From assembly GCA_963749565.1 (NCBI GenBank), contig CAVVNL010000004.1, positions 142,628-206,627 on the forward strand: a DNA stretch of 64,000 nucleotides, in the 5' to 3' direction. Below, piece after piece: positions 1-64,000 of the stretch (positions are counted from its first letter, which is position 1; every line of letters begins with the position of its first letter). Below the pieces are notes generated by a model. It was not told where the DNA came from. It did not search any database and saw only the letters and a list, made by a program, of their open reading frames with translations. The stretch comes from an uncultured Acidobacteriota bacterium (lineage in GTDB: Bacteria > Acidobacteriota > Vicinamibacteria > Vicinamibacterales > CAVVIG01). The position numbers were made by a program, and so were the translations under genes.

Positions 1-1139
1 CACGAACTGTTCCGGCTCGAGCGCAGCGGCGGATCTGCAGCGCAGCCGCACGGATCGCCGGATTCGGATCGATCAAGGCGTCGAGCACCAGATCGGAGAC
101 GCCGGGAGCGCGGATGCTGCCCAGCGCCTCCACCACTTCCAGCCGAACATGCGAGATCGCGTCTCCTTGGCCTGCATCAATTTCACCAGGGCGGGGGCCG
201 CCGCCGCATCGCCGATCCGGCCGAGCGCGCGGACGCTCTCGATGACGACGGGACCGTCGCTGCTGCCGAGCAGCCCGATCAGCGCGGGAACGGCCGAGGC
301 GTCTTTCAATCCCCCAAGCCCCTTCGCCGCAAACGCGCGCGTGTAGGGGTGGGATTCGTTTGCGAGCGTCAGAAGGGCCGGTAGCGCGCGCTTGTCTTCG
401 ATGCGCTGAAATGCATAGGCGACCGGCCACCACCGTACTTTCGGCTGGCCTGAGGCATCGAGCACCGCGGCTGCGAGCTGGTCGTACGCCTTGAGCCTGA
501 CGAGCGCGTAGATCGCCTGCCTGAACGCCGTCGCAGGCAGGTCTCTCCGCGCGTCCGCATCGTCGCCGGGCAGTTCGGCGAGCGCACCCGACTGCACGAT
601 CTGGGACGCGAGGCGTCCCACCGCGTCGGCCGCAGATGACGTCGCCGATAAGACCGAGCGCTTCGGCAGCGCCTCCCTGCACGATGGGCGACGCGTCACC
701 AAGCGCCGCGACCAGCGGGGCCACCGCGCCCTGTCCCCGATGAGACCCAGCGCGAACGCCGCCATGTACCGCACCTCCGGCTCGGGGTCGCGCAAGCAGC
801 GACGTCAGCGGCTCGATGCCGTCGCGCAGGCCGACGCGTCCAATCGCCAGTGCCGCGCGCCGCCGCACGCGCGCCTCGGTGTCCGACAGCAGGCGCACGA
901 GGTCTGGCGGCGGTGGCGGCGGGACGACAACCGGCGCTCGCTCCCCGCGTTGCAGCGGCGGCGGGGGCGGGGCGACCGGCGGCGCCGGATCGCGGAGCGA
1001 GCGCTCGATCCTCCAGCCTGAGGATCCACGCCATCTTCTGTTCGAACGTGGGCACCGGTGGGGGTGGTGGCGCGACCGGCGCACTCGCGCATGCCGCGGC
1101 GGCCAGTGCGAACGCGATCGAGATCGTCCTGCGCAGCAT
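1..1139 (-). CDS. HEAT-repeat (PBS-lyase type) exported protein. Its 3-prime part leaves the window and the frame is broken at least 3 times.
   Basis: The minus-strand ATG at 1139 gives a signal-like MLRRTISIAFALAAAACASA. HEAT-type repeats follow (LLRDPEPEVRYMAAFALGLIGD, VIESVRALGRIGDAAAAPALVKL). A continuous protein is obtained only by hopping between ORFs 696..1274, 805..1260 and 73..795 (breaks near 1005, 800 and 150). Confidence 0.6.
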
Positions 1140-1168
1140 CTTCAATGGAATCAGAGGCACCTGCCGCG

Positions 1169-1828
1169 ATGATATCATCGGGCGCCTTGCAGTTCCGCCA
1201 CATCGCGATCGAGGGACCGATCGGCGCAGGCAAAACCGCACTGGCCGAACGCCTCGGCACGCATCTCGATGCAACCGTCGTGCTGGAGGAATCCGAGAAC
1301 CCGTTTCTCGCGGACTTCTACGCCGATCGGCCGGGCGCGGCGCTGCAGACGCAGCTCTTCTATCTGCTGAGCCGCCATCGTCAGCAAACGGCGATCCGGC
1401 AATCGGATCTCTTCAGTCAGATCACCATCGCCGACTACCTGTTCGACAAGGACAAGATCTTCGCGTACCTGAACCTCGACGACAACGAGCTGTTCATCTA
1501 TCAGCGGCTCTACGACCTGCTCGCCCGCGATGTCGCCTCGCCGGATCTCGTCATTTTTCTCCAGGCACCTACCGACGTTCTGCTGCGGCGGGTGCATACG
1601 CGCCGTCGGGAACCCGAATCGGTCGCGCTCCAGCCCGACGACGATTACCTCCGCGAGCTGAACGAGGCGTATCACCATTTTTTCTTTCACTACAACGCCA
1701 CCCCGCTGCTGGTCGTCGAGACCTCGCAGTTCGACTCGGACGGCAGCGACGAGGCCGTGGACCATCTGATCAAGCAGATCCGCAGCATGGGCCCCGGCAC
1801 CCGGTATTACGTGCCGCGGACGAAATAG
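1169..1828 (+). CDS. deoxynucleoside kinase family protein
   Basis: Has the P-loop IAIEGPIGAGKT and dNK-like blocks (ENPFLADFY, QLFYLLSR, DYLFDKDKIFA). The ATG at 1169 is in the frame of ORF 1058..1828. The gene is intact. Confidence 0.8.
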   Translation: MISSGALQFRHIAIEGPIGAGKTALAERLGTHLDATVVLEESENPFLADFYADRPGAALQTQLFYLLSRHRQQTAIRQSDLFSQITIADYLFDKDKIFAYLNLDDNELFIYQRLYDLLARDVASPDLVIFLQAPTDVLLRRVHTRRREPESVALQPDDDYLRELNEAYHHFFFHYNATPLLVVETSQFDSDGSDEAVDHLIKQIRSMGPGTRYYVPRTK

Positions 1829-1873
1829 CCAAAGCCTGAAGCCTGATAGCCCACAGGCTATGGGCTTTGGGCT
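1827..1873 (+). terminator. imperfect hairpin downstream of the kinase gene (terminator-like or REP-like)
   Basis: Inner stem ATAGCC-caca-GGCTAT and outer stem AGCCAAAGCC/GGGCTTTGGGCT. There is no clear T-tract. Confidence 0.3.
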
Positions 1874-1898
1874 CTTGCCTTGATAAGCTGACTCCCTT

Positions 1899-2875
1899 AT
1901 GGCGTGGTTCAAGAAGGCCCGCAAGAAGATCGCGCCGCCGACCGAGAAGCCCAGCCGGGTTCCCGAGGGACTGATGGTCAAGTGTCCCGGCTGCGCGCAG
2001 ATTCTCTACAACAAAGACCTGACGACGAACCTGAACGTCTGCCCCAAGTGCGCGCATCACTTCCGGATGAACGCCTCCGAACGCCTGCGGATGCTGTTCG
2101 ACGATGCCTGGGTCGAGTACGACCGCGGCCTGGTCTCGACCGACCCGCTGAGCTTCACCGATACCAAGCCGTACAAGTCGCGCCTGAAGGCGGGCATCGC
2201 GGCCACCGGCCTCAAAGACGCGGTGATCGCCGCGTCCGGGACGATCGACGGCGTCCGTACGATGGTCGCGGCGATGGAGTACGGGTTCATCGGCGGCAGC
2301 ATGGGCGTCGTGGTCGGCGAGAAGATCGCCCGGACGATCGAGCGCGCGATCGATGCGCGCGCGCCGGTCGTGATCGTCTGCTGCTCCGGAGGAGCGCGGA
2401 TGATGGAGGGCGCGCTGTCGCTGATGCAGATGGCGAAGATCTGCGGCGGGCTCGCACGGCTCGATCGCGCGCGGCTGCCCTACATCTCCGTGCTGACCGA
2501 TCCCGACCACAGGTGGCGTGACCGCCAGCTTCGCGATGCTCGGGGACCTGAACATCGCCGAGCCGCAAGGCGCTCATCGGCTTTGCCGGCCCGCGCGTCA
2601 TCGAACAGACGATCCGGCAGAAACTGCCCGAAGGCTTTCAGCGAAGCGAGTTCCTGCTCGAGAAGGGGATGCTGGATCTCATCGTCGATCGGCGGGACAT
2701 GCGATCGGTCATCGCCAACGCGCTGCGCTTCATGGGCGCGGCGCGCAGCGAGTCCGTACCTGTCGTCCGCGATTCGCCGCCCGGCGCGGAGCCCGCCGTC
2801 GGCGGCCCTGGCAGCCCCGTAAGTTCTGTCACCCCTGTCAGCCCTGTCAGTAACGACGAGCCTCCGCCCGCCTAG
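1899..2875 (+). CDS. accD: acetyl-CoA carboxylase carboxyltransferase beta subunit (two frame breaks)
   Basis: Contains the Zn-ribbon [23 protein letters not shown] and the core motifs [12 protein letters not shown] and [11 protein letters not shown]. The C-terminal third continues in ORF 2518..2853 ([15 protein letters not shown]) and then ORF 2669..2875 ([19 protein letters not shown]). Both are +1 shifts, near 2507 and 2568. Confidence 0.9.
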
Positions 2876-2883
2876 CGGCCCTC

Positions 2884-4196
2884 GTGACCGACCCCCTCTC
2901 CTACCTCTTCGGCCTCGGACAGTTCGGCATCAAGTTCGGCCTCGCAGAACATGGTCGCGATCGTCGACCGCCTCGGGCATCCCGAGCGGACGTTTCCGTC
3001 GCGTGCACATCGCCGGCACCAACGGCAAAGGCTCGGTCACGGCCATGGTCGACGCCGGGCTGCGCGCGGCCGGCCACCGGTCGGCCCGCTACACCTCCCC
3101 GCACCTCCTGGATCTTACCGAACGATTCGTCATCGACGGGCAGGCCGTCGCCGAAGACCGCATGATTGCCGCCGTCGCCGATGTCCGCGCGGCAGTCGAG
3201 GCACTGCTGGCCGAGGGAGCGCTGCAGGCACACCCGACCTTTTTCGAGGTGACGACGGCCGTCGCCTTCGAGCTGTTCCGCCGCGCCAGGGTTGACATCG
3301 CGGTGATCGAAGTCGGTCTTGGCGGCCGCCTGGATGCAACCAACGTGATCGATCCGGTCATGACCGCCATCACCTCGATTGCGTTCGACCACCAGCAATA
3401 CCTCGGGTCCGACGCTGGCCGACATCGCCGGCGAGAAGGCCGGCATCGTCAAGCCGGGCATCCCGCTGGTCGTCGGCGAGGTGGATTCGGAACCGTACGC
3501 CGCCATCGAGAGGATCGCCCGCGAGCGAGGCGCGCCGCTCGATTCGCGCGGCGGACGGGGTCACGACAGGCGCGCGGCCGGACACCGGGACGATTGGCCT
3601 CCGCACGCCCGTCCGCGATTATGGCGATGTCACGATCGCTCTTGCCGGCGCGCACCAGATAGGCAACGCCGTCGTCGCCGTGCGGATTCTCGAGCTGCTC
3701 GATGAGCGCGGAATAGCCGTGCCGCCCCAGGCCATCGTGTCAGCGCTCGCCCGGCCGTCGTGGCCGGCTCGACTGGATCTGCGGCGATTGACGGACGGTC
3801 GCGAAATCCTGCTCGACGCGGCCCACAATCCGGCCGGCGCGGCCGCGCTGGCGTCCTATCTGCGGGGATTGGGATCGGGAAAGCTGCCGCTCGTGTTCGC
3901 CGCGATGCGCGACAAGGACATGGAGAGCATGCTGAGGGAGCTGCTCCCGGCCATCGGCCCTCTGATTGTCACCCGCGCCTCGAATCGCCGTTCCGCGGAT
4001 CCCGAAATGCTTGCTGAGGTCGCGCGCCGCGTCGACCCGGACCGGTCGGTCACGATCGCGGCCGCGCCCGTGGAAGCGATCGAGGTCGCCTGGCAGCAAG
4101 TCGCCACGCATCGTCGTCGCCGGATCGATCTTTCTGCTCGGGGACGTCATGAAGGCGACGCGGCAGCTCGTGATACCCTTCGAAAGCGGCAGCTGA
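2884..4196 (+). CDS. folC: bifunctional folylpolyglutamate synthase/dihydrofolate synthase (about five frame breaks)
   Basis: Mur-ligase motifs are present: HIAGTNGKGS, GGRLDATNVI, AGEKAGIVKPG, LDAAHNPAGA. The protein is spread over ORFs starting at 2884, 2951, 3003, 3379, 3680 and 3966, with +1 shifts near 2943, 3000, 3407, 3541 and 4098. The stop at 4194-4196 abuts the next ATG. Confidence 0.85.
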
Positions 4197-6501
4197 ATGC
4201 GCATCTCTCCCGCGGCAGTTCTCCTGGTGACGATTTGTCTCGCTGTTCCGGAGCGTGCCGCCGCGCAGCAACCCGCGTCCACCGACACCGTCGTGGCGGA
4301 GCGCCACGAGATCATCAACGAAAGGGAGCACCACTACACCGGCAAGGTCGAGCTGGAGCTCAACGATACGAAGCTCTATGCCGACGACGTCCGCATGTAT
4401 GTGGACCAGGATCGCGCAGTCGCGACCGGGAACGTCGTCTTCCGTCAGGGCAACAGCCAGATCGCCGCGGACCGCGCGCGATTTCAATACGAAAACGCGC
4501 CTCGGGACCTTCTACAACGCCAGCGGCTTCGCGACGGTGCAGCCCCCGACGCCAGCGCGCAAGCCCGGGCGTCGTGGCGCCTCCGCCGATGACGGGACAG
4601 GATACCGTCGTCTATTTCTTCGGCGAGACAGTCGAGAAGATCGGCCCGCGAAAATACAAGATCATCAACGGCGGCTTTACGACCTGTGTCCAGCCGACGC
4701 CGAGATGGGATTTCGACGCCGACACGATCGTGCTCAACCTCGATCACTACACGCTGCTGCGCAACGTGGTGATGACGGTCAAGGGCGTGCCCTTGTTCTA
4801 CCTGCCGGCGCTCTACTACCCGACAAAGAGGGACGACCGCGCCACCGGATTTCTCCTCCCCACCTACGGGACGTCGACGCTTCGAGGGCACTCGTTTCAC
4901 AATGCGTTCTTCTGGGCGATCAATCGCAGCCAGGACGCCACGTTCCTGCACGACTGGTTCTCGAAGACCGGACAGGGTGTCGGCAGCGAATACCGGTACA
5001 ACTTCGGCGGCGGATCGGATGGCAACATCCGCGACCTATTTCCTCAACGAGAGCGCGACCACGCCGGATGGTTTGCAGACCGTCGACAAAACGCGAAGCT
5101 ACAGGGTCAATGCCGCGGTCAGTGAGCTGCTTCCGTTGGCGGCTTCGCGCGAGGGCGAGCGTCGACTACTTCTCCGACATCAGGACAAATCAGACGATCA
5201 ACACCGACATCAACAGTTCGTCGAACAACCAGCGGAGTTTTGGCGGCAACGTGGTCGGCGCGTGGGGCACCTACTCCCTGAGCGGGACACTCCTTCGCTC
5301 CGAATACTTCTCCAGCCAGAGCATCTCCAATGTGTCCGGATGCTGGCCCCGCGTAACCGTGAATCGGAACGAACGGCCCGTCGGAGACACGCCGGTCTAC
5401 GTCTCCGCCAGCGGTGAGTATGCGAATAACATCAGCGTGGGGCGGCAGCTCGGCAGGGAGCTCGACAGAGGTCTGACGCGGCTGGACTTCTCGCCGCTGC
5501 TCCGCTTTCCATTCAAGAAGTGGCAGTGGTTCACGGCGAATTCTTCCGCGGGCTGGCGGGAGACGTTCTACACACGCAGCCTGGACCCGGTGGACGAAGG
5601 ACCCTGTCACCGGCGAACGGACAATCCTGGAAGACAACCTGCATCGCCAATACGCGGTCCTTCAAACGCAGCTGACCGGGCCGGTCTTCAATCGTATCTG
5701 GGACACGCCCGACAACGGCTACGCCGAGAGGTTCAAGCATGCGATCGAGCCGTACCTGAACGTGGCATGGACGTCCACGATTCCCAACAACAACCAAGTC
5801 CTGGACAACACGGACCGGATTGTCGGGGGGTCAACGGGCTATACCTACGGCATCAGGAACCGTTTTTACGCGAAGCGCCGGCCGGCAGCTGCGGGGCAGA
5901 TCGGCCAGGCGCGTGAAATTTTCACGGTCGAGCTGCAGCAGACCTACCACTCGAACGAGAGGGCGGCACAGGTCGACCCGCAGTACTCAACCAGCAACAG
6001 CGGCACACAGGCCGAATCACTTCACGCCGGTCCTGCTCACCCTGCGCGCTCAGCCGACCGTGGAGTTCAACGCGACGGCCAGAGCTGAATTCGACAGCCG
6101 GTATCGTGAGCTTCGGACGATTTCGGTGGCCGGCACGTATTCCTGGAGCTCGCAGCTGTTGTCCACCTTCGGCTGGAGCAAGAGAGCATTCATCGCGGAA
6201 CTGCGACGGGTTCAACAATCCGGGTTCCCTCGACCACTCCATCAACGTCTCTTCGACGGTGCGCACCAGAGACAACAAGTACGGCAGCGTGTATTCGCTC
6301 AACTACGACATCCTGCGGGAGTTGCTGCTCAACCAGCGGATCACGGCGTTCTACAACGCCCAGTGCTGTGGCATCGCATTCGAGTTCCAGAAAGCCGGCT
6401 ACTTCTCCGTTTCCGACCGCCGCTTTTTCATCTCCTTCACCCTTGCCGGGCTCGGCAATTTTTCGCCGTTCAACGGGGCCCTCGGCGGCGTGCCGCGCTG
6501 A
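4197..6501 (+). CDS. lptD: LPS-assembly outer-membrane protein LptD/OstA-like (about seven frame breaks)
   Basis: Signal peptide MRISPAAVLLVTICLAVPERAAA and an OstA-like N-domain (LYADDVRMYVDQDRAVATGNVVFRQGNSQIAADRA). A long barrel region ends ...RFFISFTLAGLGNFSPF. The frame steps +1 near 4480, 4570, 5028, 5125, 5600, 6010 and 6205. Confidence 0.75.
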
Positions 6502-6582
6502 TGCTGCCCGACGATCACCGCAGAGCCCGCCGGGCACGCAGAGCACTATCGTTCTGCGATCTTTGCGGTTGATGTCGCCCTC

Positions 6583-7530
6583 ATGCCGCGCCCGATTCTG
6601 GTCACCGGCGCCTCAGGGTTCGCGGGCAGTCACCTGCTGGACCTTCTGGCCGGCAATTCCGTTCCAGGCGGCGTAGTCGGCTGGCATCGGCCCGGCCGCA
6701 TGCCACCGGCGCCCCGCTCCTCGGTGACGTGGGAGGCCGTAGACCTTCTGGATCGATCGCCTGTCCTCGACGCGATCGCGCGCTTGAAGCCGGCCACTGT
6801 GTATCACTGCGCCGGAGCCGCTCACGTCGGGCAGGCGTGGGAACGCACGGAGGCGACGTTCGCGACGAACGTTCGCGGGACGCACTACCTGTTCGCCGCG
6901 CTCGGTCTGGCAGGCGGGGAGACTCGCGTGATCATGCCGAGCTCGGCGCTGGTTTACCGGCCGGCGACCGAGCCGCTGACCGAGGACCATCCGCTCGTCC
7001 CCACCAGCCCGTACGGCTTGAGCAAGCTCGCCCAGGAGCTCCTCGGAAGCCACGCTCCGCCGGGGGTGCATGTCAGCATCGCGCGGGCGTTCAACCACTT
7101 CGGTCCCAGGCAGGATCCGGCGTTCTCCACGTCGGGGTTCGCCCGCCAGATTGCGGCGATCGAGGCGGGCCTCCAGCCGCCCGAGCTCCGCGTCGGTAAC
7201 CTCGAGGCGCAGCGGGATCTCACCGACGTCCGCGACACCGTCCGTGCGTATTCGATGATCGCGGATCGCGGCCGTCCGGGCCGGGCGTACAACGTGTGCT
7301 CCGGCCGCGCCGTGGCGATTCGCGACGTGCTGGACATGCTCCTCGCGCGGGCGCGTATTCCCATCCGCGTGCACGTCGACTCTGCGCGCTTCCGGCCCAA
7401 CGACGTCCCGCTGCTGCTCGGGGATCCGGCCCGCGCGCGCGAAGAGCTGGGATGGACGCCGCTCATTCCGCTCGAGCAGACCATCGACGACGTGCTCGGC
7501 TATTGGCGCGGCGTCATCTCCGCAGCTTGA
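6583..7530 (+). CDS. NAD-dependent epimerase/dehydratase (GDP-sugar reductase/dehydratase-like SDR)
   Basis: Rossmann motif VTGASGFAGSHL and catalytic YxxxK (SPYGLSKLA). Intact 315-aa ORF. Confidence 0.8.
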   Translation: MPRPILVTGASGFAGSHLLDLLAGNSVPGGVVGWHRPGRMPPAPRSSVTWEAVDLLDRSPVLDAIARLKPATVYHCAGAAHVGQAWERTEATFATNVRGTHYLFAALGLAGGETRVIMPSSALVYRPATEPLTEDHPLVPTSPYGLSKLAQELLGSHAPPGVHVSIARAFNHFGPRQDPAFSTSGFARQIAAIEAGLQPPELRVGNLEAQRDLTDVRDTVRAYSMIADRGRPGRAYNVCSGRAVAIRDVLDMLLARARIPIRVHVDSARFRPNDVPLLLGDPARAREELGWTPLIPLEQTIDDVLGYWRGVISAA

Positions 7531-7573
7531 CAAGCGTCGCCGGGGCCCTCATCATCAGGCGAACATAAAGCGA

Positions 7574-8587
7574 ATGACACTGTTTGATCTGGGCCCGCCC
7601 AGGCCCACCACCCGGCGAATCGCAGAACTCGTGAAGGAGGGCGGAACCGCCGCGCTCACCGAGGCGGAAACGCGCGCCGATCAGGCGCGCTATCAGGAGG
7701 TCACCTGCCGCTCCGCGCTCAACCGCGTCGAAGGCATGCCGTTCAACTGGACCCTCAACCCGTACCGGGGCTGCACGCACGGCTGTCATTACTGCTTCGC
7801 CCGCCGTTATCACGTGCAGTTCGAAATGAACGCGGGCGACGAGTTCGCCTCGGTGATTCTCGTCAAGCACAACATCGTCGAGGTCCTGGTGCGCGAGCTG
7901 GATCGTCCCGCATGGACGTGCGAGCAGGTTGCGGTCGGCACCGCCACCGACCCGTATCAGCCGATCGAAGGTCATTACAAACTGACACGGGGGGCCATTC
8001 AGGCGCTGACCCGCGGACGAACGCCGATGGGCCTGGTCACCAAGGGGCCGATGGTGGTCCGCGACATCGATGTGCTCCGCGAGCACATGCGCGCCGCCCG
8101 CTCGACAATATGCATGAGCGTACCTACTGTTGACGAGGACGCGTGGCGCACGCTCGAGCCGGGAACGGCCCACCCCCTTCAGCGGCTGCGGGCGGTTCGC
8201 GAGCTGGTGGATGCGGGAATCAACGCCGGCGTGCTCATGGCGCCGATCGTTCCCGGCTTCTCTTCGTCGCGAACGAAGCTCGAACGGACCATCAAGTCGA
8301 TCGCCGACCACGGAGCCCGGTTCGTGGGCTGCAACGTGATGTACCTGCAGGAGGGCACGCGGGCGCACTTCATGAACTTCATCGCGCGCGAGTTCCCTTC
8401 GCTGGCGCCGAAGTACGAGAGGTTGTACGCGAGAAAGTATCCGCCGGAGGCCTATCGGAAAGAGGTGCAGGGCTTGGTGCGGGTGCTCCAGGCGCGCTAC
8501 GGTTTGGGCAAGCGCGAGAGTCGCCAACACCGAGCCCGAAGAGATCGGAGAGGCCGGTCAACCCGAGCAGGTGGGGTTTGCCTTCTA
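7574..8587 (+). CDS. radical SAM protein (Rv2578c/SPL-like family), with one frame break near its end
   Basis: CxxxCxxC cluster motif YRGCTHGCHYCFAR. The last ~20 codons (ANTEPEEIGEAGQPEQVGFAF, stop at 8585-8587) lie in another frame, with the break near 8515. The rest of ORF 7574..9604 is the antisense shadow of the clp gene. Confidence 0.75.
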
Positions 8588-10893
8588 GGCCACTCCTCCG
8601 AGTTCCAACACGTCCGCGGGCACCAGGAAATGGGCCGGCCGGCTTTCGACCACGACCTCGCCGTCGCGAGCCTTGACCACGAAGTGCGAGCCTTCCTTCC
8701 AGCTGACGCTGATCGGCAGCTTGATCTTTTCGTCGATGGCGCGCTTGAGGAAGCGGGCGCCGAAGCCGAGGTTGTAACCCTGGGTCACAATCAACTCGAG
8801 CGCGCTGTCATCGATCTGCAGCGTCTTGCCGGCCTTTGCCAGCGTCAGGGTGACCTGCGCGAGATAGTGCTTCGCGATCTCCCGCACCTCGTCGTGCGCG
8901 AGCGGCGCGAACAGGACGACCTCGTCGATCCGGTTGCGGAACTCCGGCGAGAAGCGGCGTTCCAGCTCGCGGAACACCTCGCCCTTCACCTGGTCGACGC
9001 CGACGTTGCGGGCACGGAAGCCCATCGAGCTCGTGAGCTGCCGGAAGTGTTCCGAGCCCAGATTGGACGTCATGATCACGATCGCGTCGCTCAGATAGAC
9101 GCGTTTGCCCCGGCCATCGGTGAGCCAGCCCTCGTCGAACGCCTGCAGGAAGAGATTGAGCAGGCTGGGACTCGCCTTTTCCACTTCGTCGAGGAGGATG
9201 ACCGTGAAGGGATTGTCCTTCAACTGGGTCGTCAGGATTCCACCGCGCTCGCTGCCGACGATGCCCCGCGGCATCCCGATCAGCTTGTCCACGGCGACGC
9301 TGCCGTCCTGATACTCGGACATGTCCACGCGAATCATCTTCTTTTCGTCGCCGAACAGGAACGCGGCAACCGCCTTCGCGAGCTCGGTTTTCCCGACACC
9401 GGTCGGGCCGAGGAACAGCAGCACTCCGTCGGGCCGATCGAATCCGTCCTTGAGCGGCCCCTTGTTCAGCACCAGGCGGCGGGCCACGGCCTTGATGGCG
9501 TTCGTCTGGCCGACGACCCGTTGCGCGAGGCTCTCCTCGATGTTCTTGAAGCGATCGGTGACGTCGCGGTAGACCATGTCCTCGGGGATCTGCGCGGCAT
9601 GTGAGATGACCGACATCACGTCCTGCCGGTTGACCTCCCACCGGCGGTCCACTTCGGCGCGGACGGCTGCCGTGTCGAGCCATCCAATCACCTTGTCGGG
9701 CAGGTGCAGGTGCCGCATGTATCGCGGCGACATGTCGATCGCGGCTTCGAGCGCTTCGTCGAGCACGCGGACCGAGTAGTTTCTTTCGAGCCGCGGGCGG
9801 AGGTTATAGAGAATCCGCCGCGTTTCCTCGAGCGTCGGCTCGGCCACCACGACCGACCGGAAGCGGCGCGCGAAGGCTTCGTCTTCCTGGATATATTCCT
9901 TGTACTCGCTGAGCGTCGTGGCGCCGACCATTCGGATCTCGCCGCGCGAGAGGGCCGACTTGAGCACGTTGGCCGCGTCCGACGGCGCGCCGAGCGCCGA
10001 GCCGGCGCCGACCATGGTGTGGGCCTCGTCCACGAACAGGATGAGGTTGGTCCGTTCCTTCAGCTCGCGGATGACGTTCTGGATGCGATCCTCGAACATG
10101 CCGCGCAGCATGGTGCCCGCGACCATGGCGTTCATCTGGAGGTTGACGATCTGGCAGTCGCGGAGACGGACCGGCACGCCCTCCGGTTCGAACTCGATCC
10201 GCCTGGCGAGCCCCTCGACGATGGCGGTCTTGCCGACGCCCGGCTCGCCGATGAGCATCACGGAATTGGCGCGCTCGCGGTGGCAGAGAATCTCGAGGAC
10301 CTGCTGGATCTCCTTGTCGCGCCCGTACACCGGCGGCAGCTTGTCCTGGCGCGCCAGCAAGTTGAGGTTGGTCGCGAAGTGTTTGAGGAACGGCGGCAGC
10401 TCGAAGCGCTTCTTCAAGCGCTCCTCGCGCAGTTCCATGTCACGAACGCGGACGCCAAGCCGGGCCACCAGCACCTCGGGCTCGACGCCATTCCGCCGCA
10501 GGATGGACACGGGCACTCCCTGCATCTCTTCGAACACGGCGGAGAACAGGTCGACCGACTCGATGTTCTGGCGTCCCGCCCGGGTCCCGTGGTGGAGGGC
10601 AAGCTTGCACACAAGCTTGGTCGAAGGCGACACCCGCAGGTCGCGCCCGGCAAACGACGGCACCAGGTGCAGATGCTCCTCGATTGCCTGGAGCACCGCA
10701 TGCGGATTGACCTCGACGTCTCGCATGATGGCGGAGAACATGTCCCACTCGACCTGTGCGAACGCCAAAAACAGGTGCTCGTTGGTCAGCAACGCATGCT
10801 CGCGACGGCGCGCTTCTTCAATGGCGCGGTCGATGATGCGCTGCGCGGTCTCCCCGATCTTGCCTGCCGCGATGTCGAGATCTTCTACCTGCA
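8585..10893 (-). CDS. Clp/Hsp100-family AAA+ ATPase (ClpA/ClpC-like, two nucleotide-binding domains)
   Basis: Walker A motifs GEPGVGKTAIVEGLA and GPTGVGKTELAKAVA, Walker B motifs LILFVDEAH and VILLDEVEKA, and a Clp_N-like N-domain. The likely start is the GTG at 10893, preceded by GGGGGAGGA. The ORF-track start (TTG at 10924) is the alternative. Confidence 0.85.
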
Positions 10894-11113
10894 CGGCTGT
10901 CCTCCCCCGACTAGCCACGAGCAAGACCCACGCCAGCGACCAGCGTCGGCGCGCCGGGGCGCCACACCGCTACAAGCGGCTGTCAACTAATGAGTTGTCT
11001 CGTAACGCGGACGGACAGGGTCCACGTGCGTGGCTCGAGGACCACACATGGAAGCGAAGGTCTTTTCGCTATTTCAAACGTTTTCCGACGGCCGAGAGAT
11101 TTACCGACGGGCC

Positions 11114-11172
11114 GGTTTGAGCAACGTCTGGACGCGCGTCTCGGTCGGAGGATGGGGACTGAAAATCGCGAA
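11114..11172 (-). pseudogene. ~60-bp remnant of the 3-prime end of an htpX-like gene
   Basis: Translates to ...FSPHPPTETRVQTLLKPARR*. By manual alignment it is roughly 85-90% identical at nucleotide level to the 3-prime end of the intact htpX (17748..17806). Similarity stops abruptly upstream. Confidence 0.6.
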
Positions 11173-11326
11173 GGACGATACCCGCAATCCGGGCCGGTCG
11201 GGCGATTGAGAAAAGACCGAGTAGCCGGACGCTTTTTCTAGTAGAGTCGGCTCAAGCGACGAAGGACGAGGCTGGCATTCCGCTGTCCGGCCGGCGGAGC
11301 AGGATCTCGTAGAAGGAGAGTATCCC

Positions 11327-11899
11327 GTGCGCGCTCTGTCACTCACGTTGATCGGTCTGTGTGTCTGCGCTGCCGTGGCCGTCGCGGCTGGACAATCCCC
11401 CCAACCCGGAGCGCCCGAGACGTTCAGCACAAAGGCCCAGGCCGAAAACAGCTCGGGAGCCGCGGTGTCGGCACCGATCCAGATTCACATCGAGCGCTAC
11501 ACGCCGGACTTCGACCGCAAAACGGTCGAAGAGGCCCTGAGAATCGGTGGGTATCCCGGGTTCCTGCCTGCGCTCAGGAAGGCGCCGGACGTCGGATATG
11601 TGGAGCTGGCCGGCCAAAAATACACGATTCGGTGGGCGCGGCTGACCACATCCGAGAAAGGCCGGACGATCGTCGTCGTCACCGACAGGCCTGTGGCCTT
11701 CATCGGCGGCGGGCAAGCGGCCCCCAAGTCGCGCGCCGGCTACGAAGTTGCGCTGGTCCGGCTGGACGTCGACGGCAAGGGGAGTGGAACCGGCACGATG
11801 GCGGCAGCCGCCCGCGTCAAGCCAGACGGGAGCGGCGGCGTGGTGCTTGACGATTACGCCGAGGTCCCGATCACGCTGATGGCCGTCACACGCCGCTGA
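11327..11899 (+). CDS. secreted hypothetical protein (paralog of 54971..55570)
   Basis: GTG start with GGAGAG upstream and signal peptide RALSLTLIGLCVCAAVAVAAGQS. It shares blocks with the 199-aa protein at 54971..55570. Confidence 0.6.
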   Translation: MRALSLTLIGLCVCAAVAVAAGQSPQPGAPETFSTKAQAENSSGAAVSAPIQIHIERYTPDFDRKTVEEALRIGGYPGFLPALRKAPDVGYVELAGQKYTIRWARLTTSEKGRTIVVVTDRPVAFIGGGQAAPKSRAGYEVALVRLDVDGKGSGTGTMAAAARVKPDGSGGVVLDDYAEVPITLMAVTRR

Positions 11900-11960
11900 A
11901 CACCATCTGGTAGTCCGACCGGCGAACCGACACGGTTAGCGGGTGGAGAGGGCCAGGGCC

Positions 11961-12641
11961 ATGATGCACTCGAGGTTCTTCATCGCGACAACTGTCCTCG
12001 CGGCCGTTACGCTCGCGCCTTGGACCTCGTTCGCGCAGACCCGCGGGCGAACCGGACCGCCTTCCGGCGGACAGGCGAGGCGCAGCGGCGGGCCGACGGT
12101 CCGACAGGCCGTCCCACGGCCGTCGTATCCGGGCGGCGGTTATCGACCCCCTTATTATCAGCCCTCCTATCGACCCTACTACGGGCCTGGCTTCTCCTAC
12201 GGGTACCCGTACGGCTTTTATCCATACGGCTCGGTCGGCTTCGGCTTCGGCTTCGGCTTCGGCTGGCACGGATCGATTGCGCTCGGCGTCGGCATTGGGT
12301 ATCCGGCCTACGGGTATCCCTATTACGCCGGCTATCCCTATTACTACTCGGGATATCGCAGTTACCGTTACCCTGCTTCCGGCTATGTCGTGGCGGCGCC
12401 TGGCAAGCCGTCCGGCGGCGTGAGAATCCTGGACGCTCCGAAGAGCGCCCAGGTCTTCGTGGACGGTTACTACGCCGGCGTGGTCGACGATTTCGATGGG
12501 AGGTCTCAGCAGGTGAACCTCGAGGCAAACGTGCACTACATCGAGATCCGAGCACCAGGGTTCGAGACGTTGTCGGTCGACGTTCGCACGCAACCGGGTC
12601 AGACGATCAACTACCGCGCGCTTATGCGGCCAGCGCAGTAG
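11961..12641 (+). CDS. PEGA-domain protein with a Tyr/Gly/Pro-rich low-complexity region
   Basis: ATG at 11961 follows GGAGAGGG. Signal-like MMHSRFFIATTVLAAVTLAPWTSFAQ, then ~110 aa of GYP-rich sequence (GGGYRPPYYQPSYRPYYGPGFSYGYPYGFYPYG...). The C-terminus is PEGA-like (VRILDAPKSAQVFVDGYYAGVVDDF...IEIRAPGFETL). Confidence 0.7.
   Translation: MMHSRFFIATTVLAAVTLAPWTSFAQTRGRTGPPSGGQARRSGGPTVRQAVPRPSYPGGGYRPPYYQPSYRPYYGPGFSYGYPYGFYPYGSVGFGFGFGFGWHGSIALGVGIGYPAYGYPYYAGYPYYYSGYRSYRYPASGYVVAAPGKPSGGVRILDAPKSAQVFVDGYYAGVVDDFDGRSQQVNLEANVHYIEIRAPGFETLSVDVRTQPGQTINYRALMRPAQ
12237..12260 (+). repeat. perfect hexanucleotide microsatellite (GGCTTC)x4 inside the PEGA gene
   Basis: ggcttcggcttcggcttcggcttc, encoding (GF)4. 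Confidence 0.9.
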
Positions 12642-12661
12642 CCGGCCGCTGGAGGTGTGAC

Positions 12662-13171
12662 GTGAAGAACCTCAGCCTGCACGAACGTGCGAGTCACGCA
12701 CTGGTTGTCCTCGGTCTCGCGGGGTTGGCGGTCGGGACTGCGGCGTGTGACACAATGGCAACGGAATGTTCCTGATCACGACGGCGTCTCCGGCCAGTCG
12801 CAGCGGTGGCGATCTCGCCGAATCTCATCGGCGTGACGTCGGTTGGCGGATTCGGCTGCACGGGCCTCGTCTTCGGCGCGTCGTTCGACGTGATCGTCGT
12901 GGCGAGCGGCCAGGACCTGACGGTGGATAGCATGATGCTGCACATGATCGACGGCACGAACCTCGGTGGGCCGTCGGTGACGATTCCCAGTTCGCAGCTG
13001 AACGCGCAGTTTGGCACGACGATCGTACGCGCCGGAACGAGCCGGGCGTTTCCGGTGCAACCCCGTTTTGGTTGTAGCGAGAGGCGGCCGCATTCCCTGG
13101 GCGCCACCGTCTTCGTGAAGGATCGGCACGGGAGGCACCAGTCACTGACCACGACAGTCGCGGTCCGATAG
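12662..13171 (+). CDS. small lipoprotein-like gene interrupted by an in-frame TGA (12773-12775)
   Basis: GGAGG plus a 6-nt spacer precedes the GTG at 12662. Signal/lipobox KNLSLHERASHALVVLGLAGLAVGTAAC. The TGA at 12773 is in the same frame as downstream ORF 12806..13171 (AISPNLIGVTSVGGFGCTGLVFGASFDVIVVASGQDLTV...). Confidence 0.45.
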
Positions 13172-13239
13172 TCGCGACGGAGGGTCGGCGACCTGTACAG
13201 ATCTTGGTCCGGCCCGCGAGATCTGCTGCTTCGAATGCC

Positions 13240-14541
13240 TCATGGAGTCCATGCGCCGAGCAAAATCGCCGCATCCAATCCGTTGACCCTGCAGTCCTGA
13301 TTGAGATCGGCGGGCTGGTGTGGAGGGCAGGGGGCATAGGTCGCGCTCCCGGTCCACGCGGCGCGCAGAAGAGCGAGGTCCGCACCGTTGACGAGGCCAT
13401 CGCAGTTGAGGTCGCTGGGCGCACAGCCCGTCCCGACCGGCGTCAGGAGGAAGGACCGCTGGCCGGCCATTCCCAATCGCATTCCCCAGCCCACGATCGT
13501 CCCCGTGTCGTTAATCGCCGTGGCGCGTTGCAGGATCCAGCCCGTGCCCGGCGGAATCAGCGTGTTCAGGTTCAGCGGCGCGCTGTCCGCGCTCGGCCAG
13601 ATCAGCGCCAGGCTCCCGCCTTGAAGGTCGATGTCGACCTTGCCAACAATCTGGCCGGAGACGTTCACGTCCTCGGCGGTGGAGAACAGTCCGCCGGGGA
13701 ACGATGCGATCTCGGTGATCTGATGCGCCGGGCCTGTCCAGACGACCGGGCGAATCTCCGCCTCGGTAGGGGTGACCATCACGTAGGCGCCGCCGGTGAT
13801 CATGCCCGCATCGTTGATGCGCGTCGGCGAGGCATAGTTGCCACCGAGATCGGGCAAGGGCGTGAGCACGCCCCCATCCCAGACGACGGCTTGCGTGGCT
13901 CCGGCCGTCGCGGTCCGCCGCCCGATGATCTGGCCCGAGTTGTTGATGGCGAACGCCCAGTACGGCCCGAGGCCTCCGGTGTTGGGCAGTATCGTCGCCT
14001 GGCCGTTGGTCCACACCGTCGCCCGTGCATCGCCGATCGGCGTCACCAGCCATCCGGCGGCTTGGCCGTTGCTATTTTCATCGCGCGCAAAGCTGCCGAC
14101 GTGTCCGGCAGGCAACGATAGGAAAGTCAGTTGGCCGCTGTCCCACCGGGCGGCCTGCGCTGTCGCTCGGGTGAGCGGGTTGGCCTTGTAGCCGACCACC
14201 ACGCCCCCGGGCGAGATCCCCAGCCCGGCGCTGGATCGTGAACCCGCTCCGCCAAGGTCGGTGGCTACCGCTCCATTCCACGACACCGCCCGCGGAACCA
14301 GCGCCTGATCCAGCGCACGCCCGGCGACCTGGCCGGCGTTGTTCACATCATTGGCCTCCACCACTGGTCCGCCGATGCCGGAGAGCTCGGCGACGGTGTA
14401 CTGAGATTGCGGCGCGCCTCCAGCCATTGCATCGTTCGGCCACAGGCACGTGAGAAGAATCACCGTGCGGGCGCCGAACCCGAGAGCATTGGCCAATCGA
14501 TGCATGGTTGACGACATGGGGAGCCCTCCAAAAACTCTCAT
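13240..14541 (-). CDS. HAF-family extracellular repeat protein with C-terminal dockerin-like EF-hand pair
   Basis: Repeated ...A.AINNSGQIIG / ...VVW.GG... units typical of HAF repeats. The C-terminus carries DLNCDGLVNGADLALLRAAW and DLNQDCRVNGLDAAILLGAW. Confidence 0.7.
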   Translation of the reverse strand: MRVFGGLPMSSTMHRLANALGFGARTVILLTCLWPNDAMAGGAPQSQYTVAELSGIGGPVVEANDVNNAGQVAGRALDQALVPRAVSWNGAVATDLGGAGSRSSAGLGISPGGVVVGYKANPLTRATAQAARWDSGQLTFLSLPAGHVGSFARDENSNGQAAGWLVTPIGDARATVWTNGQATILPNTGGLGPYWAFAINNSGQIIGRRTATAGATQAVVWDGGVLTPLPDLGGNYASPTRINDAGMITGGAYVMVTPTEAEIRPVVWTGPAHQITEIASFPGGLFSTAEDVNVSGQIVGKVDIDLQGGSLALIWPSADSAPLNLNTLIPPGTGWILQRATAINDTGTIVGWGMRLGMAGQRSFLLTPVGTGCAPSDLNCDGLVNGADLALLRAAWTGSATYAPCPPHQPADLNQDCRVNGLDAAILLGAWTP

Positions 14542-14676
14542 TCTCCAGCTTCACGTTCCCGTCCTGCAACAGTCCGGCTTACCGTGTGATATCTGCAAGC
14601 TTTCGATCGCGCCACAGTGTCGCGGCCTTTTAGCCGACCCGACAGCGAGTCCAGCATTACATGCCACACTTGATCG

Positions 14677-16848
14677 ATGGGCCCCACGGAGCGACCTGAA
14701 GAGAATCCGGCTGAAGCCGGATCCAACAACCTGAGTCGGATCAGGTTGGTCGTCGTGGGCGGAGCGCTGCTCGTCACGGCAGTCGCATTCGCGCTGATCT
14801 GGCGAACGTTCGGCGCCACGCGCGAAGTCGGACTGCCCTTGGACTGGACGGCCACCGCCCTCGTGCTCGCAGGCGACGGCATCACCGGGACACGCGACGG
14901 CGACGCCGCCGCGGCGCGCTTCACGGACCCATTCGGCGTGGCGAGCGCTGCGGACGGCACCGTCTACGTCAGCGACGGCGCGGGCGCCGATCGCATCCGC
15001 CGCATTTCTCCAGACGGCCGCGTTTCAACACTCGCGGGCAGCGAGAACGGCTATGCCGACGGCACCGGCGACGCCGCCCGGTTCAGCACGCCGTCCGGCC
15101 TGGCGCTCGACGCGAGTGGGACGCTCTACGTGGCCGACACCGGCAACAACGTCATCCGTCGCATCACGCAGGACGGGCACGTCTCGACGCTGGCCGGAGA
15201 CGGGGTCGCCGGCGCAAGCGACGGCCCTGCCCAGGCCGCGCGCTTCAACGGACCGATCGGCGTGGCCGTGGAGCCGGGCGGCCGCGTCCTGGTGGCCGAC
15301 ACGTATAACGATCGCATCCGGACCATCGATCCGGACGGCACGGTAAGCACGCTCGCACCCGACGCGCGCTTCCATACGCCGACCGGCGTCGCCGTCGATT
15401 CCGTCGGCAACATTTATGTTGCCGACACAGGAAACGGCCTCATCCGCGTCATCGATCGGTCCGGCTTCGTCACCAACGTACCCTCGCCCTTCGACGGGCT
15501 CTTCCATCCGATTGGCATTGCCGCGGGCTCGGCGGGCGAGATCTACGCCACCGACGAGCGCGGACGGATCGTGGAAATCAGGGCCGACGGCTCGCGCATC
15601 GTGGCGGGATCGGGGCCCGGCTTCCGCGACGGCGGGGGGCGCGATGCGCTCTTCCGCAACCCGACCGGGATCGCATGGGTGTCACCCGGCCGGCTGATCG
15701 TCGCCGACGCGGGCAATGCGCTGGTGCGGCTCGTCACCGCTTCGTCCCAACTCGAGCTCCGCCTGCCCGCTTCGCCGCGGATCGCGCCGCAATTCGATGC
15801 CGACCGGTTCGGCTGGCAACCGCTTCTCTGGCCGGTCGCGCCGTTTGACGGCCCCCACGAGATTGCCGGCACGCTCGGCGAAGCCCGGGGCAGCGAGGGG
15901 GCCGCACGCCTTCATGCCGGCATCGACGTGCGAATCGAGCAGGGAACGCTGGTGCACGCGGTGCGCGACGGCATCGTCACGAGCCCGGTGTCCACCGATG
16001 GGTTCGGCTCGCTGAACGAATGGCTCCGGATCGGCCCGATCGTCTACGTCCACATCCGCGCCGGCAGAGGGCGGCGCAACGACATGGTCGATCTCGAGCG
16101 GTTCGTTCCCGCATACGAGCGCGGCAGGCTGGCGGGGCTGCGGGTCAAGCGCGGCGCGCGATTCACCACGGGCGAGGTGATCGGAAGCGTGAACGCGTTC
16201 AACCACGTGCATCTGAACGTCGGCTGGCCGGGCGAAGAGCACAACCCGCTCGTGTTCCGGCTCGTCCAGTTCGAGGACACCATCCCGCCGACCATCCCTC
16301 CGGGTGGCATCCTGCTGTACGACGAGGAGACACGGCCGCTTTCGCGGCGGTTCGACGGGCGGGTCGTCGTCGAGGGGCAAGTACAGATCGTGGTCGACGC
16401 ATGGGATCAGGCCGACGGCAACCAGCCGCAGCGGCGGCTCGGCCTTTACGATCTTGGCTATCAAGTGTTGAACCGCGACGGCTCGCCAGCGGCGGGTTTC
16501 GAGACCGTGCGTCACACTCAGCGCTTCGATCGCTTCTCCCAGGATCCAAGTGTGGCGGCGCTGGTGTACGCGCCGGGCAGCGGCATCCCCTTCTATCGCG
16601 GCGGACGCACGCGATTCCTCTACGTTGTCACGACCACGCTGCGGGAGGGACGGGCGTCGAAAGGATTCTGGGACACCACGCTGCTGGCGCCAGGCGATTA
16701 CATCGTCCGCGTGCAGGCTGCCGATGTGCGCGGGAACGTCGCCGTCGAGAATCGCGATGTGCCCGTGACGATCGTTCGGGCGCCTCCGACGGTCGCCGGA
16801 CACAACGACACCGACAGTCGGTGGAGTTCTATGCCGCTTCCACGCTGA
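14677..16848 (+). CDS. membrane-anchored NHL-repeat / M23 peptidase-domain protein
   Basis: TM segment LVVVGGALLVTAVAFALIW and NHL-type repeats (PFGVASAADGTVYVSD, PSGLALDASGTLYVADTGNNVIRRI, PIGVAVEPGGRVLVADTYNDRIR...). M23 motifs HAGIDVRIEQGTLVHAVRDGIV and FNHVHLNVG. The start is uncertain because REP-like hairpins lie in the first ~25 codons. Confidence 0.75.
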   Translation: MGPTERPEENPAEAGSNNLSRIRLVVVGGALLVTAVAFALIWRTFGATREVGLPLDWTATALVLAGDGITGTRDGDAAAARFTDPFGVASAADGTVYVSDGAGADRIRRISPDGRVSTLAGSENGYADGTGDAARFSTPSGLALDASGTLYVADTGNNVIRRITQDGHVSTLAGDGVAGASDGPAQAARFNGPIGVAVEPGGRVLVADTYNDRIRTIDPDGTVSTLAPDARFHTPTGVAVDSVGNIYVADTGNGLIRVIDRSGFVTNVPSPFDGLFHPIGIAAGSAGEIYATDERGRIVEIRADGSRIVAGSGPGFRDGGGRDALFRNPTGIAWVSPGRLIVADAGNALVRLVTASSQLELRLPASPRIAPQFDADRFGWQPLLWPVAPFDGPHEIAGTLGEARGSEGAARLHAGIDVRIEQGTLVHAVRDGIVTSPVSTDGFGSLNEWLRIGPIVYVHIRAGRGRRNDMVDLERFVPAYERGRLAGLRVKRGARFTTGEVIGSVNAFNHVHLNVGWPGEEHNPLVFRLVQFEDTIPPTIPPGGILLYDEETRPLSRRFDGRVVVEGQVQIVVDAWDQADGNQPQRRLGLYDLGYQVLNRDGSPAAGFETVRHTQRFDRFSQDPSVAALVYAPGSGIPFYRGGRTRFLYVVTTTLREGRASKGFWDTTLLAPGDYIVRVQAADVRGNVAVENRDVPVTIVRAPPTVAGHNDTDSRWSSMPLPR
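14705..14747. repeat. REP-like hairpin pair in the 5-prime end of, or upstream of, the NHL/M23 gene
   Basis: ATCCGGC-TGAA-GCCGGAT (14705-14722), then AACCTGA-gtcgga-TCAGGTT (14728-14747). The first hairpin has the same core as the hairpins at 27703-27772. Confidence 0.6.
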
Positions 16849-16849
16849 C

Positions 16850-17704
16850 TTACCGAATGCGCGTGGCGGGGAACCGCGCGGGCGCCGCGCCCTTCGCAGT
16901 CGCCTGAATCGTGTCGCCGCTCACGCTCCCCTCGTATTCCACTCCGTCGATCGTCAACGTGATCGCGTTTCCACGCAGGCGCCCCTTCACCTGCCCGGGG
17001 GGCCCGCCGGTCGGCGTGTAGGCGCCCTCCACCATCTGGTAGCGCTGCGTGAGGGAGAGCACGCCGTCAGCGACCCTCCAACTGCCCTGGACTTTCGCCG
17101 GAATGATGAACAAATGCGACGAACACCAGCTGTCGCACCCGTCTTCGAGCGTCTGCGTGTCATCGGCTGTCCAGCCGCTGGCCCAGTAGGTGTTCGCCAC
17201 AATCCGCGTGCCTGGCGGCAGGTCGAGGAACTTGGGAACCAGCTTTTCGATATTCGAAGGAAGGAGGAACAATGCAAGGACCGTGGCTTTCGAGATGTCG
17301 GCGGCATACATGTCGCCCTGGACGAATGCCGCTTTCTCGCTCACACCCGCTTCGGCCGCCTGCCGCTTCGAGTACTCCACAAGCTCCGCGTTGTACTCGA
17401 CGCCGAGCCCGCGCGCGCCGCGTTTGGCCGCGGCGATGATCGTGCGGCCATCACCAGACCCGAGGTCGATCACGAAATCCTGCGGCGTGAGCTTGACGTG
17501 GTCGAACATGGTCTCGACCATCGCTTCCGATGTCGGAACCCACACGGCATCTTTGCCAGGCTGGCCGACCGTCGGCTTGTACGGCTCCGTCGTTTGCGCC
17601 CACCCCTGCGTCCCGGTGAGCAACCCCACGCATACAAGGCACGGCAGGAATCCAAGACGGGGAAGATCATGTGTTCGTCCTCCTGACGCCGAAGATGCCC
17701 TCAT
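16850..17704 (-). CDS. class I SAM-dependent methyltransferase-fold protein with N-terminal signal-like segment
   Basis: SAM motif VIDLGSGDGRTIIAAAKRG followed by GVEYNAELV...FVQGDMY. N-terminus LGFLPCLVCVGLLTGTQGWAQ, plus an extra C-terminal ~100-aa domain. Confidence 0.7.
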   Translation of the reverse strand: MRASSASGGRTHDLPRLGFLPCLVCVGLLTGTQGWAQTTEPYKPTVGQPGKDAVWVPTSEAMVETMFDHVKLTPQDFVIDLGSGDGRTIIAAAKRGARGLGVEYNAELVEYSKRQAAEAGVSEKAAFVQGDMYAADISKATVLALFLLPSNIEKLVPKFLDLPPGTRIVANTYWASGWTADDTQTLEDGCDSWCSSHLFIIPAKVQGSWRVADGVLSLTQRYQMVEGAYTPTGGPPGQVKGRLRGNAITLTIDGVEYEGSVSGDTIQATAKGAAPARFPATRIR

Positions 17705-17705
17705 T

Positions 17706-18566
17706 TTACCGCTCTGCTGCCGTGCCTGGAAGCGGCCTACAAACGTGCGGATTGAGCAACGCCTGGACGCGCGCTTCCGTCGGAGGATGGGTGCTGAAGA
17801 GTCCCATCAGGCCGCCAGCGGAGAACGGCTTGATGATGAACATGTGCGCCGTCGCCGGGTTGGCGTCCAGCGGGACCGCCCGGGCCGCGCCTTCGATCTT
17901 TCGCAGGGCGTTGACCAGACCGTGAGGATTGCCCGTGAGGGCAGCGGCGCCGGCGTCCGCGTGGAACTCGCGCGAGCGCGAGATCGCCGCCTGAATCAGC
18001 ATCGCGGCAAGCGGCGCAAGGATCATCGTCGCGAGCAGCGCGATCGGGTTCCCGCCACGGTCGTTGTCCCGGCCTCCGCCAAAGAACATCGCGAAGCGCG
18101 ACACCATCATGATCGTCGCACCGATGGTCGCGGCGATCGAGCTGATCAGGATGTCGCGGTGCTTGACGTGCGCGAGCTCGTGGGCGATCACGCCCTCCAA
18201 CTCCCCCTCGCTCAGAATCCGAAGGATTCCTTCGGTGGCCGCCACGGCCGCGTGCTTCGGATTCCGGCCCGTCGCAAACGCGTTCGGCGAGGCCTGGGGA
18301 ATCACGTAGCAGCGGGGCATGGGGATGCCGGCCCGCTGCACCAGCCGGTTGGTGAGCCGGTACAAGAGGTGGTCGGGGCCAACCTCTTTCGCGCTGTACA
18401 TCCGAAGGACAATCTTGTCCGAGAACCAGTAGGACCCGAAGTTGGCGACGACGGCGAATACGAATCCGAGCATCAGCCCCTGAGCGCCGCCGAGCGCCTG
18501 GCCGATGAAGAGTAACAGTGCGCTGAGCGCACCGAGCAGGAATGCGGTCTTGAGAACGTTGCTCAT
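17706..18566 (-). CDS. htpX: zinc metalloprotease HtpX (M48)
   Basis: HEXXH motif (VIAHELAHVKHRD), four predicted TM segments, and a C-terminal FSTHPPTEARVQALL. Intact 286 aa. Confidence 0.9.
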   Translation of the reverse strand: MSNVLKTAFLLGALSALLLFIGQALGGAQGLMLGFVFAVVANFGSYWFSDKIVLRMYSAKEVGPDHLLYRLTNRLVQRAGIPMPRCYVIPQASPNAFATGRNPKHAAVAATEGILRILSEGELEGVIAHELAHVKHRDILISSIAATIGATIMMVSRFAMFFGGGRDNDRGGNPIALLATMILAPLAAMLIQAAISRSREFHADAGAAALTGNPHGLVNALRKIEGAARAVPLDANPATAHMFIIKPFSAGGLMGLFSTHPPTEARVQALLNPHVCRPLPGTAAER

Positions 18567-18625
18567 ATCTATATTCTACAGACGCTCCGCCGCCATGTCA
18601 GGTTCCAGGGCGGCGGTATAATTCA

Positions 18626-19405
18626 GTGATGCTGGCCCCGGTACTTGCTCTGATCGTTGTCGGTTCGATGGTTTCGCTGCTTGCGGCGCCCCAGGGACAA
18701 CCAGTGCCTCAACCGTTCCCCCGGCCGGGTGTTCCGGTCGCGCCCCCGGCCCCGGCCCAGCCGGCACCGCCGCCTAAGCCATCACAGACGCCGCCCGCTC
18801 CGGCCGCCGTGGCGACCGGAGGAGCGCCGACCGAGGCCATGCTCGGCGTGCCTGTCTATCCGGGCGCGCAGTTCATGACCTCCTACGATGCCGGACGCGG
18901 CCAGCGGTACTACCTGTTCGGGACTCCGGCGCCGTTCGTCGATGTTGTGGCGTATTACCGGACGATGCTCAAGCAGAGGGGCAACGTTGTTTACGAAGCT
19001 CCGGCGACACATCAGTTCGACGTCGGCCGGTTCGACGAAGACACGATGGCGTTTCCGCCGGGCGTGACGATCAAGGACTTTCAGTCGGATCTGTCGCAGG
19101 GGTTTCCCAACCCGAAGCCGGGCGGTCAGCCGGCGCGGTTTTCGACCATCATTCAGATCGTGCCGGTACTGCGGGAAATAAGCCCCCCTGGTGGTAACCC
19201 ACTGGGCACTCGCGCCGGTATCGTCCTGTCGAAACCCGTATCGCTCAAGGACTCGAGAAACGCCACGATATCCCGCATCTCGCTCTCGCTCATGTCGTCC
19301 ACGCGAACGAAACGCCTGTCCAGACGGGCCGCACCGTCGTCGCCGCCCCGCCGGCCTCCTGCGTCAGTCAAAACATTGGGATTTTCGGAGCGCCCGTTGT
19401 CGTAG
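18626..19405 (+). CDS. Pro-rich secreted hypothetical protein (true 3-prime end probably near 19160-19200)
   Basis: Signal-like MMLAPVLALIVVGSMVSLLAA, a PxP-rich linker, then a conserved-looking domain (GVPVYPGAQFMTSYDAGRGQRYYLFGT...). The last ~80 codons of the ORF run antisense to the peroxidase gene and are probably not real. Confidence 0.5.
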   Translation: MMLAPVLALIVVGSMVSLLAAPQGQPVPQPFPRPGVPVAPPAPAQPAPPPKPSQTPPAPAAVATGGAPTEAMLGVPVYPGAQFMTSYDAGRGQRYYLFGTPAPFVDVVAYYRTMLKQRGNVVYEAPATHQFDVGRFDEDTMAFPPGVTIKDFQSDLSQGFPNPKPGGQPARFSTIIQIVPVLREISPPGGNPLGTRAGIVLSKPVSLKDSRNATISRISLSLMSSTRTKRLSRRAAPSSPPRRPPASVKTLGFSERPLS

Positions 19406-20381
19406 AAACGGAGGACGTCGTCGAGCGTGGCGAGCATGCCGTTGTGCATGTAGGGGGCCGTCAGCGCCACGTTCCGGAGCGTGGGCGTGCGGAAGCGGTA
19501 GCGCCGCGGCCCGGCGTCCGGCTCGGCGAGCTTTGGATTCTCCCGGACGCCTTCGGCGTGCAGCTGGAAATCGGAAAACATGGTGCCTCTGTGGCACCCG
19601 TCACAACCGGCGGTGTCGAAAGCCTGCCGGCCGCGCCGCTGCTGGGCGGTAAGGGCATTCGCGTCGCCGGCGCGGAACCGATCGAACGGGCTGTTCATCG
19701 CGACAAGACTGCGTTCGAATTCGGCAATGGCCTGGCCCAGGCGCTGGGCGTCGACGGACGTATCTGGCCCGAACGCCTGTTTGAAGAGCGCCACGTACTC
19801 CGGATTCGCCCGGAGGCGGGAGACGACGGTGTCGACAGCCGAGGCTTCGCTGTACGCGTCGCCCCGCATCTCTTCCCGCGACTTGAGGGGTTCGAGAGCC
19901 TGGGCTTCGAGGCTCCGGATCCGGTTGTCCCAGAGCATCGGCGCAGATGCCTGATCCACAGACTCGAGCGTCGCCTCGCCCGCGTCCCGCCGCCCCCTTC
20001 GTCCGTTCAAGCCGTTGAAGGCTGTGTTGAGCACTGTTGGAGAATTGCGCTTCACAACCGGGATGCGCCCTCCCGATGCATCTCTGCGCGCCGGTCCCAG
20101 GCCGGCAGAACCGGACCCCAGCGAGAGATCGCGGCCATCCGCGTACGCGAAATCGGGGTGGTGACAAGTGGCGCACGCGACGTCCTTGTTGCCGGACAGG
20201 ATGGGATCCCAGAACAGCAGACGTCCCAGATCGACCGTGGCCTTCGAACCTGCCGTTGGCCGCAGCGTCGATGCCCGGACCAGCAGTCCGTCCGCTGGCT
20301 CTGGCCGGCAATGTGCGCGGTCAACAGCACGCCACTCGCCAAACAGACGAGCACAAGAACGCTCGAGGGAATGCGGCGCAT
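19153..20381 (-). CDS. di-heme cytochrome c peroxidase (CCP/MauG family), one frame break
   Basis: Signal MRRIPSSVLVLVCLASGVLL and heme motifs CATCHHPDF (found by hand translation, 20150-20180) and CDGCHRG. Also TPTLRNVALTAPYMHNG. A -1-like break near 20300 joins ORF 20052..20381 to ORF 19153..20055. Confidence 0.8.
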
Positions 20382-20383
20382 AG

Positions 20384-22086
<1,703 letters not shown>

Positions 22087-22245
22087 ACGAACTATGACTA
22101 TATCGTGAATTTGGCAACCGGGTCATTGGATAATCCGAGTTGGTCAGGTGTATCGTGCTGGTCTCGGTCGCCAGGAAATTGGTCCGTTTTGCGTGTTCGC
22201 ACATTGCCGGTTTTTCGTTATCTGTAAGGTAGTGAGGCAAGTTCA

Positions 22246-23679
22246 ATGAACACATCGCTATGCAGGAAACTGTTTTTCTACGTCGTTCCGCTGGCTGCGG
22301 CCACCCTGTGGGTGGCCCACACCCGGAGTGTAATCGCGGACTCCAGGGTGGAAGCCGACTTCAACGGCGACGGTCATGCGGATCTGGCGATCGGGCTTCC
22401 TTTCGAGGACGTAGGAGGGATAGTCAACGCCGGCGCGGTGAACATCATTTACGGCTCTGAGGTAGGACTGGCGCCCGCCGGGAATCAGTTCTGGACGCAG
22501 GATAGCGATGGAATCGAAGGCGTTGCCGAATCGGAAGACCAGTTTGGAAGGGCGCTCGCTGCTGGCGACTTCAATGGCGATGGCTGGCATGACCTGGCGA
22601 TCGGGGTAGCACTTGAATCCGTTGGAACCCTGGAGTTCGCGGGAGCCGTGAACATTCTCTACGGCTCGGCTGCTGGTCTCACCGCCGCGGGAGACCAGAT
22701 CTGGACCCAGAACAGCGAGGGAATTCTGGGTGTTGCCGAATCCGACGATCACTTTGGGGACGCCCTGAGTGCGGGCGACTTCAACGGCGACGGCCGCGAT
22801 GATCTGGCCATCGGCGCCACCGGGGACAGTGTTGGAAGTGTGAACGGCGCGGGGGCCGTGAGCATCGTCTACGGCTCTGCCGCCGGCCTGACTGCTACTG
22901 GGAACCAGATTTGGACTCAAGATAGCCCGGGAATCGACGACCAGGCAGACGCCTTCGACAGGTTCGGATTCGCTTTGACGGCAGGGGATTTCGACGGGGA
23001 CGGCCGCGATGACCTGGCCGTCGGCGTACCCGACGAGGACTTCGGCGGATTCGGCGGTCCGGTTAGCGCCGGCGCTGTGCACGTTTTGCGAGGCTCGGCC
23101 GCTGGTCTAACGGCCGAAGGGAACCAGTTTTGGACGCAGGACAGCCCTGGAATACAGGGCGTGCTCGAAGGAGGCGACCATTTCGGTTCTAGCCTCGCCG
23201 CGGGCGACTTCAATTTCGACGGGCAAGACGACCTCGCCGTCGGAAGTCCCCTCGAAGACATTGGAAGCATCCTGCACGCCGGCGCCGTGAACGTCCTGTA
23301 TGGGACGCTCTTTTCTGGGCTCACGGCGGTCGACAATCAGATCTGGTCGCAAGAGAGCCCTGGAATCAACGGTGTGGCTGAACAGACTGACAATTTCGGA
23401 CGGGTGGTGGCTGGCGACTTCGATGGAAACGGCGTGGATGACTTGGCGATCGGTGTTCCTAGAGAGACTGTCGGGAATGTGGAGGCGGGCGCTGTGAACG
23501 TCCTCTATGGTGTGTCAGGAGCCGGGCTGACGTCGCTCAACAACCAGATCTGGTCGCAAGATAGCCCCGGGATCGACGGTATCGCGGAAAGCGGCGACTT
23601 CGTCTTGTGCGGGATACCCCTGGCGGTTAAGAAACGACTATATCACGCGATTTTTCTGAGGATGAAGCACTTCAGGTAG
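22246..23679 (+). CDS. FG-GAP/VCBS (integrin-alpha-like) repeat protein, 3-prime truncated at a repeat junction
   Basis: Signal-like MNTSLCRKLFFYVVPLAAATLWVA and six ~65-aa units (GDFNGDG..DLAIG...AGAVN.LYGS..GL...NQIWTQDSPGI.G.AE..D.FG..LA). The sixth unit breaks off at AESGDF, exactly where direct-repeat copy B starts (23602). Codon third positions are visibly less GC-rich than in neighbouring genes. Confidence 0.75.
   Translation: MNTSLCRKLFFYVVPLAAATLWVAHTRSVIADSRVEADFNGDGHADLAIGLPFEDVGGIVNAGAVNIIYGSEVGLAPAGNQFWTQDSDGIEGVAESEDQFGRALAAGDFNGDGWHDLAIGVALESVGTLEFAGAVNILYGSAAGLTAAGDQIWTQNSEGILGVAESDDHFGDALSAGDFNGDGRDDLAIGATGDSVGSVNGAGAVSIVYGSAAGLTATGNQIWTQDSPGIDDQADAFDRFGFALTAGDFDGDGRDDLAVGVPDEDFGGFGGPVSAGAVHVLRGSAAGLTAEGNQFWTQDSPGIQGVLEGGDHFGSSLAAGDFNFDGQDDLAVGSPLEDIGSILHAGAVNVLYGTLFSGLTAVDNQIWSQESPGINGVAEQTDNFGRVVAGDFDGNGVDDLAIGVPRETVGNVEAGAVNVLYGVSGAGLTSLNNQIWSQDSPGIDGIAESGDFVLCGIPLAVKKRLYHAIFLRMKHFR
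23602..23644. repeat. direct repeat copy B (orphan 5-prime riboswitch fragment plus TATAGT box)
   Basis: gtcttgtgcgggatacccctggcggttaagaaacgactatatc. It overlaps the rlmI stop codon (23643-23645) and supplies the last codons of the FG-GAP ORF. Confidence 0.85.
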
Positions 23680-24814
23680 TACGTCTCCGGCACGCCGAGC
23701 AGGACGGGATGATCGCGTCCCTGCATCCGCTTTTCGACGACCGTCACGTGCACCCGGGCATCGACCGCCGCTTCGTACACGATCTCGGCGAACGCGGCCT
23801 CGCCGATGTTGTACGAGCAGCTGCAGGTCACCAGCGTGCCGCCCGGATTGAGCAGCTTCAGCGCGCGCAGATTGATCTCCTTGTATCCGGACGTCGCTTT
23901 GGCGATCGACGCCTTGTTCTTCGCGAACGCCGGCGGATCGAGCACGATGGTGTCGAACCGCTCGCGAAGCCGCTCGAGCCCGCGCAGCTCGTCGAACACG
24001 TTCCCCACGCGCGCGTCGACCGCCACGCCATTTCTGGCGGCATTCGCGCGCAGCCGGGCGATGGCGTCTTCGGAGGCGTCGATGGCGATCGTTTCCTCGC
24101 ATCGCCGTCCGAGCGCAAGCGCGAACCCGCCGTGGTAGCTGAAGCAGTCGAGCAGGCGCCCTCGCGCGTAGCCGGCGGCCGCCGCCCGGTTCTCGCGTTG
24201 ATCGAGAAACAGCCCCGTCTTCTGGCCCTTGCGCAAGTCGACGTCGTACTCGATGCCCGACTCGGTGACGGTCGACCGTCTCCGGAATCTCCCCGGAAAG
24301 CACGTCAACGTGCTGCTCGAGGCCCTCGAGCACCCGCGTGCGAGGATCGTTGCGCGCGAGAATCCCGCGCGGATGCAGCAGATCGTTCAACGCCGCGACC
24401 ACGGCCGGCAGGAGGCGATCCATGCCCTGAGACAGCGCCTGCACGACGAGATATTCGCCATAACGATCGACGATGAGCGACGGGAGCAGATCGGCCTCTC
24501 CGTGCACGAGGCGGTACGCCGTCGCGTCGATGGCGAGCGAGTGCGCGGAATGCGATGGCCGATTCGATGCGCCGGCGGATCAGCCCTTCGTCCGCCGGCT
24601 TCTCTCCGTCCGTCAGCATCCGGAGCGCGATCTGCGACGCGCTGCTGTAGAGGGCATGGCCGAGCGGACGTCCGCGCGGGTCGCGCACCAGCACGATGTC
24701 GCCCGCTTCGGCGCGGACATCGGCCAGATCCGCGCGATAGATCCACGGATGGCCGCCGCTCACCCGCTGCTCGCCGCGGGCGGAGATGACGACGACGGAG
24801 TTCATGTCACTCAT
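23643..24814 (-). CDS. rlmI: 23S rRNA (cytosine-C5)-methyltransferase RlmI-like (two frame breaks)
   Basis: PUA-like N-terminus (GHPWIYRADLADV), then YRLVHGEADLLPSLIVDRYGEYLVVQ, and an MTase core (GLFLDQRENR, LDCFSYHGGFAL, VLDPPAFAK, LVTCSCS). +1 breaks near 24525 and 24290 join ORFs 24305..24844, 23638..24507 and 23643..24308. Confidence 0.8.
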
Positions 24815-24830
24815 AGTACAATCGCTCGTC

Positions 24831-25271
24831 GTGCGCATCGCCATCGGCGCCGATCACGCCGGCTTTCCACTGAAAGAGCACCTGAAGCAGACGCTCCAGC
24901 AGACCGGGCACGTCGTCGACGATCACGGAACGCACAGTGAGGCGCCGGTGGACTACCCGCCTATCTGCATCGGCGTCGCGCGCGCGGTCGTCGAGGGCCG
25001 TGCCGATCGTGGTATCGTGCTCGGCGGAAGCGGCCAGGGCGAGCAAATCGCCGCCAACAAGGTGCCGGGCATTCGCGCGGCGCTGTGCAACGACCTGTAT
25101 ACGGCCCGTCTGTCACGCGAGCATAACGACGCCAACGTCCTCTCGATGGGCGGGCGGATCGTCGCGTTCGGCCTTGCGGACGAAATCCTGCGAGTCTGGC
25201 TCGAGACGGCGTTCGAGGGCGGACGGCATCAACGGCGAATCGATCAGATTGCGGAGCGAGCGCGGACCTGA
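24831..25271 (+). CDS. rpiB: ribose-5-phosphate isomerase B
   Basis: The GTG at 24831 gives (M)[17 protein letters not shown]. Also [23 protein letters not shown] and [11 protein letters not shown]. Confidence 0.85.
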
Positions 25272-25277
25272 TGCGGA

Positions 25278-25338
25278 GCGGACCTGATAAGGTCCGGCCA
25301 CGCGTAGGCCGATGTAGGCCGGGCCTTATCAGGCCCGG
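25278..25338. repeat. REP doublet (BIME-like), two inverted hairpins with GTAG/GTGG heads facing each other
   Basis: CGGACC-TGATAA-GGTCCG (25278-25295), then GCCAC GC GTAG GCCGAT GTAG, then GCCGGGCC-TTATCA-GGCCCGGC (25317-25338). The two loops are reverse complements of each other. There is also a direct repeat gcggacctgat x2 (25261, 25277). Confidence 0.7.
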
Positions 25339-25348
25339 CGAGGAAAAC

Positions 25349-26617
25349 ATGACGACAGAGACCACTACCGCCATGCTGCGCACGCTCGCCGAGACCGACC
25401 CCGAGGTGGCGCAGGCGATCCGCGACGAGCGCGAACGGCAGAACAACGGCATCGAGCTGATCGCGTCGGAAAACTTCGTCAGCCGCGCCGTCCTCGAAGC
25501 CGCCGGCTCTGTTCTGACGAACAAATACGCCGAGGGCTATCCCGGCCGGCGGTACTACGGCGGCTGCGAATTCGTCGACGTCGTCGAGCGCGCCGCGATC
25601 GCGCGCGCGAAGGCGCTCTTTGGCGCCGACCACGCCAACGTGCAGCCTCACTCGGGCGCGCAGGCGAACATGGCGGTGTATTTCGCGCTGCTCAAGCCGG
25701 GCGACACCGTGCTCGGCATGAACCTCGCGCACGGCGGCCACCTGACGCACGGCCACCCGCTCAATTTTTCGGGCAAGCTCTACACGATCGTTCCCTATGG
25801 CGTCCGGAAGTCGGACGAGCGGATCGATTACGACGAGCTCGATCGGCTGGCGGACGAGCACAAGCCCAGGATGATCATCGTCGGCGCGAGCGCCTATCCC
25901 CGCATCATCGACTTCGGGCGGATCCGGGCGGCGGCCGATCGAATCGGTGCCGCGGTCATGACGGACATGGCGCACATCGCCGGACTGGTGGCGGCGGGCC
26001 TCCATCCCAGCCCCGTGCCGCACTCCGACTTCGTGACGACCACGACGCACAAGACGTTGAGGGGGCCGCGGGCGGGCATGGTGCTGTGCCGCGAGCAGCA
26101 TGCGAAGGAAATCGACAAGTCGGTGTTCCCCGGGGTGCAGGGCGGTCCGCTCATGCACATCATCGCCGCCAAGGCGGTCTGCTTCAAGGAAGCGGGCGAG
26201 CCGGCCTTCAAGGAGTACCAGACGCAGATCACCGCGAACGCCAGGCGGCTGGCGGACGCGCTGTCAACTGCCGGCTTCCGGCTGGTCAGCGGCGGTACCG
26301 ACAATCACCTGATGCTCGTGGACGTGTTCTCGAAGGGCATCACGGGCAAGGCGGCTGAAGCCGCGCTCGGCAAGGCAGGCATCACGGTCAACAAGAACGC
26401 GATTCCGTTCGACCAGAATCCCCCGATGGTGGCCAGCGGCATCCGCGTCGGCACGCCGGCAGTGACGACGCGAGGCATGCGCGAGCCGCAGATGGAAACC
26501 ATCAGCGAGCTCATCGCGCGGGCCCTGAAGACCCCCGACGACGATCGGGCGCTCGGAATGATCAAGACGGAAGTCGAGACGCTGTGCCGGAAGTTCCCGC
26601 TGTATCCGGAGGTCTGA
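25349..26617 (+). CDS. glyA: serine hydroxymethyltransferase
   Basis: The ATG at 25349 gives [20 protein letters not shown]. Also [26 protein letters not shown] and [12 protein letters not shown]. Intact. Confidence 0.95.
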
Positions 26618-28743
26618 GCGAGTCCGTCCAGGCCATCTTCGCGCCCGGCGGCGCGCTGGCCCGGGCGATTCCCGGCTTCGAGGGCCGTCCCGGACAGATC
26701 GAGATGGCCGTCGCCGTCGCCCGGCGGTTCGAAGCGGGCGGCGTGCTCCTCGCCGAGGCGGGGACCGGCACGGGGAAGACGCTGGCGTACCTGGTTCCCG
26801 CGATTCTCAGCCGCCAGCGGGTGCTGATTTCGACGGGCACCAAGAACCTCCAGGAACAGATCTATTTCAAGGACATCCCCGCATTGCGGGACGCGCTCGG
26901 TGTGCCCTTCACGGCGACGTACATGAAGGGGCGGGCGAACTACCTCTGCCTGCATCGCCTCGATCAGCTGGATCCGGACGGGCGGGAGCGGCAGGAGGGG
27001 CAGGACAGGCAGGAAACATTCGTTCCAGCCCGTCCCGCCTTTCCCGCCCTTCCTGCCTTCTCCCGAGCGTCGGACGCTGCGGTGAACGTCTTCCTGCCGA
27101 TCATCCGCGAGTGGTCGGCGCGGACGGAGACGGGCGATCGCGCGGAGCTCGCCGACCTGCCCGAAGACGTGCCGGTGTGGAACGACGTGTCGGCGACCGC
27201 CGAAACGTGCCTCGGAACGGACTGCCCGCGTTACGACGACTGTTTCGTGACCCGGATGCGTCAGCGCGCCGCCGCTTCCGACGTCGTCATCGTCAACCAT
27301 CACCTGCTCTGCGCCGACGCCGCGGTCCGGCAGAACGCCTTCGGGGAAGTCATCCCGGCCTGCGCCAACGCGATCATCGACGAAGCGCATCAGCTCGAGG
27401 ACGTGGCGACGCAGTATTTCGGCTATAGCGTCAGCAACTACCGTCTGGAAGAACTGGCTCGGGACGTCGAACGGCTGACGGCGGCCGGTGACGTCACCGA
27501 CGAACGCGGCGTCGCCGCAGCGGTTGCCGGCCTGCGCGATGGCGCCCGCGCGTTCTTCGGCGATCTGGCCCTGGCGCATCGCAGCACGGATCGCGTTCGT
27601 GGCGAGGAACGCGTGCGCGCCAGCTCGTCGTCCCTTCTGCAAGCAGCCGAGGCAGCGGCGCAACTGACGGGCGCACTCGATCTCGTCGAGGCCGCCTTCA
27701 CGGTCCGGCTAAAGCCGGACACTACGACTACGACTCCGAACCATTCAGTACAGCGTCCGGCTTCAGCCGGACCGTGATCCCGACGGCGACTCCGACAGAA
27801 CGAGGCGGTCGCGACGCTCGCCCGACGCGCTGCCGCGCTACGCGACGAAATCAGGCTCCTGCTGCGCGCGGGCGACGCCGACTTCGTATATTTTGTCGAG
27901 TTCCGCGGGCGGGGCATTTTCCTCAGGGCCGCGCCGGTGGACGTCTCGGCCATCGTTCGGGAATTGCTGCTGGATCGGATGCGCACGACCATTCTCACGT
28001 CCGCGACGCTCACCGTGGACGGCACCTTCGAGTACATCCGGAAGCGGCTTGGCATCAGGGGCGCGGATGAGGTCTGCCTGCCGTCGGAGTTCGATTTCGA
28101 GCAACAGGCCATCATGTATCTCCCGCGGCGCATGCCGGATCCGCGGTCGAGCGATTTCCCGCTGGCGGCGGGCCGCGAAGTCGTCGAGATCCTGAAACGA
28201 ACGCGCGGACGGGCTTTCGTCCTGTTCACCAGCTACGCCACGATGCGCGATGTGCTGGGCATCGCCGAGATGGCGCTCGAGTATCCGATCTTCGCGCAGG
28301 GCTCGGCTCCCCGCACCCAGTTGCTCAAGCTCTTCCGTGAGACGCCGCACGCCGTGCTGTTTGCCACGTCCAGTTTCTGGCAGGGCGTTGACGTCGCGGG
28401 CGAGGCGCTGAGCTGCGTGATCATCGACAAGCTGCCGTTCGCCTCGCCGTCCGATCCGGTCACCGCGGCCAGGATCGATGCCGTCCGCGAGCGCGGCGGC
28501 GATGCCTTCGGCGAGTATCAGGTTCCCCTCGCCATTCTGGCGCTCCAGCAGGGACTGGGACGCTTGATCCGTCACCGGCAGGACCGCGGCGTGCTTGCCG
28601 TGCTCGATCCACGGCTGCGCACAAAGGGGTACGGGCGGCGGTTTCTCGCTTCGTTCCCACCGGCGCCGCAGGTGTCGGATTTCGCCCGTATCGAGGCCTT
28701 TTTTTGCCCTTCGGCCGAGGCGGTGAAAAAGAGTAAACTGTAG
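26584..28743 (+). CDS. DinG/Rad3(XPD)-family ATP-dependent DNA helicase, single frame but interrupted by an in-frame TGA at 27775-27777
   Basis: Walker [15 protein letters not shown], Fe-S cysteines (NYLC...[12 protein letters not shown]), DEAH box [10 protein letters not shown], and C-terminal motifs [28 protein letters not shown]. ORFs 26584..27777 and 27937..28743 share a frame, and the intervening codons are open. Confidence 0.8.
27703..27772. repeat. REP doublet embedded in the helicase ORF
   Basis: GTCCGGC-TAAA-GCCGGAC (27703-27720), a 34-nt spacer with ACTACG ACTACG ACT and CTAC/GTAC heads, then GTCCGGC-TTCA-GCCGGAC (27755-27772). The in-frame TGA follows 2 nt later. Confidence 0.75.
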
Positions 28744-28780
28744 CCAGCCTGCTTTTTTCTTCATTGCTCAGGAGGGTTTC

Positions 28781-29728
28781 ATGGTCTGCCGAGACACCGG
28801 CCGCATGTTTCGTGTGACTTTTCTCGCCGTGCTCGTCGCGCTCGGGCTGGCGTTGCCGGTTGCCGCCCAGAACCTTGTCGTCGGCAGGGTGACGGATGTG
28901 AAGGGCCAGCCGGTCGAAGGTGCGGTTGTCACCATCGCGCAGCCGAGCAGCGGTCGCAAATACGAAACGAAAACCAACAAGAACGGCGAATACACCCAGG
29001 TCGGACTCATCGCCGGGGCGTACACGGTCACCGTGACGAAGGAAGGCGTTGGCTCGGCGAAGGGCAACATCGCTGTCAAGGGCGGGCGGGTTCCAGCCAA
29101 CTTCGTGGTCGGCGTGACGGCCGAGTCGGCCGGCGAAGGCATGAGCAGGACCTTCAACGAAGGTGTGGCGGCGAGCGCCGCCGGCAACTTCGACGAAGCG
29201 ATCGCCAAGTTCATGGAGGCGGTGAAGACGAACCCGCAATGCTCCGACTGCTACTACAACATCGGGGTTGCGAACGCCGGGAAGAAGGACTACGCCAAGG
29301 CCGAAGAAGCGTACAACATGTCGATCCAGCAGAAGCCCACTGCCGAGGCGTACAACGGCCTCGCGCAGGCGCTGACCGCTCAGCGAAAGACCGATGAGGC
29401 TTCGGCGGCCGCCAAGAAGGCGGCGGAACTGATGGCGACAGCAGGCCCGGCCGCTGGTGGCGGCGACCCGGAAGCGCTGGTCAACCAGGGCAAGATTTTC
29501 ATCAACGCCGGCAACATGGCCGACGCGAAGACGCAGTTCCAGAACGCGATCGCCGCCAAGCCCGATCATGCGGACGCGCATTTTTTCCTTGGAAACGTGC
29601 TCGTGGGCGAAGGGAACTTCGGGGAAGCGGTCAAGGAGTTCGAGACGTATCTCAAGTTCGCGCCCACTGGCCCGAACGCCAAGCAGGCTCAAGACAACGT
29701 GAACGCGTTGAAGCCGCTGGTCAAGTAA
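28781..29728 (+). CDS. secreted carboxypeptidase-regulatory-like (CarboxypepD_reg) plus TPR-repeat protein
   Basis: AGGAGGG lies 5 nt before the ATG. Signal MFRVTFLAVLVALGLALPVAAQ. GRVTDVKGQPVEGAVVTI...TNKNGEYTQVGLIAGAYTVTV, then TPR-like helices (CYYNIGVANAGKKDYAKAEEAY...). Confidence 0.7.
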   Translation: MVCRDTGRMFRVTFLAVLVALGLALPVAAQNLVVGRVTDVKGQPVEGAVVTIAQPSSGRKYETKTNKNGEYTQVGLIAGAYTVTVTKEGVGSAKGNIAVKGGRVPANFVVGVTAESAGEGMSRTFNEGVAASAAGNFDEAIAKFMEAVKTNPQCSDCYYNIGVANAGKKDYAKAEEAYNMSIQQKPTAEAYNGLAQALTAQRKTDEASAAAKKAAELMATAGPAAGGGDPEALVNQGKIFINAGNMADAKTQFQNAIAAKPDHADAHFFLGNVLVGEGNFGEAVKEFETYLKFAPTGPNAKQAQDNVNALKPLVK

Positions 29729-29744
29729 GCGCACCGCGCAATGC

Positions 29745-30467
29745 ATGCCTGAACCCGCCGCGCTCCGTGCCCGGCTGGCTGACGTTCGCGATCGCATCGC
29801 GCGCGCCGCCGGCCGGGCCGGGCGCGACCCCTCCTCGATTCGCCTCGTCGCCATCTCCAAAACCTTCACTGCCGACCACGTCCGGGCCGCGGCCGACTGC
29901 GGCCAGGTCGACTTCGGAGAAAACAAGGTCCAGGAGGCCCTGGAAAAGATGGATCGGACGGCCGATCTGTCGCTTCGCTGGCACCTTGTCGGGCATCTGC
30001 AGTCGAACAAGGCCAGGAAGGCCGGGGCGCGGTTCCACGTCGTCCACTCGGTCCACGATGCGGCTGTCGCGGCGCGATTGGATGAAGGGGCTCGCGGCCG
30101 GGGCAGCCAGCTGGAACTGCTGGCGCAGGTTGACCTGGCGGGCGAGCCGACCAAGCATGGCGCCCAGGCCGATGCAGTGCCCCGCATCTTCGAGGCAGCG
30201 CGGCCGTTCGTCGCAGCGCGGTTCGTCGGGCTGATGCTGCTGCCGCCGGCCGTGGACGACTCGGAGCAGGCGCGGCCCTACTTCCGCGCCGCGCGCGAGT
30301 TGAGGGATGAGCTGGTCGCCAGGGGCGTGGACAAGTCGATGCTTGTCGAGCTGTCCATGGGAATGAGCCAGGACTTCGAGATCGCGATCGAGGAAGGGGC
30401 CACGCTCGTTCGCGTCGGAACCGCCATTTTTGGCAGCCGCGGCCCTGGACCTTCAAGCCCTGTCTGA
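29745..30467 (+). CDS. yggS: YggS-family pyridoxal-phosphate homeostasis protein
   Basis: VAISKTF, FGENKVQE, WHLVGHLQSNKARK, LSMGMSQDFEIAIEEGATLVRVGTAIFG. Confidence 0.9.
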   Translation: MPEPAALRARLADVRDRIARAAGRAGRDPSSIRLVAISKTFTADHVRAAADCGQVDFGENKVQEALEKMDRTADLSLRWHLVGHLQSNKARKAGARFHVVHSVHDAAVAARLDEGARGRGSQLELLAQVDLAGEPTKHGAQADAVPRIFEAARPFVAARFVGLMLLPPAVDDSEQARPYFRAARELRDELVARGVDKSMLVELSMGMSQDFEIAIEEGATLVRVGTAIFGSRGPGPSSPV

Positions 30468-30533
30468 TCCGGACGACTACGGTCCGCCGCGTCTCGGCCC
30501 GATAAGCCGGAAAGCCCAGGAGAGCAGTCCAAA

Positions 30534-31092
30534 ATGAACGTAAGTCCCCTCGACCTCAGACAGCAGAGATTCCGATCCACCTTTCGCGGCTTCGACAAGA
30601 TCGAGGTCGCCTCGTTCCTCGCCGCGGTCGCCGACGACTACGAGCAGGCGCTCCGCGAAACGGATCGGCTTCGCCAGGATGCCACACGAATGGAGGCGGC
30701 AATCAACGAGCACCGCGAGCTGGAAAAGAATCTGAAAGCCACGCTGTTGACGGCGCAACGGCTCGCCGACGACGTCAGGGCCCAGGCGGATCGGGAAGCG
30801 AAGCACATCGTGCACGAGGCCGAAGGGCGCTCCGATTTGCTGCTGGAGAAGACGCCAGGCCAGGGCCGAAGACATTCAGCGCGGCATCGACGGATTGAAG
30901 CTCAAGCGCAAGGACGTCGAGACCACGATCGAGGCGACGATCCAGACCCTCCGCAACACGCTCGAATTCGTCCGCGAACAGGAGGCGCACGAGCGAGACG
31001 AGCGGGTTCTGTTCCATCGCCCGCGGCTCGCCGAAGCGCCGGAATCGGCTGCCCCCGAGCGCCGCCGGATGCAGGTGCAGGCCTTGCCCTGA
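30534..31092 (+). CDS. DivIVA-domain protein (one frame break)
   Basis: N-terminal DivIVA signature SPLDLRQQRFRSTFRGFDKIEVASFLAAVADDYE followed by coiled coil. A +1 break near 30855 joins ORF 30534..31190 to ORF 30895..31092. Confidence 0.75.
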
Positions 31093-31138
31093 TTCGAGCG
31101 ACTGCGGCAGGCGTCGAGCTCGACGTCCGTGTGGGGAA

Positions 31139-31471
31139 CTACAGGATGCTCGACAGGGTGTCGACGTGGAAGTCGAACGGCCAGGGGTAAACGAAGCCTG
31201 GCGCGACTTCGATCTCGCGGACGTAGGCGCCGTCCACGATCGTGTGACGATCCCGGGACAGCAGCGTGATATCGTCCACCGGAATGTCGAAGTTCGACGC
31301 GGCCTCGAAGATCCGCTTCCGCAGCATGTCGTCGGTCTGCTGCCCTCTGAACAACGAGAGCTGATGGACCGAGTCGGTGAATTTGTAGTGCGAGACGTAC
31401 GCGCTCCCGATGCGCCACGTCGCGTTGGCGATCAGGACGACGACGACCAGCTTGACGATCGTTTTTATCAA
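31139..31471 (-). CDS. small membrane-anchored hypothetical protein, translationally coupled to lepB
   Basis: N-terminal TM IVKLVVVVLIANATW. Its start overlaps the lepB stop by 4 nt. Confidence 0.55.
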   Translation of the reverse strand: MIKTIVKLVVVVLIANATWRIGSAYVSHYKFTDSVHQLSLFRGQQTDDMLRKRIFEAASNFDIPVDDITLLSRDRHTIVDGAYVREIEVAPGFVYPWPFDFHVDTLSSIL

Positions 31472-32172
31472 CGGATCTGGTGCAGCATGCGGTCCCAGCG
31501 GGTCCGCGTAAAGAAGTGGACGAACACGGATCCCAGCCGTTTCAGCGCCGCACCCGTGCCTTCCTCATAGTAGTCCCCGACGCCTGCGTCGTACGACCAA
31601 TAAATCACCAGCGCCTTGCCCTTGACGTAGTCCCGCGGCAGGAAGCCCCAATACCGGCTGTCCTGCGAGTTGTCGCGGTTATCGCCCATGACGAAATACT
31701 GGTCGGGCGGCACGGTCACCGGGCCGTAACGCTCCCGGACGTCGAAGGAGGTCACCTCCCGCAGGTCGGTGGAGGTGCCGGGCGGCTCGAGGAAATGGAC
31801 GTACGGTTCGTCGAGAGGGGTGCCATTTACCGAGACCCTCTTGTCACGCAGCTCGAGCGTGTCGCCGGGCAGGCCGATCACGCGCTTGATGAAGTCGCGG
31901 CCCGGATCTTCGGGGTACTTGAAGACGATGACATCGCCGCGCTTGATGGTGCCGATCGGCAGGAGCGCCCGTTCGATGGACGAGGCTGCGGGACCGAACG
32001 TGAACTTGTTGACGAGGAGGTGATCGCCGATGAGGAGGTTGTTCTCCATCGAACCGGTCGGGATCTTGAATGCCTGCACGACGAAGGTGCGGATGAACAA
32101 CGCGAGGATCACCGCGATGACGATTGATTCGAAGTACTCGCGAACGGTGGACTTCTTGAATGCGTTGCGCAT
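31468..32172 (-). CDS. lepB: signal peptidase I
   Basis: Catalytic Ser box IPTGSMENNLLIGDHLLVNKF, then KRVIGLPGD and GDNRDNSQDSRYWGF. Confidence 0.9.
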   Translation of the reverse strand: MRNAFKKSTVREYFESIVIAVILALFIRTFVVQAFKIPTGSMENNLLIGDHLLVNKFTFGPAASSIERALLPIGTIKRGDVIVFKYPEDPGRDFIKRVIGLPGDTLELRDKRVSVNGTPLDEPYVHFLEPPGTSTDLREVTSFDVRERYGPVTVPPDQYFVMGDNRDNSQDSRYWGFLPRDYVKGKALVIYWSYDAGVGDYYEEGTGAALKRLGSVFVHFFTRTRWDRMLHQIR

Positions 32173-32222
32173 GTGTGCTGGTCCAAAGCCGGGCGCCCGA
32201 GCTAGGCTCCGGGCCGGTTTAG

Positions 32223-34028
<1,806 letters not shown>

Positions 34029-34063
34029 TAGAGATGGAAGCGGGTGCTAGGCACCCGGCACCT

Positions 34064-35200
34064 TCACCTGCTCTCCACCGCCACGTAGCGCTGCGGATAT
34101 TCGGGGCCGACGTACTCCGCGCGCGGGCGGATCAGGCGGTTGTTCGCGTACTGTTCCAGCACGTGGGCGGTCCACCCGGAAATCCTGCTGACGGCGAAAA
34201 TCGGCGTGAACAGACTGCTGTCGATCCCGAGCGCGTGGTACGTGGACGCCGAATAGAAATCGACGTTCGGATTGAGATGCTTTTCCGCCTTGACCACCGC
34301 TTCGATACGTTCGGACATCTCGAACCAGCCCGCTTGCCCGCTGCGTTGGCCGAGGTCGCGGGACATCTGCCTGAGGTGCGTGGCGCGCGGATCGTCTACG
34401 GTCTTGTAGACGCGATGGCCAAAGCCGGGGATCTTCTCCTTGCGAGCCAGCCTGGCGCGGACAGCCTCCTCGGCCTTCTCCGGAGGCGACTGCAGTCCAA
34501 TCTCGAGCAGCATCCGCATCACGTCCGCGTTGGCGCCGCCGTGCAGCGGCCCCTTGAGGGCCCCGATCGCGCCGACGATAGCCGAGTGGATGTCGGTGAG
34601 CGTCGCCGCCGCGACCCGCGCGGCGAACGTCGAGGCGTTCAATTCGTGGTCGGCGTGAAGGATGAGCGCGACGTCGAAGGCCCGGGTGGCAAGGCCGCTG
34701 GGGCGCTCGCCGCTCAGCATATAGAGAAAGTTTGCCGCGTGGCTCAGCACCGGATCGGGCTGAATCGGTCCGCCCCCGGCGTTCAGCCGTCCGAGCGTAG
34801 CCACGACCGAGCCGATCTGCGCGGTCAGCCGGATCGCCTTCCGCGCGTTGGCCTGCGGCGTGTTGTCGGTGGCGTCGGGATCGTAGTGAGCGAGGGCGGA
34901 GGCGAGCGTCCTCAGCGCGTCCATCTCGGCGCCGGCGGGCAGCGTCCGCATCAGCCGCAGAATCGGCTCGGGCAGGGGACGCGCGGCCGCGAGCGCCGAC
35001 TGCAGATCGCCGAGCTCGGCGCGCGTCGGCAACCGGCGATGCCACAGCAGATAGCAGACCTCCTCGAACGTCGCGTGCCGCGCGAGCTCGTGGATGTCGT
35101 ATCCGCAATACGCGAGAATGCCCCGGTCGCCGTCGAGATAGCAAATGGACGACGAGGTCGCGACCGTGTCTTCGAGTCCTGCTTTCGCAGCCGTGGCCAT
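34064..35200 (-). CDS. gltA: citrate synthase (small, type I-like)
   Basis: LILHADHELNASTF, GALKGPLHGGAN, GFGHRVYKTVDPR-like (GFGHRVYKTVDDPR), NVDFYS. Confidence 0.9.
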   Translation of the reverse strand: MATAAKAGLEDTVATSSSICYLDGDRGILAYCGYDIHELARHATFEEVCYLLWHRRLPTRAELGDLQSALAAARPLPEPILRLMRTLPAGAEMDALRTLASALAHYDPDATDNTPQANARKAIRLTAQIGSVVATLGRLNAGGGPIQPDPVLSHAANFLYMLSGERPSGLATRAFDVALILHADHELNASTFAARVAAATLTDIHSAIVGAIGALKGPLHGGANADVMRMLLEIGLQSPPEKAEEAVRARLARKEKIPGFGHRVYKTVDDPRATHLRQMSRDLGQRSGQAGWFEMSERIEAVVKAEKHLNPNVDFYSASTYHALGIDSSLFTPIFAVSRISGWTAHVLEQYANNRLIRPRAEYVGPEYPQRYVAVESR

Positions 35201-35485
35201 GGCACATCATACCTTGGCACGGGCAAACGAACATTGGTCCACGCGTGAAGCCGTCCTGGCGAAGACCGCGTTCCACCTGCAAAGCGTTTCGTTGGTTTGG
35301 CGATGATCTCGGGATTGATCGCAGTGGCTTTCACGTTTAGCGATCATCTGGACACAAGCCGGAAACCATTCCGTTGATGTGCCCGCCCGATCGTTGATTC
35401 GCGGATCTCGGGCGACATTCAACTGGCGTTCCCCCGAATCGGTTCAGCTGGCGCAGTAATCGCGTCCGCGCGGCCGTCGGCCCCG

Positions 35486-35491
35486 TATAAT
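35486..35491 (+). promoter_or_regulatory. candidate -10 box TATAAT, 11 nt upstream of the TTG start of kinase 1
   Basis: ccccgTATAATccactgaacgaTTGgct. The same arrangement is conserved upstream of kinase 2. Confidence 0.45.
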
Positions 35492-35502
35492 CCACTGAAC
35501 GA

Positions 35503-38174
35503 TTGGCTCTCAGCCCCGGCGCGCGCCTAGGCGTTTACGAAGTCACGGTCCAAATTGGCGAAGGTGGCATGGGCCAGGTCTACCGGGCCCGCGACACGAA
35601 GCTGAATCGTGACGTCGCGCTCAAAGTGCTGCCAGACCTCTTCGCGAGCGACGCCGAGCGGCTGGCGCGTTTCACACGCGAGGCCCAGACCCTCGCCTCG
35701 CTGAACCATCCGCACATCGCGGCAATCTACGGTCTCGAGGAATCGGGCGGTGTGCGCGCCCTGGTCATGGAGCTCGTCGAGGGCGAGGACCTCTCACAGC
35801 GGATCGCGCGCGGCGCGATCCCGCTCGACGAAGCACTCCCGATAGCGCGCCAGATCGCCGAGGCGCTGGAGGCGGCGCACGAGCACGGGATCATTCATCG
35901 CGATCTCAAGCCCGCGAACATCAAGGTGCGGCCGGACGGCACCGTGAAGGTGCTGGACTTCGGTTTGGCGAAGGCCGATCGGAACCGCCGGCCTCGTCGC
36001 CGGAGCGTGACGCAGTCGCCCACGCTGACCTCGCCCGCGATGATGACCGGCATGGGCGTGATCCTCGGCACCGCCGCGTACATGTCGCCGGAACAGGCCG
36101 TGGGCCGGCCGGCCGACAAGCGGAGCGACGTCTGGGCGTTCGGCGTGGTGCTGCTGGAAATGTTGACGGGGCGGCCGGTGTTTGCGGGCGAGACGGTGTC
36201 GCATGTGCTTGCCGCGGTGTTGAAGAGCGCGCCGGATTGGACAACGCTGCCGGCCGACACGCCCGCGTCGATCCGGACGCTGCTGCGGCGCTGCCTCGAG
36301 AAAGATCGCAGGCACCGACTGGCCGATGCGGCGGACGCACGACTCGAGATCGAGGAGGCGCTGATCGACGGCAGGCAGCGTCGCGCCGGCATCCGCGGCG
36401 CCAGTCCGGCACGCACGCCTCCCGTGGGTCGTCGCTGCCCTGGCGACGATCGCCGCCGCGGCGGCGGTCGCGCTGTGGGCGCCGTGGCGCACCGAGCCCG
36501 AACCGGCCCGCGTGGCGTTTGAGGTGCAGACGGCCTACCCCAGGCGGCGGCGGCCCGCTCACATGTTCGCGATCTCGCCCGACGGCACGCATCTCGTCGC
36601 GCTCGTCCAGGACGGCGATGTCCGGAAACTCTGGGTCCGACCGCTCGCGCGCCTCGAGGGCGTCACGCTCGAGCGCACCGATGGCGCGTGGTACCCGTTC
36701 TGGTCGCCTGACGGCGACACCGTCGGTTTCTTTGCGGACGGCAAGCTGAAGACGATCGATATCTCTGGCACAGCGCCGCAGACGCTCGCCGACTCGCAGT
36801 CCGGCCTGGGGGGGCACATGGAACCGCGATGGCGTGATTCTCTTTGCCCCGCGACAGGACGGTCCCATCTACCGTGTGGCGGCGAGCACGGCGGTCCCGT
36901 GGTCCCCGTGACCGAGCTCGACGCCACGCGCGGCGACACGTCCCACCGGTTTCCCCGCTTTCTCCCCGACGGCGTGCACTTTGTCTATCTCGTCATCAGT
37001 TCGAGACCCGAATCGGGCGGCATCTACCTGGGGTCCCTCGCGTCGAAGGAAGCGCACCGGCTCGTGGACGCGCCGAGCAAGCCGGAGTTTGCGCCGCCCG
37101 ATCTGCTGCTGTTCCTGCGCGAGAGCACGCTCACGGCGCAACGGCTCGATACCAACAGCTCCCAGATCGTTGGCGCGCCGTTCCGGATCGTTGCGCCGGT
37201 GGGCCGACGCCGAACAACGGGGTCGCGGCGTTCTCTGTGTCGGACAACGGCGTGCTGGCGTACCGGACAGGGTTCGGTGGCGGCGTACGAGAGCTGGTCT
37301 GGGTGGACCGAAATGGAAAGCGGGAGCGCACGGTCGGTCCCCCGGCTCTTTACCAGAATCCCAGGCTGTCGCCAGACGGGCAACGGCTGGCGGTGTTCAA
37401 GCCTGAGGACGGCGGCGACATCTGGGTCATCGAGTTGGAATCCGGCAATGGCACGAGGTTCACCTTGGATCCGGCGTCCGACAACGTGCCGCTGTGGTCG
37501 CCGGGACGGCACCCGGATCGCGTTTGTCTCGGATCGCGAAGGCGGCGTCTTCAACATCTACCAGAAGAACGCCGGAGGCACGGGGCCGGAAGAACTGCTG
37601 TTCAAGAACCGAGCACTCCAAGACTCTCAACGACTGGTCGCCCGATGATCGGTATCTCCTGTACCAGGAAGTGGATCCGCAGACGAAGAAGACCGACGTC
37701 TGGATGTTGTCGCTCGCGGATCGCAAGGCGTCCCGGCTCCTCACCAACCCCTCGATCAGCGAGAGCGAGAGCGAGGCGACGTTTTCGCCGGACGGCCGCT
37801 GGATCGCCTACACATCAGGCGAGGGCGGCATGCCGGAAGGTGCTACGTGCAGAAGTTTCCGACCCCGGACGGGAAGTGGCAAGTGTCAAGCGGAGCGGGT
37901 CGGTGCACACCCACGCTGGGGAACGGACGGCAAGGAATTGTTCTTTGACATCATGGGGACGATGGCGGCTGTCAGCGTCACAGGTCTGGGGCCGGAGACG
38001 AGTTCAGACCAGGCGCGCAGAAGACACTGTTTGCGGGACTGCTCGGCGGCTGCCCCACACAATTTCGATGTCGCGGACGCAGGACAGCGCTTCCTCGTGC
38101 AGCTGGTGCCGGGGGAAGCCTTGCCGATCACCGTCGTGGTGAATTGGAAGTCCGGCCTGTCTCTGGGGCGATGA
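35503..38174 (+). CDS. Ser/Thr protein kinase fused to a TolB-like (PD40/WD40-like) beta-propeller region, many frame breaks
   Basis: Kinase motifs GEGGMGQVYRARD, VALKVL, HRDLKPANIKV, DFGLAKA, YMSPEQ. C-terminal PD40-type repeats (FAISPDGTHLV, FWSPDGDTVGFF, RLSPDGQRLAVF, ATFSPDGRWIAYTS). The protein path hops between ORFs 35503, 36512, 36844, 36981 and 37494. Confidence 0.75.
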
Positions 38175-38218
38175 TCAACGCGGGGCGCCTTCCTGACTGG
38201 CGCGACGAAAGAGGTCCC

Positions 38219-39043
38219 ATGCGACGGCTGCAGTTCTCCATCCTTGCCGCGCTGCTGACAACGGCCGGCAGCGTGTTTGCGCAGTCGAATCCGTTCGACG
38301 GCCTGATCGGCGGCGCGCTCTCCCCGGATCCCGTTCTGTACGCGAAACAGAAGGCCCAGTGGCTCGCTCGTGTTGAGGCGCTTCCCCAGGATGTGGATGT
38401 CCTCGAGGGAGCAGCACAATTCTTCATCATCCGCGATCGACCGCTGGCCCAGGACCTGCTCGGCCGGGCGCGCGCCCTCGAGCCGGACAACCCGCGGTGG
38501 GTATTGCAGCTGGCCCATTTGCACAGGATGAACGCCGCAGCGCGGGGCGACGCCGCCGAAGCGCTCCTTGCGTTGAGCGAAGAGGAGCAGGCGTACGCGA
38601 TGGCGTCTGCAACCGAACGAACGTTGCCGACTGTGCTGCCCCAAACGGCGTTCGATGCGGGCGATTTACCGAAGGCCGCGGCGTACGCGCAGCGGTTGCT
38701 CGACGAGGCGGGGAGCTATCGCGACAATTGGAACTACGGGAACGCGATTCACAAAGGAAATCTCGTGCTGGGCCGCATCGCCGTGCGCGAAGAGAGGATC
38801 GCGGATGCGGTGAAATTCCTGCGTGCGTCCGGAGAGACACCCGGGTCGCCGCAGCTCAACTCCTTCGGGCCGAACATGTCGCTCGCCAGGGATCTGTTGG
38901 AGCAGGGTGAGACTGAGGCCGTACTGGCGTACTTCGAGTTGTGCCGCGTGTTCTGGAAGATGGGCGGCAGCCGCCTCGATGCCTGGGCCAGGGAAGTCCG
39001 GGCGGGCAACCTGCCGGCGTTCGGTGCGAACCTCAGCTACTGA
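38219..39043 (+). CDS. secreted helical-repeat hypothetical protein
   Basis: The ATG at 38219 gives signal MRRLQFSILAALLTTAGSVFAQ. The rest is alpha-helical/TPR-like. Intact in the frame of ORF 38144..39043. Confidence 0.6.
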   Translation: MRRLQFSILAALLTTAGSVFAQSNPFDGLIGGALSPDPVLYAKQKAQWLARVEALPQDVDVLEGAAQFFIIRDRPLAQDLLGRARALEPDNPRWVLQLAHLHRMNAAARGDAAEALLALSEEEQAYAMASATERTLPTVLPQTAFDAGDLPKAAAYAQRLLDEAGSYRDNWNYGNAIHKGNLVLGRIAVREERIADAVKFLRASGETPGSPQLNSFGPNMSLARDLLEQGETEAVLAYFELCRVFWKMGGSRLDAWAREVRAGNLPAFGANLSY

Positions 39044-39096
39044 TCGTTCATGGCTCGGCGTCCGCAGGAATCCGCCGCGCGCGGCCGCCCGGCCCG

Positions 39097-39102
39097 TATA
39101 AT
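39097..39102 (+). promoter_or_regulatory. candidate -10 box TATAAT, 11 nt upstream of the TTG start of kinase 2
   Basis: ggcccgTATAATccacggagcgaTTGgcc, paralogous to 35486..35503. Confidence 0.45.
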
Positions 39103-39113
39103 CCACGGAGCGA

Positions 39114-41847
39114 TTGGCCCTCCTCCCCGGCGCGCGCCTCGGCGTCTACGAAGTCACGGCACAAATTGGCGAAGGTGGCATGGGCCAGGTCTACCGGGCC
39201 CGCGACACGAAGCTGAATCGTGACGTCGCGCTCAAAGTGCTGCCGGACGCGTTCGCGAGCGACGCCGAACGGCTCGCCCGGCTGACCCGCGAAGCCCAGA
39301 CCCTCGCGTCGCTGAACCATCCGAACATCGCGCACATCTATGGGCTCGGAGGAATCTGGTGGTGTGCGCGCCCTCGTCATGGAGCTCGTCGAGGGTGACG
39401 ATCTGTCGCAGCGGATTGCGCACGGCGCGATCCCGCTCGACGAAGCACTCCCCATTGCGCGCCAGATCGCCGAGGCGCTGGAAGCGGCGCACGAGGCGGG
39501 CATCATCCATCGCGATCTCAAGCCGGCAAACATCAAGATCCGCGAGGACGGCACCGTGAAGGTGCTCGACTTCGGGCTGGCGAAGCTCACGCAGGCTTCA
39601 GGCTCTGGGCTTCAGGCTTCGGGAGAACTCAGTCAGTCGCCGACGATCACGACGCCGGCGATGACGCAGGCCGGGATGATTCTGGGCACGGCGGCGTACA
39701 TGGCGCCGGAGCAGGCGAAAGGGCGCGCGGCCGACAAGCGCAGCGATGTCTGGGCATTCGGGTGTGTGCTCTACGAGATGCTCACGGGCCAGCGGGCGTT
39801 CGAAGGCGAAGACGTCGGCGACACGCTTGCGGCGGTCTGCGGGCGCGAGCCGGACTGGGCCGCGCTGCCCACTGATCTTCCGCCGGCAATTCGCACGCTG
39901 GTGCAGCACTGCCTCGTGAAAGATCGACGTCAGCGGATCGCCGACATTTCGGTCGCACACTTTCTGCTGACTCAGCACGCAGGCCTTGCGCCCGCCGCCG
40001 TCCCGGCGGTGGCCGTTCCACGCCTGCCGCTGTGGCGACGTGTGGCTGCGCACGCTGGTGGAGCGTTGGCAGGGGCCGCGGTCGCCGCAATGGTGGGCAC
40101 CGGCCTCTGGCTCGCGATGCGTCCGGCGCCGCCCCGCGTTTCGCGTCTGCTGATCACCCCGCCGAGCGCAGAGGCATTGACGATCTCCCGGCGCTCGACT
40201 CGCGACGTGGCGATCACGCCCGACGGATGCGCGCGTCGTCTACGCCGGCGTCAATAATACGCTGGTCGTGCGAGCGCTCGACCAGCTCGACGCGACGCCG
40301 CTGACGGGCCTCGGCGTTGCGCCGCAGTAACCTGTTCGTATCGCCCGACGGCCAATGGATCGGCTTTGTCGACCGACGGAAACCAGAATCTGAAGAAGGT
40401 GCAGATAACCGGCGGCCCGCCGATCGCGGTGGCCCGCCTCGACGGTGCGTTGAGCGGTGCCACCTGGGGGCCGGACGGCGCGATCATTTTCGGAACCACG
40501 AACCTCGAGACCGGCCTGCAACACCTCGCCCCAGACGGTGGGGAGCCGACCGTGCTGACGCGGCCAAACCGTGAGGGGGGTGAGGGCGATCACGTCTGGC
40601 CGGAATTCCTGCCGGGCGGTCAGGCGGTCCTGTTCACGATCAGGGCGACGACGGGCGACCTCGACCAGGCGCAGATCGCCGTGCTCGATCTCCGGAACGA
40701 TAGGCAGACTACGCTGATACGGGGGGGCACGGACGCCCATTACCTGCGGAGCGGCCATCTGGTATACGGTGCGGCCGGGACCTTGCGGGCCATCGCGTTC
40801 GATCTGGCCACGCTCACCGTTCAAGGCTCGGCGGTGCCCATCGTGGAAGAGGTGCTGACCAAGGTCACCGGCGCCGTGGACGTCGCGGTGGCGGGCGACG
40901 GAACGGTCGTCTACGTGCCGGGTGTTCTAGGAGCGGCGGCGCAACAGACGCTGGTCTGGGTCGATCGTCAGGGCCGCGAGGAACCGCTCAAGGCGACCGC
41001 CCGGGCGTACGCGAATCCCCGGCTCTCGCCGGACGGGACGCGCGTGGCGCTCGAGAGCCGCGACCGGCAGAACGACATCTGGATTCTGGAGCCTGAACGG
41101 GAGGCGCCAACGCGCCTGACGTTCGACCCTCTCTGCGATCAGTCTCCGGTGTGGACGCCCGACAGACAACGCGTCATGTTCAGCTCGGGCCGGAGCGGTG
41201 TCGTTGTGCCGAATATGTTCTGGCACGCCGCAAATGGGACAGGAACAGTCGAGCGCCTGATCCAGAGACCGAACAGTCAAAATCCCACGGGCCATCTCAC
41301 CGGACGGCACGCGGCTCGTGTTCGAGGAGACCGTGGCGGGAGCTAGTGACATCATGATGCTGACGCTGGATAAGGACAGGCGTGTCGAGCCGCTGGTGCG
41401 AGACACCATTCAACGAGCGAAACGCGGAGATCTCCCCCGACGGACGGTGGCTGGCCTACGAGTCGAACGAATCCGGGCAGTACCGAAATCTACGTGCGAC
41501 CATTCCCCGACGTGAACAGCGGTCGCTCGCCGAGTCTCCACGGCGGGTGGTACCCGACCGCTGTGGGCCAAGAAGCGGCCAAGAGCTCTTCTACGTGGCG
41601 CCGTCGGGCGCGATCATGGCCGTCCCGTATCGAACAGGGACCAACCTGGAAGGCCGGCACGGCCGCCAAGCTGTTCGACTGGCCGATTTCTGCCGTCACC
41701 AGTCGCTCGTACGATGTATCGGGTGACGGGCGGTTTCTGATGCTCAAGCCGGTCGCTGGATCCGAGTCGGCGCCAGCCCCGACGAGCCTCGTCGTCATCC
41801 AGAACCTCGACGTGGAGCTGAAGCGGCTCGTGCCGATCAAGAACTGA
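39114..41847 (+). CDS. Ser/Thr protein kinase fused to a TolB-like beta-propeller region (paralog of 35503..38174), many frame breaks
   Basis: The kinase core is nearly identical to kinase 1, including an 83-nt perfectly identical stretch (39162-39244 vs 35551-35633). Motifs HRDLKPANIKI, DFGLAKL, YMAPEQ, and PD40-type repeats (FVSPDGQWIGFV, RLSPDGTRVALE, AEISPDGRWLAYESNESG). The first break (an extra g) is near 39347. Confidence 0.75.
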
Positions 41848-41874
41848 CGCTGTGCGTGCAGGATCGAAACTCGG

Positions 41875-43065
41875 TTAACGCTTATCGACGACGATCCGGC
41901 CGCCCTTGATAACCACCTTCGTTTTCAGCCAGTTCCAATACCCTTCCAGCGGGTCACCATCGAGCAGGATGATATCGGCAAGTTTGCCGGGCGCGAGCTC
42001 GCCGAGCTTGTCGCCCATCTGGATGTATGACGCCGTGTTCGGTCCCATCATCTTGATGAGATCCCGCGTCGAGAACATCACGTTGAGAATCCTCAGCTCG
42101 TGGTCAAGTCCGGCCCTCGGATCGTAACCGGTATCCGTGCAATAGCCCAGAATGACGCCGGAGTCCCACAGCGTACGCGCATTCAGCGGCGCGTGCGCTG
42201 CTTCTTCACCCATGTGGAGGTCGGGGACGCGAGACGTGAGGGGAATAGAGTCAGGCCATGCTCTGCCGTCCCGGAATCGGGGGACGTTGTCGTCGGCAAA
42301 GACGCCGAAAACCGGCGAGCCGAAGCCGACCGTCGTCAACACCTTGACGCCGGAGGCAGCCATCTTCCGGGCGTTCTCTCGCGTGAGGAAGTTCTTGTTC
42401 GTGGTGTGAACCAGCAGGGGCACGCCGGCTTCGATGGCGGCCATGGTGGATTGCGCGCTGACCGCATGCACCTGGACCATCACGCCGACCTTCTTCGCCT
42501 CGTCCACGATGGCCCGAAGAACTTCCATCTCCCTGTCCGTCGGACCTGGAAATGACGTGAGCCCGATCTCGCCCGTGAATTTGACGCCCATCGCCGCCAT
42601 CTGCCGCACCTCGGCGCGCGCCACTTCCGGAGTAACGGTCAGGCTCACCCTTCCGGAAGGAATGATGCGCGGCCCGTTGATCAGGCCCTGATCGATGCGG
42701 TCCCGAAGGGTGATGTTTCCATCGGCGGGACCGCCTCCGGACAGGATCGTCGTGTAACCGGCTTCGAGAAGCGCCTGCATCTGCTCCTTCTCGTTCGGAC
42801 CGGTGTTGATGTGCCGGTGCGCATCGATGAACCCTGGCATCGCGGTCATGCCGCTGGCATCGACGATGGTCCCGCTTGGAGCGCTTGCGGCGCCCGGTTC
42901 AACCGAAACGATGCTACCGGCACGGACCACTATCGAGCCGCGCTCGATCAGAGATCCATTGGCGGCGATGATGCGGGCGTTGGTGATGGTGAGGTCCTGA
43001 GCGGCTACGAACTCCGTTGCGCCTGGGACAAGACAAAGCAATGTTACAAGGATGCGTCCGTTCAT
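41875..43065 (-). CDS. secreted amidohydrolase-family metallohydrolase
   Basis: Signal MNGRILVTLLCLVPGATEFVAAQ and metal-binding GFIDAHRHI. Amidohydrolase-fold blocks extend through ...PGKLADIILLDGDPL. Confidence 0.8.
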   Translation of the reverse strand: MNGRILVTLLCLVPGATEFVAAQDLTITNARIIAANGSLIERGSIVVRAGSIVSVEPGAASAPSGTIVDASGMTAMPGFIDAHRHINTGPNEKEQMQALLEAGYTTILSGGGPADGNITLRDRIDQGLINGPRIIPSGRVSLTVTPEVARAEVRQMAAMGVKFTGEIGLTSFPGPTDREMEVLRAIVDEAKKVGVMVQVHAVSAQSTMAAIEAGVPLLVHTTNKNFLTRENARKMAASGVKVLTTVGFGSPVFGVFADDNVPRFRDGRAWPDSIPLTSRVPDLHMGEEAAHAPLNARTLWDSGVILGYCTDTGYDPRAGLDHELRILNVMFSTRDLIKMMGPNTASYIQMGDKLGELAPGKLADIILLDGDPLEGYWNWLKTKVVIKGGRIVVDKR

Positions 43066-43178
43066 ACGGTTCTTCCCCTATGATGCGTCCAATGCTGCTG
43101 AAGCGGCGTCGTTTGGAGCCTCGCGCGGCTAATGAACGCGTGACGAAACCGGGCCGGCCGTGGCGTGCGGGATCAACC

Positions 43179-43220
43179 GGCGGCGGCAGGCCAGGGCGAA
43201 CAATCGCGCCTGCCGCCGCC
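43179..43220 (-). terminator. 13-bp GC-rich hairpin downstream of the cytochrome operon
   Basis: GGCGGCGGCAGGC-(16 nt)-GCCTGCCGCCGCC. No obvious U-tract. Confidence 0.35.
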
Positions 43221-43269
43221 GATCCGATTCTGATGTGGACGTTCGTGACCGGCGCTCGACGCGACTTCT

Positions 43270-44655
43270 TTATTTGGGCGATGCGGGCGCCTGAATCGGG
43301 GTCTCGATCTGCTTGTGGCAGTAATCGCAGTCGGCGCTGATCTTCGATCCGTCCTTGGCCTCGTGCGAATCGTCGTGGCAGCGGAAGCAGCCGTTCGACG
43401 TGACGTGGCCCGTGTTGTTCGGATAGCTGCCCCAGGTCACGCTCATGTCCGGAAACACGTTCCGGCCATACAGTTGCTGCACCGCTTCGACGGCCTTCGT
43501 CACCGCCTGCTGGTCGATGGCGCCGGTCTGGCTTTTATAGAAATTCCGCAATCCTTCTTCGATTGCGCTCATGCCCGCTTCCTGGCTGGGGTACGTCGCC
43601 TTCACGAGGCGGAGGCTCTCGCGTCTTGCAAAGGGCAGTTCGTGGCTCACCATCGCGGCGGCGATGGCTTGATCGACGGCCCGCTCTGGTGTCGGCGAGA
43701 TGGGATGCCCGACCGTGTTGTGGCAGTCGACGCAGTCCATCGTTAGTCGATCGGCCGCGCGGATCGCCTCTTCCTTTGCGTCAGCCGCGAGGTACTCTTT
43801 GACCTGGCCGTTCGCGTCGGTCACTCGCACGTACGGGATCGTCTGCCGCTCCGCATCGGTCGCCACGTACTCGACGCGAACGGCAGGATCCGCATGCCAG
43901 TGAATCGCCCGCGCCGATGACGTCGTGACGCTCATGTGCATCTGCAGCACCGTCATGGTCCCGGTGTTGGCTTCGTCGTCGGCATAGTCGCGGATGACGC
44001 GGACGCGATCGCCGATCACGCGTCCGGGCGGGTGGCAGCCCTTGCACGTTTCCGCCTGGGCGCCGGGGGACATCTTGGCGCCGGGCGGAATCGGCCTCGG
44101 ATACGTATTGGTGGCGACCATCGCCAGCTGTCGTACGCCGGAAAGCTTCGCCTGCACCAAGGCCTTCGCCCCTTCTCCAATGTGACAGTCGACACAGGCG
44201 ACGCCGGAATGCGCCGCGCCCTGCCAGGCCTGGAACTGAGGGCGCATCGGCGTGTGGCACGTCTGTCCGCAGAAGCCTGGCGTTTCCATCGCGTGCAGGC
44301 CGCCGTACCCGGCCAGCAGAATGAGGACGATGTTGACCGCGGTGAGTGCCGCGATGAGGATGGCGGCTCGGCGGACGTTCGCGCGACGAAAATCGACGAC
44401 GGGCCATTCGGAGACCGCCGTTGGATCGCGAAGCAGTCTTCGTCGCTCGAGATGCATGCCCGCCGGGATGAGCAGAAGCCCCAGCACGAACACCGCTGGG
44501 ATGGCGATGAAGATCACCAGACCTGCGTACGGGTTGGTGAACATCCCCGCCAGCATGGCGATCACCATGGTGATGAACACCACGGCCGACGCCGTGGTGA
44601 CGACCGCCCCGACGATCGCGAGCGGGTGGCGCGCGAGCGCGCTGATCCTCATCAC
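43270..44655 (-). CDS. inner-membrane multiheme c-type cytochrome, NapC/NirT-like with three N-terminal TM helices (CymA/ImcH-like quinol dehydrogenase candidate)
   Basis: Three hydrophobic helices in the first ~125 aa. The NapC/NirT-like segment ETPGFCGQTCHTPM has one CX3CH. Five CXXCH motifs follow (CVDCH, CKGCH, CVDCH, CFRCH, CDYCH). Intact 461 aa. Confidence 0.75.
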   Translation of the reverse strand: MMRISALARHPLAIVGAVVTTASAVVFITMVIAMLAGMFTNPYAGLVIFIAIPAVFVLGLLLIPAGMHLERRRLLRDPTAVSEWPVVDFRRANVRRAAILIAALTAVNIVLILLAGYGGLHAMETPGFCGQTCHTPMRPQFQAWQGAAHSGVACVDCHIGEGAKALVQAKLSGVRQLAMVATNTYPRPIPPGAKMSPGAQAETCKGCHPPGRVIGDRVRVIRDYADDEANTGTMTVLQMHMSVTTSSARAIHWHADPAVRVEYVATDAERQTIPYVRVTDANGQVKEYLAADAKEEAIRAADRLTMDCVDCHNTVGHPISPTPERAVDQAIAAAMVSHELPFARRESLRLVKATYPSQEAGMSAIEEGLRNFYKSQTGAIDQQAVTKAVEAVQQLYGRNVFPDMSVTWGSYPNNTGHVTSNGCFRCHDDSHEAKDGSKISADCDYCHKQIETPIQAPASPK

Positions 44656-44664
44656 GAACGCTCG

Positions 44665-45018
44665 CTACTTCTTCAGACTCTGCATGTAGGCGACGAGCCC
44701 GTCGAGATCCGCCGCGGGCAGGCCGCCGTACTTCGCCGGCATGAGCGGCTTTTTCGTCGACTTGGCCTTCGCGGCGGCCTCGAGCGGGGTCACGATCCAG
44801 GCGCGGATGTCGGCGGCCGACAGCTTCGCGCCGACGCCGTCGAGCGGATTCGTCTTGCTACCAGCACCCGCGATGGAGTGGCAGATCGAACATTTCTGCG
44901 CGGCGTACACCTCCTGCCCCTTCTTCACCTGCGCGGCGTCCTGGGCATTCGCGATGCCGGCGGAAAAGACGAGAGCGAAGACAACGAGCCATCCCCTGGT
45001 CACGAGCGTCCTGTGCAT
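44665..45018 (-). CDS. periplasmic monoheme class I c-type cytochrome
   Basis: Signal MHRTLVTRGWLVVFALVFSAGIANAQ, a single CSICH, and a distal Met region KKPLMPAKY. 117 aa. Confidence 0.85.
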   Translation of the reverse strand: MHRTLVTRGWLVVFALVFSAGIANAQDAAQVKKGQEVYAAQKCSICHSIAGAGSKTNPLDGVGAKLSAADIRAWIVTPLEAAAKAKSTKKPLMPAKYGGLPAADLDGLVAYMQSLKK

Positions 45019-45060
45019 ACAGATCCTCCATGTGCCGAACCGGCGACGTGCCGGCCACTA

Positions 45061-47263
45061 CTACCAACGATACAGAATGCCGAACACCGCCGAGTGGGCG
45101 GTGTAGGGCCGATACACGTAGCCCATGACCAGCGAGCTCGGCTGCACGATGCCGTTGACCACGCTCGGGTCGAACGCGAAGTCGTAGATGCTCAGCGGCT
45201 CGTACAGGTACGAGAACGACGCGGCGAGGCGGTCGGAGAGCCGGTACCGCCCGTCGATGTGCAGCTGCTGCAGCTTGTTGAACACGTCGGGCAGCTGATT
45301 GGGCGGCGGGATCGGGCTGCCCGCCGGGATCGGCGTAGAGGTAGCTCCCCTCGGCGTAGCTGAAGTCGTAGGCGACGCGGATCTCAGTGTTGGCGCCGAT
45401 GCGTGGCGGGCTGGCGTAGATCGAGAAGTAATTCACCGTCTCGGTCGAATCGGCGGTCCAGTCGCGCAGCGGATCGTTGAACTGGGCCGTGGACGAATCC
45501 CCCTCGTGCGAGCGCTGCAGCCCGGCGTAGCGCTCGTAGTTGTAGCTCCCGCCCGCGCCAAAGCCGTTCGGCCGCTGGAAATCCGCCGCGAGCGAGAACG
45601 TACGGCCGGTGGAATCCTGCAGGCCGTAGAAGCTGTTGCTGAAGTCGTCCTTGAGGACGCCGGTGGCCACGCTGAACGTCCAGGCGTCGGACGGCACGAT
45701 ATCGGCCTGGGCCGTGAAGCGGTTCCTCGTCCGATCGGCGACGTCGTAGTGGCGCATCTTGGGTTGCTCGCCAATCGCCGTCAGCCGCGTTTCGTCGAGA
45801 TCTGAACCGGTGCGATCGCCGACCTCGTATTGCGTCCGGAAGGTGAGCCACGAGGTTCCGACGGCATCGGCCGACACGCGGAACACGTTCTCGCCGCTCG
45901 ACTCGAAGATCCGCGCATCGTAGCCGTTCCCGTTGTGCGAGTAGCCGACCGTGAGCGCGAACGGCATCAGTTTCGTCCACGTGGCGTCGCCGTCGAAGGT
46001 CGTCCGGCTGTGCGCGTAGAGGTCCGGACCGCCCGTTGGCGTCGTCGACGCCGAGGAGTCGTAGCTGACCATGTCCGTGATCGACGTCGCGGGCATGAGG
46101 TTGTCGTAGGTGTAGTTGCGCACGCGCGCGCTGAACCGCCAGTCGGTCGACGGGCGCGAGTTGAGGCTCAGGTTGGTCGAGAAGACGTGCGCTTCCCCCT
46201 CGGTGGTCGCGCGGGGCAGCGCGAACTGCGGCAGCGCCGCGTTGATCGTGAAGGGCTCCAGCGGCTCGTCGTTGCTCCACAGTCCATAGGAGAAGGAGCC
46301 CGTCACCTGCGTTCTGCGCGCCAGCTTGGTGTAGCCGCCGAAGCTGATCGTCTGGGCCGAGTTCGACGGCCAGAGGGACATGCGTCCGCGCCCCGGATTC
46401 TCGACCCCATCGTTGAGGTCGAGCGGGCTGTCCCAGACCAGCGTCGGCGCGAGGTTGTCGAACCACGATCCGCTGTAGGCGACACGCAGCATGTTGCGCG
46501 CGTTCGTCCACTCGGTGCCGATGGTGAAGTCGTTCGCGCGCGAATCGTAGGGGAGCGCCACCTCGACGTCGTTGCTGAAGCCGAAGCTGGCCCCCCAGGG
46601 CAGCTCGCCGCTGTGCTTCTGCGTGGTGAAGCTGGCCGTTGACGTCGAGGTTCGGCTTCGGCGTCGCGACCATGTCGAAACGGCCGATGTCGCGCCGCTC
46701 GCGCAGCTCGAACTGCGGCGCCAGCGGGACGTAGGCGTTGAGATTGGCCTGGCCGTTCTGGATCGCGCGCTGCGTCGCGTCGTCGAGCACCAGCGTGCCG
46801 CCGGTGCCCGTATACGGCGTCATCGTATCGACGCTGTAGAACTGCGGAATCTGCTGCCAGCTGCCGCTGAGCGACAGCTTGCCGATCCGGCCGTAAGTCC
46901 CCATGAACTCCTGGTCGCGGTAGCCGACGTTCTCGGCGCGCGCGTGGAAATCCCACGTACCGTCCGGCTTGGCGAACGAGTAGCGGAAGTTCGAGAACAG
47001 CAGCCCGTCGCGCTGGTCCTGGTAGCGCTGGTAGCGCGCCGGGTCGCCGTCCACGCTCGTGAAGCGGCCCCCGATGAGGAATTCGCGCGAGGTCGGCTCG
47101 AAGAGACTGCGCGACGCGACGCATCGGCCGCCGCGGGCGCGGCCGGCTGCGCCGGGGTCTGAGCCGATGGCTGCGCCGGCGGTTGGGCGGCTCCCTGTGC
47201 GAGTGCGGCACCGGGCGCGGCGAGGCCGAGCAGGGCGATCGTCGTGATGGCGAATCGGCGCAT
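45061..47263 (-). CDS. MtrB/PioB-family outer-membrane beta-barrel (decaheme-associated porin), three frame breaks
   Basis: Signal MRRFAITTIALLGLAAPGAALAQ and the family-typical DGDPARYQRYQDQRDGLLFSNFRYS. A long barrel with alternating aromatic strands ends in ...AVFGILYRW. The path is ORF 46820..47263, then 45384..47054, then 44858..46561, then 45061..45285 (breaks near 47105, 46590, 45300). Confidence 0.75.
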
Positions 47264-47276
47264 ACAGAGGCTCCGC

Positions 47277-48240
47277 TTACCGCATGTAGAACTGGCCCGA
47301 CGGGTGGTTCGAGCCGTGGACCTGCGAGTGGCAGTTCACGCACGATCTGCCGAACATCCGGTTGCTCTTGTTGGTGGTGATCTGGTCCTTGTCGTAGAGC
47401 GTCGCCGGGTGCCTGCTCGCGATGTGGCAGCGCTGGCAGAGCATCGGCATGCGGACGGCCAGCATGCGATCGTTCGACGACCCGTGCGGGTCGTGGCAGG
47501 TCGCGCAGTTCTCGCGCACCGGCGCGTGCTCGAAGAGCATCGGTCCGCGCATCTCGGTGTGACAGCTCGTGCAGAGCTCAGCGACGGAGCTGCCCGTCTT
47601 CAGGTTCTTGACGTTGGTGATCGAGCCGTGCGGGTTGTGGCACGAGCTGCAGGACATCTTGCCTTCGCGCACCGGCATGTGCGCGACGGCGCGTTCGGTC
47701 TTGGTCACCTGCAGCCGATGGCAGGTGGCGCACACCTGCGTTTCGGTCGTCTTCACCAGCTGCGCTCTGTGCCGACTTGCGGCGCTGTGGACGCTGTGGC
47801 ACGTCGCGCAGGACAGATTGCGCCGCGTCGTGCGCGCTGCCTTCCCACCCCGCGTGGGCGCCGCGGTTGTGACAGGTGAGACAGGTCTCGCTCACCTCCG
47901 CGGGCTTCATCTGCGCGAACTTCTTGATGTTCCCCTTGGCGTCGTCGTCAACGTGCGCCTGCCCGGGGCCGTGGCAGCTCTCGCACCCGTTGGCCGCCGC
48001 CGGCGACCGCGGATTCTTCGCCTGCGCGTGTTTCGAGCCCGTGAGGGTGGCCTCCTGATCGGTGTGGCAGAGGACGCAGGTATCGCTCCCGACATAGGCG
48101 ACCGGGGCGACCGGCGGAGTCGTCGCTTGTGCGGGAGCCGGCGGTGCTGGAGCGGCTCGAGTCGAGGAAGGAGGCGCAGAGATCAAACCGACAACGACCG
48201 TCGCCCAGAGCCACACGACCACCAAGACAAACCGTGTCAT
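47277..48240 (-). CDS. periplasmic decaheme c-type cytochrome, MtrA/DmsE/MtoA/PioA family (one frame break)
   Basis: Ten CXXCH motifs: CVLCH, CESCH, CLTCH (ORF 47578..48240); then CATCH, CATCH, CSSCH, CTSCH, CATCH, CQRCH, CVNCH in the frame of ORF 47277..47756 extended upstream (RNLSCATCH by hand translation). Family-typical end ...CHSQVHGSNHPSGQFYMR. The +1 break is near 47800. Confidence 0.85.
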
Positions 48241-48344
48241 GGCTACCTCAATCGATGACGCCCAACGCCGTCCAAGTCAGGCACGCACGATGCCTAGCAA
48301 ATGACGCGCCGCACGGCGGGCTCTCAATCAAGCGGCAGCCACTG

Positions 48345-48480
48345 CTCGCGCGCGTCACACTCGCGTCACTATAACGTGATCGAAATTGTGATCACTTAAA
48401 TGTGATCGCAAATGTGATCTCAAGGTCACGGTATGTGGTGAGCGATCACGGCGTGTGGCTAGCGTCACGGCGGGTGCGGT
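48345..48480. promoter_or_regulatory. array of short direct repeats (iteron-like) in the divergent intergenic region
   Basis: CGTCAC x2 (48351-48370). (C/T)GTGATC at 48375, 48387, 48401 and 48413 (spacing 12/14/12 nt), including the palindrome GTGATCAC. Then (G/A/C)TCACGG(N3-5)GTG(T/C)GG at 48424, 48444 and 48463 (spacing ~20 nt). The region is locally AT-richer than its flanks. Confidence 0.5.
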
Positions 48481-48598
48481 GCGCCAGCATGGTTCGCATC
48501 GCCGTGGCCCCACAGCGTACGCGCCTGCGTTCCGCGACCTAGCCAGACCCCGCGAGAAGGATCACCGTTTGCACCGGGCGCCTTCTTCCCGAAAAGGC

Positions 48599-48627
48599 TT
48601 GACACGTAGTGGACGCGAGCGCATAAC
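48599..48627 (+). promoter_or_regulatory. candidate sigma70-type promoter for the formate dehydrogenase operon
   Basis: TTGACA (48599-48604), a 17-nt spacer, then CATAAC (48622-48627). GGAGGA lies 5 nt before the ATG at 48702. Confidence 0.4.
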
Positions 48628-48701
48628 GTAGCGGCAGTCGGAGCCGGGTCTCACAACGGCGAGGAGAGAAACCGAAGACCGCAGTCGCACGGAGGAAACC
48701 C

Positions 48702-51700
48702 ATGGATGAATCCGCGGATGCTCCGACCCGGAACCCCTCCGAGAGCCCGTTGGATGGGAGTGGCACACCGACGTCGACAATCAGCCGCAGAGACCTGTTC
48801 AGGCTGACCTTCGGCGGTGGAGCAGGACTCGCGCTCGGCGGGCTCCTCGACGTTCCCGCGATGCGGGCCGCGACGAGGGACTTGAAGCTCTCGGACGTCA
48901 GCGAGTTCACCACCTCGTGCAACTTCTGCTCGTGCGGGTGCGGCATGATCGCCGCCGTCCGCGACGGCAAGCTCCTGACGATGGAGGGCGACTACGACCA
49001 CATCGTGAACCGCGGGGCGCTGTGCGTCAAAGGCATTTCCATGTTCGCGACGCACGCCTCCCCGAAGCGGCTCACGACGCCCCGCTACCGGGCGCCGGGC
49101 AGCGACCACTGGGAGGACATCTCCTGGGACGACGCGATCACGCGGGTCGCGCAGAAGATCCGGAAGACGCGCGACGAGACCTGGATCGCCACCGAGAAGG
49201 TGGATGCGCCTGAACTCGTCGTGGATCTCGCTGCGGGTGATCGGATCGAGAGCGCCCCACGGTTCGTCCCTCAGGAGGACGGCAACGCAGAGGTGCCGGT
49301 CAATCGCACCGACGCGATCGGCTTCATGGGCGGCGCGCAGAACACGAACGAGGAGTGCTACCTCTTCCAGAAGGCGGCCCGGCTGCTCGGCCTGGCTTAC
49401 GTCGAGCACCAGGCCCGGCTTTGACATAGCCCCACGGTCCCCGGTCTGGGGGCCACGTTCGGGCGGGGAGCGATGACCAACCACTGGGTCGACCTGCAGA
49501 ACTGCAAGACGATCCTGGTGGAAGGCAGCAACGTCGCCGAAAACCACCCCATGGCCTTCAAGTGGATCCGGAAGGCCCAGGAGAACGGGGCGAAGATCAT
49601 CCACGTCGATCCGCGATACACCCGGACCTCGGCGGGGGCGGACGTGTACGCGCGCATCCGGCCCGGCACCGACGCGGCGTTCCAGAACGCGATGATCAAC
49701 CACATCATCGTCAACAAGCTGTACGACGAGGATTACGTCGTCACCCACACGAACGCCCTCTACCTGGGCGACGAGGCGTTCGACTTCAAGGATGGGGTCT
49801 TCAGCGGCTACGACGAGGAGCACCACACCTACGACACCAAGACCTGGGGATACCAGCTCGACGCGAAGGGCAAGCCGCGCGATCGCCAGGAGCCTCGATG
49901 ACCCGCACTGCGTGTTCTCGCGCCTGAAGACCTTCGTCTCGCGGTACACGCTGGAGATGGGCGAGCGGATCACCGGCATTCCGGCCGATCAGATCCGGCA
50001 GATCGCGGAGACGATGGCGAAGAACCGGCCGGGATCCATCCTCTACGCGCTCGGGATGACCCAGCACACGACCGGTGTGCAGGGGATCCGGTCGTTCACG
50101 ATCCTGCAGCTCCTGCTCGGCAACATCGGCAAGCCCGGAGGCGGCGTCAACGCGCTGCGCGGCGAGCCGAACGTGCAGGGCGCGTGCGACATGGCGGTGC
50201 TCTACAACTACATGCCGGGCTACCTCAACTCGCCGACCAATGCCGAGCCGACGATCTACCACTACGTGCGCAAGAACGGGATCGCCGACAGCCGGTACCT
50301 CGTCAACACGCTCAAGGCGTTCTTCGGAGAGGCGGCCACCGCCGAGAACGACTATGCCTATGCCTGGCTGCCCAAGCGCGACGCGGCCAAGGACTACGGC
50401 ACCCTGCCGATGTTCGAGGATGCCCTCGCCGGGAAGCTGAAGCTCCTCTGGATCGTCGGCCAGAATCCCGCGGTCACCCTGCCCAACCTCAAGCTGACGT
50501 TCGACGCGATGGCGAAGCTCGAGACGCTCGTGGTCCAGGAGATCTGGGAGACCGAGACCGCGGCGTTCTGGCGCCGGCCCGGCGTCGACCCGAAGTCCAT
50601 CGCCACCGAAGTGATCCTGCTGCCCGCGGCGTTCTTCATGGAGAAGAACGGCACCATCAGCAACTCGGGCGGCATGGTGCAATGGCGCCACGCCGCCGTG
50701 AAGCCGCCGGGGCAGGCCAAGCCCGACGGCGAGATCGTGGACCTCGTCTTCCGCGCGGTGCGCGATCTGGTCAAGGACTCGAAGGAGCCGAGGGACGAGA
50801 TCATCCGCAAGGCCTTCTGGACCTACACCACGGCCGAGGACGTCCTGCGCGAGATCAACGGCTACGCCCTGCGCGACAACCCGGAGACCGGCCTCAAGGC
50901 GGGCGATCTCATCCGCAAGGTCGGCGATCTTCGGGCCGACGGTTCCACGTCGTCCGGCGCCTGGATCTACGCGGGCGTCTTCGCCAACGGCGAGAACCTC
51001 TCGAAGCGCCGCGACTCGACAACGGATCCGGGAGGCCTCGGCCTCTATCCGGGCTTCGGGTGGACCTGGCCCAACAACATGCGCATCCTCTACAACCGCG
51101 CGTCGTGCGACCGGAACGGCAAGCCCTATCCGGGCTCGAAACCCATCGTCTGGTGGGACGAGCAGGCGAAGCGCTGGACGGGATACGACGTGCCGGACGT
51201 CCCCGTCCTGACCGACGGACCCGACACGCCGAACGGCCAGCGGGCCTTCCACCTGGGCGCGGAGGGCGTCGGGCGCCTCTTCGCGGCCGTCTACACGGAC
51301 CCCGACGCGAGGTTCACCGAATATTGGCGCGACGTGGCCTACGTGCCGAAGGACGGCCCGCTGCCGGAGATGTACGAGCCCGTCGAGAGCCCGGTGGAAA
51401 ACATCCTTCACCCGGGCGTGAAGAGCAACCCGATGCTCAAGTATCCGCGCGTCGCGTCGCATCAGCCCATCGGCACCGCCGACAAGTTCCCCTACGTGCT
51501 GATGACGTCGACGGTCGCCGAACACTGGTGCTGCGGCTCGACGACGCGGAACATCCCCTGGCTCAACGAGCTCGTCCCCGAACCGATGGTGGAGCTGCCG
51601 GTCGCCCTCGCCCAGAAGCTCGAGATCACATCGGGGGACTGGGTCCGGGTCTCGTCGGCGCGCGGTGAGCTCGAGGTCAAGGCCCTCGTCACGCCCCGCA

Positions 51701-51921
51701 TGAAGGCGCTGAAAATCGGCGACCAGGAGGTCACCGTCGTCTGGATGCCGTACAACTGGGGCTTCCAGGGGCTGTCGACGGGTCCGAGCGTCAACCACAT
51801 CACGATCGACGCCACGGATCCTGGAGCGGGAACCCAGGAGACCAAGGCGTGCCTCGTCAACGTCGTCAAGACCGGCCGCCCGGCGGCGCGAAGATCCGGA
51901 TCACCGAGGGGACGCACATGA
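48702..51921 (+). CDS. fdhA: formate dehydrogenase catalytic (molybdopterin) subunit, Tat-exported, selenocysteine at UGA 49422-49424; one frame break
   Basis: Tat motif SRRDLFRL and Fe-S motif CNFCSCGCG. The active-site block EHQARL-U-HSPTVPGLGATFGRGAMTNHW has the TGA in frame between ORFs 48702..49424 and 49473..49901. A +1 break near 49886 leads into ORF 49792..51921 (GMTQHTTG, ALRGEPNVQG, ...ETKACLVNVVK). Confidence 0.9.
49422..49470 (+). promoter_or_regulatory. UGA(Sec) codon plus bacterial SECIS hairpin
   Basis: UGA CAU AGC CCC ACG GUC CCC GGU CUG GGG GCC. The stem GGUCCCC/GGGGGCC has the apical loop GGUCU, and GGUCUG starts 18 nt after the UGA. As I recall it, this is the same register as the E. 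coli fdhF SECIS. Confidence 0.75.
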
Positions 51922-54122
51922 CGCTAGCCGCGGACGCGGGCCCGATCAAGACAACGCTGATCGACATCGCCAACTGCATCGGCTGCCGGGCGTGCCAGGT
52001 AGCCTGCAAGCAGTGGAACGAGCGCGAGGGCGAGCAGACCGAGCTCGAGGCCGACATGGGCTTCCAGAACCCGGCGACGCTCAGCGCGAAGACGTACACG
52101 CTCATCGCGTTCCACGAGATGGAGAACCCGGCGAAGCCGGGAGGGCTGGATTCCGCCTACGTGATGCAGCGGTGCCTCCACTGCCTGGAGCCGGCCTGCG
52201 TCTCCGCCTGCCCGACGACGGCGCTCCAGCGGCAGGCCGACGGCCCGGTGTCGTATGAGGTCGACGAGTGCATCGGCTGCCGCTACTGCATGCTGGCGTG
52301 TCCCTGGGACGTGCCGACCGCGGACTGGAACACGCGCGCCCCGAAGATCTCGAAGTGCACGCACTGCGCCGACCGCGCCCCTCAGCCGGCGCCGATCGCG
52401 TTCAACGGGCAGCCGCTGTCCGACGATGCGGCCAGGCAGTTCGCCAACACCATGGCGATTCCAGCCTGCGTCAAGGCGTGCCCCGCCGACGCCCTGCGCT
52501 ACGGAACCCGGGACGAGATGCTGGCGCTCGCGCACAAGCGCATCGCCGACCGGCCCGACAAGTACGTCGACCACGTCTACGGAGAGAAGGAGCTGGGCGG
52601 GACGACCGTGCTGTACCTGTCGAGAGTGCCGTTCGAGAAACTCGGCTTCCCGACGTACGGGGAGAAGCCGTTTCCGGCCTTCACCACGGCGGCGCTCGGC
52701 GCCGTGCCCCCCGCCGTGATGGCCGTGGGCGCCCTGCTCGGCGCCGCGTACGCCTTCTTCCGGAAGCGGGCTCAGGCGGTGGCAGACGCATCGGCTGCGT
52801 CGGCGCATTCCGGACACCACGGCCCCGTTAAACACGTCGAATTCGAGCCGCTCCGGCACGCGCTGCTGACCCCCTTCAACTGGGTCCTCCTCATGCTCAT
52901 GGCGTTCGGCGGCGTCACGTTCGTCGCGCGCTTCGCCCTCGGACTCGGCGGCAGTACGAACCTCTCCGACACCTACCCGTGGGGCCTGTGGATCCTCTTC
53001 GACCTGGTGTGGATCGCGGTGGCCGCCGGCGCGTTCGCGATGGCCGGGGTGATCTATGTCTTCCAGCGAAAGGACCTCTACGGGCTGGGCCGCACCGCCG
53101 TCCTGATGGGCCTGCTGAGCTACTCCTTCGTGATGGTCACACTCATCGCCGACCTCGGCCTGCCCTGGAACTCCTACCAGCTCGCCCTGCAGGCTCCGGA
53201 GCACTCGGCCATGTTCGAGGTCTCGTGGTGCGTCGGCCTCTACGTCACGGTCCTCCTGCTCGAATTCCTGCCGGTGCCTTTCGGGCGTTGGGGATTCCAT
53301 CGGGCCGCGGCTGAATTACGGCGATGGAACGGCGCCTACGTGGCGGGGGCGGTGACGCTGTTCGTCTACCTGATGTCGCGCAGCCTCCTCTACGCGCTCG
53401 GGGCGGCCGTGATCTTCGGCGCCCTCGCCTGGATTTTCCGCGCGCGGGACGAGGGGGCCGAGCCGATCATGCTCGCGATCGCCGCCGTCACGCTGTCGAC
53501 CATGCACCAGAGCTCGCTCGGTTCCCTCTACCTGCTGATGCCGAACATGCTCGCCCCGCAGTGGTGGTCTCCCGTGATGCCCGTCTCCTTCTTCCTGTCG
53601 TCGATCGCGGCCGGCACCGCGCTCGTCATCCTCATCGACATGTGGATCGCGAAGGGATGGCGCCGCCCGCTCGAGATTACGCGGCTCGCCTCGGTCGGAC
53701 AGATCGCGTTCTGGGCGCTCCTTGTCTACCTCGTATTTCGCCTCGGAGACATGGCGATCCGCAACCAGCTCTCCGGAGCCTTCTCCGGCAGGCTCGGCAT
53801 GGCCTTCGCGGCCGAGATCCTCCTCGGCGGCGTGCTTCCGCTCGTCCTGCTGGCCCGCAGGTCGCTTCGCCAGCGTCCCGACGTGCTCTTCGTCGCGGCC
53901 CTCCTCGCGGTCGTCGGCGTGGCGTACAACCGCATGAACGTCGTAATCTTCGCGATGACTTTCCGGGGCCGCATGCCCTGGGGCGCACCGGAAACCTATT
54001 TCCCGTCGATCGTCGAGTGGGGCGTGTCGATCGGCCTGATCGCCGCGACGATCTTCCTCTTCGGCCTGGCGGCCCGTCTCATGCCGGTGCTCTCCCGGGC
54101 GCAGCCCAGCGAGGCACATTGA
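51918..54122 (+). CDS. fusion of a 4x[4Fe-4S] ferredoxin subunit (FdnH/HybA-like) with a HybB/NrfD-family integral membrane quinone-interacting subunit
   Basis: The ATG at 51918 overlaps the fdhA stop (ATGA). Cys clusters CIGCRACQVACKQWN, CLHCLEPACVSACP, CIGCRYCMLACPWDVP, CTHC...CVKACP. A TM helix follows, then ~8 more TM segments with HybB-like blocks (YPWGLWILFDLVWIAVAAGAFA, LSTMHQSSLGSLYLLM). Intact 735 aa from 51918. Confidence 0.8.
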   Translation: MTLAADAGPIKTTLIDIANCIGCRACQVACKQWNEREGEQTELEADMGFQNPATLSAKTYTLIAFHEMENPAKPGGLDSAYVMQRCLHCLEPACVSACPTTALQRQADGPVSYEVDECIGCRYCMLACPWDVPTADWNTRAPKISKCTHCADRAPQPAPIAFNGQPLSDDAARQFANTMAIPACVKACPADALRYGTRDEMLALAHKRIADRPDKYVDHVYGEKELGGTTVLYLSRVPFEKLGFPTYGEKPFPAFTTAALGAVPPAVMAVGALLGAAYAFFRKRAQAVADASAASAHSGHHGPVKHVEFEPLRHALLTPFNWVLLMLMAFGGVTFVARFALGLGGSTNLSDTYPWGLWILFDLVWIAVAAGAFAMAGVIYVFQRKDLYGLGRTAVLMGLLSYSFVMVTLIADLGLPWNSYQLALQAPEHSAMFEVSWCVGLYVTVLLLEFLPVPFGRWGFHRAAAELRRWNGAYVAGAVTLFVYLMSRSLLYALGAAVIFGALAWIFRARDEGAEPIMLAIAAVTLSTMHQSSLGSLYLLMPNMLAPQWWSPVMPVSFFLSSIAAGTALVILIDMWIAKGWRRPLEITRLASVGQIAFWALLVYLVFRLGDMAIRNQLSGAFSGRLGMAFAAEILLGGVLPLVLLARRSLRQRPDVLFVAALLAVVGVAYNRMNVVIFAMTFRGRMPWGAPETYFPSIVEWGVSIGLIAATIFLFGLAARLMPVLSRAQPSEAH

Positions 54123-54126
54123 GCCG

Positions 54127-54960
54127 ATGACTCCGGATCCGTGGTTGGATGCGCATTCGTACCTCCGGCCCCTGGCCGACCTCTCCGCCCAGGTCGATCG
54201 CGCGGCGGCCGGGATCGACGTCTTCGACGCCCGCATTCCCGACTGGGAGGATTACGGCGCGGACTTTCGCGCCGGCGTGCCGCTGCTGTCGAGCGCCGAC
54301 GCGGGCGTCGATCTCGAACCGGGTGGGCGAATGGCCGGAGCGCTTCTCGAAAGACTGGCCTCAGGCACGTCGTCGGGACAGTTCGCGACGGAGACGCGCG
54401 CGCTCGACACGGCACTGCGGCGGGTTCCACAGGTCTCGCGCCGCATCGCGGACTTTCTGCTGGGCCCGCTGAGCGATGAAACGTTCGCGCCGCCCTTCCC
54501 CGGGCTGTTGCGGTATCTGGCGTGGACGGCGATGGCGCGGTTCCTCCGTCCCGTGGTGAACGCCTTCGACGGTTGGCGGGACGAGGAGCGGTGGGGTCGC
54601 AGGTATTGCCCGACGTGCGGATCCCTGCCCGCGATGGCCCAGCTGGTCGGGTTCGACCCCGGGCGCAGGCGTCTGCTCTCGTGCGGCTGCTGCGGCACGC
54701 GCTGGCAGTTCAAGCGAACCGGCTGCCCGTTCTGTGAAACCGACTCTCAACGGCTCGCGAGTGTGACCATCGAGGGAGAACGCGGCCTGCGCATCGACCA
54801 CTGCGAGTCCTGTGGCGGCTACCTCAAAACCTACGACGGGGAGGGCAACGAGGCCCTCATGCTATCGGACTGGTCTTCACTCCATCTCGACCTCATCGCT
54901 CACGATCGCGGATTGAAAAGGCTGGCCGCATCGCTTTACGAGTTCGAGCCCGTTCTCTGA
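54127..54960 (+). CDS. fdhE: formate dehydrogenase accessory protein FdhE
   Basis: Four CxxC pairs: CPTCGS, CGCCGTRW, CPFCE, CESCGGYLK. Intact 277 aa. Confidence 0.85.
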   Translation: MTPDPWLDAHSYLRPLADLSAQVDRAAAGIDVFDARIPDWEDYGADFRAGVPLLSSADAGVDLEPGGRMAGALLERLASGTSSGQFATETRALDTALRRVPQVSRRIADFLLGPLSDETFAPPFPGLLRYLAWTAMARFLRPVVNAFDGWRDEERWGRRYCPTCGSLPAMAQLVGFDPGRRRLLSCGCCGTRWQFKRTGCPFCETDSQRLASVTIEGERGLRIDHCESCGGYLKTYDGEGNEALMLSDWSSLHLDLIAHDRGLKRLAASLYEFEPVL

Positions 54961-54970
54961 GCGAGCCCGC

Positions 54971-55570
54971 TCAACGCAGCGGCTTCACTTCGGTCAATCG
55001 CGCCGGCGCGTCACCGTAGTTTTCCAGCTCGATGGTTTGTTCCTTCTTGTTGGCGCGGATCCTCGTGAGCGCCGACAGCCGCCCCTCGCCGACGCCGTCC
55101 TTGTTGACCCGCAGCTCGATTATGGTGAACGGGTACTCCGATGTAATCGGTCTCTTCGCTTCCTCGTAAGCCGTCATCTCGCGATCGGTGGCCAGAATGA
55201 TCCGCCGCGTGCCGTCGGGCGCGACCGTCTGGCGCGAGAAGTGGAGGTCGTAGCGAAGCGTGGTCGGCAACCGAACGTAACCCACCGCCTTCCGCCTCTC
55301 CAGCTCCCTCAACAGACGCTCCTGGCCCCCCGACTCGAACGCTTCGACCAGCGAAACGCGTTCGGCTTCCGTCGACCATCCGTCGATGGTGATTTGAATC
55401 ACGCCCGAGACAGAGCGATCGCCAGGTCTCGCCCCGGGCAGATTCACCGCGAACGCGCTGTATTGCTCCAGGTGCTGATCCTGCGACGAGGCCGGCATCG
55501 TGGGAAGCGAAGCCGCAACCAGCACGGCGCCGACGCGCGCCAACCGCCGCCAATCAAAGCTCTTCTTCAT
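54971..55570 (-). CDS. secreted hypothetical protein (paralog of 11327..11899)
   Basis: Signal MKKSFDWRRLARVGAVLVAASLPTMPASS. Blocks IQITIDGWSTEAER, VGYVRLP, ILATDREM and PFTIIELRVNKDGVGEG align with the 190-aa protein at 11327. Confidence 0.6.
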   Translation of the reverse strand: MKKSFDWRRLARVGAVLVAASLPTMPASSQDQHLEQYSAFAVNLPGARPGDRSVSGVIQITIDGWSTEAERVSLVEAFESGGQERLLRELERRKAVGYVRLPTTLRYDLHFSRQTVAPDGTRRIILATDREMTAYEEAKRPITSEYPFTIIELRVNKDGVGEGRLSALTRIRANKKEQTIELENYGDAPARLTEVKPLR

Positions 55571-55605
55571 AGGAACTCCTCTTTTAGAGCGGTTTCCGAT
55601 TCCGT

Positions 55606-55628
55606 GTAGCGCAGGTCTTTAGACCTGC
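55606..55628. repeat. REP-like hairpin with GTAG head, downstream of pyk
   Basis: GTAG-C-GCAGGTC-TTTA-GACCTGC. Confidence 0.55.
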
Positions 55629-55693
55629 AGCCAGACGCATATTCTACGGTAGAGGCTGACAGCAGTTACCACATTCTTCGAAACCCGTTGCTC

Positions 55694-57115
55694 TCAGACC
55701 CGCAGGAATTCGAGGCGGTGATGGGCATCAGGATTTCGTGTGGACGGACCAGCCACGAGCATGGCCACGCCGCCGCGGACGTGATGCTCATGGAGCCACT
55801 GCCGGGCAAAGTCAAGCCAGTTCTCCGGTTCCTGTGCGAGTTGGATCGGATGCACGCCGTAGGAGAACGCCAGGCCCCGACACACCGCCTCGTCGCGGCC
55901 CATGGCGACAATCCACACCGCCGGAGCGAAGCGCGAGATCATCCGCGGCGTCACGCCGGTCCTCGTGGGTACGAACACGGCGGCGCAGTCCACCGTCTCC
56001 AGCGCGTGCTCTACCACGGACGCAAGCGCCTCGGCCGCCGTGGCTGGCCGGCGCTGGCTGAACGTCGCTTTCAAGGCATTCAGGCGGGCGGGGGGGCGGC
56101 GCGCCTCGGTGTACGCGGCGATCTTTGCCAGCATCTCCACTGCCTCCGCCGGATACTTGCCCATCGCCGACTCGCCCGAGAGCATGACGGCGTCGGTGCC
56201 ATCCAGGATGGCGTTCGCCACATCCGTGGACTCAGCCCGTGTGGGCAGGCGGCTGGTGGTCATGGATTCGAGCATCTGCGTCGCGGTGATGACCGGCTTG
56301 CCGGCGAGGCTGGCCTGGGAGATGAGTTGCTTCTGGATCACAGCCATCTGTTCAATCGGCACTTCCACCCCGAGATCGCCGCGTGCCACCATGATCCCGT
56401 CAGCCGCCTTCACAATCTCATCGAAGTGGGCGAGGGCATCGGCACGCTCGATCTTGGCGATGATGAACGGCTGCTTGCCGATGGCGTTCGCCGCCGCGCG
56501 CACGGCTTCAATGTCCGCGGCGGTTTCCACGAACGACTGGCTCACAGCGTCCACGCCATTCTTGAGCGCAAATTCCAGGCAGGCGCGGTCGTGGTCGGTA
56601 AACGCACTGATGCCGAGCTGAATGCCGGGTAGATTGAGGCCTTTCTTGGAACGGAGTTCACCGCCGACCGCGACCGTGCACTGGACGTCCTCACCCACCA
56701 CGCGCTGGACGACGAGTTGCACCAGGCCGTCGTTGAGAAAGAGCCGGTCACCCGGCTTCACGACACCGGGCAGCCGATCGAAGCTCATCGAGACCCGGCG
56801 CTCGTTGCCGACCACCTCCTCGCTCGTCAGCGTGAAGCTCTCGCCGGGATGCAACTGAATCGGCTCCGGATCGATCGTGCCAATGCGCATCTTTGGACCC
56901 GGCAGGTCGGCCATGATGGCGACGCGCCGGCCGGTGGCCCGTTCCGCCGCGCGGATGCGCGTGATGCGCTCGGCGTGGCCGGCGAAGTCCCCGTGCGAGA
57001 AATTGAGCCGCGCGATGCTCAGCCCCGCGCGAATGAGGCGTTCGAGCATCTCCGGCGATTCCGAGGCCGGTCCGATGGTGCCGACGATCTTGGTCTTGTG
57101 GTCAGGCAGTGGCAT
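55694..57115 (-). CDS. pyk: pyruvate kinase
   Basis: KTKIVGTIGPAS, ARLNFSHG, MVARGDLGVE, TQMLESM. Intact 473 aa. Confidence 0.95.
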   Translation of the reverse strand: MPLPDHKTKIVGTIGPASESPEMLERLIRAGLSIARLNFSHGDFAGHAERITRIRAAERATGRRVAIMADLPGPKMRIGTIDPEPIQLHPGESFTLTSEEVVGNERRVSMSFDRLPGVVKPGDRLFLNDGLVQLVVQRVVGEDVQCTVAVGGELRSKKGLNLPGIQLGISAFTDHDRACLEFALKNGVDAVSQSFVETAADIEAVRAAANAIGKQPFIIAKIERADALAHFDEIVKAADGIMVARGDLGVEVPIEQMAVIQKQLISQASLAGKPVITATQMLESMTTSRLPTRAESTDVANAILDGTDAVMLSGESAMGKYPAEAVEMLAKIAAYTEARRPPARLNALKATFSQRRPATAAEALASVVEHALETVDCAAVFVPTRTGVTPRMISRFAPAVWIVAMGRDEAVCRGLAFSYGVHPIQLAQEPENWLDFARQWLHEHHVRGGVAMLVAGPSTRNPDAHHRLEFLRV

Positions 57116-57138
57116 AGGGCGAATAGATTACGTTTGGA

Positions 57139-59579
<2,441 letters not shown>

Positions 59580-59601
59580 TCATACCTCGCGGGCGCCCAT
59601 T

Positions 59602-60891
59602 CTATTGCATGTTCGACGGCTGTCCGGTGGACGCCAGCACGCTGGTCCAGAGGACACCTTCCGGATCGATCTTCTTGCGCTCGGATACGGCAAGCGCGAT
59701 GGGTACGTGGGTGAACTGATGGTTCCAGAAACTGACGACCATGTTCGTCCGGCCCGTCATACCCGCATGCACGGCACAGTGCCCGAAGAGAAGACAGAAC
59801 GCCGAATCATGGGCGGTGGCCGGCACGCTCCGGATGGCATAGCTGGGGTCGATGTATTTGAGGCTGATCGGCATGCCGATCCGCTTGAAGTGATCGGCGA
59901 TCGCGTCGCGCAGGAACACGCCGACGTCTCCGTACTTGACGTTTCCAGACGCATCGCGCTGTCCACTCTGCGCCACGAGGTTCTGGCCGGCTCCTTCGGC
60001 CGCCACGATGACGGCATGGCTCCGCCGCTCGAGCCGCTGCTTCAGTGCGGACAGCAACTTCTCCAGCGTGAACGGGACTTCAGGAACGAGACAGAAGTCC
60101 ACCTGGCCATCAACGAGCGCTGAATAAGCCGCGATGAACCCGGAGTCGCGGCCCATGAGCTTCACGAGACCGACCCCATTGCCGGCGCTTTCGGCCTCGA
60201 CGCGGGCCGCAGATGTCGCGCGCCGCGCCTCGGTCACCGCCGTTTCGAATCCGAAGGTCTTCTGAACGAAAGATACATCGTTGTCAATCGTCTTCGGGAT
60301 GCCGATCACGCTGATGGCGAGTCCGCGGCTCGCCGCTTCGTCGCCGATCTTCTGAGCGCCGCGGAGCGTTCCATCGCCGCCGATCGCGAAGAGGATGCCG
60401 ACCCGCAGGTCGTGCAGCGTCTGGACCATCTCCGCCGGATCCTGGGGCCCGCGAGAGCTGCCGAGCACGGTTCCACCGACGGCATGGATCCGGTTGACAG
60501 TGTCTGGCGTCAGGGTGAGCGGCTCGTGCCCGTACCGACGCACGAGGCCCTCGTAGCCGAAACGAAATCCGTACACGGAGCGTACGCCGTAGTGGTTGTG
60601 CAGGCTCAGCACGATCGACCGGATCACGTCGTTCAATCCCGGGCAGAGGCCGCCGCACGTCACGATCCCGCACGAAAGCGTCGCCGGGTCGAAGAACAGC
60701 TTTTCTCGCGGTCCCGCGACTTCCATCGAGGGAAGGTCGGTGCGCGCATCCAGCCACGTCTTCGCCTGCGTCAACGTCGACGGATAGAGCGCGCGGTCGT
60801 CGTGCTGGCTGAAGCGAAGGCCGGTCATCGGCGACTGAAAGCGGCATTCGCCCAGCCGCGCGATCGTGAAATCGAGATCCTGCCCAGACAT
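59602..60891 (-). CDS. pfkA: ATP-dependent 6-phosphofructokinase (long, plant-like/group with GGDG)
   Basis: The ATG at 60891 gives MSGQDLDF. TCGGLCPGLNDVIRS, IGGDGTLRGA (GGDG argues for ATP over PPi), PKTIDNDV, MGRDSGFIA. This is the C-terminal 430 aa of the merged ORF 59602..61932. Confidence 0.85.
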   Translation of the reverse strand: MSGQDLDFTIARLGECRFQSPMTGLRFSQHDDRALYPSTLTQAKTWLDARTDLPSMEVAGPREKLFFDPATLSCGIVTCGGLCPGLNDVIRSIVLSLHNHYGVRSVYGFRFGYEGLVRRYGHEPLTLTPDTVNRIHAVGGTVLGSSRGPQDPAEMVQTLHDLRVGILFAIGGDGTLRGAQKIGDEAASRGLAISVIGIPKTIDNDVSFVQKTFGFETAVTEARRATSAARVEAESAGNGVGLVKLMGRDSGFIAAYSALVDGQVDFCLVPEVPFTLEKLLSALKQRLERRSHAVIVAAEGAGQNLVAQSGQRDASGNVKYGDVGVFLRDAIADHFKRIGMPISLKYIDPSYAIRSVPATAHDSAFCLLFGHCAVHAGMTGRTNMVVSFWNHQFTHVPIALAVSERKKIDPEGVLWTSVLASTGQPSNMQ

Positions 60892-60908
60892 GTGCGCCTT
60901 CCTGACGA

Positions 60909-61932
60909 CTACTTCATCATGGTCGTGCCGGCCGCCCTGAGTTCCGTCACGGCCTGTTTGACGCGTTCCGTCATCGCCTTCTCGGCGAGGCTCAAGTACG
61001 AGCGCGGATCGTAGGCCTTCTTGTTCCCGACTTCCCCGTCCACTCGGAGCACGCCGTCGTAGTTCTTGAAGAAGTGGCCGGCGATCGCGCGGGAGAAGGC
61101 ATATTGCATGTCCGTATCGACGTTCATCTTCACGACGCCGTAATCCAGCGCTTCGTGGATGTCGCGGATCTCGGACCCCGATCCGCCATGGAAGACCAGG
61201 TAGAACCGTGACGCCTCGCCGAACGCCTGGACGACCGACGTCCTGGCAGTCCTTGAGGATGGAAGGTTTCAGGGCGACGTGGCCCGGTTTGTACACGCCG
61301 TGCACGTTGCCGAACGTCGCGGCCAGCAGATATCGGGCGCCTGCCGCATTCATTCGTCGCGCGACTTCCAGCGTGTCCTCCGGTGTCGTGTAGAGTTTCG
61401 CGGCGGCGCTCGCCGCGACCCCATCCTCTTCGCCGCCAACGACGCCGGCCTCGATCTCGAGGATGAGGTCGCTTTTTTTGAATCGTTCGAGCAGCTTCAC
61501 TGCGATGTCGAGGTTCTCTTTCAGCGGCAACGCGCTGCCATCGAACATGTGGCCGGTGAACAGATTCGGCTTGCCGGCCGCCCGTCGCCGCTCCGTTTCC
61601 TCCACGAGTGGGATGACGAACGTGTTCACCTTGTCTGCCTGGCAGTGATCGGTGTGGAGCGCGACGTAAATCGGGTACCTGTCGGCGACACGGTGGACGT
61701 ACTCCGCGATCGACAAGGCACCGAGGGCCATGTCCTGCAGGCCGGCTCCAGATACGAAGGCGCCGCCGCCAGTCGACACCTGAACGATGCCGTCACTTCT
61801 ACTGTCGGCGAGTCCTTTCAGAACGGCGTTCGCCGTGCTCGGCGATGTCACGTTGACGGCGGGGTAGGCGAATCTTCCCCGCCGCGCCCGATCGAGCATC
61901 TCGCAGTAGGTCGCGTAGTCGGCTACCGGCAT
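60909..61932 (-). CDS. fba: class II fructose-bisphosphate aldolase (one frame break)
   Basis: YAYPAVNVTS, HTDHC, LEIEAGVVGGEEDGV, FGNVHGVYK, then after a +1 break near 61215 LVFHGGSGS (hand translation) and ORF 60909..61133 (MNVDTDMQYAF...). Confidence 0.85.
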
Positions 61933-61951
61933 GGGGTCTCCTTCAGTCGGT

Positions 61952-62443
61952 TCACTTGGCCTCCATGAACCTGCGCAACTCTTCTTCCTTGTCCCGGGTG
62001 AGCGACGTCTGCAGTACTCGACCCTTGCCCGAAAATCCCTTCAAGCCTTCGAGGACCTTGTCGGGCGTGGACTTGCGCACGAGCACGAACAGCGCGGAGG
62101 TGCCTGGCGTCAGGGTCGCACCCAGATCCTTCATGAATTGGTCGTTGATCCCGATATCGGCCAGCTTGCCCGAGAGAGCTCCCGACCCGGCACCCACCGC
62201 CGCGCCTAGAAGAGGATTCAGGAACAACATCCCGATCAGCGTCCCCCAGAATGCTCCACTCGCCGCACCGGCGGCGGTGAGATTCAGGGACTGGTGCAGT
62301 TGCGCCTTGCCCTGAGCGTCGCGCGTGACGACGACGGCGTCCTCCATCTCGATCAGATATTGGGTCTGCATTTTGGCCAATGCCGCGCGCATCTCGACCG
62401 CATCACGTTCGTTGTCGAACCCTATGACAATGAGGTTGCTCAT
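61952..62443 (-). CDS. DUF1269-family membrane protein
   Basis: MSNLIVIGFDNERDAVEMRAALAKMQ..., a Gly-rich TM core (GAASGAFWGTLIGMLFLNPLLGAAVGAGSGAL), and GINDQFMKDLG. Confidence 0.75.
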   Translation of the reverse strand: MSNLIVIGFDNERDAVEMRAALAKMQTQYLIEMEDAVVVTRDAQGKAQLHQSLNLTAAGAASGAFWGTLIGMLFLNPLLGAAVGAGSGALSGKLADIGINDQFMKDLGATLTPGTSALFVLVRKSTPDKVLEGLKGFSGKGRVLQTSLTRDKEEELRRFMEAK

Positions 62444-62464
62444 GAGTATTCCTTTAGGTTGCAG

Positions 62465-64000
62465 TTACGCCTGGGGCGCGGATGCCGGTGTGACATTCCA
62501 CACGTGCGCGCAGTAATCACGGATCGACCGGTCGGAGGAGAACTTGCCCATGCGAGCGGCGTTGAGGATGGATCGGCGCGTCCAGGCCTGCGGATCGCGC
62601 CACAGCGCCCCGATCTGCTCCTGGGCCTCCAGGTAGGCCTGATAGTCGGCGAGCACCAGGAACGGATCGTGGCCAAGCAAGTTGTCCACGAGCGGACGGA
62701 AAAGGTTCGCGTCGCCGCCCGCCAGCGCGCCGCTCGCGATGAAGTCGAGCACGTCCCGCAAGGCGGCGTTCTGTGCGTAGTAATCGTACGGCCGGTAGCC
62801 GCCGGCCTTCAATGCATCTACCTCCTCTGCCGTGAGACCAAACAGGAAAAAGTGTTCCGCGCCGACCTCCTCGCGGATTTCGACATTCGCCCCGTCGAGG
62901 GTGCCGATGGTCAGCGCGCCGTTCATCGCAAACTTCATGTTGCCCGTGCCCGAGGCTTCCTTGCCGGCGGTGGAAATCTGCTCGCTCAAGTCGGCGGCGG
63001 GGAAGATGTGCTGGGCGTTCTTCACGTTGTAGTCAGGGAAGAAGACGACCTTGAGCCGGTCTCTTATGGCGGGGTCGTGGTTGACCACGGTGGCCACCGA
63101 GTTGATCAGCTTGATGATGAGCTTGGCCATGACGTAGCCGGGCGCGGCCTTGGCGCCGAAGATGAACGTGCGCGGCGGCACGTCGGCCTGCGGATCGCGT
63201 TTCAGCCGCAGGTAAAGCGTGAGGATATGCAGCACATTCAGGTGCTGCCGCTTGTATTCGTGCAGGCGCTTGATCTGGATGTCGAAGAGCGAGTCCGGAC
63301 TGACCGTGATGCCGGTGCGCTCTGCGATGAGCACCGCCAGGGCGCGCTTGGCGGTGAGTTTCACGGCGCGCCACTGGTTCTGGAAGGCCGCGTCGTCGGC
63401 CAGCGGCTCCAGCTTGCGGAGCTGATGCAGGTCGCGCAACCAGCCGTCGCCAATGCGCTCGGTGATGAGTCGGGCGAGCGGCGGATTGCTGACGGCGATG
63501 AAGCGGCGCGGTGTCACGCCGTTGGTGACGTTGAGGAACTTCTCCGGCCACAACTCAGCGAAGTCGTGCATGACCGTCTTGACGAGCAGGTCCGAATGAA
63601 GTTGCGCCACGCCGTTGACATGATGACTGCCCACGGTGGCCAGATGGGCCATGCGCACAGAGCGTTCGCCGCCTTCGTCGATGATCGACATCCGGGCCAG
63701 TCGGGCGTCATCCCCTGGGAATGTCGCCCGCACGTGGTCGAGGAAGCGCTGGTTGATTTCGTAGATGATCTCGAGGTGGCGCGGCAGCAGGCGCCCGAAC
63801 AACCCGACAGGCCATTTCTCCAAGGCCTCGGGCAGCAGGGTGTGGTTGGTATAGGCGAAGGTGTTGTGCGTGATGCGCCAGGCGCCGGCCCAGTCCATCG
63901 CATGCTCGTCCACGAGCAGGCGCATCAATTCGGCCACGGCGATGGCCGGGTGCGTGTCGTTGAGCTGCACGGCCCATTTTTCGTGGAAGGTGTCGAGCGA
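62465..64000 (-). CDS. glgP: glycogen/maltodextrin phosphorylase, N-terminal part outside the window
   Basis: [35 protein letters not shown], the PLP-lysine region [28 protein letters not shown], and the stop at 62465. The ORF is open to the window edge. Confidence 0.9.

Follow-up and report, generated by a model that had tools for sequence, protein, structure and literature searches.

A 1.5 kb insertion carrying an FG-GAP gene in the thiC riboswitch leader of a Vicinamibacterales bacterium, flanked by a 44–46 bp direct repeat

The rlmI–thiC junction of the 64 kb window (the whole stretch of 64,000 nucleotides analyzed here) raises the question of how a gene for an FG-GAP protein came to lie inside the leader of a thiamine gene, between two copies of part of that leader, and what its arrival would mean for the genes on either side. 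On the minus strand, thiC (phosphomethylpyrimidine synthase, 20424..21995) is intact and codes for 523 aa with a Pfam ThiC_Rad_SAM match (E 3.6e-188); its product is 92% identical to that of the nearest relatives. A complete TPP riboswitch aptamer (RF00059, model positions 1–105) occupies 21985..22089 on the same strand and scores 65.7 bits (E 4.7e-12), exceeding the Rfam gathering score of 54.3 bits at full length. As expected of a TPP riboswitch, the aptamer lies directly upstream of thiC, the AUG of which is at 21995. In the fold, the Shine-Dalgarno sequence and this AUG fall within or beside the 3’ strands of P4 and P1, a position that points to translational control of thiC by the predicted riboswitch.

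The promoter-proximal part of the leader is present twice. The initial annotation reported a direct repeat of ~43–45 bp at 22060..22104 and 23602..23644; the repeat exists with slightly wider limits, as copy A at 22059..22104 (46 nt) and copy B at 23601..23644 (44 nt). A repeat search of the window identifies a 33 nt core with 94% identity (22059–22091 and 23601–23633), and a gapped local alignment of the two copies has 41 of 44 aligned positions identical, the differences being three substitutions and a single indel of 2 nt. Two occurrences of the exact 23-mer GTGCGGGATACCCCTGGCGGTTA are present in the 64 kb window, compared to none expected from 100 shuffles. A longer repeat was considered and rejected: the local alignment reaches a further 8–10 nt, to 22112 and 23654 and into the rlmI 3’ end, and the match of these flanks is not significant (p ~0.5). 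Copy A comprises a -10 box, a spacer, the 5’ strands of P1, P2 and P3, and the P3 loop. It forms the 5’ part of the full-length Rfam match and, as originally described, is contiguous with the remaining riboswitch and thiC.

Copy B is an orphan, since no second TPP match is returned by the RF00059 search even at E<=10. It contains a -10 box (23637–23642), the 5’ strands of P1, P2 and P3, and the P3 loop, in which it stops (at CCCGCACAAGACG); the 3’ strand of P3, the CUGAGA-type junction, P4/P5 and the 3’ strand of P1 are all missing. A TPP riboswitch has two ligand-sensing arms closed by P1, and copy B, in which both ligand-sensing halves are missing, is probably unable to bind TPP. All elements of the orphan described earlier, a TATAGT box and the 5’ riboswitch strand abutting the rlmI stop codon, are observed, and the copy overlaps that stop by 2 nt (TCA at 23643–23645, TGA on the minus strand). 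The accompanying proposal that the half riboswitch acts as a decoy, a term that implies a function, is unsupported.

The rlmI-like 23S rRNA methyltransferase gene itself (23643..24805, minus strand) matches Pfam PUA_3 in one frame and Methyltrans_SAM in another. A tblastn search and DNA alignment against the orthologue in relative L002 reveal that it is divided over three reading frames by two extra G residues, at 24544 and 24273. A helicase gene near rlmI in the same assembly contains an in-frame stop. The isolated frameshifts and the helicase stop suggest either long-read indel errors or local decay.

Such irregularities bear on whether the locus is an assembly artefact, through a chimeric join or a mis-placed fragment. 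Besides the single-base indels and in-frame stop in nearby genes, this explanation could draw on the nature of the source, a metagenome-assembled genome of a soil acidobacterium with the window’s own protein on a single contig (516,726 bp); both insert junctions are known from one assembly, and the FG-GAP gene and the P3 sequence of the repeat are present in no independent assembly. This lineage-specific P3 sequence was not found in two metagenome scans, one requiring an exact match and the other leaving the loop free. However, a collapsed or bridged k-mer repeat is an unlikely source of two copies that are non-identical and have an indel between them. Both junctions are also coherent, the FG-GAP ORF continuing in frame and the rlmI stop and the aptamer both being intact, and synteny with relatives is perfect on either flank. 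An artefact is thus considered very unlikely.

The DNA between the copies spans 1,496 bp (22105..23600, with the left edge uncertain by at most ~8 nt), close to the ~1.5 kb first annotated, and as stated there it carries a signal-peptide FG-GAP gene on the strand opposite to its neighbors, here the plus strand. The ORF (22246..23679, 477 aa) codes for a signal peptide and an FG-GAP (integrin-alpha-like) beta-propeller with six matched stretches (PF01839, E 7.9e-52; 172.9 bits versus a Pfam cut-off of 22.1), and its closest homologue among 5.8 billion proteins is 57–59% identical. The lower third-position GC content (GC3) noted for this gene is borne out, at 0.69–0.70 compared to 0.865 for thiC, 0.87 for the C-terminal part of rlmI and 0.84–0.88 for glyA; relative to a mean of 0.80 the value corresponds to z ~-1.9 and ranks fourth lowest among 52 heuristically chosen ORFs. 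The left end of the insert has a GC content of 0.54–0.58.

Residues 1–452 of the FG-GAP ORF are native, and residues 453–477 are encoded by copy B together with the 3’ end of rlmI in antisense. The sixth repeat had been described as cut off at copy B. The place of the cut was correct, as the boundary 23600/23601 falls inside codon F452, but the sixth repeat is not what is cut, all six DxNGDG repeats being complete. The gene has instead lost its native stop and at least its last strand, or possibly a seventh repeat. Homologues go on from the junction with FGxALA, and they either end 4–9 or 22–24 residues later or add a repeat of ~75–80 residues. The AlphaFold2 model (pLDDT 89.1, pTM 0.88) has integrin alpha propellers as its top Foldseek matches (probability 1.0, TM 0.5–0.58). 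Its blade 1 is three-stranded: the native C-terminal FGxALA strand that completes this first blade is missing, and a tail beginning VLCGIPLAV stands in its place, with pLDDT below 50 over residues 456–477. Because the strand that closes blade 1 in homologues is absent, the protein is probably impaired. MAFFT aligned the tail with some homologues, as if GIPLAV...HAIFLRMKHFR were a natural FGxALA...HxVYLPLVLR end; this resemblance appears fortuitous, since the tail DNA consists of the riboswitch copy and antisense rlmI and AlphaFold2 assigns it no structure.

Comparison of the same junction in related genomes, suggested in the initial annotation, supports an insertion of the FG-GAP segment. Same-strand rlmI followed by thiC is widespread across the order, and the closest relatives (Vicinamibacterales with ThiC 89–92% identical) exhibit an empty site, in L001 (92%), L003 (89%), L004 (90.6%) and the P0123 contig (90%). 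In these empty sites the rlmI stop is followed, directly or within ~50 nt, by TATAGT, the riboswitch and thiC. Neither the duplication nor an FG-GAP gene, full-length or otherwise, is present at any of 83 related loci, many of which have other, mutually different cargo at the rlmI–thiC junction. Given the empty sites in the nearest relatives and the lack of FG-GAP genes and duplications in the 83 loci, the insertion is lineage-specific. The insert exhibits no similarity to the junction regions of relatives and has no match in plasmid and phage collections, and neither a donor genome nor a genome of the same species was found in the collections searched. When the 30 relatives with a filled junction were scanned for a flanking repeat, only the window had one (score 66, z 20.8); the high scores of L050 and L074 were a product of overlapping test windows.

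The view that foreign DNA was captured in a riboswitch leader is therefore supported by the empty sites, by the lack of FG-GAP genes in relatives’ loci and by the lower GC3. The opposite polarity, in which the FG-GAP gene was ancestral at the junction and was lost in relatives, might appeal to the variation in junction content between lineages. Already disfavored, it is barely tenable: the four closest relatives, like others across the order, have the compact empty state, no relative has an FG-GAP gene at the junction, and the duplication and lower GC3 are derived features.

The most probable origin of the locus, at roughly 0.7, is a lineage-specific insertion with duplication, by illegitimate, end-joining-type capture at a filled-in staggered break. 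The ancestral junction would have been compact, with the rlmI stop, the thiC -10 box and the TPP riboswitch within a few bases of one another. Two chromosomal breakpoints ~45 nt apart, one at the rlmI stop/-10 box and the other in the P3 loop, may have generated overhangs that were filled in, so that the stretch between them was copied to both sides of the insert. The captured DNA would be a ~1.5 kb horizontally acquired fragment consisting of the FG-GAP gene and its own upstream region, without its 3’ end. Illegitimate recombination is a more likely route than transposition or site-specific integration because several marks of these two routes are missing. First, no transposase, integrase or other recombinase was identified in or beside the insert by ORF and Pfam searches, FG-GAP being the sole family match there. 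Second, no inverted-repeat pair joins the two insert ends at 22105 and 23600. Third, no tRNA or tmRNA target was found at the insertion site. An inverted repeat that spans one junction (23592–23607 and 23224–23239) was dismissed, being no stronger than many other pairs in this repeat-rich gene. One point counts against end-joining-type capture: a fill-in duplication of ~45 bp is long for the bacterial end-joining events that have been described.

Integrase-mediated islands typically have direct repeats of 15–60 bp by which the target gene is restored, as the promoter and the aptamer’s 5’ half are by the repeat described here. Copies A and B could accordingly be viewed as attL and attR of a site-specifically integrated element that later lost its integrase and most of its cargo by deletion, as in a cis-mobilisable element. 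Apart from the missing recombinase and tRNA/tmRNA target, such a deletion would need an endpoint exactly at the repeat boundary, and the junction does not behave as a recurrent attB, since no such repeat is present at any of the 30 filled sites in relatives. This origin is highly improbable.

The repeat could also reflect homology that was present before the event. If a closely related strain supplied the segment through recombination in which the thiC leader served as homology, the apparent duplication would be the donor copy plus the recipient copy. Import could occur by Campbell-type single crossover of a re-circularised fragment carrying at least ~45 bp of the leader, or by homology-facilitated illegitimate recombination with its anchor in thiC or the riboswitch. 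The differences between the copies would fit two alleles, as they are concentrated in the fast-evolving spacer (CATAGTTCGT versus CGTTTCTT) and only a single base differs in the aptamer part; however, the spacer excess is not significant (three events versus one, binomial estimate p ~0.25). These ~4 differences also suggest that the duplication event is not brand new. The P3 sequence CCCGCAC(G/A)AGACG is common to copies A and B and is different in L001, L002, L004 and L084, which argues that both copies originated in this or a near-identical lineage and not in a distant donor. The junction is variable and its cargo differs by lineage, so a sister strain with an FG-GAP gene beside the leader is conceivable, but it would require an earlier, unseen FG-GAP insertion in the donor, and no such donor is represented among the 83 loci or in the protein database. 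A length of 45 bp is, in addition, near the lower limit for a RecA-dependent crossover. An insert between direct copies of a homologous segment is the product of single crossovers by trimmed, re-circularised molecules in E. coli, although homology-facilitated illegitimate recombination usually yields a deletion and not a duplication (PMC3240628). Import from a related strain is on balance unlikely.

If the fragment was captured at a filled-in break, the duplication would have left both flanking genes usable. The rlmI gene would retain its stop beside copy B, and thiC would retain its -10 box and complete aptamer through copy A, with a -35 element now taken from the insert. A promoter-like site, ATGACC-18-TATAGT (22097..22126, minus strand), is the sole sigma-70-like match in 21900–23900, judged by consensus match only. 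Its -10 hexamer (22097–22102) lies in copy A and its candidate -35 hexamer (22121–22126) in the inserted DNA, in keeping with the suggestion that the thiC promoter has acquired a new upstream context. Of 23 relatives, 19 have a TATAGT-like hexamer that ends 10–18 nt upstream of the aptamer. The sequence ATTCACG(A/G)TATAGT is common to the copy A region and L004; a native origin for the DNA upstream of copy A was rejected, and this stretch may be a short promoter-proximal motif or a chance match, as there is no wider similarity to the relatives’ spacer (z <2). Copy B would contribute part of the 25-residue non-native tail of the FG-GAP protein, and may initiate or relay transcripts that run antisense to the FG-GAP gene.

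A more elaborate interpretation is that the duplication is the footprint of a dedicated, undescribed integration mechanism, or that the orphan promoter and half aptamer have been co-opted. Such a mechanism could cut ~45 nt apart and be drawn to the structured leader, one breakpoint coinciding exactly with the 3’ edge of the P3 hairpin loop and the other lying at the -10 box; co-option could, for example, involve antisense transcription across the FG-GAP gene into the thiC leader. Both ideas have very little probability. The insertion is genuine, yet as a one-off genome rearrangement it is rather ordinary, and its general significance is modest because only one metagenome-assembled genome has this single event and any regulatory consequence is putative. 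Nonetheless, it represents a natural example of foreign DNA landing in a riboswitch leader without destroying the riboswitch: because the promoter and the aptamer’s 5’ half are rebuilt through the duplication, selection can tolerate the insertion.

Several known systems resemble parts of this locus. The rlmI–thiC junction, a recurrent cargo site in Vicinamibacterales, is similar to the horizontal-transfer hotspots between core genes (Oliveira et al. 2017, PMC5635113), in that it holds unrelated cargo in some lineages and nothing in others; unlike those hotspots, the insertion in the window lies inside a riboswitch leader and not in a neutral spacer, and its 44–46 bp duplication is missing at the other filled sites. 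The inserted gene product shares six 70-residue repeats, DxNGDG loops, a signal peptide and a confident propeller model with bacterial FG-GAP/integrin-alpha-like beta-propellers (PF01839), most of which have seven repeats and an FGxALA end in place of the six repeats and disordered non-native tail found here. Similar to the target-site duplications of transposable elements, the direct repeat consists of host sequence around inserted DNA. However, those duplications are usually 2–14 bp, so that the one documented here is, as first noted, far longer than transposase-made ones, and the transposase and terminal inverted repeats of insertion sequences and transposons are absent. The attL/attR sites of integrase-mediated islands are closer in form, as there, too, the interrupted target is rebuilt at one end by a direct repeat of tens of bp, with an orphaned partial copy remaining at the other end; the window has such a flanking repeat, but no recombinase, a target that is neither tRNA nor tmRNA, and a site that does not recur in relatives. 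Finally, single-crossover products of re-circularised fragments in E. coli (PMC3240628) also have the homologous segment on both sides of non-mobile foreign DNA that entered beside short homology, yet those duplications were 109–950 bp and relied on engineered homology, whereas the homology here would be only ~45 bp, with no known donor that carries it.

The locus, read on the minus strand, comprises an rlmI-like methyltransferase gene (23643–24805; stop codon 23645–23643), one copy of a direct repeat (copy B, 23644–23601), 1,496 bp of inserted DNA (23600–22105), a second repeat copy (copy A, 22104–22059) that is continuous with the remainder of a TPP riboswitch extending to 21985, and thiC (21995–20424). 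The inserted DNA carries a single open reading frame, a plus-strand FG-GAP gene of 477 codons (22246–23679); thiC, glyA, rpiB and other neighbours are intact. A repeat search pairs 33 nt of the two copies at 94% identity, and gapped alignment matches 46 nt of copy A to 44 nt of copy B, which differ by three substitutions and a 2-nt indel. An exact 23-mer common to both has no third site in the 64 kb and is absent from shuffled sequences. Rfam identifies a complete TPP aptamer at 21985–22089 (65.7 bits) and no second TPP match within 21500–24200, even at E≤10. Thus, copy A, which contains a TATAGT box followed by a short spacer, together with the P3 loop and the 5' strands of P1–P3, belongs to a full aptamer that looks functional from its sequence; copy B, which holds the same pieces and no others and ends at the last P3 loop base, is an orphan. 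The repeat alignment, unique 23-mer and lone full aptamer confirm the initial annotation of a duplicated riboswitch segment around an inserted FG-GAP gene, and the decoy function proposed for the half-riboswitch is unsupported.

Two nearby genes contain lesions. Relative to its orthologue in L002, a related Vicinamibacterales locus, rlmI has two single extra G bases (24544 and 24273) that place it in three reading frames, the segments of which retain 87–94% protein identity. A DinG-like helicase gene (26584–28743, plus strand) has an in-frame TGA at 27775–27777, within a hypervariable linker where the neighbouring frame encodes acidic residues, DPDGDSD, resembling the relatives' linkers; the sequence suggests that this TGA arose from compensating indels or errors. 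Both have the appearance of indel errors left over from long reads, or else of very recent decay or pseudogenisation, and single-base differences between the repeat copies should therefore not be over-read. Such error or decay fails to account for a 1.5 kb insert with two non-identical repeat copies, and an assembly artefact is a less likely explanation of the locus.

The FG-GAP protein has an N-terminal hydrophobic, signal-like segment followed by six FG-GAP repeats identified by Pfam. AlphaFold2 predicts a confident propeller across residues 40–450 (pLDDT 89.1), with three strands only in the first blade and a tail disordered from residue 456 on, and the Foldseek matches are integrin alpha propellers. 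The junction at 23600|23601 falls in codon F452, the reading frame entering copy B at its last loop base. Homologues continue at this position as FGxALA and then either end within 4–9 residues or 22–24 residues (often ...HxVYLPLVLR), or add one extra 70-residue repeat; most have seven repeats, and natural six-repeat forms are few (P0046, P0116). Going by these C-termini, the loss from the gene amounts to somewhere from about 5 to about 80 codons. The 3' truncation described initially is indeed a cut at the copy B boundary, although it is the closing strand or a seventh repeat that is gone, rather than part of a sixth. The conserved tail H-x-V-Y-L-P-L-V-(L/V)-R-(D/N) of homologues P0002, P0003, P0004, P0008, P0026, P0063 and P0109 may serve in sorting or anchoring. 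The GC3 of the FG-GAP frame is 0.69, compared with a mean of 0.80 (sd 0.06) in 52 heuristically selected ORFs and 0.87 in the immediate neighbours, as expected from the less GC-rich third positions noted earlier. The closest homologues in a search of 5.8 billion proteins are just 57–59% identical, the insert has no match in plasmid and phage collections, and no significant similarity to the junction regions of relatives is seen in the stretch of 160 nt that lies upstream of copy A.

By its ThiC, the organism belongs to the Vicinamibacterales (Acidobacteriota), the closest ThiC proteins being 88–92% identical to that of the window; no same-species genome was found in the collections searched. 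In L001 (ThiC 92%), the rlmI stop is followed by two bases, TATAGT, an 8-nt spacer and the aptamer, and the junction is similarly compact in L003 (89%), the P0123 contig (90%; gap 108 nt) and L004 (90.6%; gap 149 nt). With the C-terminal domain of RlmI as query, a scan of species-representative genomes yielded 80 loci. A same-strand thiC comes after rlmI in 41 loci, at gaps of 53 nt to 5.5 kb. Wide gaps are filled with unrelated cargo, including DNA-alkylation-repair proteins (DNA_alkylation), MacB/FtsX permeases, an ankyrin protein, STAS, GT28 and PQQ-propeller genes, DUF6962, a beta-lactamase-like protein and POTRA. An FG-GAP homologue is absent from all of these relatives' rlmI–thiC loci, and the flanking repeat is seen in the window only (score 66, z 20.8 when the rlmI end is locally aligned with the region upstream of thiC). 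Together with the empty sites, these absences show that the compact junction is ancestral and the insertion private to the window. The empty sites of the closest relatives likewise support the earlier proposal that the thiC leader captured foreign DNA, with duplication of a long segment.

Cargo-variable junctions occur across Vicinamibacterales (L002, L006, L008–L012, L014, L033, L041, L052, L084 and others). The DUF6962 insertion in L084 (ThiC 92% identical) is flanked by a 7-nt direct repeat, GACGTGA (about 375–385 and about 1335–1345), one copy after the rlmI stop and the other just ahead of a TATATT box, which may represent a short target duplication. In L008, the thiC promoter is directly preceded by tandem repeats with a unit of about 11 nt (CATCACCCCGT-like; about 8640–8720). 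L031, L047, L058 and L059 have thiC 53–118 nt after rlmI without a recognisable TPP aptamer, and L047, with TATAGT just 7 nt ahead of the ATG, seems to be leaderless; these lineages have apparently lost the riboswitch.

In 19 of 23 relatives, irrespective of the gene upstream, a TATAGT-like hexamer ends 10–18 nt before the aptamer, which supports its assignment as the thiC −10 box. It reads TATAGT or TATATT, ahead of the aptamer CCAGGGG (e.g., L001 67–72 and L002 7861–7866), and several are preceded by TGn, resembling an extended −10. The sole sigma-70-like match in 21900–23900, ATGACC-18-TATAGT, lies at copy A with its −35 within the inserted DNA, these promoter assignments being consensus matches and not evidence of activity. 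Copy B retains the ancestral context (TGATATAGT, which overlaps the rlmI stop) and is now oriented antisense to the FG-GAP gene.

P3 is hypervariable across relatives (CCCACAUGGG in L001; long, differing hairpins in L004, L002 and L084), whereas both window copies carry CCCGCAC(G/A)AGACG. The copies therefore stem from the window lineage or a near-identical strain rather than a distant donor. The aptamer part (28 nt) differs at a single base, against two substitutions and the 2-nt indel in the spacer and −10 part (18 nt); with constraint acting on one copy only, this skew is not significant by our own estimate (p about 0.25).

The simplest reading is that a linear foreign fragment was captured at a break, with two nicks about 45 nt apart and the overhangs filled in. 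No transposase or recombinase gene, terminal inverted repeats or tRNA were found at the insert, and the flanking repeat does not recur at other filled rlmI–thiC sites; an att-type remnant is less likely. The leading alternative is that the insert was imported from a sister strain, with the leader serving as homology. When trimmed, re-circularised fragments integrate by single crossover, the insert is known to end up with duplicated homology on both sides, whereas the usual outcome of homology-facilitated illegitimate recombination is deletion (PMC3240628). Such import would require an unseen donor with FG-GAP already beside the leader. Selection would explain why the duplicated version survived: in the ancestral, compact arrangement the promoter and the rlmI stop overlap, so an insertion splitting rlmI from thiC must bring a promoter or duplicate the existing one. 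The event is of a known kind, gene gain at a variable junction; what is unusual in this instance is the length of the flanking duplication and the target of the insertion, a riboswitch leader.

Follow-up and report, generated by a model that had tools for sequence, protein, structure and literature searches.

A gene for a YoaA/DinG-family DNA helicase that is interrupted by a single in-frame TGA, directly beside a pair of palindromic repeats, raises the question of what the stop means: whether the helicase has recently been lost, is made in two pieces, is decoded through an unusual reading of UGA, or is in reality uninterrupted in the living organism. We examined this locus within the window, which is the whole 64,000-nucleotide stretch of DNA analysed here, by comparing the gene, its repeats and its neighbors with those of related genomes. 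An earlier sequence-only reading of the same DNA had interpreted the repeats as a fresh insertion, and its claims are taken up where the evidence that bears on them is given.

A helicase gene in one frame, broken by one stop

The gene opens with a GTG in frame 1 and reads to the TGA, after which the same frame continues with helicase sequence to a TAG at 28741-28743 (Table 1), just as the sequence-only reading had described. The next in-frame start after the stop is the GTG at 27937, with none between 27778 and 27937, and in the source record the gene is annotated as P0122 (397 aa) and P0121 (268 aa), two separate proteins. Among database proteins the closest is P0001, which shares 95% amino acid identity, is 702 aa long and runs without interruption. 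It scores 723.5 bits against the NCBIfam model NF053712 (YoaA), above the cutoff of 680, while on the same model the two fragments of the window score 356 and 339, the first reaching profile position 320 and the second spanning 374-629. Membership in the YoaA/DinG family is thus supported by the equivalog score of P0001, above the curated cutoff, and by motifs present in both halves. Among the matches listed, all 120 homologs are single proteins with both PF00270 and PF13307, many of them named DinG or assigned to Vicinamibacterales, and the relatives have the helicase gene intact with the gene order unchanged.

Escherichia coli DinG (6FWR) matches with E = 2e-38 and aligns to P0001 residues 190-278 and 435-678. 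The hairpin site, at about residue 374, falls in the stretch left unaligned to DinG, between the DEAH box and motif III, which we take to be the Arch domain on the known XPD/DinG architecture; the earlier assignment of the repeats to the Arch region therefore agrees with the alignment. Comparison of the window with the related contig L001 gave a pN/pS of 0.14 for the part of the gene upstream of the REP (18 synonymous and 7 nonsynonymous differences) and of 0.08 for the part downstream of the missing base (13 synonymous and 3 nonsynonymous). These ratios indicate that both halves are under strong purifying selection and have evolved as coding sequence, so that a real disruption could only have happened very recently. 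A separate palindrome at 26976-27057, the first in the gene, was checked as a possible repeat family and has no copies beyond the orthologous site.

Table 1. Features of the helicase locus, in coordinates of the window.
Feature	Position	Strand	Remarks
YoaA/DinG-family (XPD-like, Fe-S) DNA helicase gene	26584..28743	+	single frame, broken by TGA 27775
Complete REP doublet: CACG, forward REP, tails and spacer, reverse REP, CGTG	27699..27776	+	inverted repeat and folding
Forward REP: GTCCGGC-TAAA-GCCGGAC and tail ACTACGAC	27703..27728	+	in frame gives VRLKPDTT
52 nt (3n+1) absent from L001 and L125	27703..27754	+	placement ambiguous by the 8-nt repeat GTCCGGCT
Reverse REP: degenerate GTAG-type tail GTACAGC and GTCCGGC-TTCA-GCCGGAC	27748..27772	+	5' GTRGY pattern; DNA alignment
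Segment off the ancestral frame	27755..27798	+	44 nt; frame 2 matches P0001 and the L120 linker D-T-D-G-D-S
In-frame TGA	27775..27777	+	identical bases are CGT GAT in intact relatives
Missing base, GACAG^AAC	27794..27801	+	GACAGAAC in the window, GACAGCAAC in L001 and L125
C-terminal helicase ORF, GTG start	27937..28743	+	source-record annotation; first YoaA profile position 374

Two inverted hairpins of a GTAG-tagged REP family

The repeats are two hairpins with the stem GTCCGGC/GCCGGAC, namely GTCCGGCTAAAGCCGGAC (27703-27720, loop TAAA) and GTCCGGCTTCAGCCGGAC (27755-27772, loop TTCA), and both the stems and the translation previously reported for them are correct. Exact copies of the hairpin occur in the 64-kb window only at these two places inside the helicase gene. 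With 7-bp stems and 4-nt loops, the units are of the size and form expected of REPs, i.e., short imperfect palindromes of 20-40 bp. The doublet is bounded by the outer flanks CACG (27699-27702) and CGTG (27773-27776), which recur on other copies of the repeat (L010, L022, L029, L085, L096 and L127). Since the CGTG flank is part of the REP unit, the TG of the TGA is itself REP sequence. The 39-nt arms of the doublet form an inverted repeat (I1) that is 79% complementary, and the doublet folds as RNA into a single long hairpin of -53.1 kcal/mol (z = -7.4), a stability reached by none of 200 shuffled sequences.

To describe the family beyond this locus, we scanned one genome per species with the pattern GTCCGGCTNNAGCCGGAC, which matched at least 117 stretches. 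Among the matches listed, 63 of 80 titles name Acidobacteriota or Vicinamibacterales, often with several contigs from one MAG, and the genome RIFCSPLOWO2_12_FULL_65_11 has at least seven REP copies on four contigs, so that the repeat is dispersed and present in many copies. The forward consensus is (CACG)GTCCGGCT[G/A]AAGCCGGAC-ACTACGTAC and the reverse consensus is GTACGTAG[T/C]-GTCCGGCTT[T/C]AGCCGGAC(CGTG). Among the matches listed, a 3' ACNAC is found on 40 of 62 forward copies and a 5' GTRGY on 41 of 62 reverse copies, which is the orientation tag of GTAG repeats (PMC3733652); the two tails in the window, ACTACGAC and GTACAGC, are degenerate. Judged by stem, flanks and tag, the hairpins are assigned to a GTAG-tagged REP family common in Vicinamibacterales MAGs, and the identification as a REP doublet is borne out by this dispersed and oriented repeat in many Vicinamibacterales and Acidobacteriota assemblies.

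The family is mainly extragenic, as only 12 of 142 copies among the matches listed fall within long coding-like ORFs, flanked on either side by 100 codons or more. Pfam searches of nine intragenic cases returned, for seven of them, domains flanking the repeat on both sides or one domain spanning it; the exceptions were L057, where just one side gave a hit, and L043, which may be intergenic. The hosts supported in this manner are a phosphoglucomutase (L114), a UvrD/AddA-like helicase-nuclease (L091), Lhr (L005), PheT (L103), a GH127 enzyme, a Ser/Thr kinase and an S9 peptidase. The copy in L114 is likewise a forward-reverse doublet with 52-nt spacing, located between phosphoglucomutase domains I and II, with another spacer.

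REPINs, of the REPIN/RAYT systems, are said to consist of two inverted REPs with a short spacer that fold into one long hairpin, and the helicase doublet has this same geometry. Unlike a REPIN, however, it has no identical copy that we could find at other loci: the same combination of arms and spacer was not recovered in the family scan, where L114 shares the spacing alone, and a doublet-specific metagenome scan for the same allele returned one unrelated locus with a different spacer only. The 90% cluster of P0001 contained no intact protein of the doublet type.

An old element at a length-variable site

When the REP is read in frame, VRLKPD is the product of the forward hairpin and VRLQPD that of the reverse one. 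At the same alignment position, orthologs that are 78-89% identical at the protein level have in-frame residues of REP origin: VRLKPD in P0003 and P0007, VRLKAD...VRLQPD in P0002 and VRPKPDTTTPN in P0005. The DNA of P0002 contains a doublet with 42-nt spacing whose first stem is compensated (GTCCGCC/GGCGGAC), and L120 has the forward tail ACTACGAC..CCNAACC and the start of the spacer in common with the window. These shared elements show that the REP doublet is old at the helicase site, and it appears to have been inherited vertically at this locus, with no recent movement. The fresh insertion originally proposed is contradicted by the presence of the same REP, in frame and at the same site, in these orthologs. 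The sequence-only reading had itself named extra residues carried natively by orthologs as the observation that would speak against an insert, and this is in part what we found, the orthologs having REP peptides.

Nevertheless, the site varies among close relatives. Two short-read contigs of independent origin, L001 (JGI sample, 97.9% nucleotide identity) and L125 (ENA sample, about 98%), encode an intact 702-aa gene with a single hairpin in the arrangement CACG-hairpin-CGTG, an allele that, on comparison of the sequences, resembles what would be left of a doublet after deletion from one stem to the other. A third allele is present in L124, a long-read-style contig; we dropped L124 as a third witness for the linker, because it is too error-ridden. 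Three alleles are thus seen among genomes that are 97-98% identical, and the site is hypervariable. With respect to the nearest intact orthologs, the window does have extra DNA, but as 52 nt (27703-27754) and not as the 69-nt insert first delimited, and it lacks one base at 27798/27799.

A repeat on both sides of the second hairpin had been taken as reminiscent of a target duplication. The repeat is present, as 15-nt segments at 27725-27739 and 27781-27795 with 13 of 15 positions identical, and one as good arose in 1 of 500 mononucleotide shuffles. Its copies, however, mark no indel boundary: they abut neither the 52-nt indel nor the second hairpin, and the indel is flanked by the hairpin stem itself, so a target-site duplication finds no support here. 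One copy consists of REP tail and spacer, and the other belongs to the acidic linker, which is also present in alleles lacking the first hairpin. The two segments may be linked by a templated change.

Two compensating frame shifts expose the TGA

The hairpin spacing of 52 nt equals 3n+1, which puts the second hairpin and the following linker one base out of register. The reverse REP is translated in the window as (Q)RPASAG, one base away from the VRLQPD frame of P0001 and P0002, and frame 1 of the displaced segment as a whole gives RPASAGP, the stop, and then SRRRLRQ in place of the conserved acidic linker. The missing base then puts the helicase back in frame 1 downstream. It is because this segment is read outside its ancestral frame that a TGA is present at all. 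On these alignments, the TGA results from a pair of compensating frame shifts on either side of a 44-nt segment, involving no point mutation and no feature of the insert as such. The missing base sits among six differences from P0001 within about 30 nt (27785-27812).

We propose that a GTAG-type REP doublet has been part of the helicase gene for a long time, within a variable surface loop of the Arch-equivalent region, and that the doublet is normally translated in frame, adding some 20-30 residues (VRLKPD...VRLQPD and an Asp-rich linker). In the window, the 52-nt spacing and the missing base leave the second REP and the linker shifted out of that frame, and the shift exposes a TGA made of the REP flank CGTG plus an A.

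Translation across or around the stop

The first alternative to be weighed against an interrupted or misassembled gene is that the UGA is recoded: it might be decoded as selenocysteine or read through, or ribosomes might bypass the hairpin region. The organism appears to decode UGA as selenocysteine in its formate dehydrogenase, and a very stable hairpin stands directly upstream of the helicase TGA. Bacterial selenocysteine recoding, however, depends on a UGA followed immediately by a SECIS hairpin, whereas the helicase hairpin is upstream of the codon and no stable structure lies 3' of it (27775-27835, z = +1.19). The codon is also unconserved and outside the ancestral frame, with orthologs reading CGT GAT in another frame and conserving neither UGA nor Cys at the aligned position. 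The read-through product, RPASAGPxSRRRLRQ, is not homologous to the conserved acidic linker, and no pair of take-off and landing codons restores frame 1. Bypass was considered separately and rejected, as the downstream CCG codons (27780-27782 and 27792-27794) land in the wrong frame and a GGA landing site is lacking. Recoding, which had been offered as one of three readings of the stop, is therefore scarcely credible here.

The second alternative is a functional split helicase, in which a 397-aa N-terminal protein containing HD1, the Fe-S domain and part of the Arch domain would assemble with a C-terminal protein begun at GTG 27937. This too had been suggested from the sequence; the source record annotates precisely these two ORFs, and both halves are conserved. 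However, a start at 27937 would forfeit 53 conserved YoaA profile positions (321-373), including a conserved 11-residue run in which V435-G444 are invariant and the first Y is variable, the relatives do not have the gene split, and the break arises in a segment that is merely out of frame. We thus regard a two-protein helicase of this kind as highly improbable.

As a separate observation on the window, the formate dehydrogenase TGA at 49422 occurs in the context ARL-U-HSPTVPGLGATFGRGAMT, with a hairpin GGUCCCC-GGUCU-GGGGGCC 14 nt downstream, and is a genuine-looking putative selenocysteine site. A scan of the window with Rfam at gathering thresholds found a TPP riboswitch only and nothing at the helicase site; since the same scan also missed the formate dehydrogenase site, it carries little weight for SECIS elements. 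No tRNA genes were found in the window.

Frameshifts elsewhere in the window

Whether the two helicase indels are real has to be judged against the rest of the window. Indels were counted from alignments to L001, L125 and L120 and from split Pfam hits, which together provide approximately 16-18 kb of comparable sequence; a GC3-based frame scan was too noisy for counting frameshifts unaided. The short-read contig L125 (16.2 kb, 96-98.5% identical to the window) has every gene intact, and its LepA protein is identical. The window's DivIVA gene has a +1 at 30854 that puts the conserved C-terminal half out of frame, while the gene is intact in L001 and L120. An RlmI-like methyltransferase gene, with a +1 at 24545 and a +1 at 24272, is left as three parts in three frames, the parts being 84-94% identical to the L120 protein. 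The MtrB/PioB porin gene has insertions at 45330, 46638 and 47109-47114, one of them +5 and the other two +1, the formate dehydrogenase alpha subunit has its Molybdopterin domain split between two frames near 49,700-49,900, and, at 35.5-41.3 kb, Ser/Thr kinase-PD40 genes are scattered over several frames. This amounts to at least 6-7 frameshifting indels besides the helicase (at least 7-8 with it) in the comparable sequence, or about one indel per 2-3 kb. The related contig L124, which comes from an assembly of the same kind, is broken up likewise, with SHMT, ThiC and the helicase each in fragments.

Long-read or low-coverage assemblies are known for scattered 1-nt indels that split conserved genes into adjacent ORFs, and the window resembles them in having split ORFs whose encoded sequence is near-identical to that of relatives. 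The source is a soil MAG contig of 516 kb that has the look of a long-read assembly. It is very unlikely that a living cell would have fresh frameshifts in so many conserved, near-identical genes, and consensus error is the economical reading of so many frameshifts in sequences this close to their relatives. Given the many other single-base frameshifts in the window, both frame-breaking indels of the helicase most probably arose as consensus errors too, in an assembly that is error-prone, and the palindrome together with strain-level length variation may raise the likelihood of error at this site. We therefore infer the two indels to be errors and consider the helicase stop a likely assembly artefact, with the real gene intact.

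Some observations do not fit this reading comfortably. At a density of roughly one indel per 2 kb, two independent random errors 45-95 nt apart are unlikely beforehand, and, unlike what random assembly error predicts, the two indels bracket a palindromic, length-polymorphic site at closer range. The cluster of differences at the missing base suggests a truly divergent local haplotype in which the indel could be real. Furthermore, the missing base of the helicase is a deletion, in contrast to the majority of the other coding errors in the window, which are insertions.

These same features are what a genuine recent inactivation would draw upon, in which a REP-mediated rearrangement shifted the frame and left the helicase as a young pseudogene. 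The rearrangement could have occurred through slippage or recombination between the hairpins or through a templated change of the linker, and the gap at 27798/27799 would then be either real or a single assembly error that happened to restore the downstream frame. The hypervariability of the site, with three alleles among genomes 97-98% identical, the clustering of differences around 27785-27812 and the direct repeat with 13 of 15 matches, which is improbable by chance and hints at a templated event, are all consistent with this history, and it requires one error or none where the artefact requires two. On the other hand, the C-terminal half has a pN/pS of 0.08 and no other lesion, the gene is intact and gene order kept in all relatives, and the indel load of the window makes any one frameshift suspect. 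In the form first stated, a gene freshly inactivated by an insert ending in a stop, the claim finds no support, as the TGA lies in an out-of-frame 44-nt stretch that reads CGT GAT in relatives and the window has many other frameshifts. In its revised form we consider inactivation unlikely, though it is the main rival of the artefact reading.

A further reading takes the stop as real, with the doublet in this essential-looking repair helicase acting as a reversible on/off switch through hairpin indels that toggle the frame between strains, or with the helicase being made in two pieces. We consider this quite improbable. Were it true, the three alleles among genomes 97-98% identical would be a visible trace of the switching.

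The most likely account is an intact gene in the living organism and a stop introduced by the assembly. At about one indel per 2-3 kb, in-frame stops, split genes and recoding candidates from this window, and probably from the whole source contig, need read-level confirmation before they are interpreted.

Relation to known palindromic elements

The classic case of an intragenic palindrome is that of the Rickettsia palindromic elements, which reportedly occur in frame within protein-coding genes and are tolerated in surface loops. They are approximately 100-150 bp long and CGTC-tagged, in a reduced intracellular genome, whereas the helicase REPs are 18-bp hairpins with a GTAG-type tail.

A closer precedent is provided by the GTAG- and CGTC-tagged REPs, which are mostly extragenic, often form inverted dimers and recur inside genes (Di Nocera, De Gregorio & Rocco 2013, BMC Genomics 14:522, PMC3733652). 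In several species, over half of the intragenic copies of both types are dimers or grouped, encoding 20-30 residues, and many of the intragenic REPs reside in replication and repair genes, including uvrA, uvrB, recB, dnaE2 and genes for ligase and helicases (PMC3733652). The same study lists GTAG repeats for Proteobacteria, Cyanobacteria, Chloroflexi and the PVC group, with Acidobacteriota absent (PMC3733652). The locus described here resembles those cases in being a dimer of GTAG-type palindromes inside a repair gene, in this instance a YoaA/DinG helicase, and differs from them in its phylum, in its family-specific stem and in the frame break at the window's copy.

REP dimers inside repair genes are thus already documented, and the present locus is only mildly new, in its phylum and in the persistence of the element at one loop across deep divergence. 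In-frame GTAG-type REP dimers in repair and helicase genes extend a known pattern to Vicinamibacterales (Acidobacteriota), where one loop of YoaA keeps its REP element down to approximately 78% protein identity while near-identical strains differ in its length.

Frame changes and an in-frame TGA elsewhere in the window

Relative to intact short-read contigs, six frameshifting insertions were found in three genes of the window, five of a single base and one of 5 nt, and at four of these six events a new CG dinucleotide was created by the insertion or lies at its site. The extra base at 24545, in the gene for an RlmI-like rRNA methyltransferase, is C in one comparison and G in another. The formate dehydrogenase alpha gene, too, shifts from one frame to another: around 49,700-49,900, positions 97-198 and 178-347 of the Pfam Molybdopterin model fall on different frames. 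The TGA codon of this gene is probably a genuine selenocysteine codon, judging from its canonical sequence context (ARL-U-HSPTVPGLGATFGRGAMT) and from a hairpin, GGUCCCC-GGUCU-GGGGGCC, 14 nt downstream.

Features of the window, in order of position
Feature	Position	Strand	Remarks
Hairpin ATCCGGCTGAAGCCGGAT	14705-14722		in an ORF of 723 aa (start 14677), at its codons 10-15
TPP riboswitch	21985-22089	-	Rfam RF00059, 65.7 bits; upstream of thiC homolog
RlmI-like rRNA methyltransferase gene	24272, 24545		two frameshifting insertions
REP-like pair CGGACCTGATAAGGTCCG and GCCGGGCCTTATCAGGCCCGGC	25262-25345		intergenic, rpiB-glyA; family different from the helicase REP
Second in-frame palindrome of the helicase gene	26976-27057	+	rich in GGCAGGA/TCCTGCC
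DivIVA gene	30854		frameshifting insertion
Two Ser/Thr kinase-PD40 genes and an amidohydrolase gene	35346-43131		~7.8 kb
MtrB/PioB porin gene	45330, 46638, 47109-47114		three frameshifting insertions
Formate dehydrogenase alpha subunit gene	48627-51918	+	in-frame TGA at 49422-49424
FdhE-like gene	54040-54957		after the formate dehydrogenase alpha gene

Palindromes and REP-like elements within the window

The second palindrome of the helicase gene (-55.9 kcal/mol, z = -3.7 on folding) is translated in frame at a hypervariable loop distinct from that of the REP doublet and is common to the window and the orthologs P0001 and P0002. At the same loop, other helicase orthologs carry a REP-like peptide of another kind, VGDGLKPVPYR, which is sometimes doubled. 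No copies of the palindrome were found beyond the orthologous site.

The loops of the rpiB-glyA pair are mutual reverse complements, and this region varies in length, with more units in L125, an intact short-read contig of a near relative, than in the window. Hairpin ATCCGGCTGAAGCCGGAT differs from the helicase REP hairpin solely in its outermost base pair; its place near the beginning of an ORF may be due to chance or to a miscalled start.

The kinase-PD40 segment, whose two kinase genes are each scattered across several reading frames, is flanked by the genes for citrate synthase and a NapC-like cytochrome. It is missing from both L125 and the error-ridden, long-read-style contig L124; at that exact junction these two contigs have a REP doublet (GTCCGCCTTCAGGCGGAC...GTCCGGCTGAAGCCGGACACCACGTAC).

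REP copies outside the window

A forward-reverse REP doublet with a start-to-start spacing of 52 nt, identical to that of the window helicase, was found at 3249-3318 of L114, another REP-bearing stretch. A phosphoglucomutase/phosphomannomutase gene there carries it in frame, with domain I encoded on one side and domain II on the other. The hairpin core also occurs in other phyla. In two Gemmatimonadales contigs (L016 and L047) it carries an identical tail, GTACGTAGT, which could reflect a shared REP family or mis-binning. The flanks of the core differ in four proteobacterial contigs (L037, L070, L042 and L044), which suggests that these copies belong to separate REP families.

Follow-up and report, generated by a model that had tools for sequence, protein, structure and literature searches.

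A predicted electron conduit linking an ImcH-family cytochrome to MtrAB-type components in a Vicinamibacterales acidobacterium

The Vicinamibacterales rank among the most abundant bacteria of soils and are considered to be aerobic heterotrophs. A cluster of cytochrome and porin genes in a soil acidobacterium of this order raises the question of whether its products could carry electrons across the whole cell envelope, and in which direction. The cluster lies in a stretch of 64,000 nucleotides, here called the window, and its host (Acidobacteriota, Vicinamibacterales) agrees with the Acidobacteria-like background that a first-pass annotation had read from the sequence. The four co-directional genes were reproduced with the coordinates and spacing described there, i.e., with gaps of 13, 42 and 9 nt (Table 1); the last gap becomes 12 nt if the ImcH-like gene begins, like its homologues, at the ATG at 44652. 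The family membership of all four parts, their operon-like spacing and their conserved linkage can be regarded as established.

Table 1. Features of the conduit locus and its flank, in window positions
Feature	Position	Strand	Basis or remark
Four-gene operon	43270-48240	minus	Order: decaheme, barrel, monoheme, ImcH-like cytochrome
ImcH-family inner-membrane multiheme cytochrome, six-heme subgroup	43270..44655	-	TM, heme and pocket positions; PF03264
Periplasmic monoheme class I cytochrome c	44665..45018	-	PF00034 and PF13442 matches
MtrB/PioB-family outer-membrane barrel	45061..47263	-	PF11854, TIGR03509, MtrB match
MtrA/DmsE-family periplasmic decaheme cytochrome c	47277..48240	-	TIGR03508, PF09699, MtrA match
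Divergent intergenic region, conduit operon / formate dehydrogenase operon	48241..48701	.	Presumed promoter/operator
Formate dehydrogenase-N (FDH-N) alpha subunit, Tat-exported	48702..51921	+	TIGR01553
Fused 4Fe-4S (FdnH/HybA-like) and NrfD/HybB-like membrane subunit	51918..54122	+	Pfam and NCBIfam matches
FdhE-like formate dehydrogenase accessory protein	54127..54960	+	PF24859, PF24860

Components of the operon

The membrane cytochrome (461 amino acids, with ATG 44652 as the probable start) has three N-terminal helices, placed at residues 11-35, 44-76 and 92-123 by a model and a hydropathy scan, and six heme motifs, namely CGQTCH (CX3CH) at 129-134 next to TM3 and CXXCH at 154, 204, 308, 423 and 443. 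The three TM helices and the five CXXCH plus one CX3CH motifs of the first-pass annotation were thus all found, and all six motifs were invariant in 19 homologues. In the signature of ImcH, an atypical CX3CH right behind the TM domain precedes 5-9 CXXCH (PMC6295460), and the protein was compared with the Geobacter ImcH, GSU3259, by published TM, heme and residue positions. The TM helices of GSU3259 span 13-35, 45-67 and 100-122 (PMC6295460, Table S3), and the two proteins share a heme spacing of 24, 49-50, 104-106, 115-117 and 20. Furthermore, E124, H134, K170, Q176 and Y185 correspond to the conserved heme-1/quinol-pocket residues E127, H137, K173, Q179 and Y188 of GSU3259 at a constant offset of -3, and H134, K170 and Q176 were invariant in alignment A1. 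This residue-by-residue agreement in TM, heme and pocket positions bears out the earlier impression that, in architecture, the inner-membrane partner comes closer to ImcH.

The suggested NapC/NirT profile search gave a PF03264 match of 38 bits over residues 97-184 only, i.e., the N-terminal NapC/NirT domain, and the NrfH model TIGR03153 scored 60 bits, under its cut-off of 134. A tetraheme of the CymA/ImoA/NapC-NirT type, with one TM helix and four hemes, was rejected in view of the three helices and six heme motifs. Identity to a seven-heme, 507-amino-acid family member from the Acidobacteriia was 39% over 448 aligned residues. The seventh, C-terminal heme of Geobacter-type ImcH was not found in the protein, which stops about 15 residues past heme 6; six-heme ImcH homologues have been recorded in Anaeromyxobacter (468 amino acids) and in Acidobacteria RIFCSPLOWO2 MAGs (450-455 amino acids) (PMC6295460). 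Overall, the protein is predicted to be a quinol:cytochrome c oxidoreductase.

The decaheme amounts to 320 amino acids once one surplus base near 47827 is removed; it carries a signal peptide and, as claimed, exactly ten CXXCH motifs (residues 55, 86, 120, 144, 170, 197, 223, 245, 268 and 300). Its C-terminus, ...CVNCHSQVHGSNHPSGQFYMR, had been called DmsE/MtrA-type and indeed aligns with that of Shewanella baltica MtrA. The recommended search with the DmsE-family model, TIGR03508, scored 252.6 bits (cut-off 192.2), PF09699 matched three times, and the alignment with MtrA 6R2Q_A was full-length (residues 12-319, E 8.6e-66). In published MtrA/MtrB trees, MtoA and PioA do not form function-specific clades (PMC8805035).

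The barrel gene begins 13 nt past the decaheme stop. Once its frame was mended at three breaks (near 47122, 46641 and 45333), its product had a signal peptide and 731 amino acids, exactly as many as the intact homologue at locus L003, with which it is colinear; the expected size of ~730 residues, the N-terminal DGDPARYQRYQDQRDG and the YRW ending (...LYRW) were all recovered. Failure to match MtrB/PioB models had been named as a refuting outcome; the barrel reached 291 bits with PF11854, over positions 3-635 of a 635-position profile, and 245.5 bits with TIGR03509, barely over the cut-off of 240.05. A putative 26-strand barrel enclosing the decaheme is suggested only by similarity to MtrB 6R2Q_B (E 1.1e-11). 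The reconstructed barrel contains no cysteine and therefore no CXXC motif, such as that found near the N-terminus of MtrB in metal-reducing gammaproteobacteria. That motif, in work attributed to Wee et al. 2014, reportedly marks the MtrB of this group, and its absence here weighs little because it is clade-specific.

The monoheme cytochrome had the length (117 amino acids) and class reported for it, with a Sec signal peptide and a single CSICH motif. Across 56 homologues, C43xxC46H47 was invariant and Met93 was 98% conserved; no second conserved His was seen in them, leaving Met93 as the only conserved distal candidate, and His47/Met93 ligation of the heme is predicted. MtoD, in which the heme is bis-His ligated, was rejected as its identity, and no MtoD-like chain occurred among PDB sequence matches with E <= 1. 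With this predicted ligation and a gene directly beside that of the quinol dehydrogenase, the monoheme is therefore more like PmcA of Sideroxydans than MtoD. The proposed likeness to the Sideroxydans mto cluster stands for the list of parts, but not for MtoD as the monoheme.

No MtrC/OmcA-type surface decaheme was found in the 64 kb, where every other open reading frame has at most two CXXCH motifs, in agreement with the first-pass annotation; a complete MtrCAB module was accordingly ruled out for this locus.

Integrity, neighbourhood and conservation of the locus

The four frame breaks in the decaheme and barrel genes were all present near the positions flagged earlier (~47800, ~47105, ~46590 and ~45300), and these had been named as a possible sign of a pseudogene. 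If the indels were genuine, the operon would be a decaying relic in this strain; in its favour, the breaks fall within about 3 kb, none at a homopolymer run, three of them amount to a clean insertion of one base when compared with two relatives, and the two downstream genes have none. The decaheme itself showed one frame switch in tblastn against intact homologues and one extra base in the DNA alignment with both L002 and L003. Nonetheless, this reading is very improbable. Breaks of the same sort also affect unrelated genes of the window, namely those for FDH alpha, LptD and two kinases; on either side of every break, intact homologues are matched with 67-90% amino-acid identity, and there are no in-frame stops. 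Moreover, frame changes at homologous loci track assembly type, numbering 41 per 136 kb in long-read-style assemblies (so labelled from record or contig names and contig sizes) compared with 2 per 130 kb for short-read MAGs, and the short-read homologues were all intact. The four breaks are almost certainly assembly errors, and the operon is almost certainly intact in vivo.

Upstream, the intergenic region is presumed to hold the promoter/operator. It contains an AT-richer patch (48349-48483) with GTGATC/GATCACA and TCACGG repeats (families D1-D3 and I1-I3), and the region holds three of the window's five GATCACA sites; the repeats are not conserved in relatives, and no match to the sigma-70 consensus was found there. 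The divergent FDH-N alpha gene has an in-frame TGA (selenocysteine) at 49422-49424, a split that recurs in L002, and one frame break near 49881; its 1072-residue reconstruction scored 1025 bits against TIGR01553 (cut-off 814.2). The fused subunit matched Fer4_7, Fer4_11 and NrfD in Pfam and HybA, HmcB and HybB in NCBIfam, is 83% identical to the L002 orthologue (start at 51918), and is the quinone-reducing anchor of the enzyme. The FdhE-like protein scored 65 bits against TIGR01562, below cut-off. A nearby dmsAB partner, another refuting outcome named at the outset, was not found: the molybdoenzyme encoded alongside is an FDH-N that contains selenocysteine and has an FeS-NrfD membrane anchor of its own as well as FdhE, and DmsA models scored far under their cut-offs, so that a DmsAB/DmsEFAB assignment was rejected. 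This FDH-N is a possible electron-input module for the conduit. No carbon-fixation genes were found in the window, the remainder of which is devoted to glycolysis and glycogen metabolism.

The same gene order was seen in 35 of 82 related loci, nearly all from Vicinamibacterales, and in 12 further loci the ImcH-like gene adjoins MtrAB-like genes in other layouts. Among the 71 informative loci of the 82, the two lie side by side in 47, plus 2 truncated ones; such linkage in at least two gene orders argues for selection on the association. In 55 of the 82, the ImcH-like gene is immediately preceded by a monoheme homologue. The combination, first described as non-canonical, is so relative to model organisms, but it is the norm in Vicinamibacterales and is mentioned in passing in a 2026 metagenome paper; the ImcH and MtrAB pairing is uncharacterised yet, as judged from these loci, conserved across the order. 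The neighbours of the cluster differ between relatives. FDH recurs in 14 loci and PFOR with a DHO_dh-like gene in about 10; acetate kinase, malic enzyme and glycogen phosphorylase are also recurrent. Co-translation is indicated in L003, where overlaps of 1 and 4 nt connect the PFOR, DHO_dh-like and decaheme genes. The petB-like cytochrome b genes near the cluster in some relatives count against an outward reading of electron flow.

Direction of electron flow

We place at roughly 0.55 the probability that the operon, intact in vivo with its breaks due to assembly, encodes a trans-envelope conduit that would probably export electrons from quinol. The partner contacts, net outward direction and substrates that we infer for it are as follows. 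Quinol from heterotrophic metabolism, with a contribution from the adjacent periplasmic formate dehydrogenase, would be oxidised by the ImcH-like cytochrome at the heme-1 pocket beside TM3 (E124, K170, Q176 and Y185), releasing protons to the periplasm while electrons run through its six hemes. The His/Met monoheme, encoded immediately upstream, would ferry them across the periplasm, and the decaheme, threaded through the barrel, would take them over the outer membrane. Since there is no MtrC-type surface cytochrome, the terminal decaheme heme would contact soluble or closely apposed acceptors, for which chelated Fe(III), Mn(III/IV), humic quinones and redox shuttles are candidates.

Outward flow is favoured by the experimental characterisation of ImcH as an electroneutral menaquinol oxidase that reduces periplasmic cytochromes (bioRxiv 10.1101/2023.05.03.539133), and by the implication of its family in quinol oxidation only (PMC6295460). 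The catabolic or anaerobic neighbours of the conduit (FDH, PFOR and acetate kinase) and the lack of carbon-fixation genes in the window point the same way. Against it, modules without MtrC, such as MtoAB and PioAB, go with Fe(II) oxidation or electron uptake, and the closest four-part analogue, Sideroxydans mto, with its NapC/NirT-family cytochrome and monohemes, is an uptake pathway. Geobacter ImcH did not interact in vitro with the monoheme PccH (bioRxiv 10.1101/2023.05.03.539133), which counts against the proposed shuttle scheme. It is to be noted that oxidisers and reducers are not resolved in the phylogeny of MtrA/MtrB, and that sequence cannot reveal the direction of flow (PMC8805035).

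An inward conduit of the Mto/Pio type is rather unlikely. The decaheme would then oxidise extracellular Fe(II), Mn(II) or a reduced shuttle to supplement a heterotroph, the monoheme would feed a terminal oxidase or bc1 complex, and the ImcH-like protein would act as a quinone reductase. The absence of MtrC/OmcA from the 64 kb, the barrel without CXXC, the parallel with mtoD-mtoA-mtoB-imoA-pmcA of Sideroxydans (including a His/Met monoheme beside the inner-membrane cytochrome), and the PetB-like genes of some relatives, together with petBC in such clusters (PMC13264449), would all suit it. However, ImcH is electroneutral and its hemes are of low potential, -358 to -150 mV (bioRxiv 10.1101/2023.05.03.539133), so that Fe(II)-driven quinone reduction would be uphill and without pmf coupling; the family is linked to quinol oxidation only (PMC6295460), the neighbours comprise PFOR, FDH and acetate kinase but neither carbon fixation nor oxidases, and carbon fixation is missing from most MAGs with such clusters (PMC13264449). 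A role apart from metals is doubtful to a greater degree: the operon might serve soluble extracellular organic acceptors, an unlinked surface reductase in the manner of DmsEF, or act as a bidirectional redox-balancing valve with no substrate of its own. MtrAB cores are modular and serve a DMSO reductase in Shewanella (PMC8805035), the operon encodes neither a terminal reductase nor a surface cytochrome, and its neighbours vary among relatives; yet there is no DmsAB-like enzyme nearby, the molybdoenzyme is an FDH-N with its own inner-membrane anchor that is adjacent in only 14 loci, and the data point to no specific alternative substrate.

Export from quinol, extended to the whole order, would make the Vicinamibacterales facultative reducers, so far unrecognised, of soluble Fe(III), Mn or humic acceptors in anoxic soil microsites, using a hybrid extracellular-respiration operon (Geobacter-type ImcH quinol oxidase, PmcA-like monoheme shuttle and Shewanella-type MtrAB without MtrC) that would be co-transcribed in some species with pyruvate:ferredoxin oxidoreductase; this proposal is tentative, and we hold it at somewhat short of even odds. 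The conserved operon suggests that Acidobacteriota may take part in soil iron, manganese and humic redox cycling. The four-gene cluster is also a compact target for heterologous expression, e.g., in Shewanella or in E. coli with Ccm heme maturation.

Comparison with known systems

To our knowledge, ImcH has been studied only as a feeder of Geobacter's own periplasmic and outer-membrane cytochromes, and MtrAB only when fed by tetrahemes of the CymA or ImoA type. The joined operon, in two gene orders and dozens of species of an order that is dominant in soil, suggests that these modules are interchangeable. A 2018 survey found no imcH adjacent to mtrAB/mtoAB (PMC6295460), a statement that the present linkage corrects. 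In Sterkfontein cave MAGs, 'Group 2' clusters pair a small decaheme with a 25-36-strand porin, and six of them carry ImcH- or NapC/NirT-like inner-membrane cytochromes (FEMS Microbiol Ecol 2026, PMC13264449); that paper is descriptive and covers few MAGs, without residue-level ImcH assignment, a conserved monoheme partner or an order-wide census. One of its MAGs, SAR122, is our locus L051, which has a different layout (class C) and 45% identity.

The Mto system of Sideroxydans lithotrophicus ES-1 resembles the present operon in its MtrA-type decaheme and MtrB-type barrel without MtrC, in having a NapC/NirT-superfamily inner-membrane cytochrome in the cluster, and in the small His/Met monoheme PmcA beside that cytochrome, its partner. 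However, ImoA is a one-TM tetraheme and not a three-TM, six-heme ImcH-family protein; the single monoheme gene here is not bis-His and does not match MtoD-like solved structures; and Sideroxydans is an autotrophic Fe(II) oxidiser, unlike this heterotrophic acidobacterium with its catabolic neighbour genes. Rhodopseudomonas palustris PioABC is likewise a two-component decaheme and barrel without surface cytochrome, plus a small periplasmic carrier. Nonetheless, PioA has a long N-terminal extension, PioC is a HiPIP and not a cytochrome c, and the pio operon has no inner-membrane cytochrome gene.

With Geobacter sulfurreducens ImcH (GSU3259) the likeness extends to TM architecture, the CX3CH heme 1 after TM3, heme spacing and the E/K/Q/Y pocket, although the acidobacterial protein lacks the seventh heme, the proposed exit site in Geobacter; the Geobacter periplasmic partner is the triheme PpcA rather than a monoheme, and its outer-membrane module is a porin-cytochrome complex of the Omb-Oma-Omc type rather than MtrAB. 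With Shewanella MtrCAB/CymA, the decaheme and MtrA align over their entire length, including the C-terminal CHSQVHGSNHPSG, and the barrel matches MtrB, whereas MtrC/OmcA, CymA and an STC/FccA-type shuttle have no counterpart here and the barrel is cysteine-free. Overall, every part comes from a known family, and their wiring, as predicted from the genes, appears to be unlike that of any characterised system.

Operon reconstruction and the nature of the frame breaks

The four conduit genes are all on the minus strand, running from 48240 down to 43270 with gaps of 13, 42 and 9 nt. Only the 117-aa and 461-aa proteins are encoded by intact ORFs, the other two genes being split across frames; these were reconstructed by three-frame translation and by tblastn, for which intact homologues on related contigs served as queries. 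The products predicted in this way were unambiguous: a decaheme protein of 320 aa with one frame switch, and a barrel of 731 aa with three, exactly the length of the intact orthologue in L003, a short-read Vicinamibacterales MAG. Alignment placed the breaks at ~47827, 47122, 46641 and 45333. The first-pass annotation proved correct on gene coordinates, motif counts, signatures at both protein termini and break positions alike. Promoter and terminator scans returned nothing informative.

It had also been considered in that annotation that the breaks might be real, making the operon a pseudogene relic. In DNA alignments, three of them each amount to one clean extra base when either of two relatives is taken as the reference, and the one near 47122, in a poorly aligned Pro/Ala-rich linker, is an excess of two bases or else a loss of one. 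By tblastn, the sequence on either side of each break retains 67-90% identity to intact homologues, with no in-frame stops. Similar breaks occur in unrelated genes of the window, namely those of the formate dehydrogenase alpha subunit (~49881), an LptD-like protein and two kinase/PD40 proteins. When the 82 homologous loci were split into those with long-read-style names and megabase contigs and those from MEGAHIT- or SPAdes-style MAGs, frame changes in aligned coding sequence numbered 41 per 136 kb in the former versus 2 per 130 kb in the latter. Thus, although the breaks are indeed present in the sequence, they do not look biological: a decaying pseudogene with genuine indels is very improbable, given the damage to unrelated genes, the concentration of breaks in long-read-style assemblies and the identity kept across them. 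Judged from the sequence, the operon is in all likelihood intact.

For a window-wide count of frameshifts, GC3 frame plots were noisy, and were replaced by Pfam split-domain checks and the long-read versus short-read comparison. The scattered frames of the LptD-like gene imply further breaks in a probably essential gene. The 776-aa aldolase/phosphofructokinase ORF is probably another assembly artefact, since the two are separate adjacent genes in the related locus L001. At 7314-9989 on the megabase contig of locus L002, a single 891-aa product is called for barrel plus monoheme cytochrome; it is likely an artefact as well rather than a natural barrel-cytochrome fusion, because tblastn shows frame changes inside it.

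Features of the window and their coordinates
Feature	Position	Strand	Observation
Mur-ligase/LptD-like ORF	3680-6572	+	Mur-ligase C-terminal domain and LptD-like domain start in one ORF; remaining LptD-like gene scattered over other frames
CXXCH-containing ORF	19156-20391	-	Sole ORF outside the operon with CXXCH motifs (two); product may be a dihaem peroxidase-like protein
thiC	20424-21995	-	
TPP riboswitch	21985-22089	-	65.7 bits (above gathering score); immediately upstream of thiC
Kinase/PD40 genes	35503-41850	+	Two paralogous Ser/Thr kinase and PD40 beta-propeller genes, each in several broken frames; in the second copy, the kinase domain of the ORF at 39340 begins at profile position 73
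ImcH-like cytochrome	43270-44655	-	Conduit operon
Monoheme cytochrome c	44665-45018	-	Conduit operon
Barrel	45061-47263	-	Conduit operon
Decaheme cytochrome	47277-48240	-	Conduit operon
Patch in divergent intergenic region	48349-48483		AT-richer patch; GTGATC/GATCACA half-sites every 12-14 nt; three 19-20-nt TCACGG… repeats
FDH-N alpha	48702-51921	+	In-frame TGA at 49422-49424
Aldolase/phosphofructokinase ORF	59602-61932	-	Single 776-aa ORF with class II fructose-bisphosphate aldolase and phosphofructokinase domains

Family membership of the four proteins

The decaheme protein, with ten CXXCH motifs, scored 252.6 bits against TIGR03508 (DmsE/MtrA family; cut-off 192.2), and its residues 12-319 align with Shewanella baltica MtrA from the solved structure of the MtrCAB complex (6R2Q_A) at E 8.6e-66. 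The barrel matches the MtrB_PioB Pfam model over its full extent (291 bits), passes TIGR03509 narrowly (245.5 bits versus a cut-off of 240.05), and matches the MtrB chain 6R2Q_B at E 1.1e-11. No MtrC/OmcA-type gene was found in the 64-kb window.

The 117-aa protein belongs to the class I cytochromes c (PF00034 and PF13442 matches). Comparison of 56 homologues shows conservation of the CxxCH and of one Met only (Met93, 98%), with no second conserved His, so that the heme is predicted to be His/Met-ligated. Since its gene immediately precedes that of the ImcH-like protein in 55 of the 82 loci, it appears to be a dedicated partner of the latter. It is alike in size, ligation and gene position to PmcA, the His/Met monoheme cytochrome (-143 mV) that links ImoA and MtoA in the Mto cluster of Sideroxydans. 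The potential of PmcA also speaks against taking His/Met ligation as a sign of high potential, and so of Fe(II) oxidation; that reading was rejected.

On the 461-aa protein, Pfam placed a NapC/NirT domain at the N-terminus only (residues 97-184) and a c7-like C-terminus, and NrfH-type models scored well under their cut-offs. ImcH homologues are defined by a TM domain of three helices at the N-terminus, an atypical CX3CH next to it, and between five and nine CXXCH motifs (PMC6295460). In Geobacter sulfurreducens ImcH (GSU3259), the hemes are at 132, 156, 205, 311, 428, 448 and 486, and the helices at 13-35, 45-67 and 100-122 (PMC6295460, Table S3); the window protein has CGQTCH at 129, CXXCH at 154, 204, 308, 423 and 443, and helices at ~11-35, 44-76 and 92-123, its heme spacing being 24, 50, 104, 115 and 20 versus 24, 49, 106, 117 and 20 in GSU3259. 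In ImcH, His137 and Gln179 are the heme-1 ligands, and E127, K173 and Y188 are conserved pocket residues (bioRxiv 10.1101/2023.05.03.539133); all five recur in the window protein at a constant offset of -3, as E124, H134, K170, Q176 and Y185, of which H134, K170 and Q176 do not vary across an alignment of 19 ImcH-like sequences. The seventh heme of GSU3259 is missing from the window protein, which places it in the six-heme subgroup, for which the PMC6295460 survey lists, among others, members from Anaeromyxobacter and from several MAGs of Acidobacteria. Aligned over 448 residues with a family member that has seven hemes and 507 aa, it shows 39% identity.

When 1.84 billion cluster representatives were searched with a profile, 868 clusters (50% identity) were retrieved at E <= 1e-30; this search was followed by member look-up for ten candidates and a homologue search with P0136, the 507-aa seven-heme representative used as a further query. 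None of the three recovered Geobacter ImcH or any accession of the published ImcH table, and the named matches were all Acidobacteriia, Ca. Sulfotelmatobacter or other MAGs. Assignment of the inner-membrane cytochrome to the ImcH family, which we make from its primary structure, therefore rests on the published positions and residues. In the AlphaFold2 model built from the 19-sequence alignment (pLDDT 48, pTM 0.28), the predicted TM helices alone are credible.

Genomic company in the window and in relatives

Divergent from the conduit are genes for the alpha subunit of an FDH-N, exported by Tat (1025 bits versus a cut-off of 814), a fused FeS/NrfD membrane anchor and FdhE, rather than the DmsAB partner that the first-pass annotation had named as a reason to doubt the conduit. 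The enzyme is predicted to be anchored in the inner membrane and to reduce quinone; it is plausible that it serves as an electron source for the conduit, and not as a surface reductase fed by it. A periplasmic formate dehydrogenase accompanies the conduit in 14 loci, the window included. The in-frame TGA aligns with the selenocysteine position (…HQARL-U-HSPTV…), and in L002 the orthologue is interrupted at this site, giving products of 190 and 815 aa; neither a SECIS nor a tRNA-Sec turned up in the window. Of the five GATCACA sites in the 64 kb, three fall in the AT-richer patch of the divergent intergenic region. The GTGATC/TCACGG array ahead of the operon was rejected as a shared operator, as relatives do not conserve it there.

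The ImcH-like protein has >2500 homologues, the closest of which share 65-88% identity with it and, where named, carry the label Vicinamibacterales; scanning species-representative genomes gave 566 relatives, and the best 80 of these are almost all Acidobacteriota. In a census of 82 non-redundant loci, the window's order (decaheme, barrel, cytochrome c, ImcH-like) was found in 35, plus two truncated by contig ends. Ten had the order (cytochrome c), ImcH-like, decaheme, barrel, and two had inverted layouts; an MtrB-like gene was absent within at least 3.5 kb in 22, mostly Terriglobia, Bryobacteraceae and Holophagaceae at ~40% identity, and 11 were uninformative.

Genes for PFOR and a DHO_dh-like flavoprotein lie near the conduit in ~10 loci, and acetate kinase, malic enzyme and glycogen phosphorylase are other recurrent neighbours. 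In L003 (1851-7380), the PFOR (1201 aa) and DHO_dh-like genes immediately precede the decaheme gene, as they also do in L010, L014, L016, L021 and L035; the L003 overlaps of stop and start codons by 1 and 4 nt (TGATG, ATGA) suggest a six-gene operon that would connect pyruvate oxidation with the conduit in the outer membrane. In locus L008, the same pair precedes the cytochrome c and ImcH-like genes without MtrAB. In the more distant Vicinamibacterales clade (L048, L056, L058, L060, L062, L063, L065, L066 and L080), a CbcL-like gene, encoding a multiheme N-terminus and a cytochrome b561/Ni_hydr_CYTB membrane domain, is found just upstream of the ImcH-like gene (~8001), often followed by the decaheme and barrel genes; this adjacency would put both Geobacter-type quinol oxidases beside an MtrAB-type conduit.

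Electron direction and comparison with known systems

The analysis shows that the four proteins belong to their respective families, that the genes are packed as in an operon and that they are linked in evolution. In the proposed path, the ImcH-like protein would oxidise quinol and hand the electrons to the monoheme shuttle, from which they would pass to the decaheme inside the barrel, and finally to an extracellular acceptor. Such outward flow is favoured, with a rough probability of 0.55, because ImcH has been demonstrated to oxidise menaquinol electroneutrally and has hemes of low potential (bioRxiv 10.1101/2023.05.03.539133), because its family is implicated in quinol oxidation only (PMC6295460), because the genomic company is one of heterotrophic, anaerobic catabolism, and because carbon fixation is absent in most MAGs with such clusters (PMC13264449). 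Flow in the inward direction is unlikely, yet it would fit the lack of MtrC, a trait shared with MtoAB and PioAB, the parallel between the parts present here and those of the Sideroxydans Mto cluster with its linking PmcA, and the PetB-like cytochrome b genes near some relatives (L046, L051, L059, L060 and L065). Another or a bidirectional role is more doubtful still. In published trees of MtrA/MtrB, oxidisers and reducers are not resolved from one another (PMC8805035), and thus sequence cannot settle the direction.

The conduit is not categorically new, since work published in 2018 had noted mtrA/mtrB candidates in Acidobacteria, the subdivision 6 isolate Luteitalea among them, ImcH homologues of Acidobacteria are already known (PMC6295460 among the sources), and a June 2026 cave-metagenome paper mentions in passing decaheme/porin clusters with ImcH- or NapC-like cytochromes (PMC13264449), one of its MAGs being L051 here. 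Literature searches pairing Vicinamibacter with MtoA, and Luteitalea with multiheme, gave no results. The conduit is nonetheless real, occurs widely in an order of ecological dominance and is experimentally untouched. Its outer half would work like Shewanella MtrAB or Sideroxydans MtoAB, and its inner half like Geobacter ImcH. The 2018 survey of Zhong and Shi stated explicitly that no mtrAB/mtoAB lay next to imcH (PMC6295460), and the combination of an MtrAB-type outer half, an ImcH-type inner half and a PmcA-like shuttle is found in no characterised system.

Follow-up and report, generated by a model that had tools for sequence, protein, structure and literature searches.

MtrAB/MtoAB-like conduits are widespread in MAGs of soil Acidobacteriota, where annotation pipelines usually leave it ambiguous whether they serve iron oxidation or iron reduction. 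In Shewanella, whose MtrCAB complex includes a surface cytochrome of the MtrC/OmcA type and whose quinol oxidase is the single-TM tetraheme CymA, formate is well known to feed Mtr-dependent reduction via a quinone-linked formate dehydrogenase. In Geobacter sulfurreducens, extracellular electron transfer from formate or acetate has been proposed to pass from menaquinol to ImcH (GSU3259), then to a periplasmic cytochrome and on to an outer-membrane conduit, the carrier being the triheme PpcA and the conduit a Pcc/Omc complex. ImcH, the Geobacter-type menaquinol oxidase, acts above about -0.1 V; in a 2018 survey it was found solely in Fe(III) reducers, and no imcH adjoined mtrAB (PMC6295460). The mtoA-mtoB-mtoD-cymA cluster of Sideroxydans lithotrophicus ES-1 is, by contrast, an Fe(II)-oxidation cluster (PMC10654088). 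For formate oxidation the nearest model is E. coli FdnGHI (1KQF), in which a Tat-exported selenocysteine molybdopterin alpha subunit and a four-cluster, TM-anchored beta subunit are completed by a di-heme cytochrome b gamma subunit.

The locus described here lies in a window of 64,000 nt (the whole stretch of DNA that was analysed) on contig CAVVNL010000004.1 of assembly GCA_963749565.1, from an uncultured soil Acidobacteriota bacterium of the Vicinamibacterales. On the minus strand, a conduit operon starting at 48240 encodes, in order, a decaheme cytochrome, an MtrB/PioB porin, a monoheme cytochrome c and a 3-TM hexaheme cytochrome; on the plus strand, an operon starting at 48702 encodes fdhA, an fdhB-hybB fusion and fdhE, and the two diverge across 461 bp. 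This is the layout that an earlier note on the same DNA had described, and every gene that it placed was recovered at its position; the monoheme cytochrome c gene was absent from its list. That note was aware of no prior report of such a linkage, and no published description was found. Genes for PK, GAPDH, enolase, PFK and GlgP adjoin fdhE, so that the module in this window sits beside a glycogen/glycolysis gene cluster.

The first conduit gene (47277..48240, minus strand) encodes a periplasmic decaheme cytochrome of the DmsE/MtrA family. Reconstructed across a frameshift, the protein has about 321 aa, within the roughly 300-330 aa expected of the family, and carries ten CxxCH motifs; it scores 248.3 bits against TIGR03508 (cut-off 192.2), and its top PDB match, over its full length, is chain A of 6r2q (E=7.5e-65), interpreted here as the MtrA subunit from the MtrCAB complex of Shewanella baltica. 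Entry 6R2Q is named as S. baltica MtrAB in PMC10654088. The porin gene (45061..47263, minus strand; about 731 aa reconstructed) starts 13 nt past the mtrA stop and specifies an outer-membrane beta-barrel of the MtrB/PioB family, to which it belongs by its adjacency to the decaheme gene and by scores of 289 bits against PF11854 (cut-off 23) and, marginally above threshold, 241.7 bits against TIGR03509 (cut-off 240.05); its C-terminus (...LYRW) is followed by two stop codons. The likeness to Shewanella thus extends to a full-length MtrA homologue and a barrel of the same family. However, no surface decaheme cytochrome of the MtrC/OmcA type was found in the operon (43270-48240), so that it does not amount to a complete MtrCAB set, and the only other cytochromes that it encodes are the monoheme protein and the ImcH-like protein. 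The former (44665..45018, minus strand) is a periplasmic class-I cytochrome c of 117 aa with a signal peptide, a CSICH motif and matches to PF00034 and PF13442, and 77 of the 84 related loci encode it; it stands where Geobacter uses the triheme PpcA. Among PDB sequences no chain named MtoD was matched by it, the top matches being generic class-I domains (E of at least 1.8e-4).

The last conduit gene (43270..44655, minus strand) encodes an inner-membrane protein of 461 aa with three N-terminal TM helices (at about 10-35, 38-70 and 94-122) and six heme motifs, namely an atypical CX3CH at residue 129, after TM3, and CX2CH at 154, 204, 308, 423 and 443. These are the features by which ImcH has been defined, that is, three N-terminal TM helices, an atypical CX3CH by the TM domain and five to nine CX2CH motifs (Zhong & Shi 2018, PMC6295460). 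GSU3259 has its motifs at 132, 156, 205, 311, 428, 448 and 486 (PMC6295460), and the spacing here is collinear with it, except that the seventh, C-terminal motif is lacking, and with that of six-motif ImcH homologues (Table S3, PMC6295460), proteins of 450-468 aa known from Acidobacteria MAGs, Anaeromyxobacter and Geothrix (Zhong & Shi 2018, PMC6295460). An NrfH/NapC core is recognisable (TIGR03153, E=1.7e-16; also PF03264), and NCBIfam and PDB searches with the protein matched no ImcH entry. It is therefore a candidate menaquinol oxidase, assigned to ImcH from its architecture and motif spacing, and this architecture strengthens the quinol-oxidase role that had been guessed for the 3-TM multiheme protein. 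The locus would accordingly be a hybrid, in which a Geobacter-type inner-membrane cytochrome is combined with a Shewanella-type outer-membrane conduit in place of either the Pcc/Omc complex or CymA; imcH and mtrAB are adjacent in most of the loci considered here, unlike in the 2018 survey.

Across the intergenic region, fdhA (48702..51921, plus strand) encodes a periplasmic molybdopterin formate dehydrogenase catalytic subunit, with 1024 bits against TIGR01553 (cut-off 814). The Tat motif SRRDLF bears out the periplasmic location claimed in the earlier note, and an in-frame TGA at 49422-49424, in the context EHQARL-U-HSPTV, bears out its selenocysteine; with the histidine that follows selenocysteine and the 4Fe-4S domain PF04879, these are the marks of an FdnG/FdoG-type alpha subunit. 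The TGA is kept at this position in all 17 related fdhA genes. A SECIS-like hairpin (GGUCCCC-GGUCU-GGGGGCC; 49436..49454, plus strand) is predicted to fold starting 12 nt past the UGA, and its core, GTCCCCGGTCTGGGGGC, is invariant in 17/17 related loci, synonymous sites included, while the flanking codons vary. The ATG of the next gene overlaps the fdhA stop (ATGA). This gene (51918..54122, plus strand) fuses FdhB, a four-cluster ferredoxin that resembles HybA/FdnH and has a TM anchor, to a polytopic membrane module of the HybB/NrfD type. Fer4 domains are present, the iron-sulfur part matches FdnH (1kqf_B, E=8.7e-38), and the polytopic domain that follows (residues 369-703) scores 46.3 against PF03916 (NrfD; gathering score 25.8), as had been claimed for the membrane subunit. 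In NCBIfam comparisons the N-terminal half is similar to HybA/HmcB (198 and 237 bits) and the C-terminal half HybB/HmcC (230 bits against PRK10881, equivalog cut-off 450, and 208 bits), all below equivalog cut-offs. The fusion thus recalls HybA/HybB of E. coli hydrogenase-2 and HmcBC/QrcCD of Desulfovibrio, with the difference that both parts are joined in one polypeptide here and serve a formate dehydrogenase; it is retained as a single ORF in 12 relatives, short-read MAGs among them. No gene for a cytochrome b gamma subunit (FdnI) was found in the fdh operon, which in this respect departs from the FdnGHI complex, and the heme-less HybB/NrfD-type domain would take its place, probably as the site of quinone reduction. 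The third gene (54127..54960, plus strand) encodes an FdhE-like maturation or accessory protein of 277 aa with four CxxC pairs, to which E. coli likewise has a counterpart. It is divergent from E. coli FdhE, scoring 31.5 against PF24859 (FdhE_central; cut-off 27), 22.2 against PF24860 (below 27) and 65 bits against TIGR01562 (below 187.65); related loci retain the gene together with fdhA and fdhB.

The divergent intergenic region (48241..48701) matches the repeat-rich stretch of about 460 bp reported earlier, with a repeat array at about 48349-48483 that bears TGTGATC/TCAC half-sites. The array consists of tandem units, two of 26 nt and three of 19-20 nt, and includes an imperfect palindrome of 42 nt with TGTGATC as its building block. 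The repeat motif occurs at this one spot in the window and is shared only with a 96%-identical contig (L003) that has one unit fewer; the region is conserved no further than this closest relative. A consensus promoter scan of the region found none. Read by eye, TTGACA (48599-48604) and CATAAC (48622-48627), separated by a 17-nt spacer, form a candidate fdhA promoter, and GGAGGA precedes the fdhA ATG. The two operons may be co-regulated.

How far the pairing recurs was assessed from both sides. Among 84 Vicinamibacterales loci anchored on the porin, 20 have this fdh operon no more than 10 kb from the conduit (14 of 60 if only loci with ample flanks are counted). The 20 are spread over at least eight clades of the porin tree and show four arrangements: divergent upstream in 14, co-directional upstream in one, co-directional just after imcH in four and convergent in one. 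In some loci the fdh and conduit genes form one co-directional, tightly spaced, operon-like string, with about 17 nt between the imcH stop and the fdhA start in L048 and 66 nt between fdhE and mtrA in L008. FdhA is the most frequent non-core neighbour of the conduit, and the adjacency is far above chance. From the other side, 32 soil contigs anchored on fdh extend at least 1.5 kb upstream; 18 of them have an ImcH-like gene, an MtrA-like gene or the cytochrome c, and the remaining 14 have no cytochromes nearby. Where both flanks reach 5 kb or more, 8 of 13 carry such a gene. In L100-L102, L127, L129 and L150, fdh is paired with an ImcH-like gene alone, with no other island genes between. In one further locus (L089), an FdhA that is 86% identical again diverges from genes for a decaheme protein (33% identical), a barrel of 833 aa that gave no MtrB_PioB match and an ImcH-like cytochrome; this locus has the same layout with a different, non-MtrB barrel. 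The synteny expected from the earlier note is thus recurrent, but it is not universal: fdh is absent within 10 kb from 64 of the 84 conduit loci (76%), close relatives with 87% (L001) and 90% (L004) porin identity among them. Without fdh, the slot is often occupied by PFOR and a DHOD-like gene or by pyruvate formate-lyase (PFL), and the recurrent neighbours of the conduit include PFOR (20 loci), DHOD-like (20), Pta (19), PFL-AE (10) and PFL (9), as well as phosphoketolase, malic enzyme and glycogen phosphorylase; genes for oxidases, bc1 or nitrate reductase do not recur among them. Since the pairing is not fixed and the slot may hold these other genes, fdh is better regarded as one of several interchangeable input modules than as part of the self-contained unit that had been proposed, and a route through a shared quinone pool is not the closed chain then envisaged.

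Taken together, these observations support a model in which the fdh and conduit operons are the two halves of one anaerobic respiratory route meeting at the menaquinone pool, a reading that we hold to be somewhat better than an even bet. As relatives repeat the pairing with several different gene orders, the two operons probably make up a single formate-to-external-acceptor route. Formate would be oxidised in the periplasm by the Tat-exported selenocysteine FdhA, whose electrons would pass through the iron-sulfur clusters of FdhB to the fused HybB/NrfD-type domain and there reduce menaquinone. The ImcH-type hexaheme cytochrome would re-oxidise menaquinol at the periplasmic face and hand electrons, directly or via the monoheme cytochrome c, to MtrA inside the MtrB/PioB barrel. 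From MtrA they would reach an extracellular acceptor, probably one that is of fairly high potential or soluble; chelated Fe(III), Mn(IV) and humic quinones are examples. A high potential, common among class-I monoheme cytochromes c, would make this carrier an awkward outward step toward MtrA. ImcH, the cytochrome c and MtrAB would form a conserved output module of the Vicinamibacterales, which exchangeable anaerobic electron-input or formate-producing modules could join, the selenocysteine formate dehydrogenase here and PFOR with a DHOD-like flavoprotein or pyruvate formate-lyase elsewhere.

An alternate scenario, which we regard as unlikely though the strongest competitor, is that nothing beyond a regulatory or genomic-island setting (an island of anaerobic metabolism, to which PFOR, PFL, Pta and glycolysis genes belong) links the operons, both of which use the general quinone pool, formate electrons going mainly elsewhere and the conduit serving other donors. 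The neighbourhood is indeed a mosaic of anaerobic catabolic genes, the majority of conduits and 14 of the 32 informative fdh operons lack the partner, and the intergenic region is not conserved past the closest relative. However, a shared island would not lead one to expect that several lineages pack fdh and conduit genes co-directionally with gaps of 17-66 nt, that fdh often accompanies an ImcH-like gene alone, or that the linkage recurs with a non-orthologous barrel. Considerably less probable is an inward conduit as in Mto/Pio, fed by extracellular Fe(II) or a cathode, with the formate dehydrogenase unrelated or acting as a CO2 reductase. The order of decaheme cytochrome, porin, monoheme cytochrome c and NapC/NirT-type protein is identical to that of the ES-1 cluster, MtrC is absent in both, and the monoheme class-I cytochrome c occupies the position of MtoD; order and missing surface cytochrome alike are counterpoints to the outward reading. 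Yet in place of a single-TM tetraheme CymA there is a protein with three TM helices and six motifs, including CX3CH, of the ImcH type found in Fe(III) reducers only (PMC6295460), and no similarity between the cytochrome c and a solved MtoD structure was detectable. The genes that recur nearby encode electron-donating catabolic enzymes rather than oxidases, bc1 or Nar, which argues for flow opposite to that of the ES-1 cluster. The potential for CO2 reduction is about -430 mV, and driving it via quinol with Fe(II)-derived electrons would be strongly uphill.

A similarly small probability attaches to the possibility that Fdh passes electrons directly to the cytochromes (the monoheme c, the ImcH hemes or MtrA) in a membrane supercomplex like Qrc, Hmc or ACIII, the HybB/NrfD domain then being an anchor, a proton path or a quinone side-branch instead of a quinone reductase on which the route depends. 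The fusion does resemble HmcB/HmcC and QrcC/QrcD, which are partners of multiheme cytochromes, the ImcH-like gene is the tightest partner of fdh, and in two loci (L008 and L131) the monoheme cytochrome c gene has relocated directly upstream of fdhA. The closest characterised relatives, however, Fdh-N and the HybAB of hydrogenase-2, are quinone reductases, and ImcH has quinol-site features. Finally, the set could be decaying in this organism, in which case the module would be dead there, as five indel-type interruptions affect mtrA (47826), the porin gene (47109-47114, 46638 and 45330) and fdhA (49882), those in mtrA and fdhA being of 1 nt each. This we consider very improbable, and the five apparent frameshifts most likely stem from errors in assembly. 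In each frame segment codon-position GC remains above 0.9, split ORFs occur throughout the window, enolase included, and once reconstructed the proteins can be aligned over their entire length with intact homologues, to which they are 92-96% identical (JGI soil-metagenome contig); MtrA aligns with the intact homologue in L003, and the porin with the intact P0001 at 96% identity along 100% of its length. In fdhA the indel consists of one added A, by which a GATC arises; it is common to L069, a locus from an MFD-series MAG, and absent from L021, L012 and L024, which indicates a systematic assembly error.

The physical linkage of fdh to the conduit sets the locus apart from both the Geobacter ImcH system and Shewanella MtrCAB/CymA, and together with ImcH in the same operon and neighbours for pyruvate, formate and glycogen catabolism it offers a testable answer to the direction of these conduits, namely outward flow with formate as donor. 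More tentatively, at somewhat short of even odds, the Vicinamibacterales and at least one other lineage of soil Acidobacteriota could possess a plug-and-socket system, in which a socket of ImcH, cytochrome c and decaheme-barrel accepts interchangeable inputs, either the selenocysteine FdhA with FdhB/HybB or PFOR with a DHOD-like protein, gathered into a single operon in some lineages and with Fdh, ImcH and cytochrome c possibly forming a supercomplex. The described isolates of the Vicinamibacterales are aerobes, a point against the anaerobic route proposed above. If such a system exists, abundant and supposedly aerobic soil bacteria would reduce extracellular Fe(III), Mn(IV) and humics with formate or pyruvate under anoxia, and if the proposed route is correct, an abundant soil clade would add to anaerobic formate turnover and to the reduction of iron, manganese and humics in transiently anoxic soils.

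The two divergent gene sets of this region, defined by ORF listing, three-frame translation and a codon-position GC plot of the window (G+C ~65%), comprise four genes on the minus strand and three on the plus strand, with 461 bp between them. The minus-strand set, the conduit, opens with a decaheme cytochrome gene, mtrA (48240 to 47277; TIGR03508, DmsE/MtrA, 248 against a cut-off of 192), whose product matches along its whole length, in a PDB sequence search, 6r2q chain A (E=7.5e-65), which we take to be MtrA in the MtrCAB structure of Shewanella baltica. Entry 6R2Q is named S. baltica MtrAB in the literature (PMC10654088). Gaps of 13, 42 and 9 nt then lead to an MtrB/PioB beta-barrel porin (47263 to 45061; PF11854, 289 bits; TIGR03509, 241.7 against a cut-off of 240.05) whose reading frame closes with ...LYRW and two stop codons in a row, a 117-aa monoheme class-I cytochrome c (45018 to 44665), and a 461-aa cytochrome with three transmembrane helices (44655 to 43270) in which Pfam and NCBIfam recognize an NrfH/NapC-like core. 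The earlier note omitted the small cytochrome c (44665-45018, minus strand), whose gene has the porin gene on one side and the ImcH-like gene on the other; in a PDB sequence search for homology to MtoD it returned no chain of that name, and in two related loci (L008 and L131) it lies directly upstream of fdhA. The plus-strand set consists of fdhA (48702 to 51921), encoding a formate dehydrogenase-N type alpha subunit (TIGR01553, 1024 against a cut-off of 814) with a twin-arginine signal, SRRDLF, a 734-aa fdhB-hybB fusion (51918 to 54122) whose ATG overlaps the terminal fdhA TGA as ATGA, and a divergent but recognizable fdhE (54127 to 54960). The fusion joins an FdnH/HybA-like part, which matches 1kqf_B (E=8.7e-38), to an NrfD/HybB-type polytopic domain (PF03916, 46 bits; HybB model, 230 bits), a union kept in every full-length relative examined; an assembly artefact was ruled out because one uninterrupted ORF encodes the fusion in 12 relatives, short-read MAGs among them.

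Homologues of ImcH have been defined by three N-terminal transmembrane helices, an atypical CX3CH motif beside the transmembrane domain and 5-9 CX2CH motifs (Zhong & Shi, 2018; PMC6295460). The 461-aa protein has predicted helices at residues ~10-35, 38-70 and 94-122 and heme motifs at 129 (CX3CH), 154, 204, 308, 423 and 443. GSU3259, the ImcH of Geobacter sulfurreducens, has helices at 13-35, 45-67 and 100-122 and motifs at 132, 156, 205, 311, 428, 448 and 486, and six-motif versions of 450-468 aa occur in Acidobacteria MAGs, Anaeromyxobacter and Geothrix (PMC6295460). Judged by helix layout and motif spacing, the window protein has exactly the ImcH architecture and is predicted to be of the ImcH type; a PDB sequence search with it gave no matches. 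According to the literature, ImcH oxidises menaquinol to serve acceptors above about -0.1 V. The 2018 survey reported ImcH only in Fe(III) reducers, with no mtrAB beside imcH (PMC6295460), and clusters that combine a decaheme cytochrome and a porin with ImcH/NapC-like genes are mentioned in a MAG study of 2026.

The reading frames of these genes require two comments, one on selenocysteine and one on small indels. The in-frame TGA of fdhA (49422-49424; motif EHQARL-U-HSPTV) is retained in 17 of 17 related fdhA genes that span the site, and a hairpin, GGUCCCC-GGUCU-GGGGGCC, begins 12 nt past it. Its folding energy is no better than that of shuffles (z=0.21) and is unremarkable for such G+C, but its core, GTCCCCGGTCTGGGGGC, is identical in all 17 of the related genes, synonymous positions included, while adjacent codons vary. 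An invariant TGA with an invariant hairpin core is the signature of a predicted SECIS element, supported by conservation and not by folding energy. A tRNA search found no tRNA genes, tRNA-Sec included, within the window. Frame changes occur in mtrA (47826), in the porin gene at three sites (47109-47114, 46638 and 45330) and in fdhA (49882), with the coding signal, as codon-position GC, undiminished. Against L003, a JGI soil-metagenome contig with 96% DNA identity to the window, the frame changes show up as small indels; L003 encodes intact versions of the proteins, to which the reconstructed ones align over their full length, and the reconstructed porin is 96% identical to an intact homologue, P0001, over 100% of its length. 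Split ORFs are found all across the window (enolase, for example, is broken at ~58786/58788), and the fdhA indel, an additional A creating GATC, is common to the related locus L069 and missing in L021, L012 and L024. L069 is one of many MFD-series MAGs among the related genomes, a series presumably assembled from long (nanopore) reads. Because the L003 proteins are intact, ORFs are split window-wide and the extra A is common to L069, the indels are treated as probable assembly errors, and they look like systematic error rather than pseudogenisation.

The porin homologues come from MAGs or metagenomes; the small number with an organism name are all Vicinamibacterales. A scan of one genome per species gave 80 conduit loci, almost all of them in MAGs assigned to Vicinamibacterales, Vicinamibacteria or Acidobacteriota, and exact-protein look-ups added five; in the 84 distinct loci, core and fdh genes were sought by tBLASTn with the window proteins. 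The four-gene core proved nearly universal among these 84 porin loci (mtrA in 82, cytochrome c in 77, imcH in 70), and a bona fide fdh operon, taken as an FdhA at least 60% identical and no more than 10 kb from the conduit, was present in 20 of 84, and in 14 of 60 when only amply flanked loci are counted. It lies divergently upstream, as in the window, in 14 loci; co-directionally upstream in one (L008, in the order cytc, fdhA, fdhB-hybB, fdhE, 66 nt, mtrA, porin, imcH); co-directionally right after imcH in four (L027, L048, L057 and L082, with ~17 nt from imcH stop to fdhA start in L048); and convergently downstream in one (L021). Chance adjacency is ruled out by this frequency of linkage and by the multiple arrangements. 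The check proposed in the earlier note, conservation of the synteny, thus favours the pairing without being universal: the four arrangements spread over at least eight separate clades in a neighbour-joining tree of porin DNA, but the linkage is not fixed, and fdh is missing even in the near relatives L001 (87% porin identity) and L004 (90%). Directly upstream of mtrA in L004, a locus otherwise without fdh, a stretch at 8225-8809 (plus strand) is 39% identical to FdhA residues 674-864 and may be either a remnant of an fdh operon since lost or part of an unrelated molybdoenzyme.

The converse test took the FdhB-HybB fusion as anchor in a metagenome scan, which yielded 80 soil contigs. An ImcH-like gene, MtrA-like gene or cytochrome c is found in 18 of the 32 contigs that extend 1.5 kb or more upstream of fdhA and in 8 of the 13 that have flanks of 5 kb or more on both sides, and no multiheme ORFs occur near fdh in the unlinked contigs. 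The partners are 35-40% (ImcH-like) and 30-49% (MtrA-like) identical to the window proteins, and the commonest is an ImcH-like gene alone, which either diverges directly from fdhA or runs in its direction. In contig L089 (also L095 and L125), a selenocysteine FdhA 86% identical to that of the window is divergent from three genes, encoding a decaheme cytochrome (33% identical), an 833-aa barrel and an ImcH-like protein whose CX3CH and five CX2CH motifs are spaced as in the window protein; L089 is the window layout rebuilt with a different barrel. The barrel (L089 2957-5458, minus strand) has no Pfam match, MtrB_PioB included, and is possibly an unclassified porin partner of the decaheme cytochrome. 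Its gene is placed between those for the decaheme cytochrome and the ImcH-like protein, and likewise in L095 and L125.

The wider setting of the conduit was obtained by clustering the called genes of all loci, with families confirmed by Pfam and NCBIfam. The most frequent neighbour outside the core is FdhA (22 loci, counting the window), followed by PFOR (TIGR02176, 1764 bits; 20 loci), a DHOD-like flavoprotein (NF005741, 411 bits; 20), an MFS transporter/Pta (19), glycogen phosphorylase (13), PFL-activating enzyme, phosphoketolase and malic enzyme (10 each), and pyruvate formate-lyase (TIGR01255, 1156 bits) and serine dehydratase (9 each). Formate-related loci, counting FDH or PFL, make up about a third. 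In the window itself, a cluster of glycolysis and glycogen genes (55694-64000, minus strand) comes directly after fdhE and encodes pyruvate kinase, GAPDH, enolase, PFK and glycogen phosphorylase. No recurrent terminal oxidase, bc1 complex or nitrate/nitrite reductase was found among the clustered conduit neighbours of all loci, and the PFOR-, PFL- and Pta-type genes recur; therefore the conduit lives among anaerobic, electron-donating catabolic genes. The PFOR and DHOD-like genes are mostly directly upstream of mtrA in the same direction, with overlapping stop and start codons in L002, and the DHOD-like protein could be a putative link from PFOR electrons to the quinone pool. Loci with this NifJ-type PFOR and DHOD-like pair include L002, L010, L014, L017, L033, L035, L038, L039, L046, L049, L052 and L079, at ~4-9 kb in locus coordinates. 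In 9-10 loci (L004, L016, L017, L029, L034, L038, L053, L071 and L072), PFL and its activating enzyme are encoded no further than 10 kb from the conduit, and in L031 the activating-enzyme gene adjoins an fdh operon that in turn adjoins the conduit. HisKA_3-type histidine kinases (14 loci) and GerE/NarL-type response regulators (10 loci), clusters c9 and c13, also recur near the conduit (for example L001 6258-8433 and L004 18405-19043) and are candidate regulators of the operon.

The repeat-rich character that the earlier note ascribed to the intergenic region is real, and consists of a 26-nt repeat in two copies, a 19-20-nt repeat in three and a 42-nt imperfect palindrome built on TGTGATC. The resulting tandem and palindromic array of TGTGATC/TCAC half-sites (48349-48483), which may be a putative operator array, recurs only in the 96%-identical L003, where it is one unit shorter; the remaining loci lack it upstream of mtrA, and the intergenic alignment has a mean column identity of 39%. 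Fourteen divergent intergenic regions contain no FNR (TTGAT-N4-ATCAA) boxes and no CRP (TGTGA-N6-TCACA) boxes apart from one CRP-like site with 1 mismatch in L069. A methylation switch at the GATC cluster was rejected as not significant, the window having 595 GATC sites and a density of 5 per 80 bp occurring three times. A sigma-70 consensus scan of the intergenic region gave 0 matches; TTGACA-17-CATAAC upstream of fdhA is a candidate promoter only on our own reading of the sequence. A whole-window Rfam search placed no family or riboswitch in the fdh-conduit region, its sole match being a TPP riboswitch (RF00059, 21985-22089, minus strand; 65.7 bits against a gathering score of 54.3).

The direction of electron flow through the conduit may be read in two ways. 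Class-I monoheme cytochromes c are often high-potential, and if that of the conduit is too, it would suit an inward, Mto-like flow of electrons, as would the absence of MtrC from the operon. The gene order is likewise Mto-like, being that of mtoABD-cymA in Sideroxydans lithotrophicus ES-1 (order per PMC10654088). However, inward flow appears very improbable, and outward flow, as inferred from the genes, is favoured, because the membrane cytochrome is of the ImcH type, because the neighbours are catabolic and because the reduction of CO2 by Fe(II)-derived electrons is thermodynamically implausible.

Taken with outward flow, the best-supported model is one in which ImcH, cytochrome c and MtrAB would form an output module, joined via menaquinone to interchangeable input modules, and the selenocysteine formate dehydrogenase operon would be one of these. 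The closed, self-contained chain from formate to acceptor envisaged in the earlier note does not survive in that form, as fdh is linked to the conduit in some loci only and a route through the shared quinone pool does not make a closed chain. Literature searches on fdh in association with mtrAB, with porin-cytochrome clusters or with imcH, and on extracellular electron transfer in Vicinamibacterales, found no description of an fdh-mtrAB or fdh-imcH linkage. The components and their physiology are already known; what is new is the genetic architecture and the host clade.

Follow-up and report, generated by a model that had tools for sequence, protein, structure and literature searches.

The DNA considered here, referred to below as the window, is a stretch of 64 kb in which two redox operons diverge from a 461-bp spacer (48241-48701). 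The leftward operon, on the minus strand, encodes an mtrA-like cytochrome, an MtrB/PioB porin and a NapC/NirT-like cytochrome, and the rightward operon, on the plus strand, comprises fdnG, a fused fdnH/nrfD and fdhE. Short repeats fill the middle of the spacer (48345-48483) and are flanked by promoter-like sites. The features are listed in order of coordinate.

43270-44655, minus strand: NapC/NirT-like cytochrome (Pfam Cytochrom_NNT)
about 44858-47263, minus strand: MtrB/PioB porin (Pfam MtrB_PioB)
47277-48240, minus strand: mtrA-like (DmsE-family) decahaem cytochrome c, first gene of the leftward operon (Pfam Paired_CXXCH_1, MtrC/MtrF domain)
48311-48296, minus strand: putative sigma-54 -24/-12 promoter facing mtrA, 5'-CGGCGCGTCATTTGCT-3' (PWM score 9.0)
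48351-48369, plus strand: CGCGTCAC twice, 11 bp apart (repeat-family search)
48370-48425, plus strand: 12-bp tandem repeat with four GTGATC cores, units TATAACGTGATC, GAAATTGTGATC, ACTTAAATGTGATC and GCAAATGTGATC (Tandem Repeats Finder, period 12, 3.8 copies)
48426-48483, plus strand: three 19-20-bp direct repeats, each opening with TCACGG, units TCACGGTATGTGGTGAGCG, TCACGGCGTGTGGCTAGCG and TCACGGCGGGTGCGGTGCG (repeat-family search; Tandem Repeats Finder, period 20)
48461-48468, plus strand: AGCGTCAC, third copy of the CGCGTCAC-type repeat (repeat-family search)
48558-48573, plus strand: putative sigma-54 -24/-12 promoter facing fdnG, AGGATCACCGTTTGCA (PWM score 10.5)
48599-48627, plus strand: TTGACA-17-CATAAC, candidate sigma-70-type promoter (TTGACA at 48599, CATAAC at 48622, 17-nt spacer)
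48702-51921, plus strand: fdnG, Tat-exported molybdopterin formate dehydrogenase large subunit (Pfam Molybdop_Fe4S4, Molybdopterin, Molydop_binding)
51849-54122, plus strand: fused fdnH/nrfD (Pfam Fer4 families and NrfD)
54127-54960, plus strand: fdhE (Pfam FdhE)

In this assembly the mtrA-like gene is split by a frameshift; its orthologue in a closely related locus, L081, is intact at 320 aa and has homologues named 'DmsE family decaheme c-type cytochrome'. A further frameshift affects fdnG near 49790-49900. Overlapping pairs of open reading frames are seen in mtrA (47578-47756), mtrB (44858-47263) and fdnG (49792-49901), and also at enolase (58244-59558) and in an aldolase/phosphofructokinase region (59602-61932). 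Most likely the frameshifts are indel errors of long-read data and the genes are not pseudogenes. Within fdnG, a TGA in frame (49422-49424) follows the residues ...VEHQARL. Because the reading frame continues beyond it and the homologues, annotated as formate dehydrogenase major subunit, are all called as fragments of ~240 aa that stop at the same codon, this triplet appears to be a selenocysteine codon. Downstream of fdnG, an FdnH-type 4Fe-4S protein and an NrfD-type membrane subunit are fused in one 757-aa open reading frame, a fusion kept at 75-93% identity in most related loci. The records nearest to the window are of Vicinamibacterales type or come from long-read metagenome-assembled genomes labelled 'uncultured Acidobacteriota', and the host probably belongs to Vicinamibacterales within Acidobacteriota. 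A TPP riboswitch (RF00059; 21985-22089, minus strand; 65.7 bits, above the gathering score) is the sole Rfam family in the window.

Within the spacer, CGTCAC occurs on the plus strand at 48353 and 48364, the two copies recorded in the original prediction, and a third time at 48463. Four plus-strand (C/T)GTGATC copies start at 48375, 48387, 48401 and 48413, exactly where they had been placed, with GTGATC cores at 48376, 48388, 48402 and 48414; the second of them forms the palindrome GTGATCAC (48388-48395), likewise as described. The 10-nt motif AAATGTGATC is exact in two of these units and carries one or two changes in the other two. The copies are not one helical turn apart, as had been proposed, but are spaced by 12/14/12 bp, which sets the first and last GTGATC sites on nearly opposite faces of the helix. 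The TCACGG-led units begin on the plus strand at 48426, 48446 and 48465, a spacing of 20/19 bp, or two turns. The predicted period of ~20 bp is thus borne out, whereas the predicted form TCACGG-N-GTGYGG fits two of the three units, the first reading GTGGTG. Tandem Repeats Finder returns a period-12 array at 48376-48423 (3.8 copies), a period-20 array at 48425-48476 (2.7 copies) and a period-26 higher-order repeat. A TCAC-N8-GTGA dyad lies within the first TCACGG unit and the other TCACGG units contain no clean dyad; the left array includes everted TCAC-N6-GTGA dyads, and the GTGATC units themselves are direct repeats. Read on the minus strand, the 12-bp block is a fourfold GATCAC(A/G) pointing to mtrA, and on the plus strand the right units show (G/A)TCACGG directed at fdnG. 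The two arrays therefore share an RTCAC core in mirror orientation, each pointing to its nearer promoter, from which it lies at enhancer distance. Measured from the repeats, the start of mtrA (48240) is 105-240 bp away and that of fdnG (48702) 222-357 bp; the repeats are not 130-230 bp upstream of both.

The repeat cluster is not due to chance. TCAC and GTGA tetramers number 11 in the 141 bp from 48345 to 48485; the window averages 1.0 per 141 bp and elsewhere never exceeds 5. Four same-strand GTGATC copies within 45 bp arose in none of 400 whole-window Markov simulations, in none of 20,000 simulations trained on the spacer and in none of 20,000 trained on the array. Three of the window's five copies of TGTGATC fall in the array. 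The claim that these repeats form a real, non-random array in the regulatory spacer between two divergent redox operons consequently stands. GATC, by comparison, is common across the genome (595 copies in 64 kb), so that its clustering alone is unremarkable; five GATC in 70 bp arose in 124 of 400 simulations, and a Dam/GATC cluster was dismissed as an explanation.

The original prediction overlooked both the outward-facing sigma-54-type promoters of this spacer and a CTCCG-N6-CGGAG dyad found at the same place in orthologues. The promoter sites were scored with a matrix, TGGCACG-N4-TTGCW, that approximates the published consensus and from which sigma-54 dependence is predicted only. The matrix agrees with the published Geobacter RpoN consensus TTGGCACGGTTTTTGCT, and the RpoN promoter of the selenocysteine fdnG operon of Geobacter sulfurreducens has been mapped experimentally (PMC2725144). 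The window's pair is of moderate strength (9.0 and 10.5) among the 19 sites in 64 kb that score at least 9, the fdnG-side site ranking sixth of ~128,000 positions. From these sites, transcription would start near 48285 (minus strand) for mtrA and near 48584 (plus strand) for fdnG, which would put the GTGATC units at about -94 to -132 from the former and the TCACGG units at about -111 to -150 from the latter.

An outward-facing -24/-12 pair like that in the window was found in 0 of 500 dinucleotide shuffles, and the pairs of L006, L007, L011, L024, L026 and L075 likewise each gave 0 of 500, with 1 of 500 for L083; the design recurs in seven of 13 other syntenic loci. Over 14 spacers, outward sites average 9.1 vs 4.4 for inward sites (Wilcoxon p = 5e-5). 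L081 has the mtrA-side site unchanged, and minus-strand counterparts of this site in the seven loci just named score 10.0-13.2. On the other side, the fdnG-side 16-mer is identical in L006, where it sits inside a conserved block of an otherwise unalignable spacer, and plus-strand equivalents score 11.1-15.8 in L007, L011, L012, L014, L024, L026 and L075. When 78 fdnG loci were scanned, upstream sites that reached at least the 99th percentile of the background were almost confined to the mtrA-syntenic group. Three syntenic loci (L082, L083 and L085) have no good plus-strand sigma-54 site, yet keep the TTGACA block. Signatures of enhancer-binding proteins (GAFTGA, ESELFGH, Walker A) occur in no frame of the 64 kb, and the related loci contain no gene for such a protein, apart from an incomplete one at the outer end of L003, a non-syntenic locus.

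Several further observations bear on such sites. An extra GATCAC at 48560-48565 overlaps the -24 part of the putative fdnG promoter, and given this overlap a protein binding the RTCAC core could also occupy the fdnG promoter itself. The best sigma-54 match in the window, TGGCGTGGGTCTTGCT (10920-10935, minus strand, score 13.3), is intergenic and precedes by ~25 nt the GTG at which a 779-aa open reading frame probably starts; the N-terminus of this frame resembles, by eye, a Clp-type ATPase. A site at 1383-1398 that resembles the fdnG one was dismissed because it lies inside a coding region. In eight loci (L035, L042, L044, L045, L048, L049, L050 and L074, among them Acidoferrales/Sulfotelmatobacter-type records), a conserved 16-mer, TGGAGCAAGCCTTGGA, or variants of it, is found at a distance of 20-96 nt upstream of the fdnG match; in layout it recalls a sigma-54 site, with GG in place of GC at -12.

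The divergent mtrA/fdnG arrangement is found in L006, L007, L011-L014, L024, L026, L059, L075, L081-L083 and L085. Syntenic spacers share the 16-bp dyad CTCCG-N6-CGGAG, which took the top rank in an unbiased dyad count. It is perfect in L006, L059, L075 and L083, is doubled at 19-20 bp in L007, L024, L026 and L075, and always lies between both promoters, 52-189 bp from each. The scaffold runs in a constant order: promoter, ~60-115 bp, repeats, ~50-190 bp, promoter. CTCCG-N6-CGGAG dyads are absent from the window's spacer, and TCAC repeats stand in their place. The TCACGG units occupy the dyad slot, with 115 bp to the left -24/-12 site, 75 bp to the right one and the same 20-bp phasing, and the GTGATC block adds DNA to the stretch from that slot to the mtrA-side promoter; with the block set aside, the left distance would be ~65 bp, like that of the orthologues (62-97 bp). 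A matrix built from 13 orthologous dyad sites, which themselves score 16-29, gives a best score of -3.2 in the window's spacer, a value equalled or bettered by 81% of shuffles, so the equivalence of TCACGG units and CTCCG dyads is positional only. By eye, the reverse complement of the first TCACGG unit does resemble an L024 dyad with one indel, and the idea that the unit is itself the orthologous dyad was rejected on the failed matrix test.

A sharp change of identity at the fdnG start was seen when L082, L083 and L085 were compared with positions 45560-52420 of the window. In these three loci the fdn side is 93-95% identical to the window and the mtr side ~84%, and the spacer is unalignable. 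Such a break suggests that recombination took place or that the two sides evolve at very different rates.

L081 is the only close relative that carries the GTGATC array, and is 97% identical to the window in nucleotide sequence over 5.3 kb. Its block has three units, GTGATCGCAAAT, GTGATTGCAAAT and GTGATCGCAAG, at an exact 12-bp period (12/12), where the window has four. TCACGG is kept in all three right units of L081 at a spacing of 20/20 bp, and the TCAC-N6-GTGA dyads of the left array become N8. The GTGATC core shows one change in 42 positions over the seven units of the two loci, being invariant in six of them, and the linkers vary in both sequence and length. Constraint on the core accounts better than neutral drift for such conservation amid variable linkers. 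The central spacer is at the same time the most divergent part between the window and L081, which also fits relaxed constraint. With head-to-tail units present in four vs three copies in close strains, the GTGATC array is a lineage-specific, copy-number-variable tandem repeat.

The array was sought more widely. It is upstream of fdnG in none of 80 related loci, and the ~0.9 Mb of related loci together with the window contain only two chance pairs of GTGATC besides the array itself. A metagenome scan for two adjacent units (AATGTGATNGCAAATGTGAT) gave 24 matches, all unrelated and mostly of low GC content, and look-ups of FdhE and of the FdnG fragment as exact proteins returned no match. The nearest MtrA homologue beyond L081 in a collection of 5.8 billion proteins is 78% identical; it is encoded by L112, where three scattered RTCAC lie in just 138 bp of upstream sequence. 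The original prediction had named absence of the motif elsewhere and lack of conservation in orthologous intergenic regions as observations that would tell against it, and for GTGATC both largely hold: no second array of this motif occurs in the 64-kb window or in the ~0.9 Mb of related loci, and a single 97%-identical strain conserves it. The literature on an RTCAC or GTGATC motif yielded analogies only. A 12-bp minisatellite of ~8 units, AAATGTGATCAT and variants, was observed at 8940-9020 of L111 and at about 450-560 of L093; the contig has 37-38% GC, is devoid of long open reading frames and is probably eukaryotic, its likeness to the window's unit arising by chance.

On the fdnG side, the TTGACA-17-CATAAC promoter had been predicted at the coordinates given above. 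The coordinates are confirmed and its TTGACA block is conserved, but the -10 element is not conserved (CATAAC vs CAAGGT), and a consensus scan did not call the site. TTGACACG is invariant in an alignment of the window, L081, L082 and L083, and the block is also seen by eye in L007, L085 and L113. Conservation in four aligned lineages and presence in three more make it likely that the TTGACA block is a genuine element. The CTCCG dyad of L082 and L083 stands ~23 bp upstream of it. A protein binding that dyad might instead activate a sigma-70-type promoter, making a classical activator possible for fdnG.

The reading favoured here, to which we assign a probability of about 0.5, is that the repeats are the central enhancer/operator of a bidirectional control region flanked by two outward sigma-54-type promoters. 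The promoter at 48311-48296 would drive the mtrA-mtrB-napC-like porin-cytochrome operon leftward, and that at 48558-48573 the fdnG-fdnH/nrfD-fdhE formate dehydrogenase operon rightward. In the relatives, dyads 20 bp apart would carry activator dimers on one face of the DNA, able to reach either promoter by looping. In the window's lineage the CTCCG dyads have given way to repeats with another core, RTCAC, three 20-bp-spaced TCACGG units facing fdnG and four GATCAC units facing mtrA. Protein binding is the most plausible role of the repeats, and the RTCAC cores may be bound by a regulator whose gene lies outside the window and which co-regulates both operons; it would most likely be an enhancer-binding protein of changed specificity that activates both sigma-54 promoters via looping. 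The GTGATC block may have arisen recently, via tandem duplication of one binding unit, and its copy number, still varying by strain, would alter how many sites there are and how far the enhancer lies from the mtrA promoter. Formate oxidation and the outer-membrane electron conduit would as a result be induced together.

Well-known upstream activating sequences of sigma-54 promoters include those bound by NtrC at glnAp2, by NorR, with three sites, at norV and by FhlA at fdhF/hyc. The window resembles such systems in having several phased sites 80-200 bp upstream of a GG-N10-GC promoter, with a 20-bp spacing that keeps them on one face, and in placing one enhancer between divergent promoters. 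For each array a -24/-12 match lies downstream in the right orientation, these matches being moderate and computational, and the sites fall ~80-200 bp upstream when counted from the predicted starts. To our knowledge, RTCAC matches no known site of an enhancer-binding protein. Enhancer-binding proteins usually bind inverted repeats, and the enhancer reading is weakened because only the first TCACGG unit is a clean dyad and half of the window's sites, the GTGATC copies, are 12-bp direct tandem repeats. The window also differs from the classical systems in having no activator gene adjacent to the sites and in a sigma-54 dependence that is only predicted, and against the same reading stands the occurrence of the array in two near-identical genomes only. 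The resemblance to the CTCCG-N6-CGGAG spacers extends to the same genes, the same promoter-like sites, a 19-20-bp spacing and one to three units; the sequence differs, however, and a second array in the opposite orientation is added in the window. The target in the window would be a formate dehydrogenase operon, as it is for FhlA. In Geobacter, fdnG is RpoN-dependent (PMC2725144).

The GTGATC array might alternatively be a separate operator of head-to-tail direct repeats, of the OmpR/PhoB type or bound by a BldC-like small MerR-type protein, that controls the mtrA operon independently of the TCACGG units; we consider this possible, if rather unlikely. TorR is one direct-repeat binder of the OmpR/PhoB type. 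Others are known from cited work: M. tuberculosis PhoP binds direct repeats of TCACAGC (PMC3413638), BldC binds two or four direct repeats AATTXXXX(C) cooperatively (PMC5859096), and ArcA, whose targets are respiratory genes, uses operators with three direct repeats (PMC4173790). In all three, a variable number of same-orientation short repeats, two to four, is bound cooperatively. The window's four same-orientation copies of a 10-nt motif with an invariant core fit this pattern, as does their position nearer to mtrA than to fdnG, and AATGTGATC fits the BldC repeat with one mismatch. The period is nevertheless 12-14 bp (12/14/12 in the window, 12/12 in L081), and not the 10-11 bp of those families, so that the response-regulator-type phasing of the original prediction is not borne out. 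No gene for a response regulator or small MerR-like protein was found nearby, the genes read being metabolic or encoding kinases, and no regulon is visible, the motif occurring nowhere else in the 64-kb window or the ~0.9 Mb of related loci. The RTCAC core common to the right array suggests, moreover, one binder rather than two.

Equally doubtful is that the GTGATC block is a neutral variable-number tandem repeat, left by replication slippage in a fast-evolving spacer, devoid of any binding role and at most altering the spacing of other elements. Its head-to-tail 12-bp structure and its four vs three copies in genomes so closely related speak for such an origin, as do its absence from every other orthologous spacer, the divergence of the central spacer from L081 and the chance occurrence of similar AAATGTGATCNN minisatellites in unrelated low-GC contigs. 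The core is, however, far better kept than the linkers (1 change in 42); RTCAC is enriched outside the tandem block too, as the 11 tetramers in 141 bp attest; and a promoter-like site, toward which the block is oriented, is at enhancer distance from it. Variable-number tandem repeats in promoter regions are known to tune or switch expression in pathogens such as Neisseria and Haemophilus. The window shares with these a short tandem repeat in the promoter-enhancer spacer and a copy number that differs between close strains, and differs from them in that two alleles only were seen and that the unit is long (12 bp) and imperfect, for which reason slippage rates should be low. That the 12-bp GATCAC repeat serves as a heritable tuning device, altering the number of sites, the distance from enhancer to mtrA promoter and the helical phase, is an improbable proposal. 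Were it true, related soil strains would express the electron conduit at different levels relative to formate dehydrogenase, and the change would be accompanied by a recent switch in regulator specificity from CTCCG to TCAC half-sites.

Two other readings have very little in their favour. A structured RNA, whether a leader or a small RNA, would account for folding that is much stronger than in shuffles on both strands (z = -4.3 and -5.4), but the signal is symmetric between strands, as dyads at the DNA level would give, the region lies upstream of both candidate promoters, and the 12-bp deletion in L081 removes the main hairpin. The best Rfam hit to the region has E = 0.32 and none reaches the gathering score; a riboswitch, including the Moco family that would suit a molybdoenzyme, was rejected for want of a match. 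Operators of the CRP/FNR family, or plasmid-type iterons and an origin, are about as implausible. The units are directly repeated, and AAATGTGATC would equal one half of the E. coli CRP consensus. The palindrome TGTGA-N6-TCACA, already described as unsatisfied by this motif, is approached within two mismatches in the array at 48454-48469 alone, which is not above chance (12 such matches in the window vs 14.8 expected), and the dyads that do exist are everted (TCAC-N6-GTGA) with a spacing that L081 does not keep. The iteron-type binding suggested earlier finds no rep gene, origin or plasmid similarity in the window; the flanks are respiratory operons, the GC-skew profile has no switch at the site, and the 12-bp unit is shorter than typical iterons, which measure ~17-22 bp. 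A site for IHF (WATCAANNNNTTR) was also considered and rejected, there being no match with at most one mismatch in the spacer, and the GATCAC units differing by 3-4 mismatches by eye.

The repeats are real and non-random, and they are probably a functional cis-regulatory region of a familiar kind with a lineage-specific motif. Nothing in it should surprise a specialist in bacterial transcription; it is of value as a defined target and as two motifs with which regulons could be predicted in these genomes. More useful is a by-product, the conserved bidirectional sigma-54-type scaffold joining the mtrAB-like and fdn operons, with a central operator that turns over. While the promoter scaffold stays constant, the enhancer sequence of the locus turns over rapidly: unrelated operators are carried by genomes with 93-97% identical fdnG genes, and one lineage adds a strain-variable tandem repeat. 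If the enhancer reading is true, one bidirectional sigma-54 enhancer would control a periplasmic formate dehydrogenase with selenocysteine as well as a porin-cytochrome electron conduit. Extracellular electron transfer would then be turned on along with formate oxidation in soil Vicinamibacterales-like Acidobacteria, a testable statement about an abundant, uncultured soil group.
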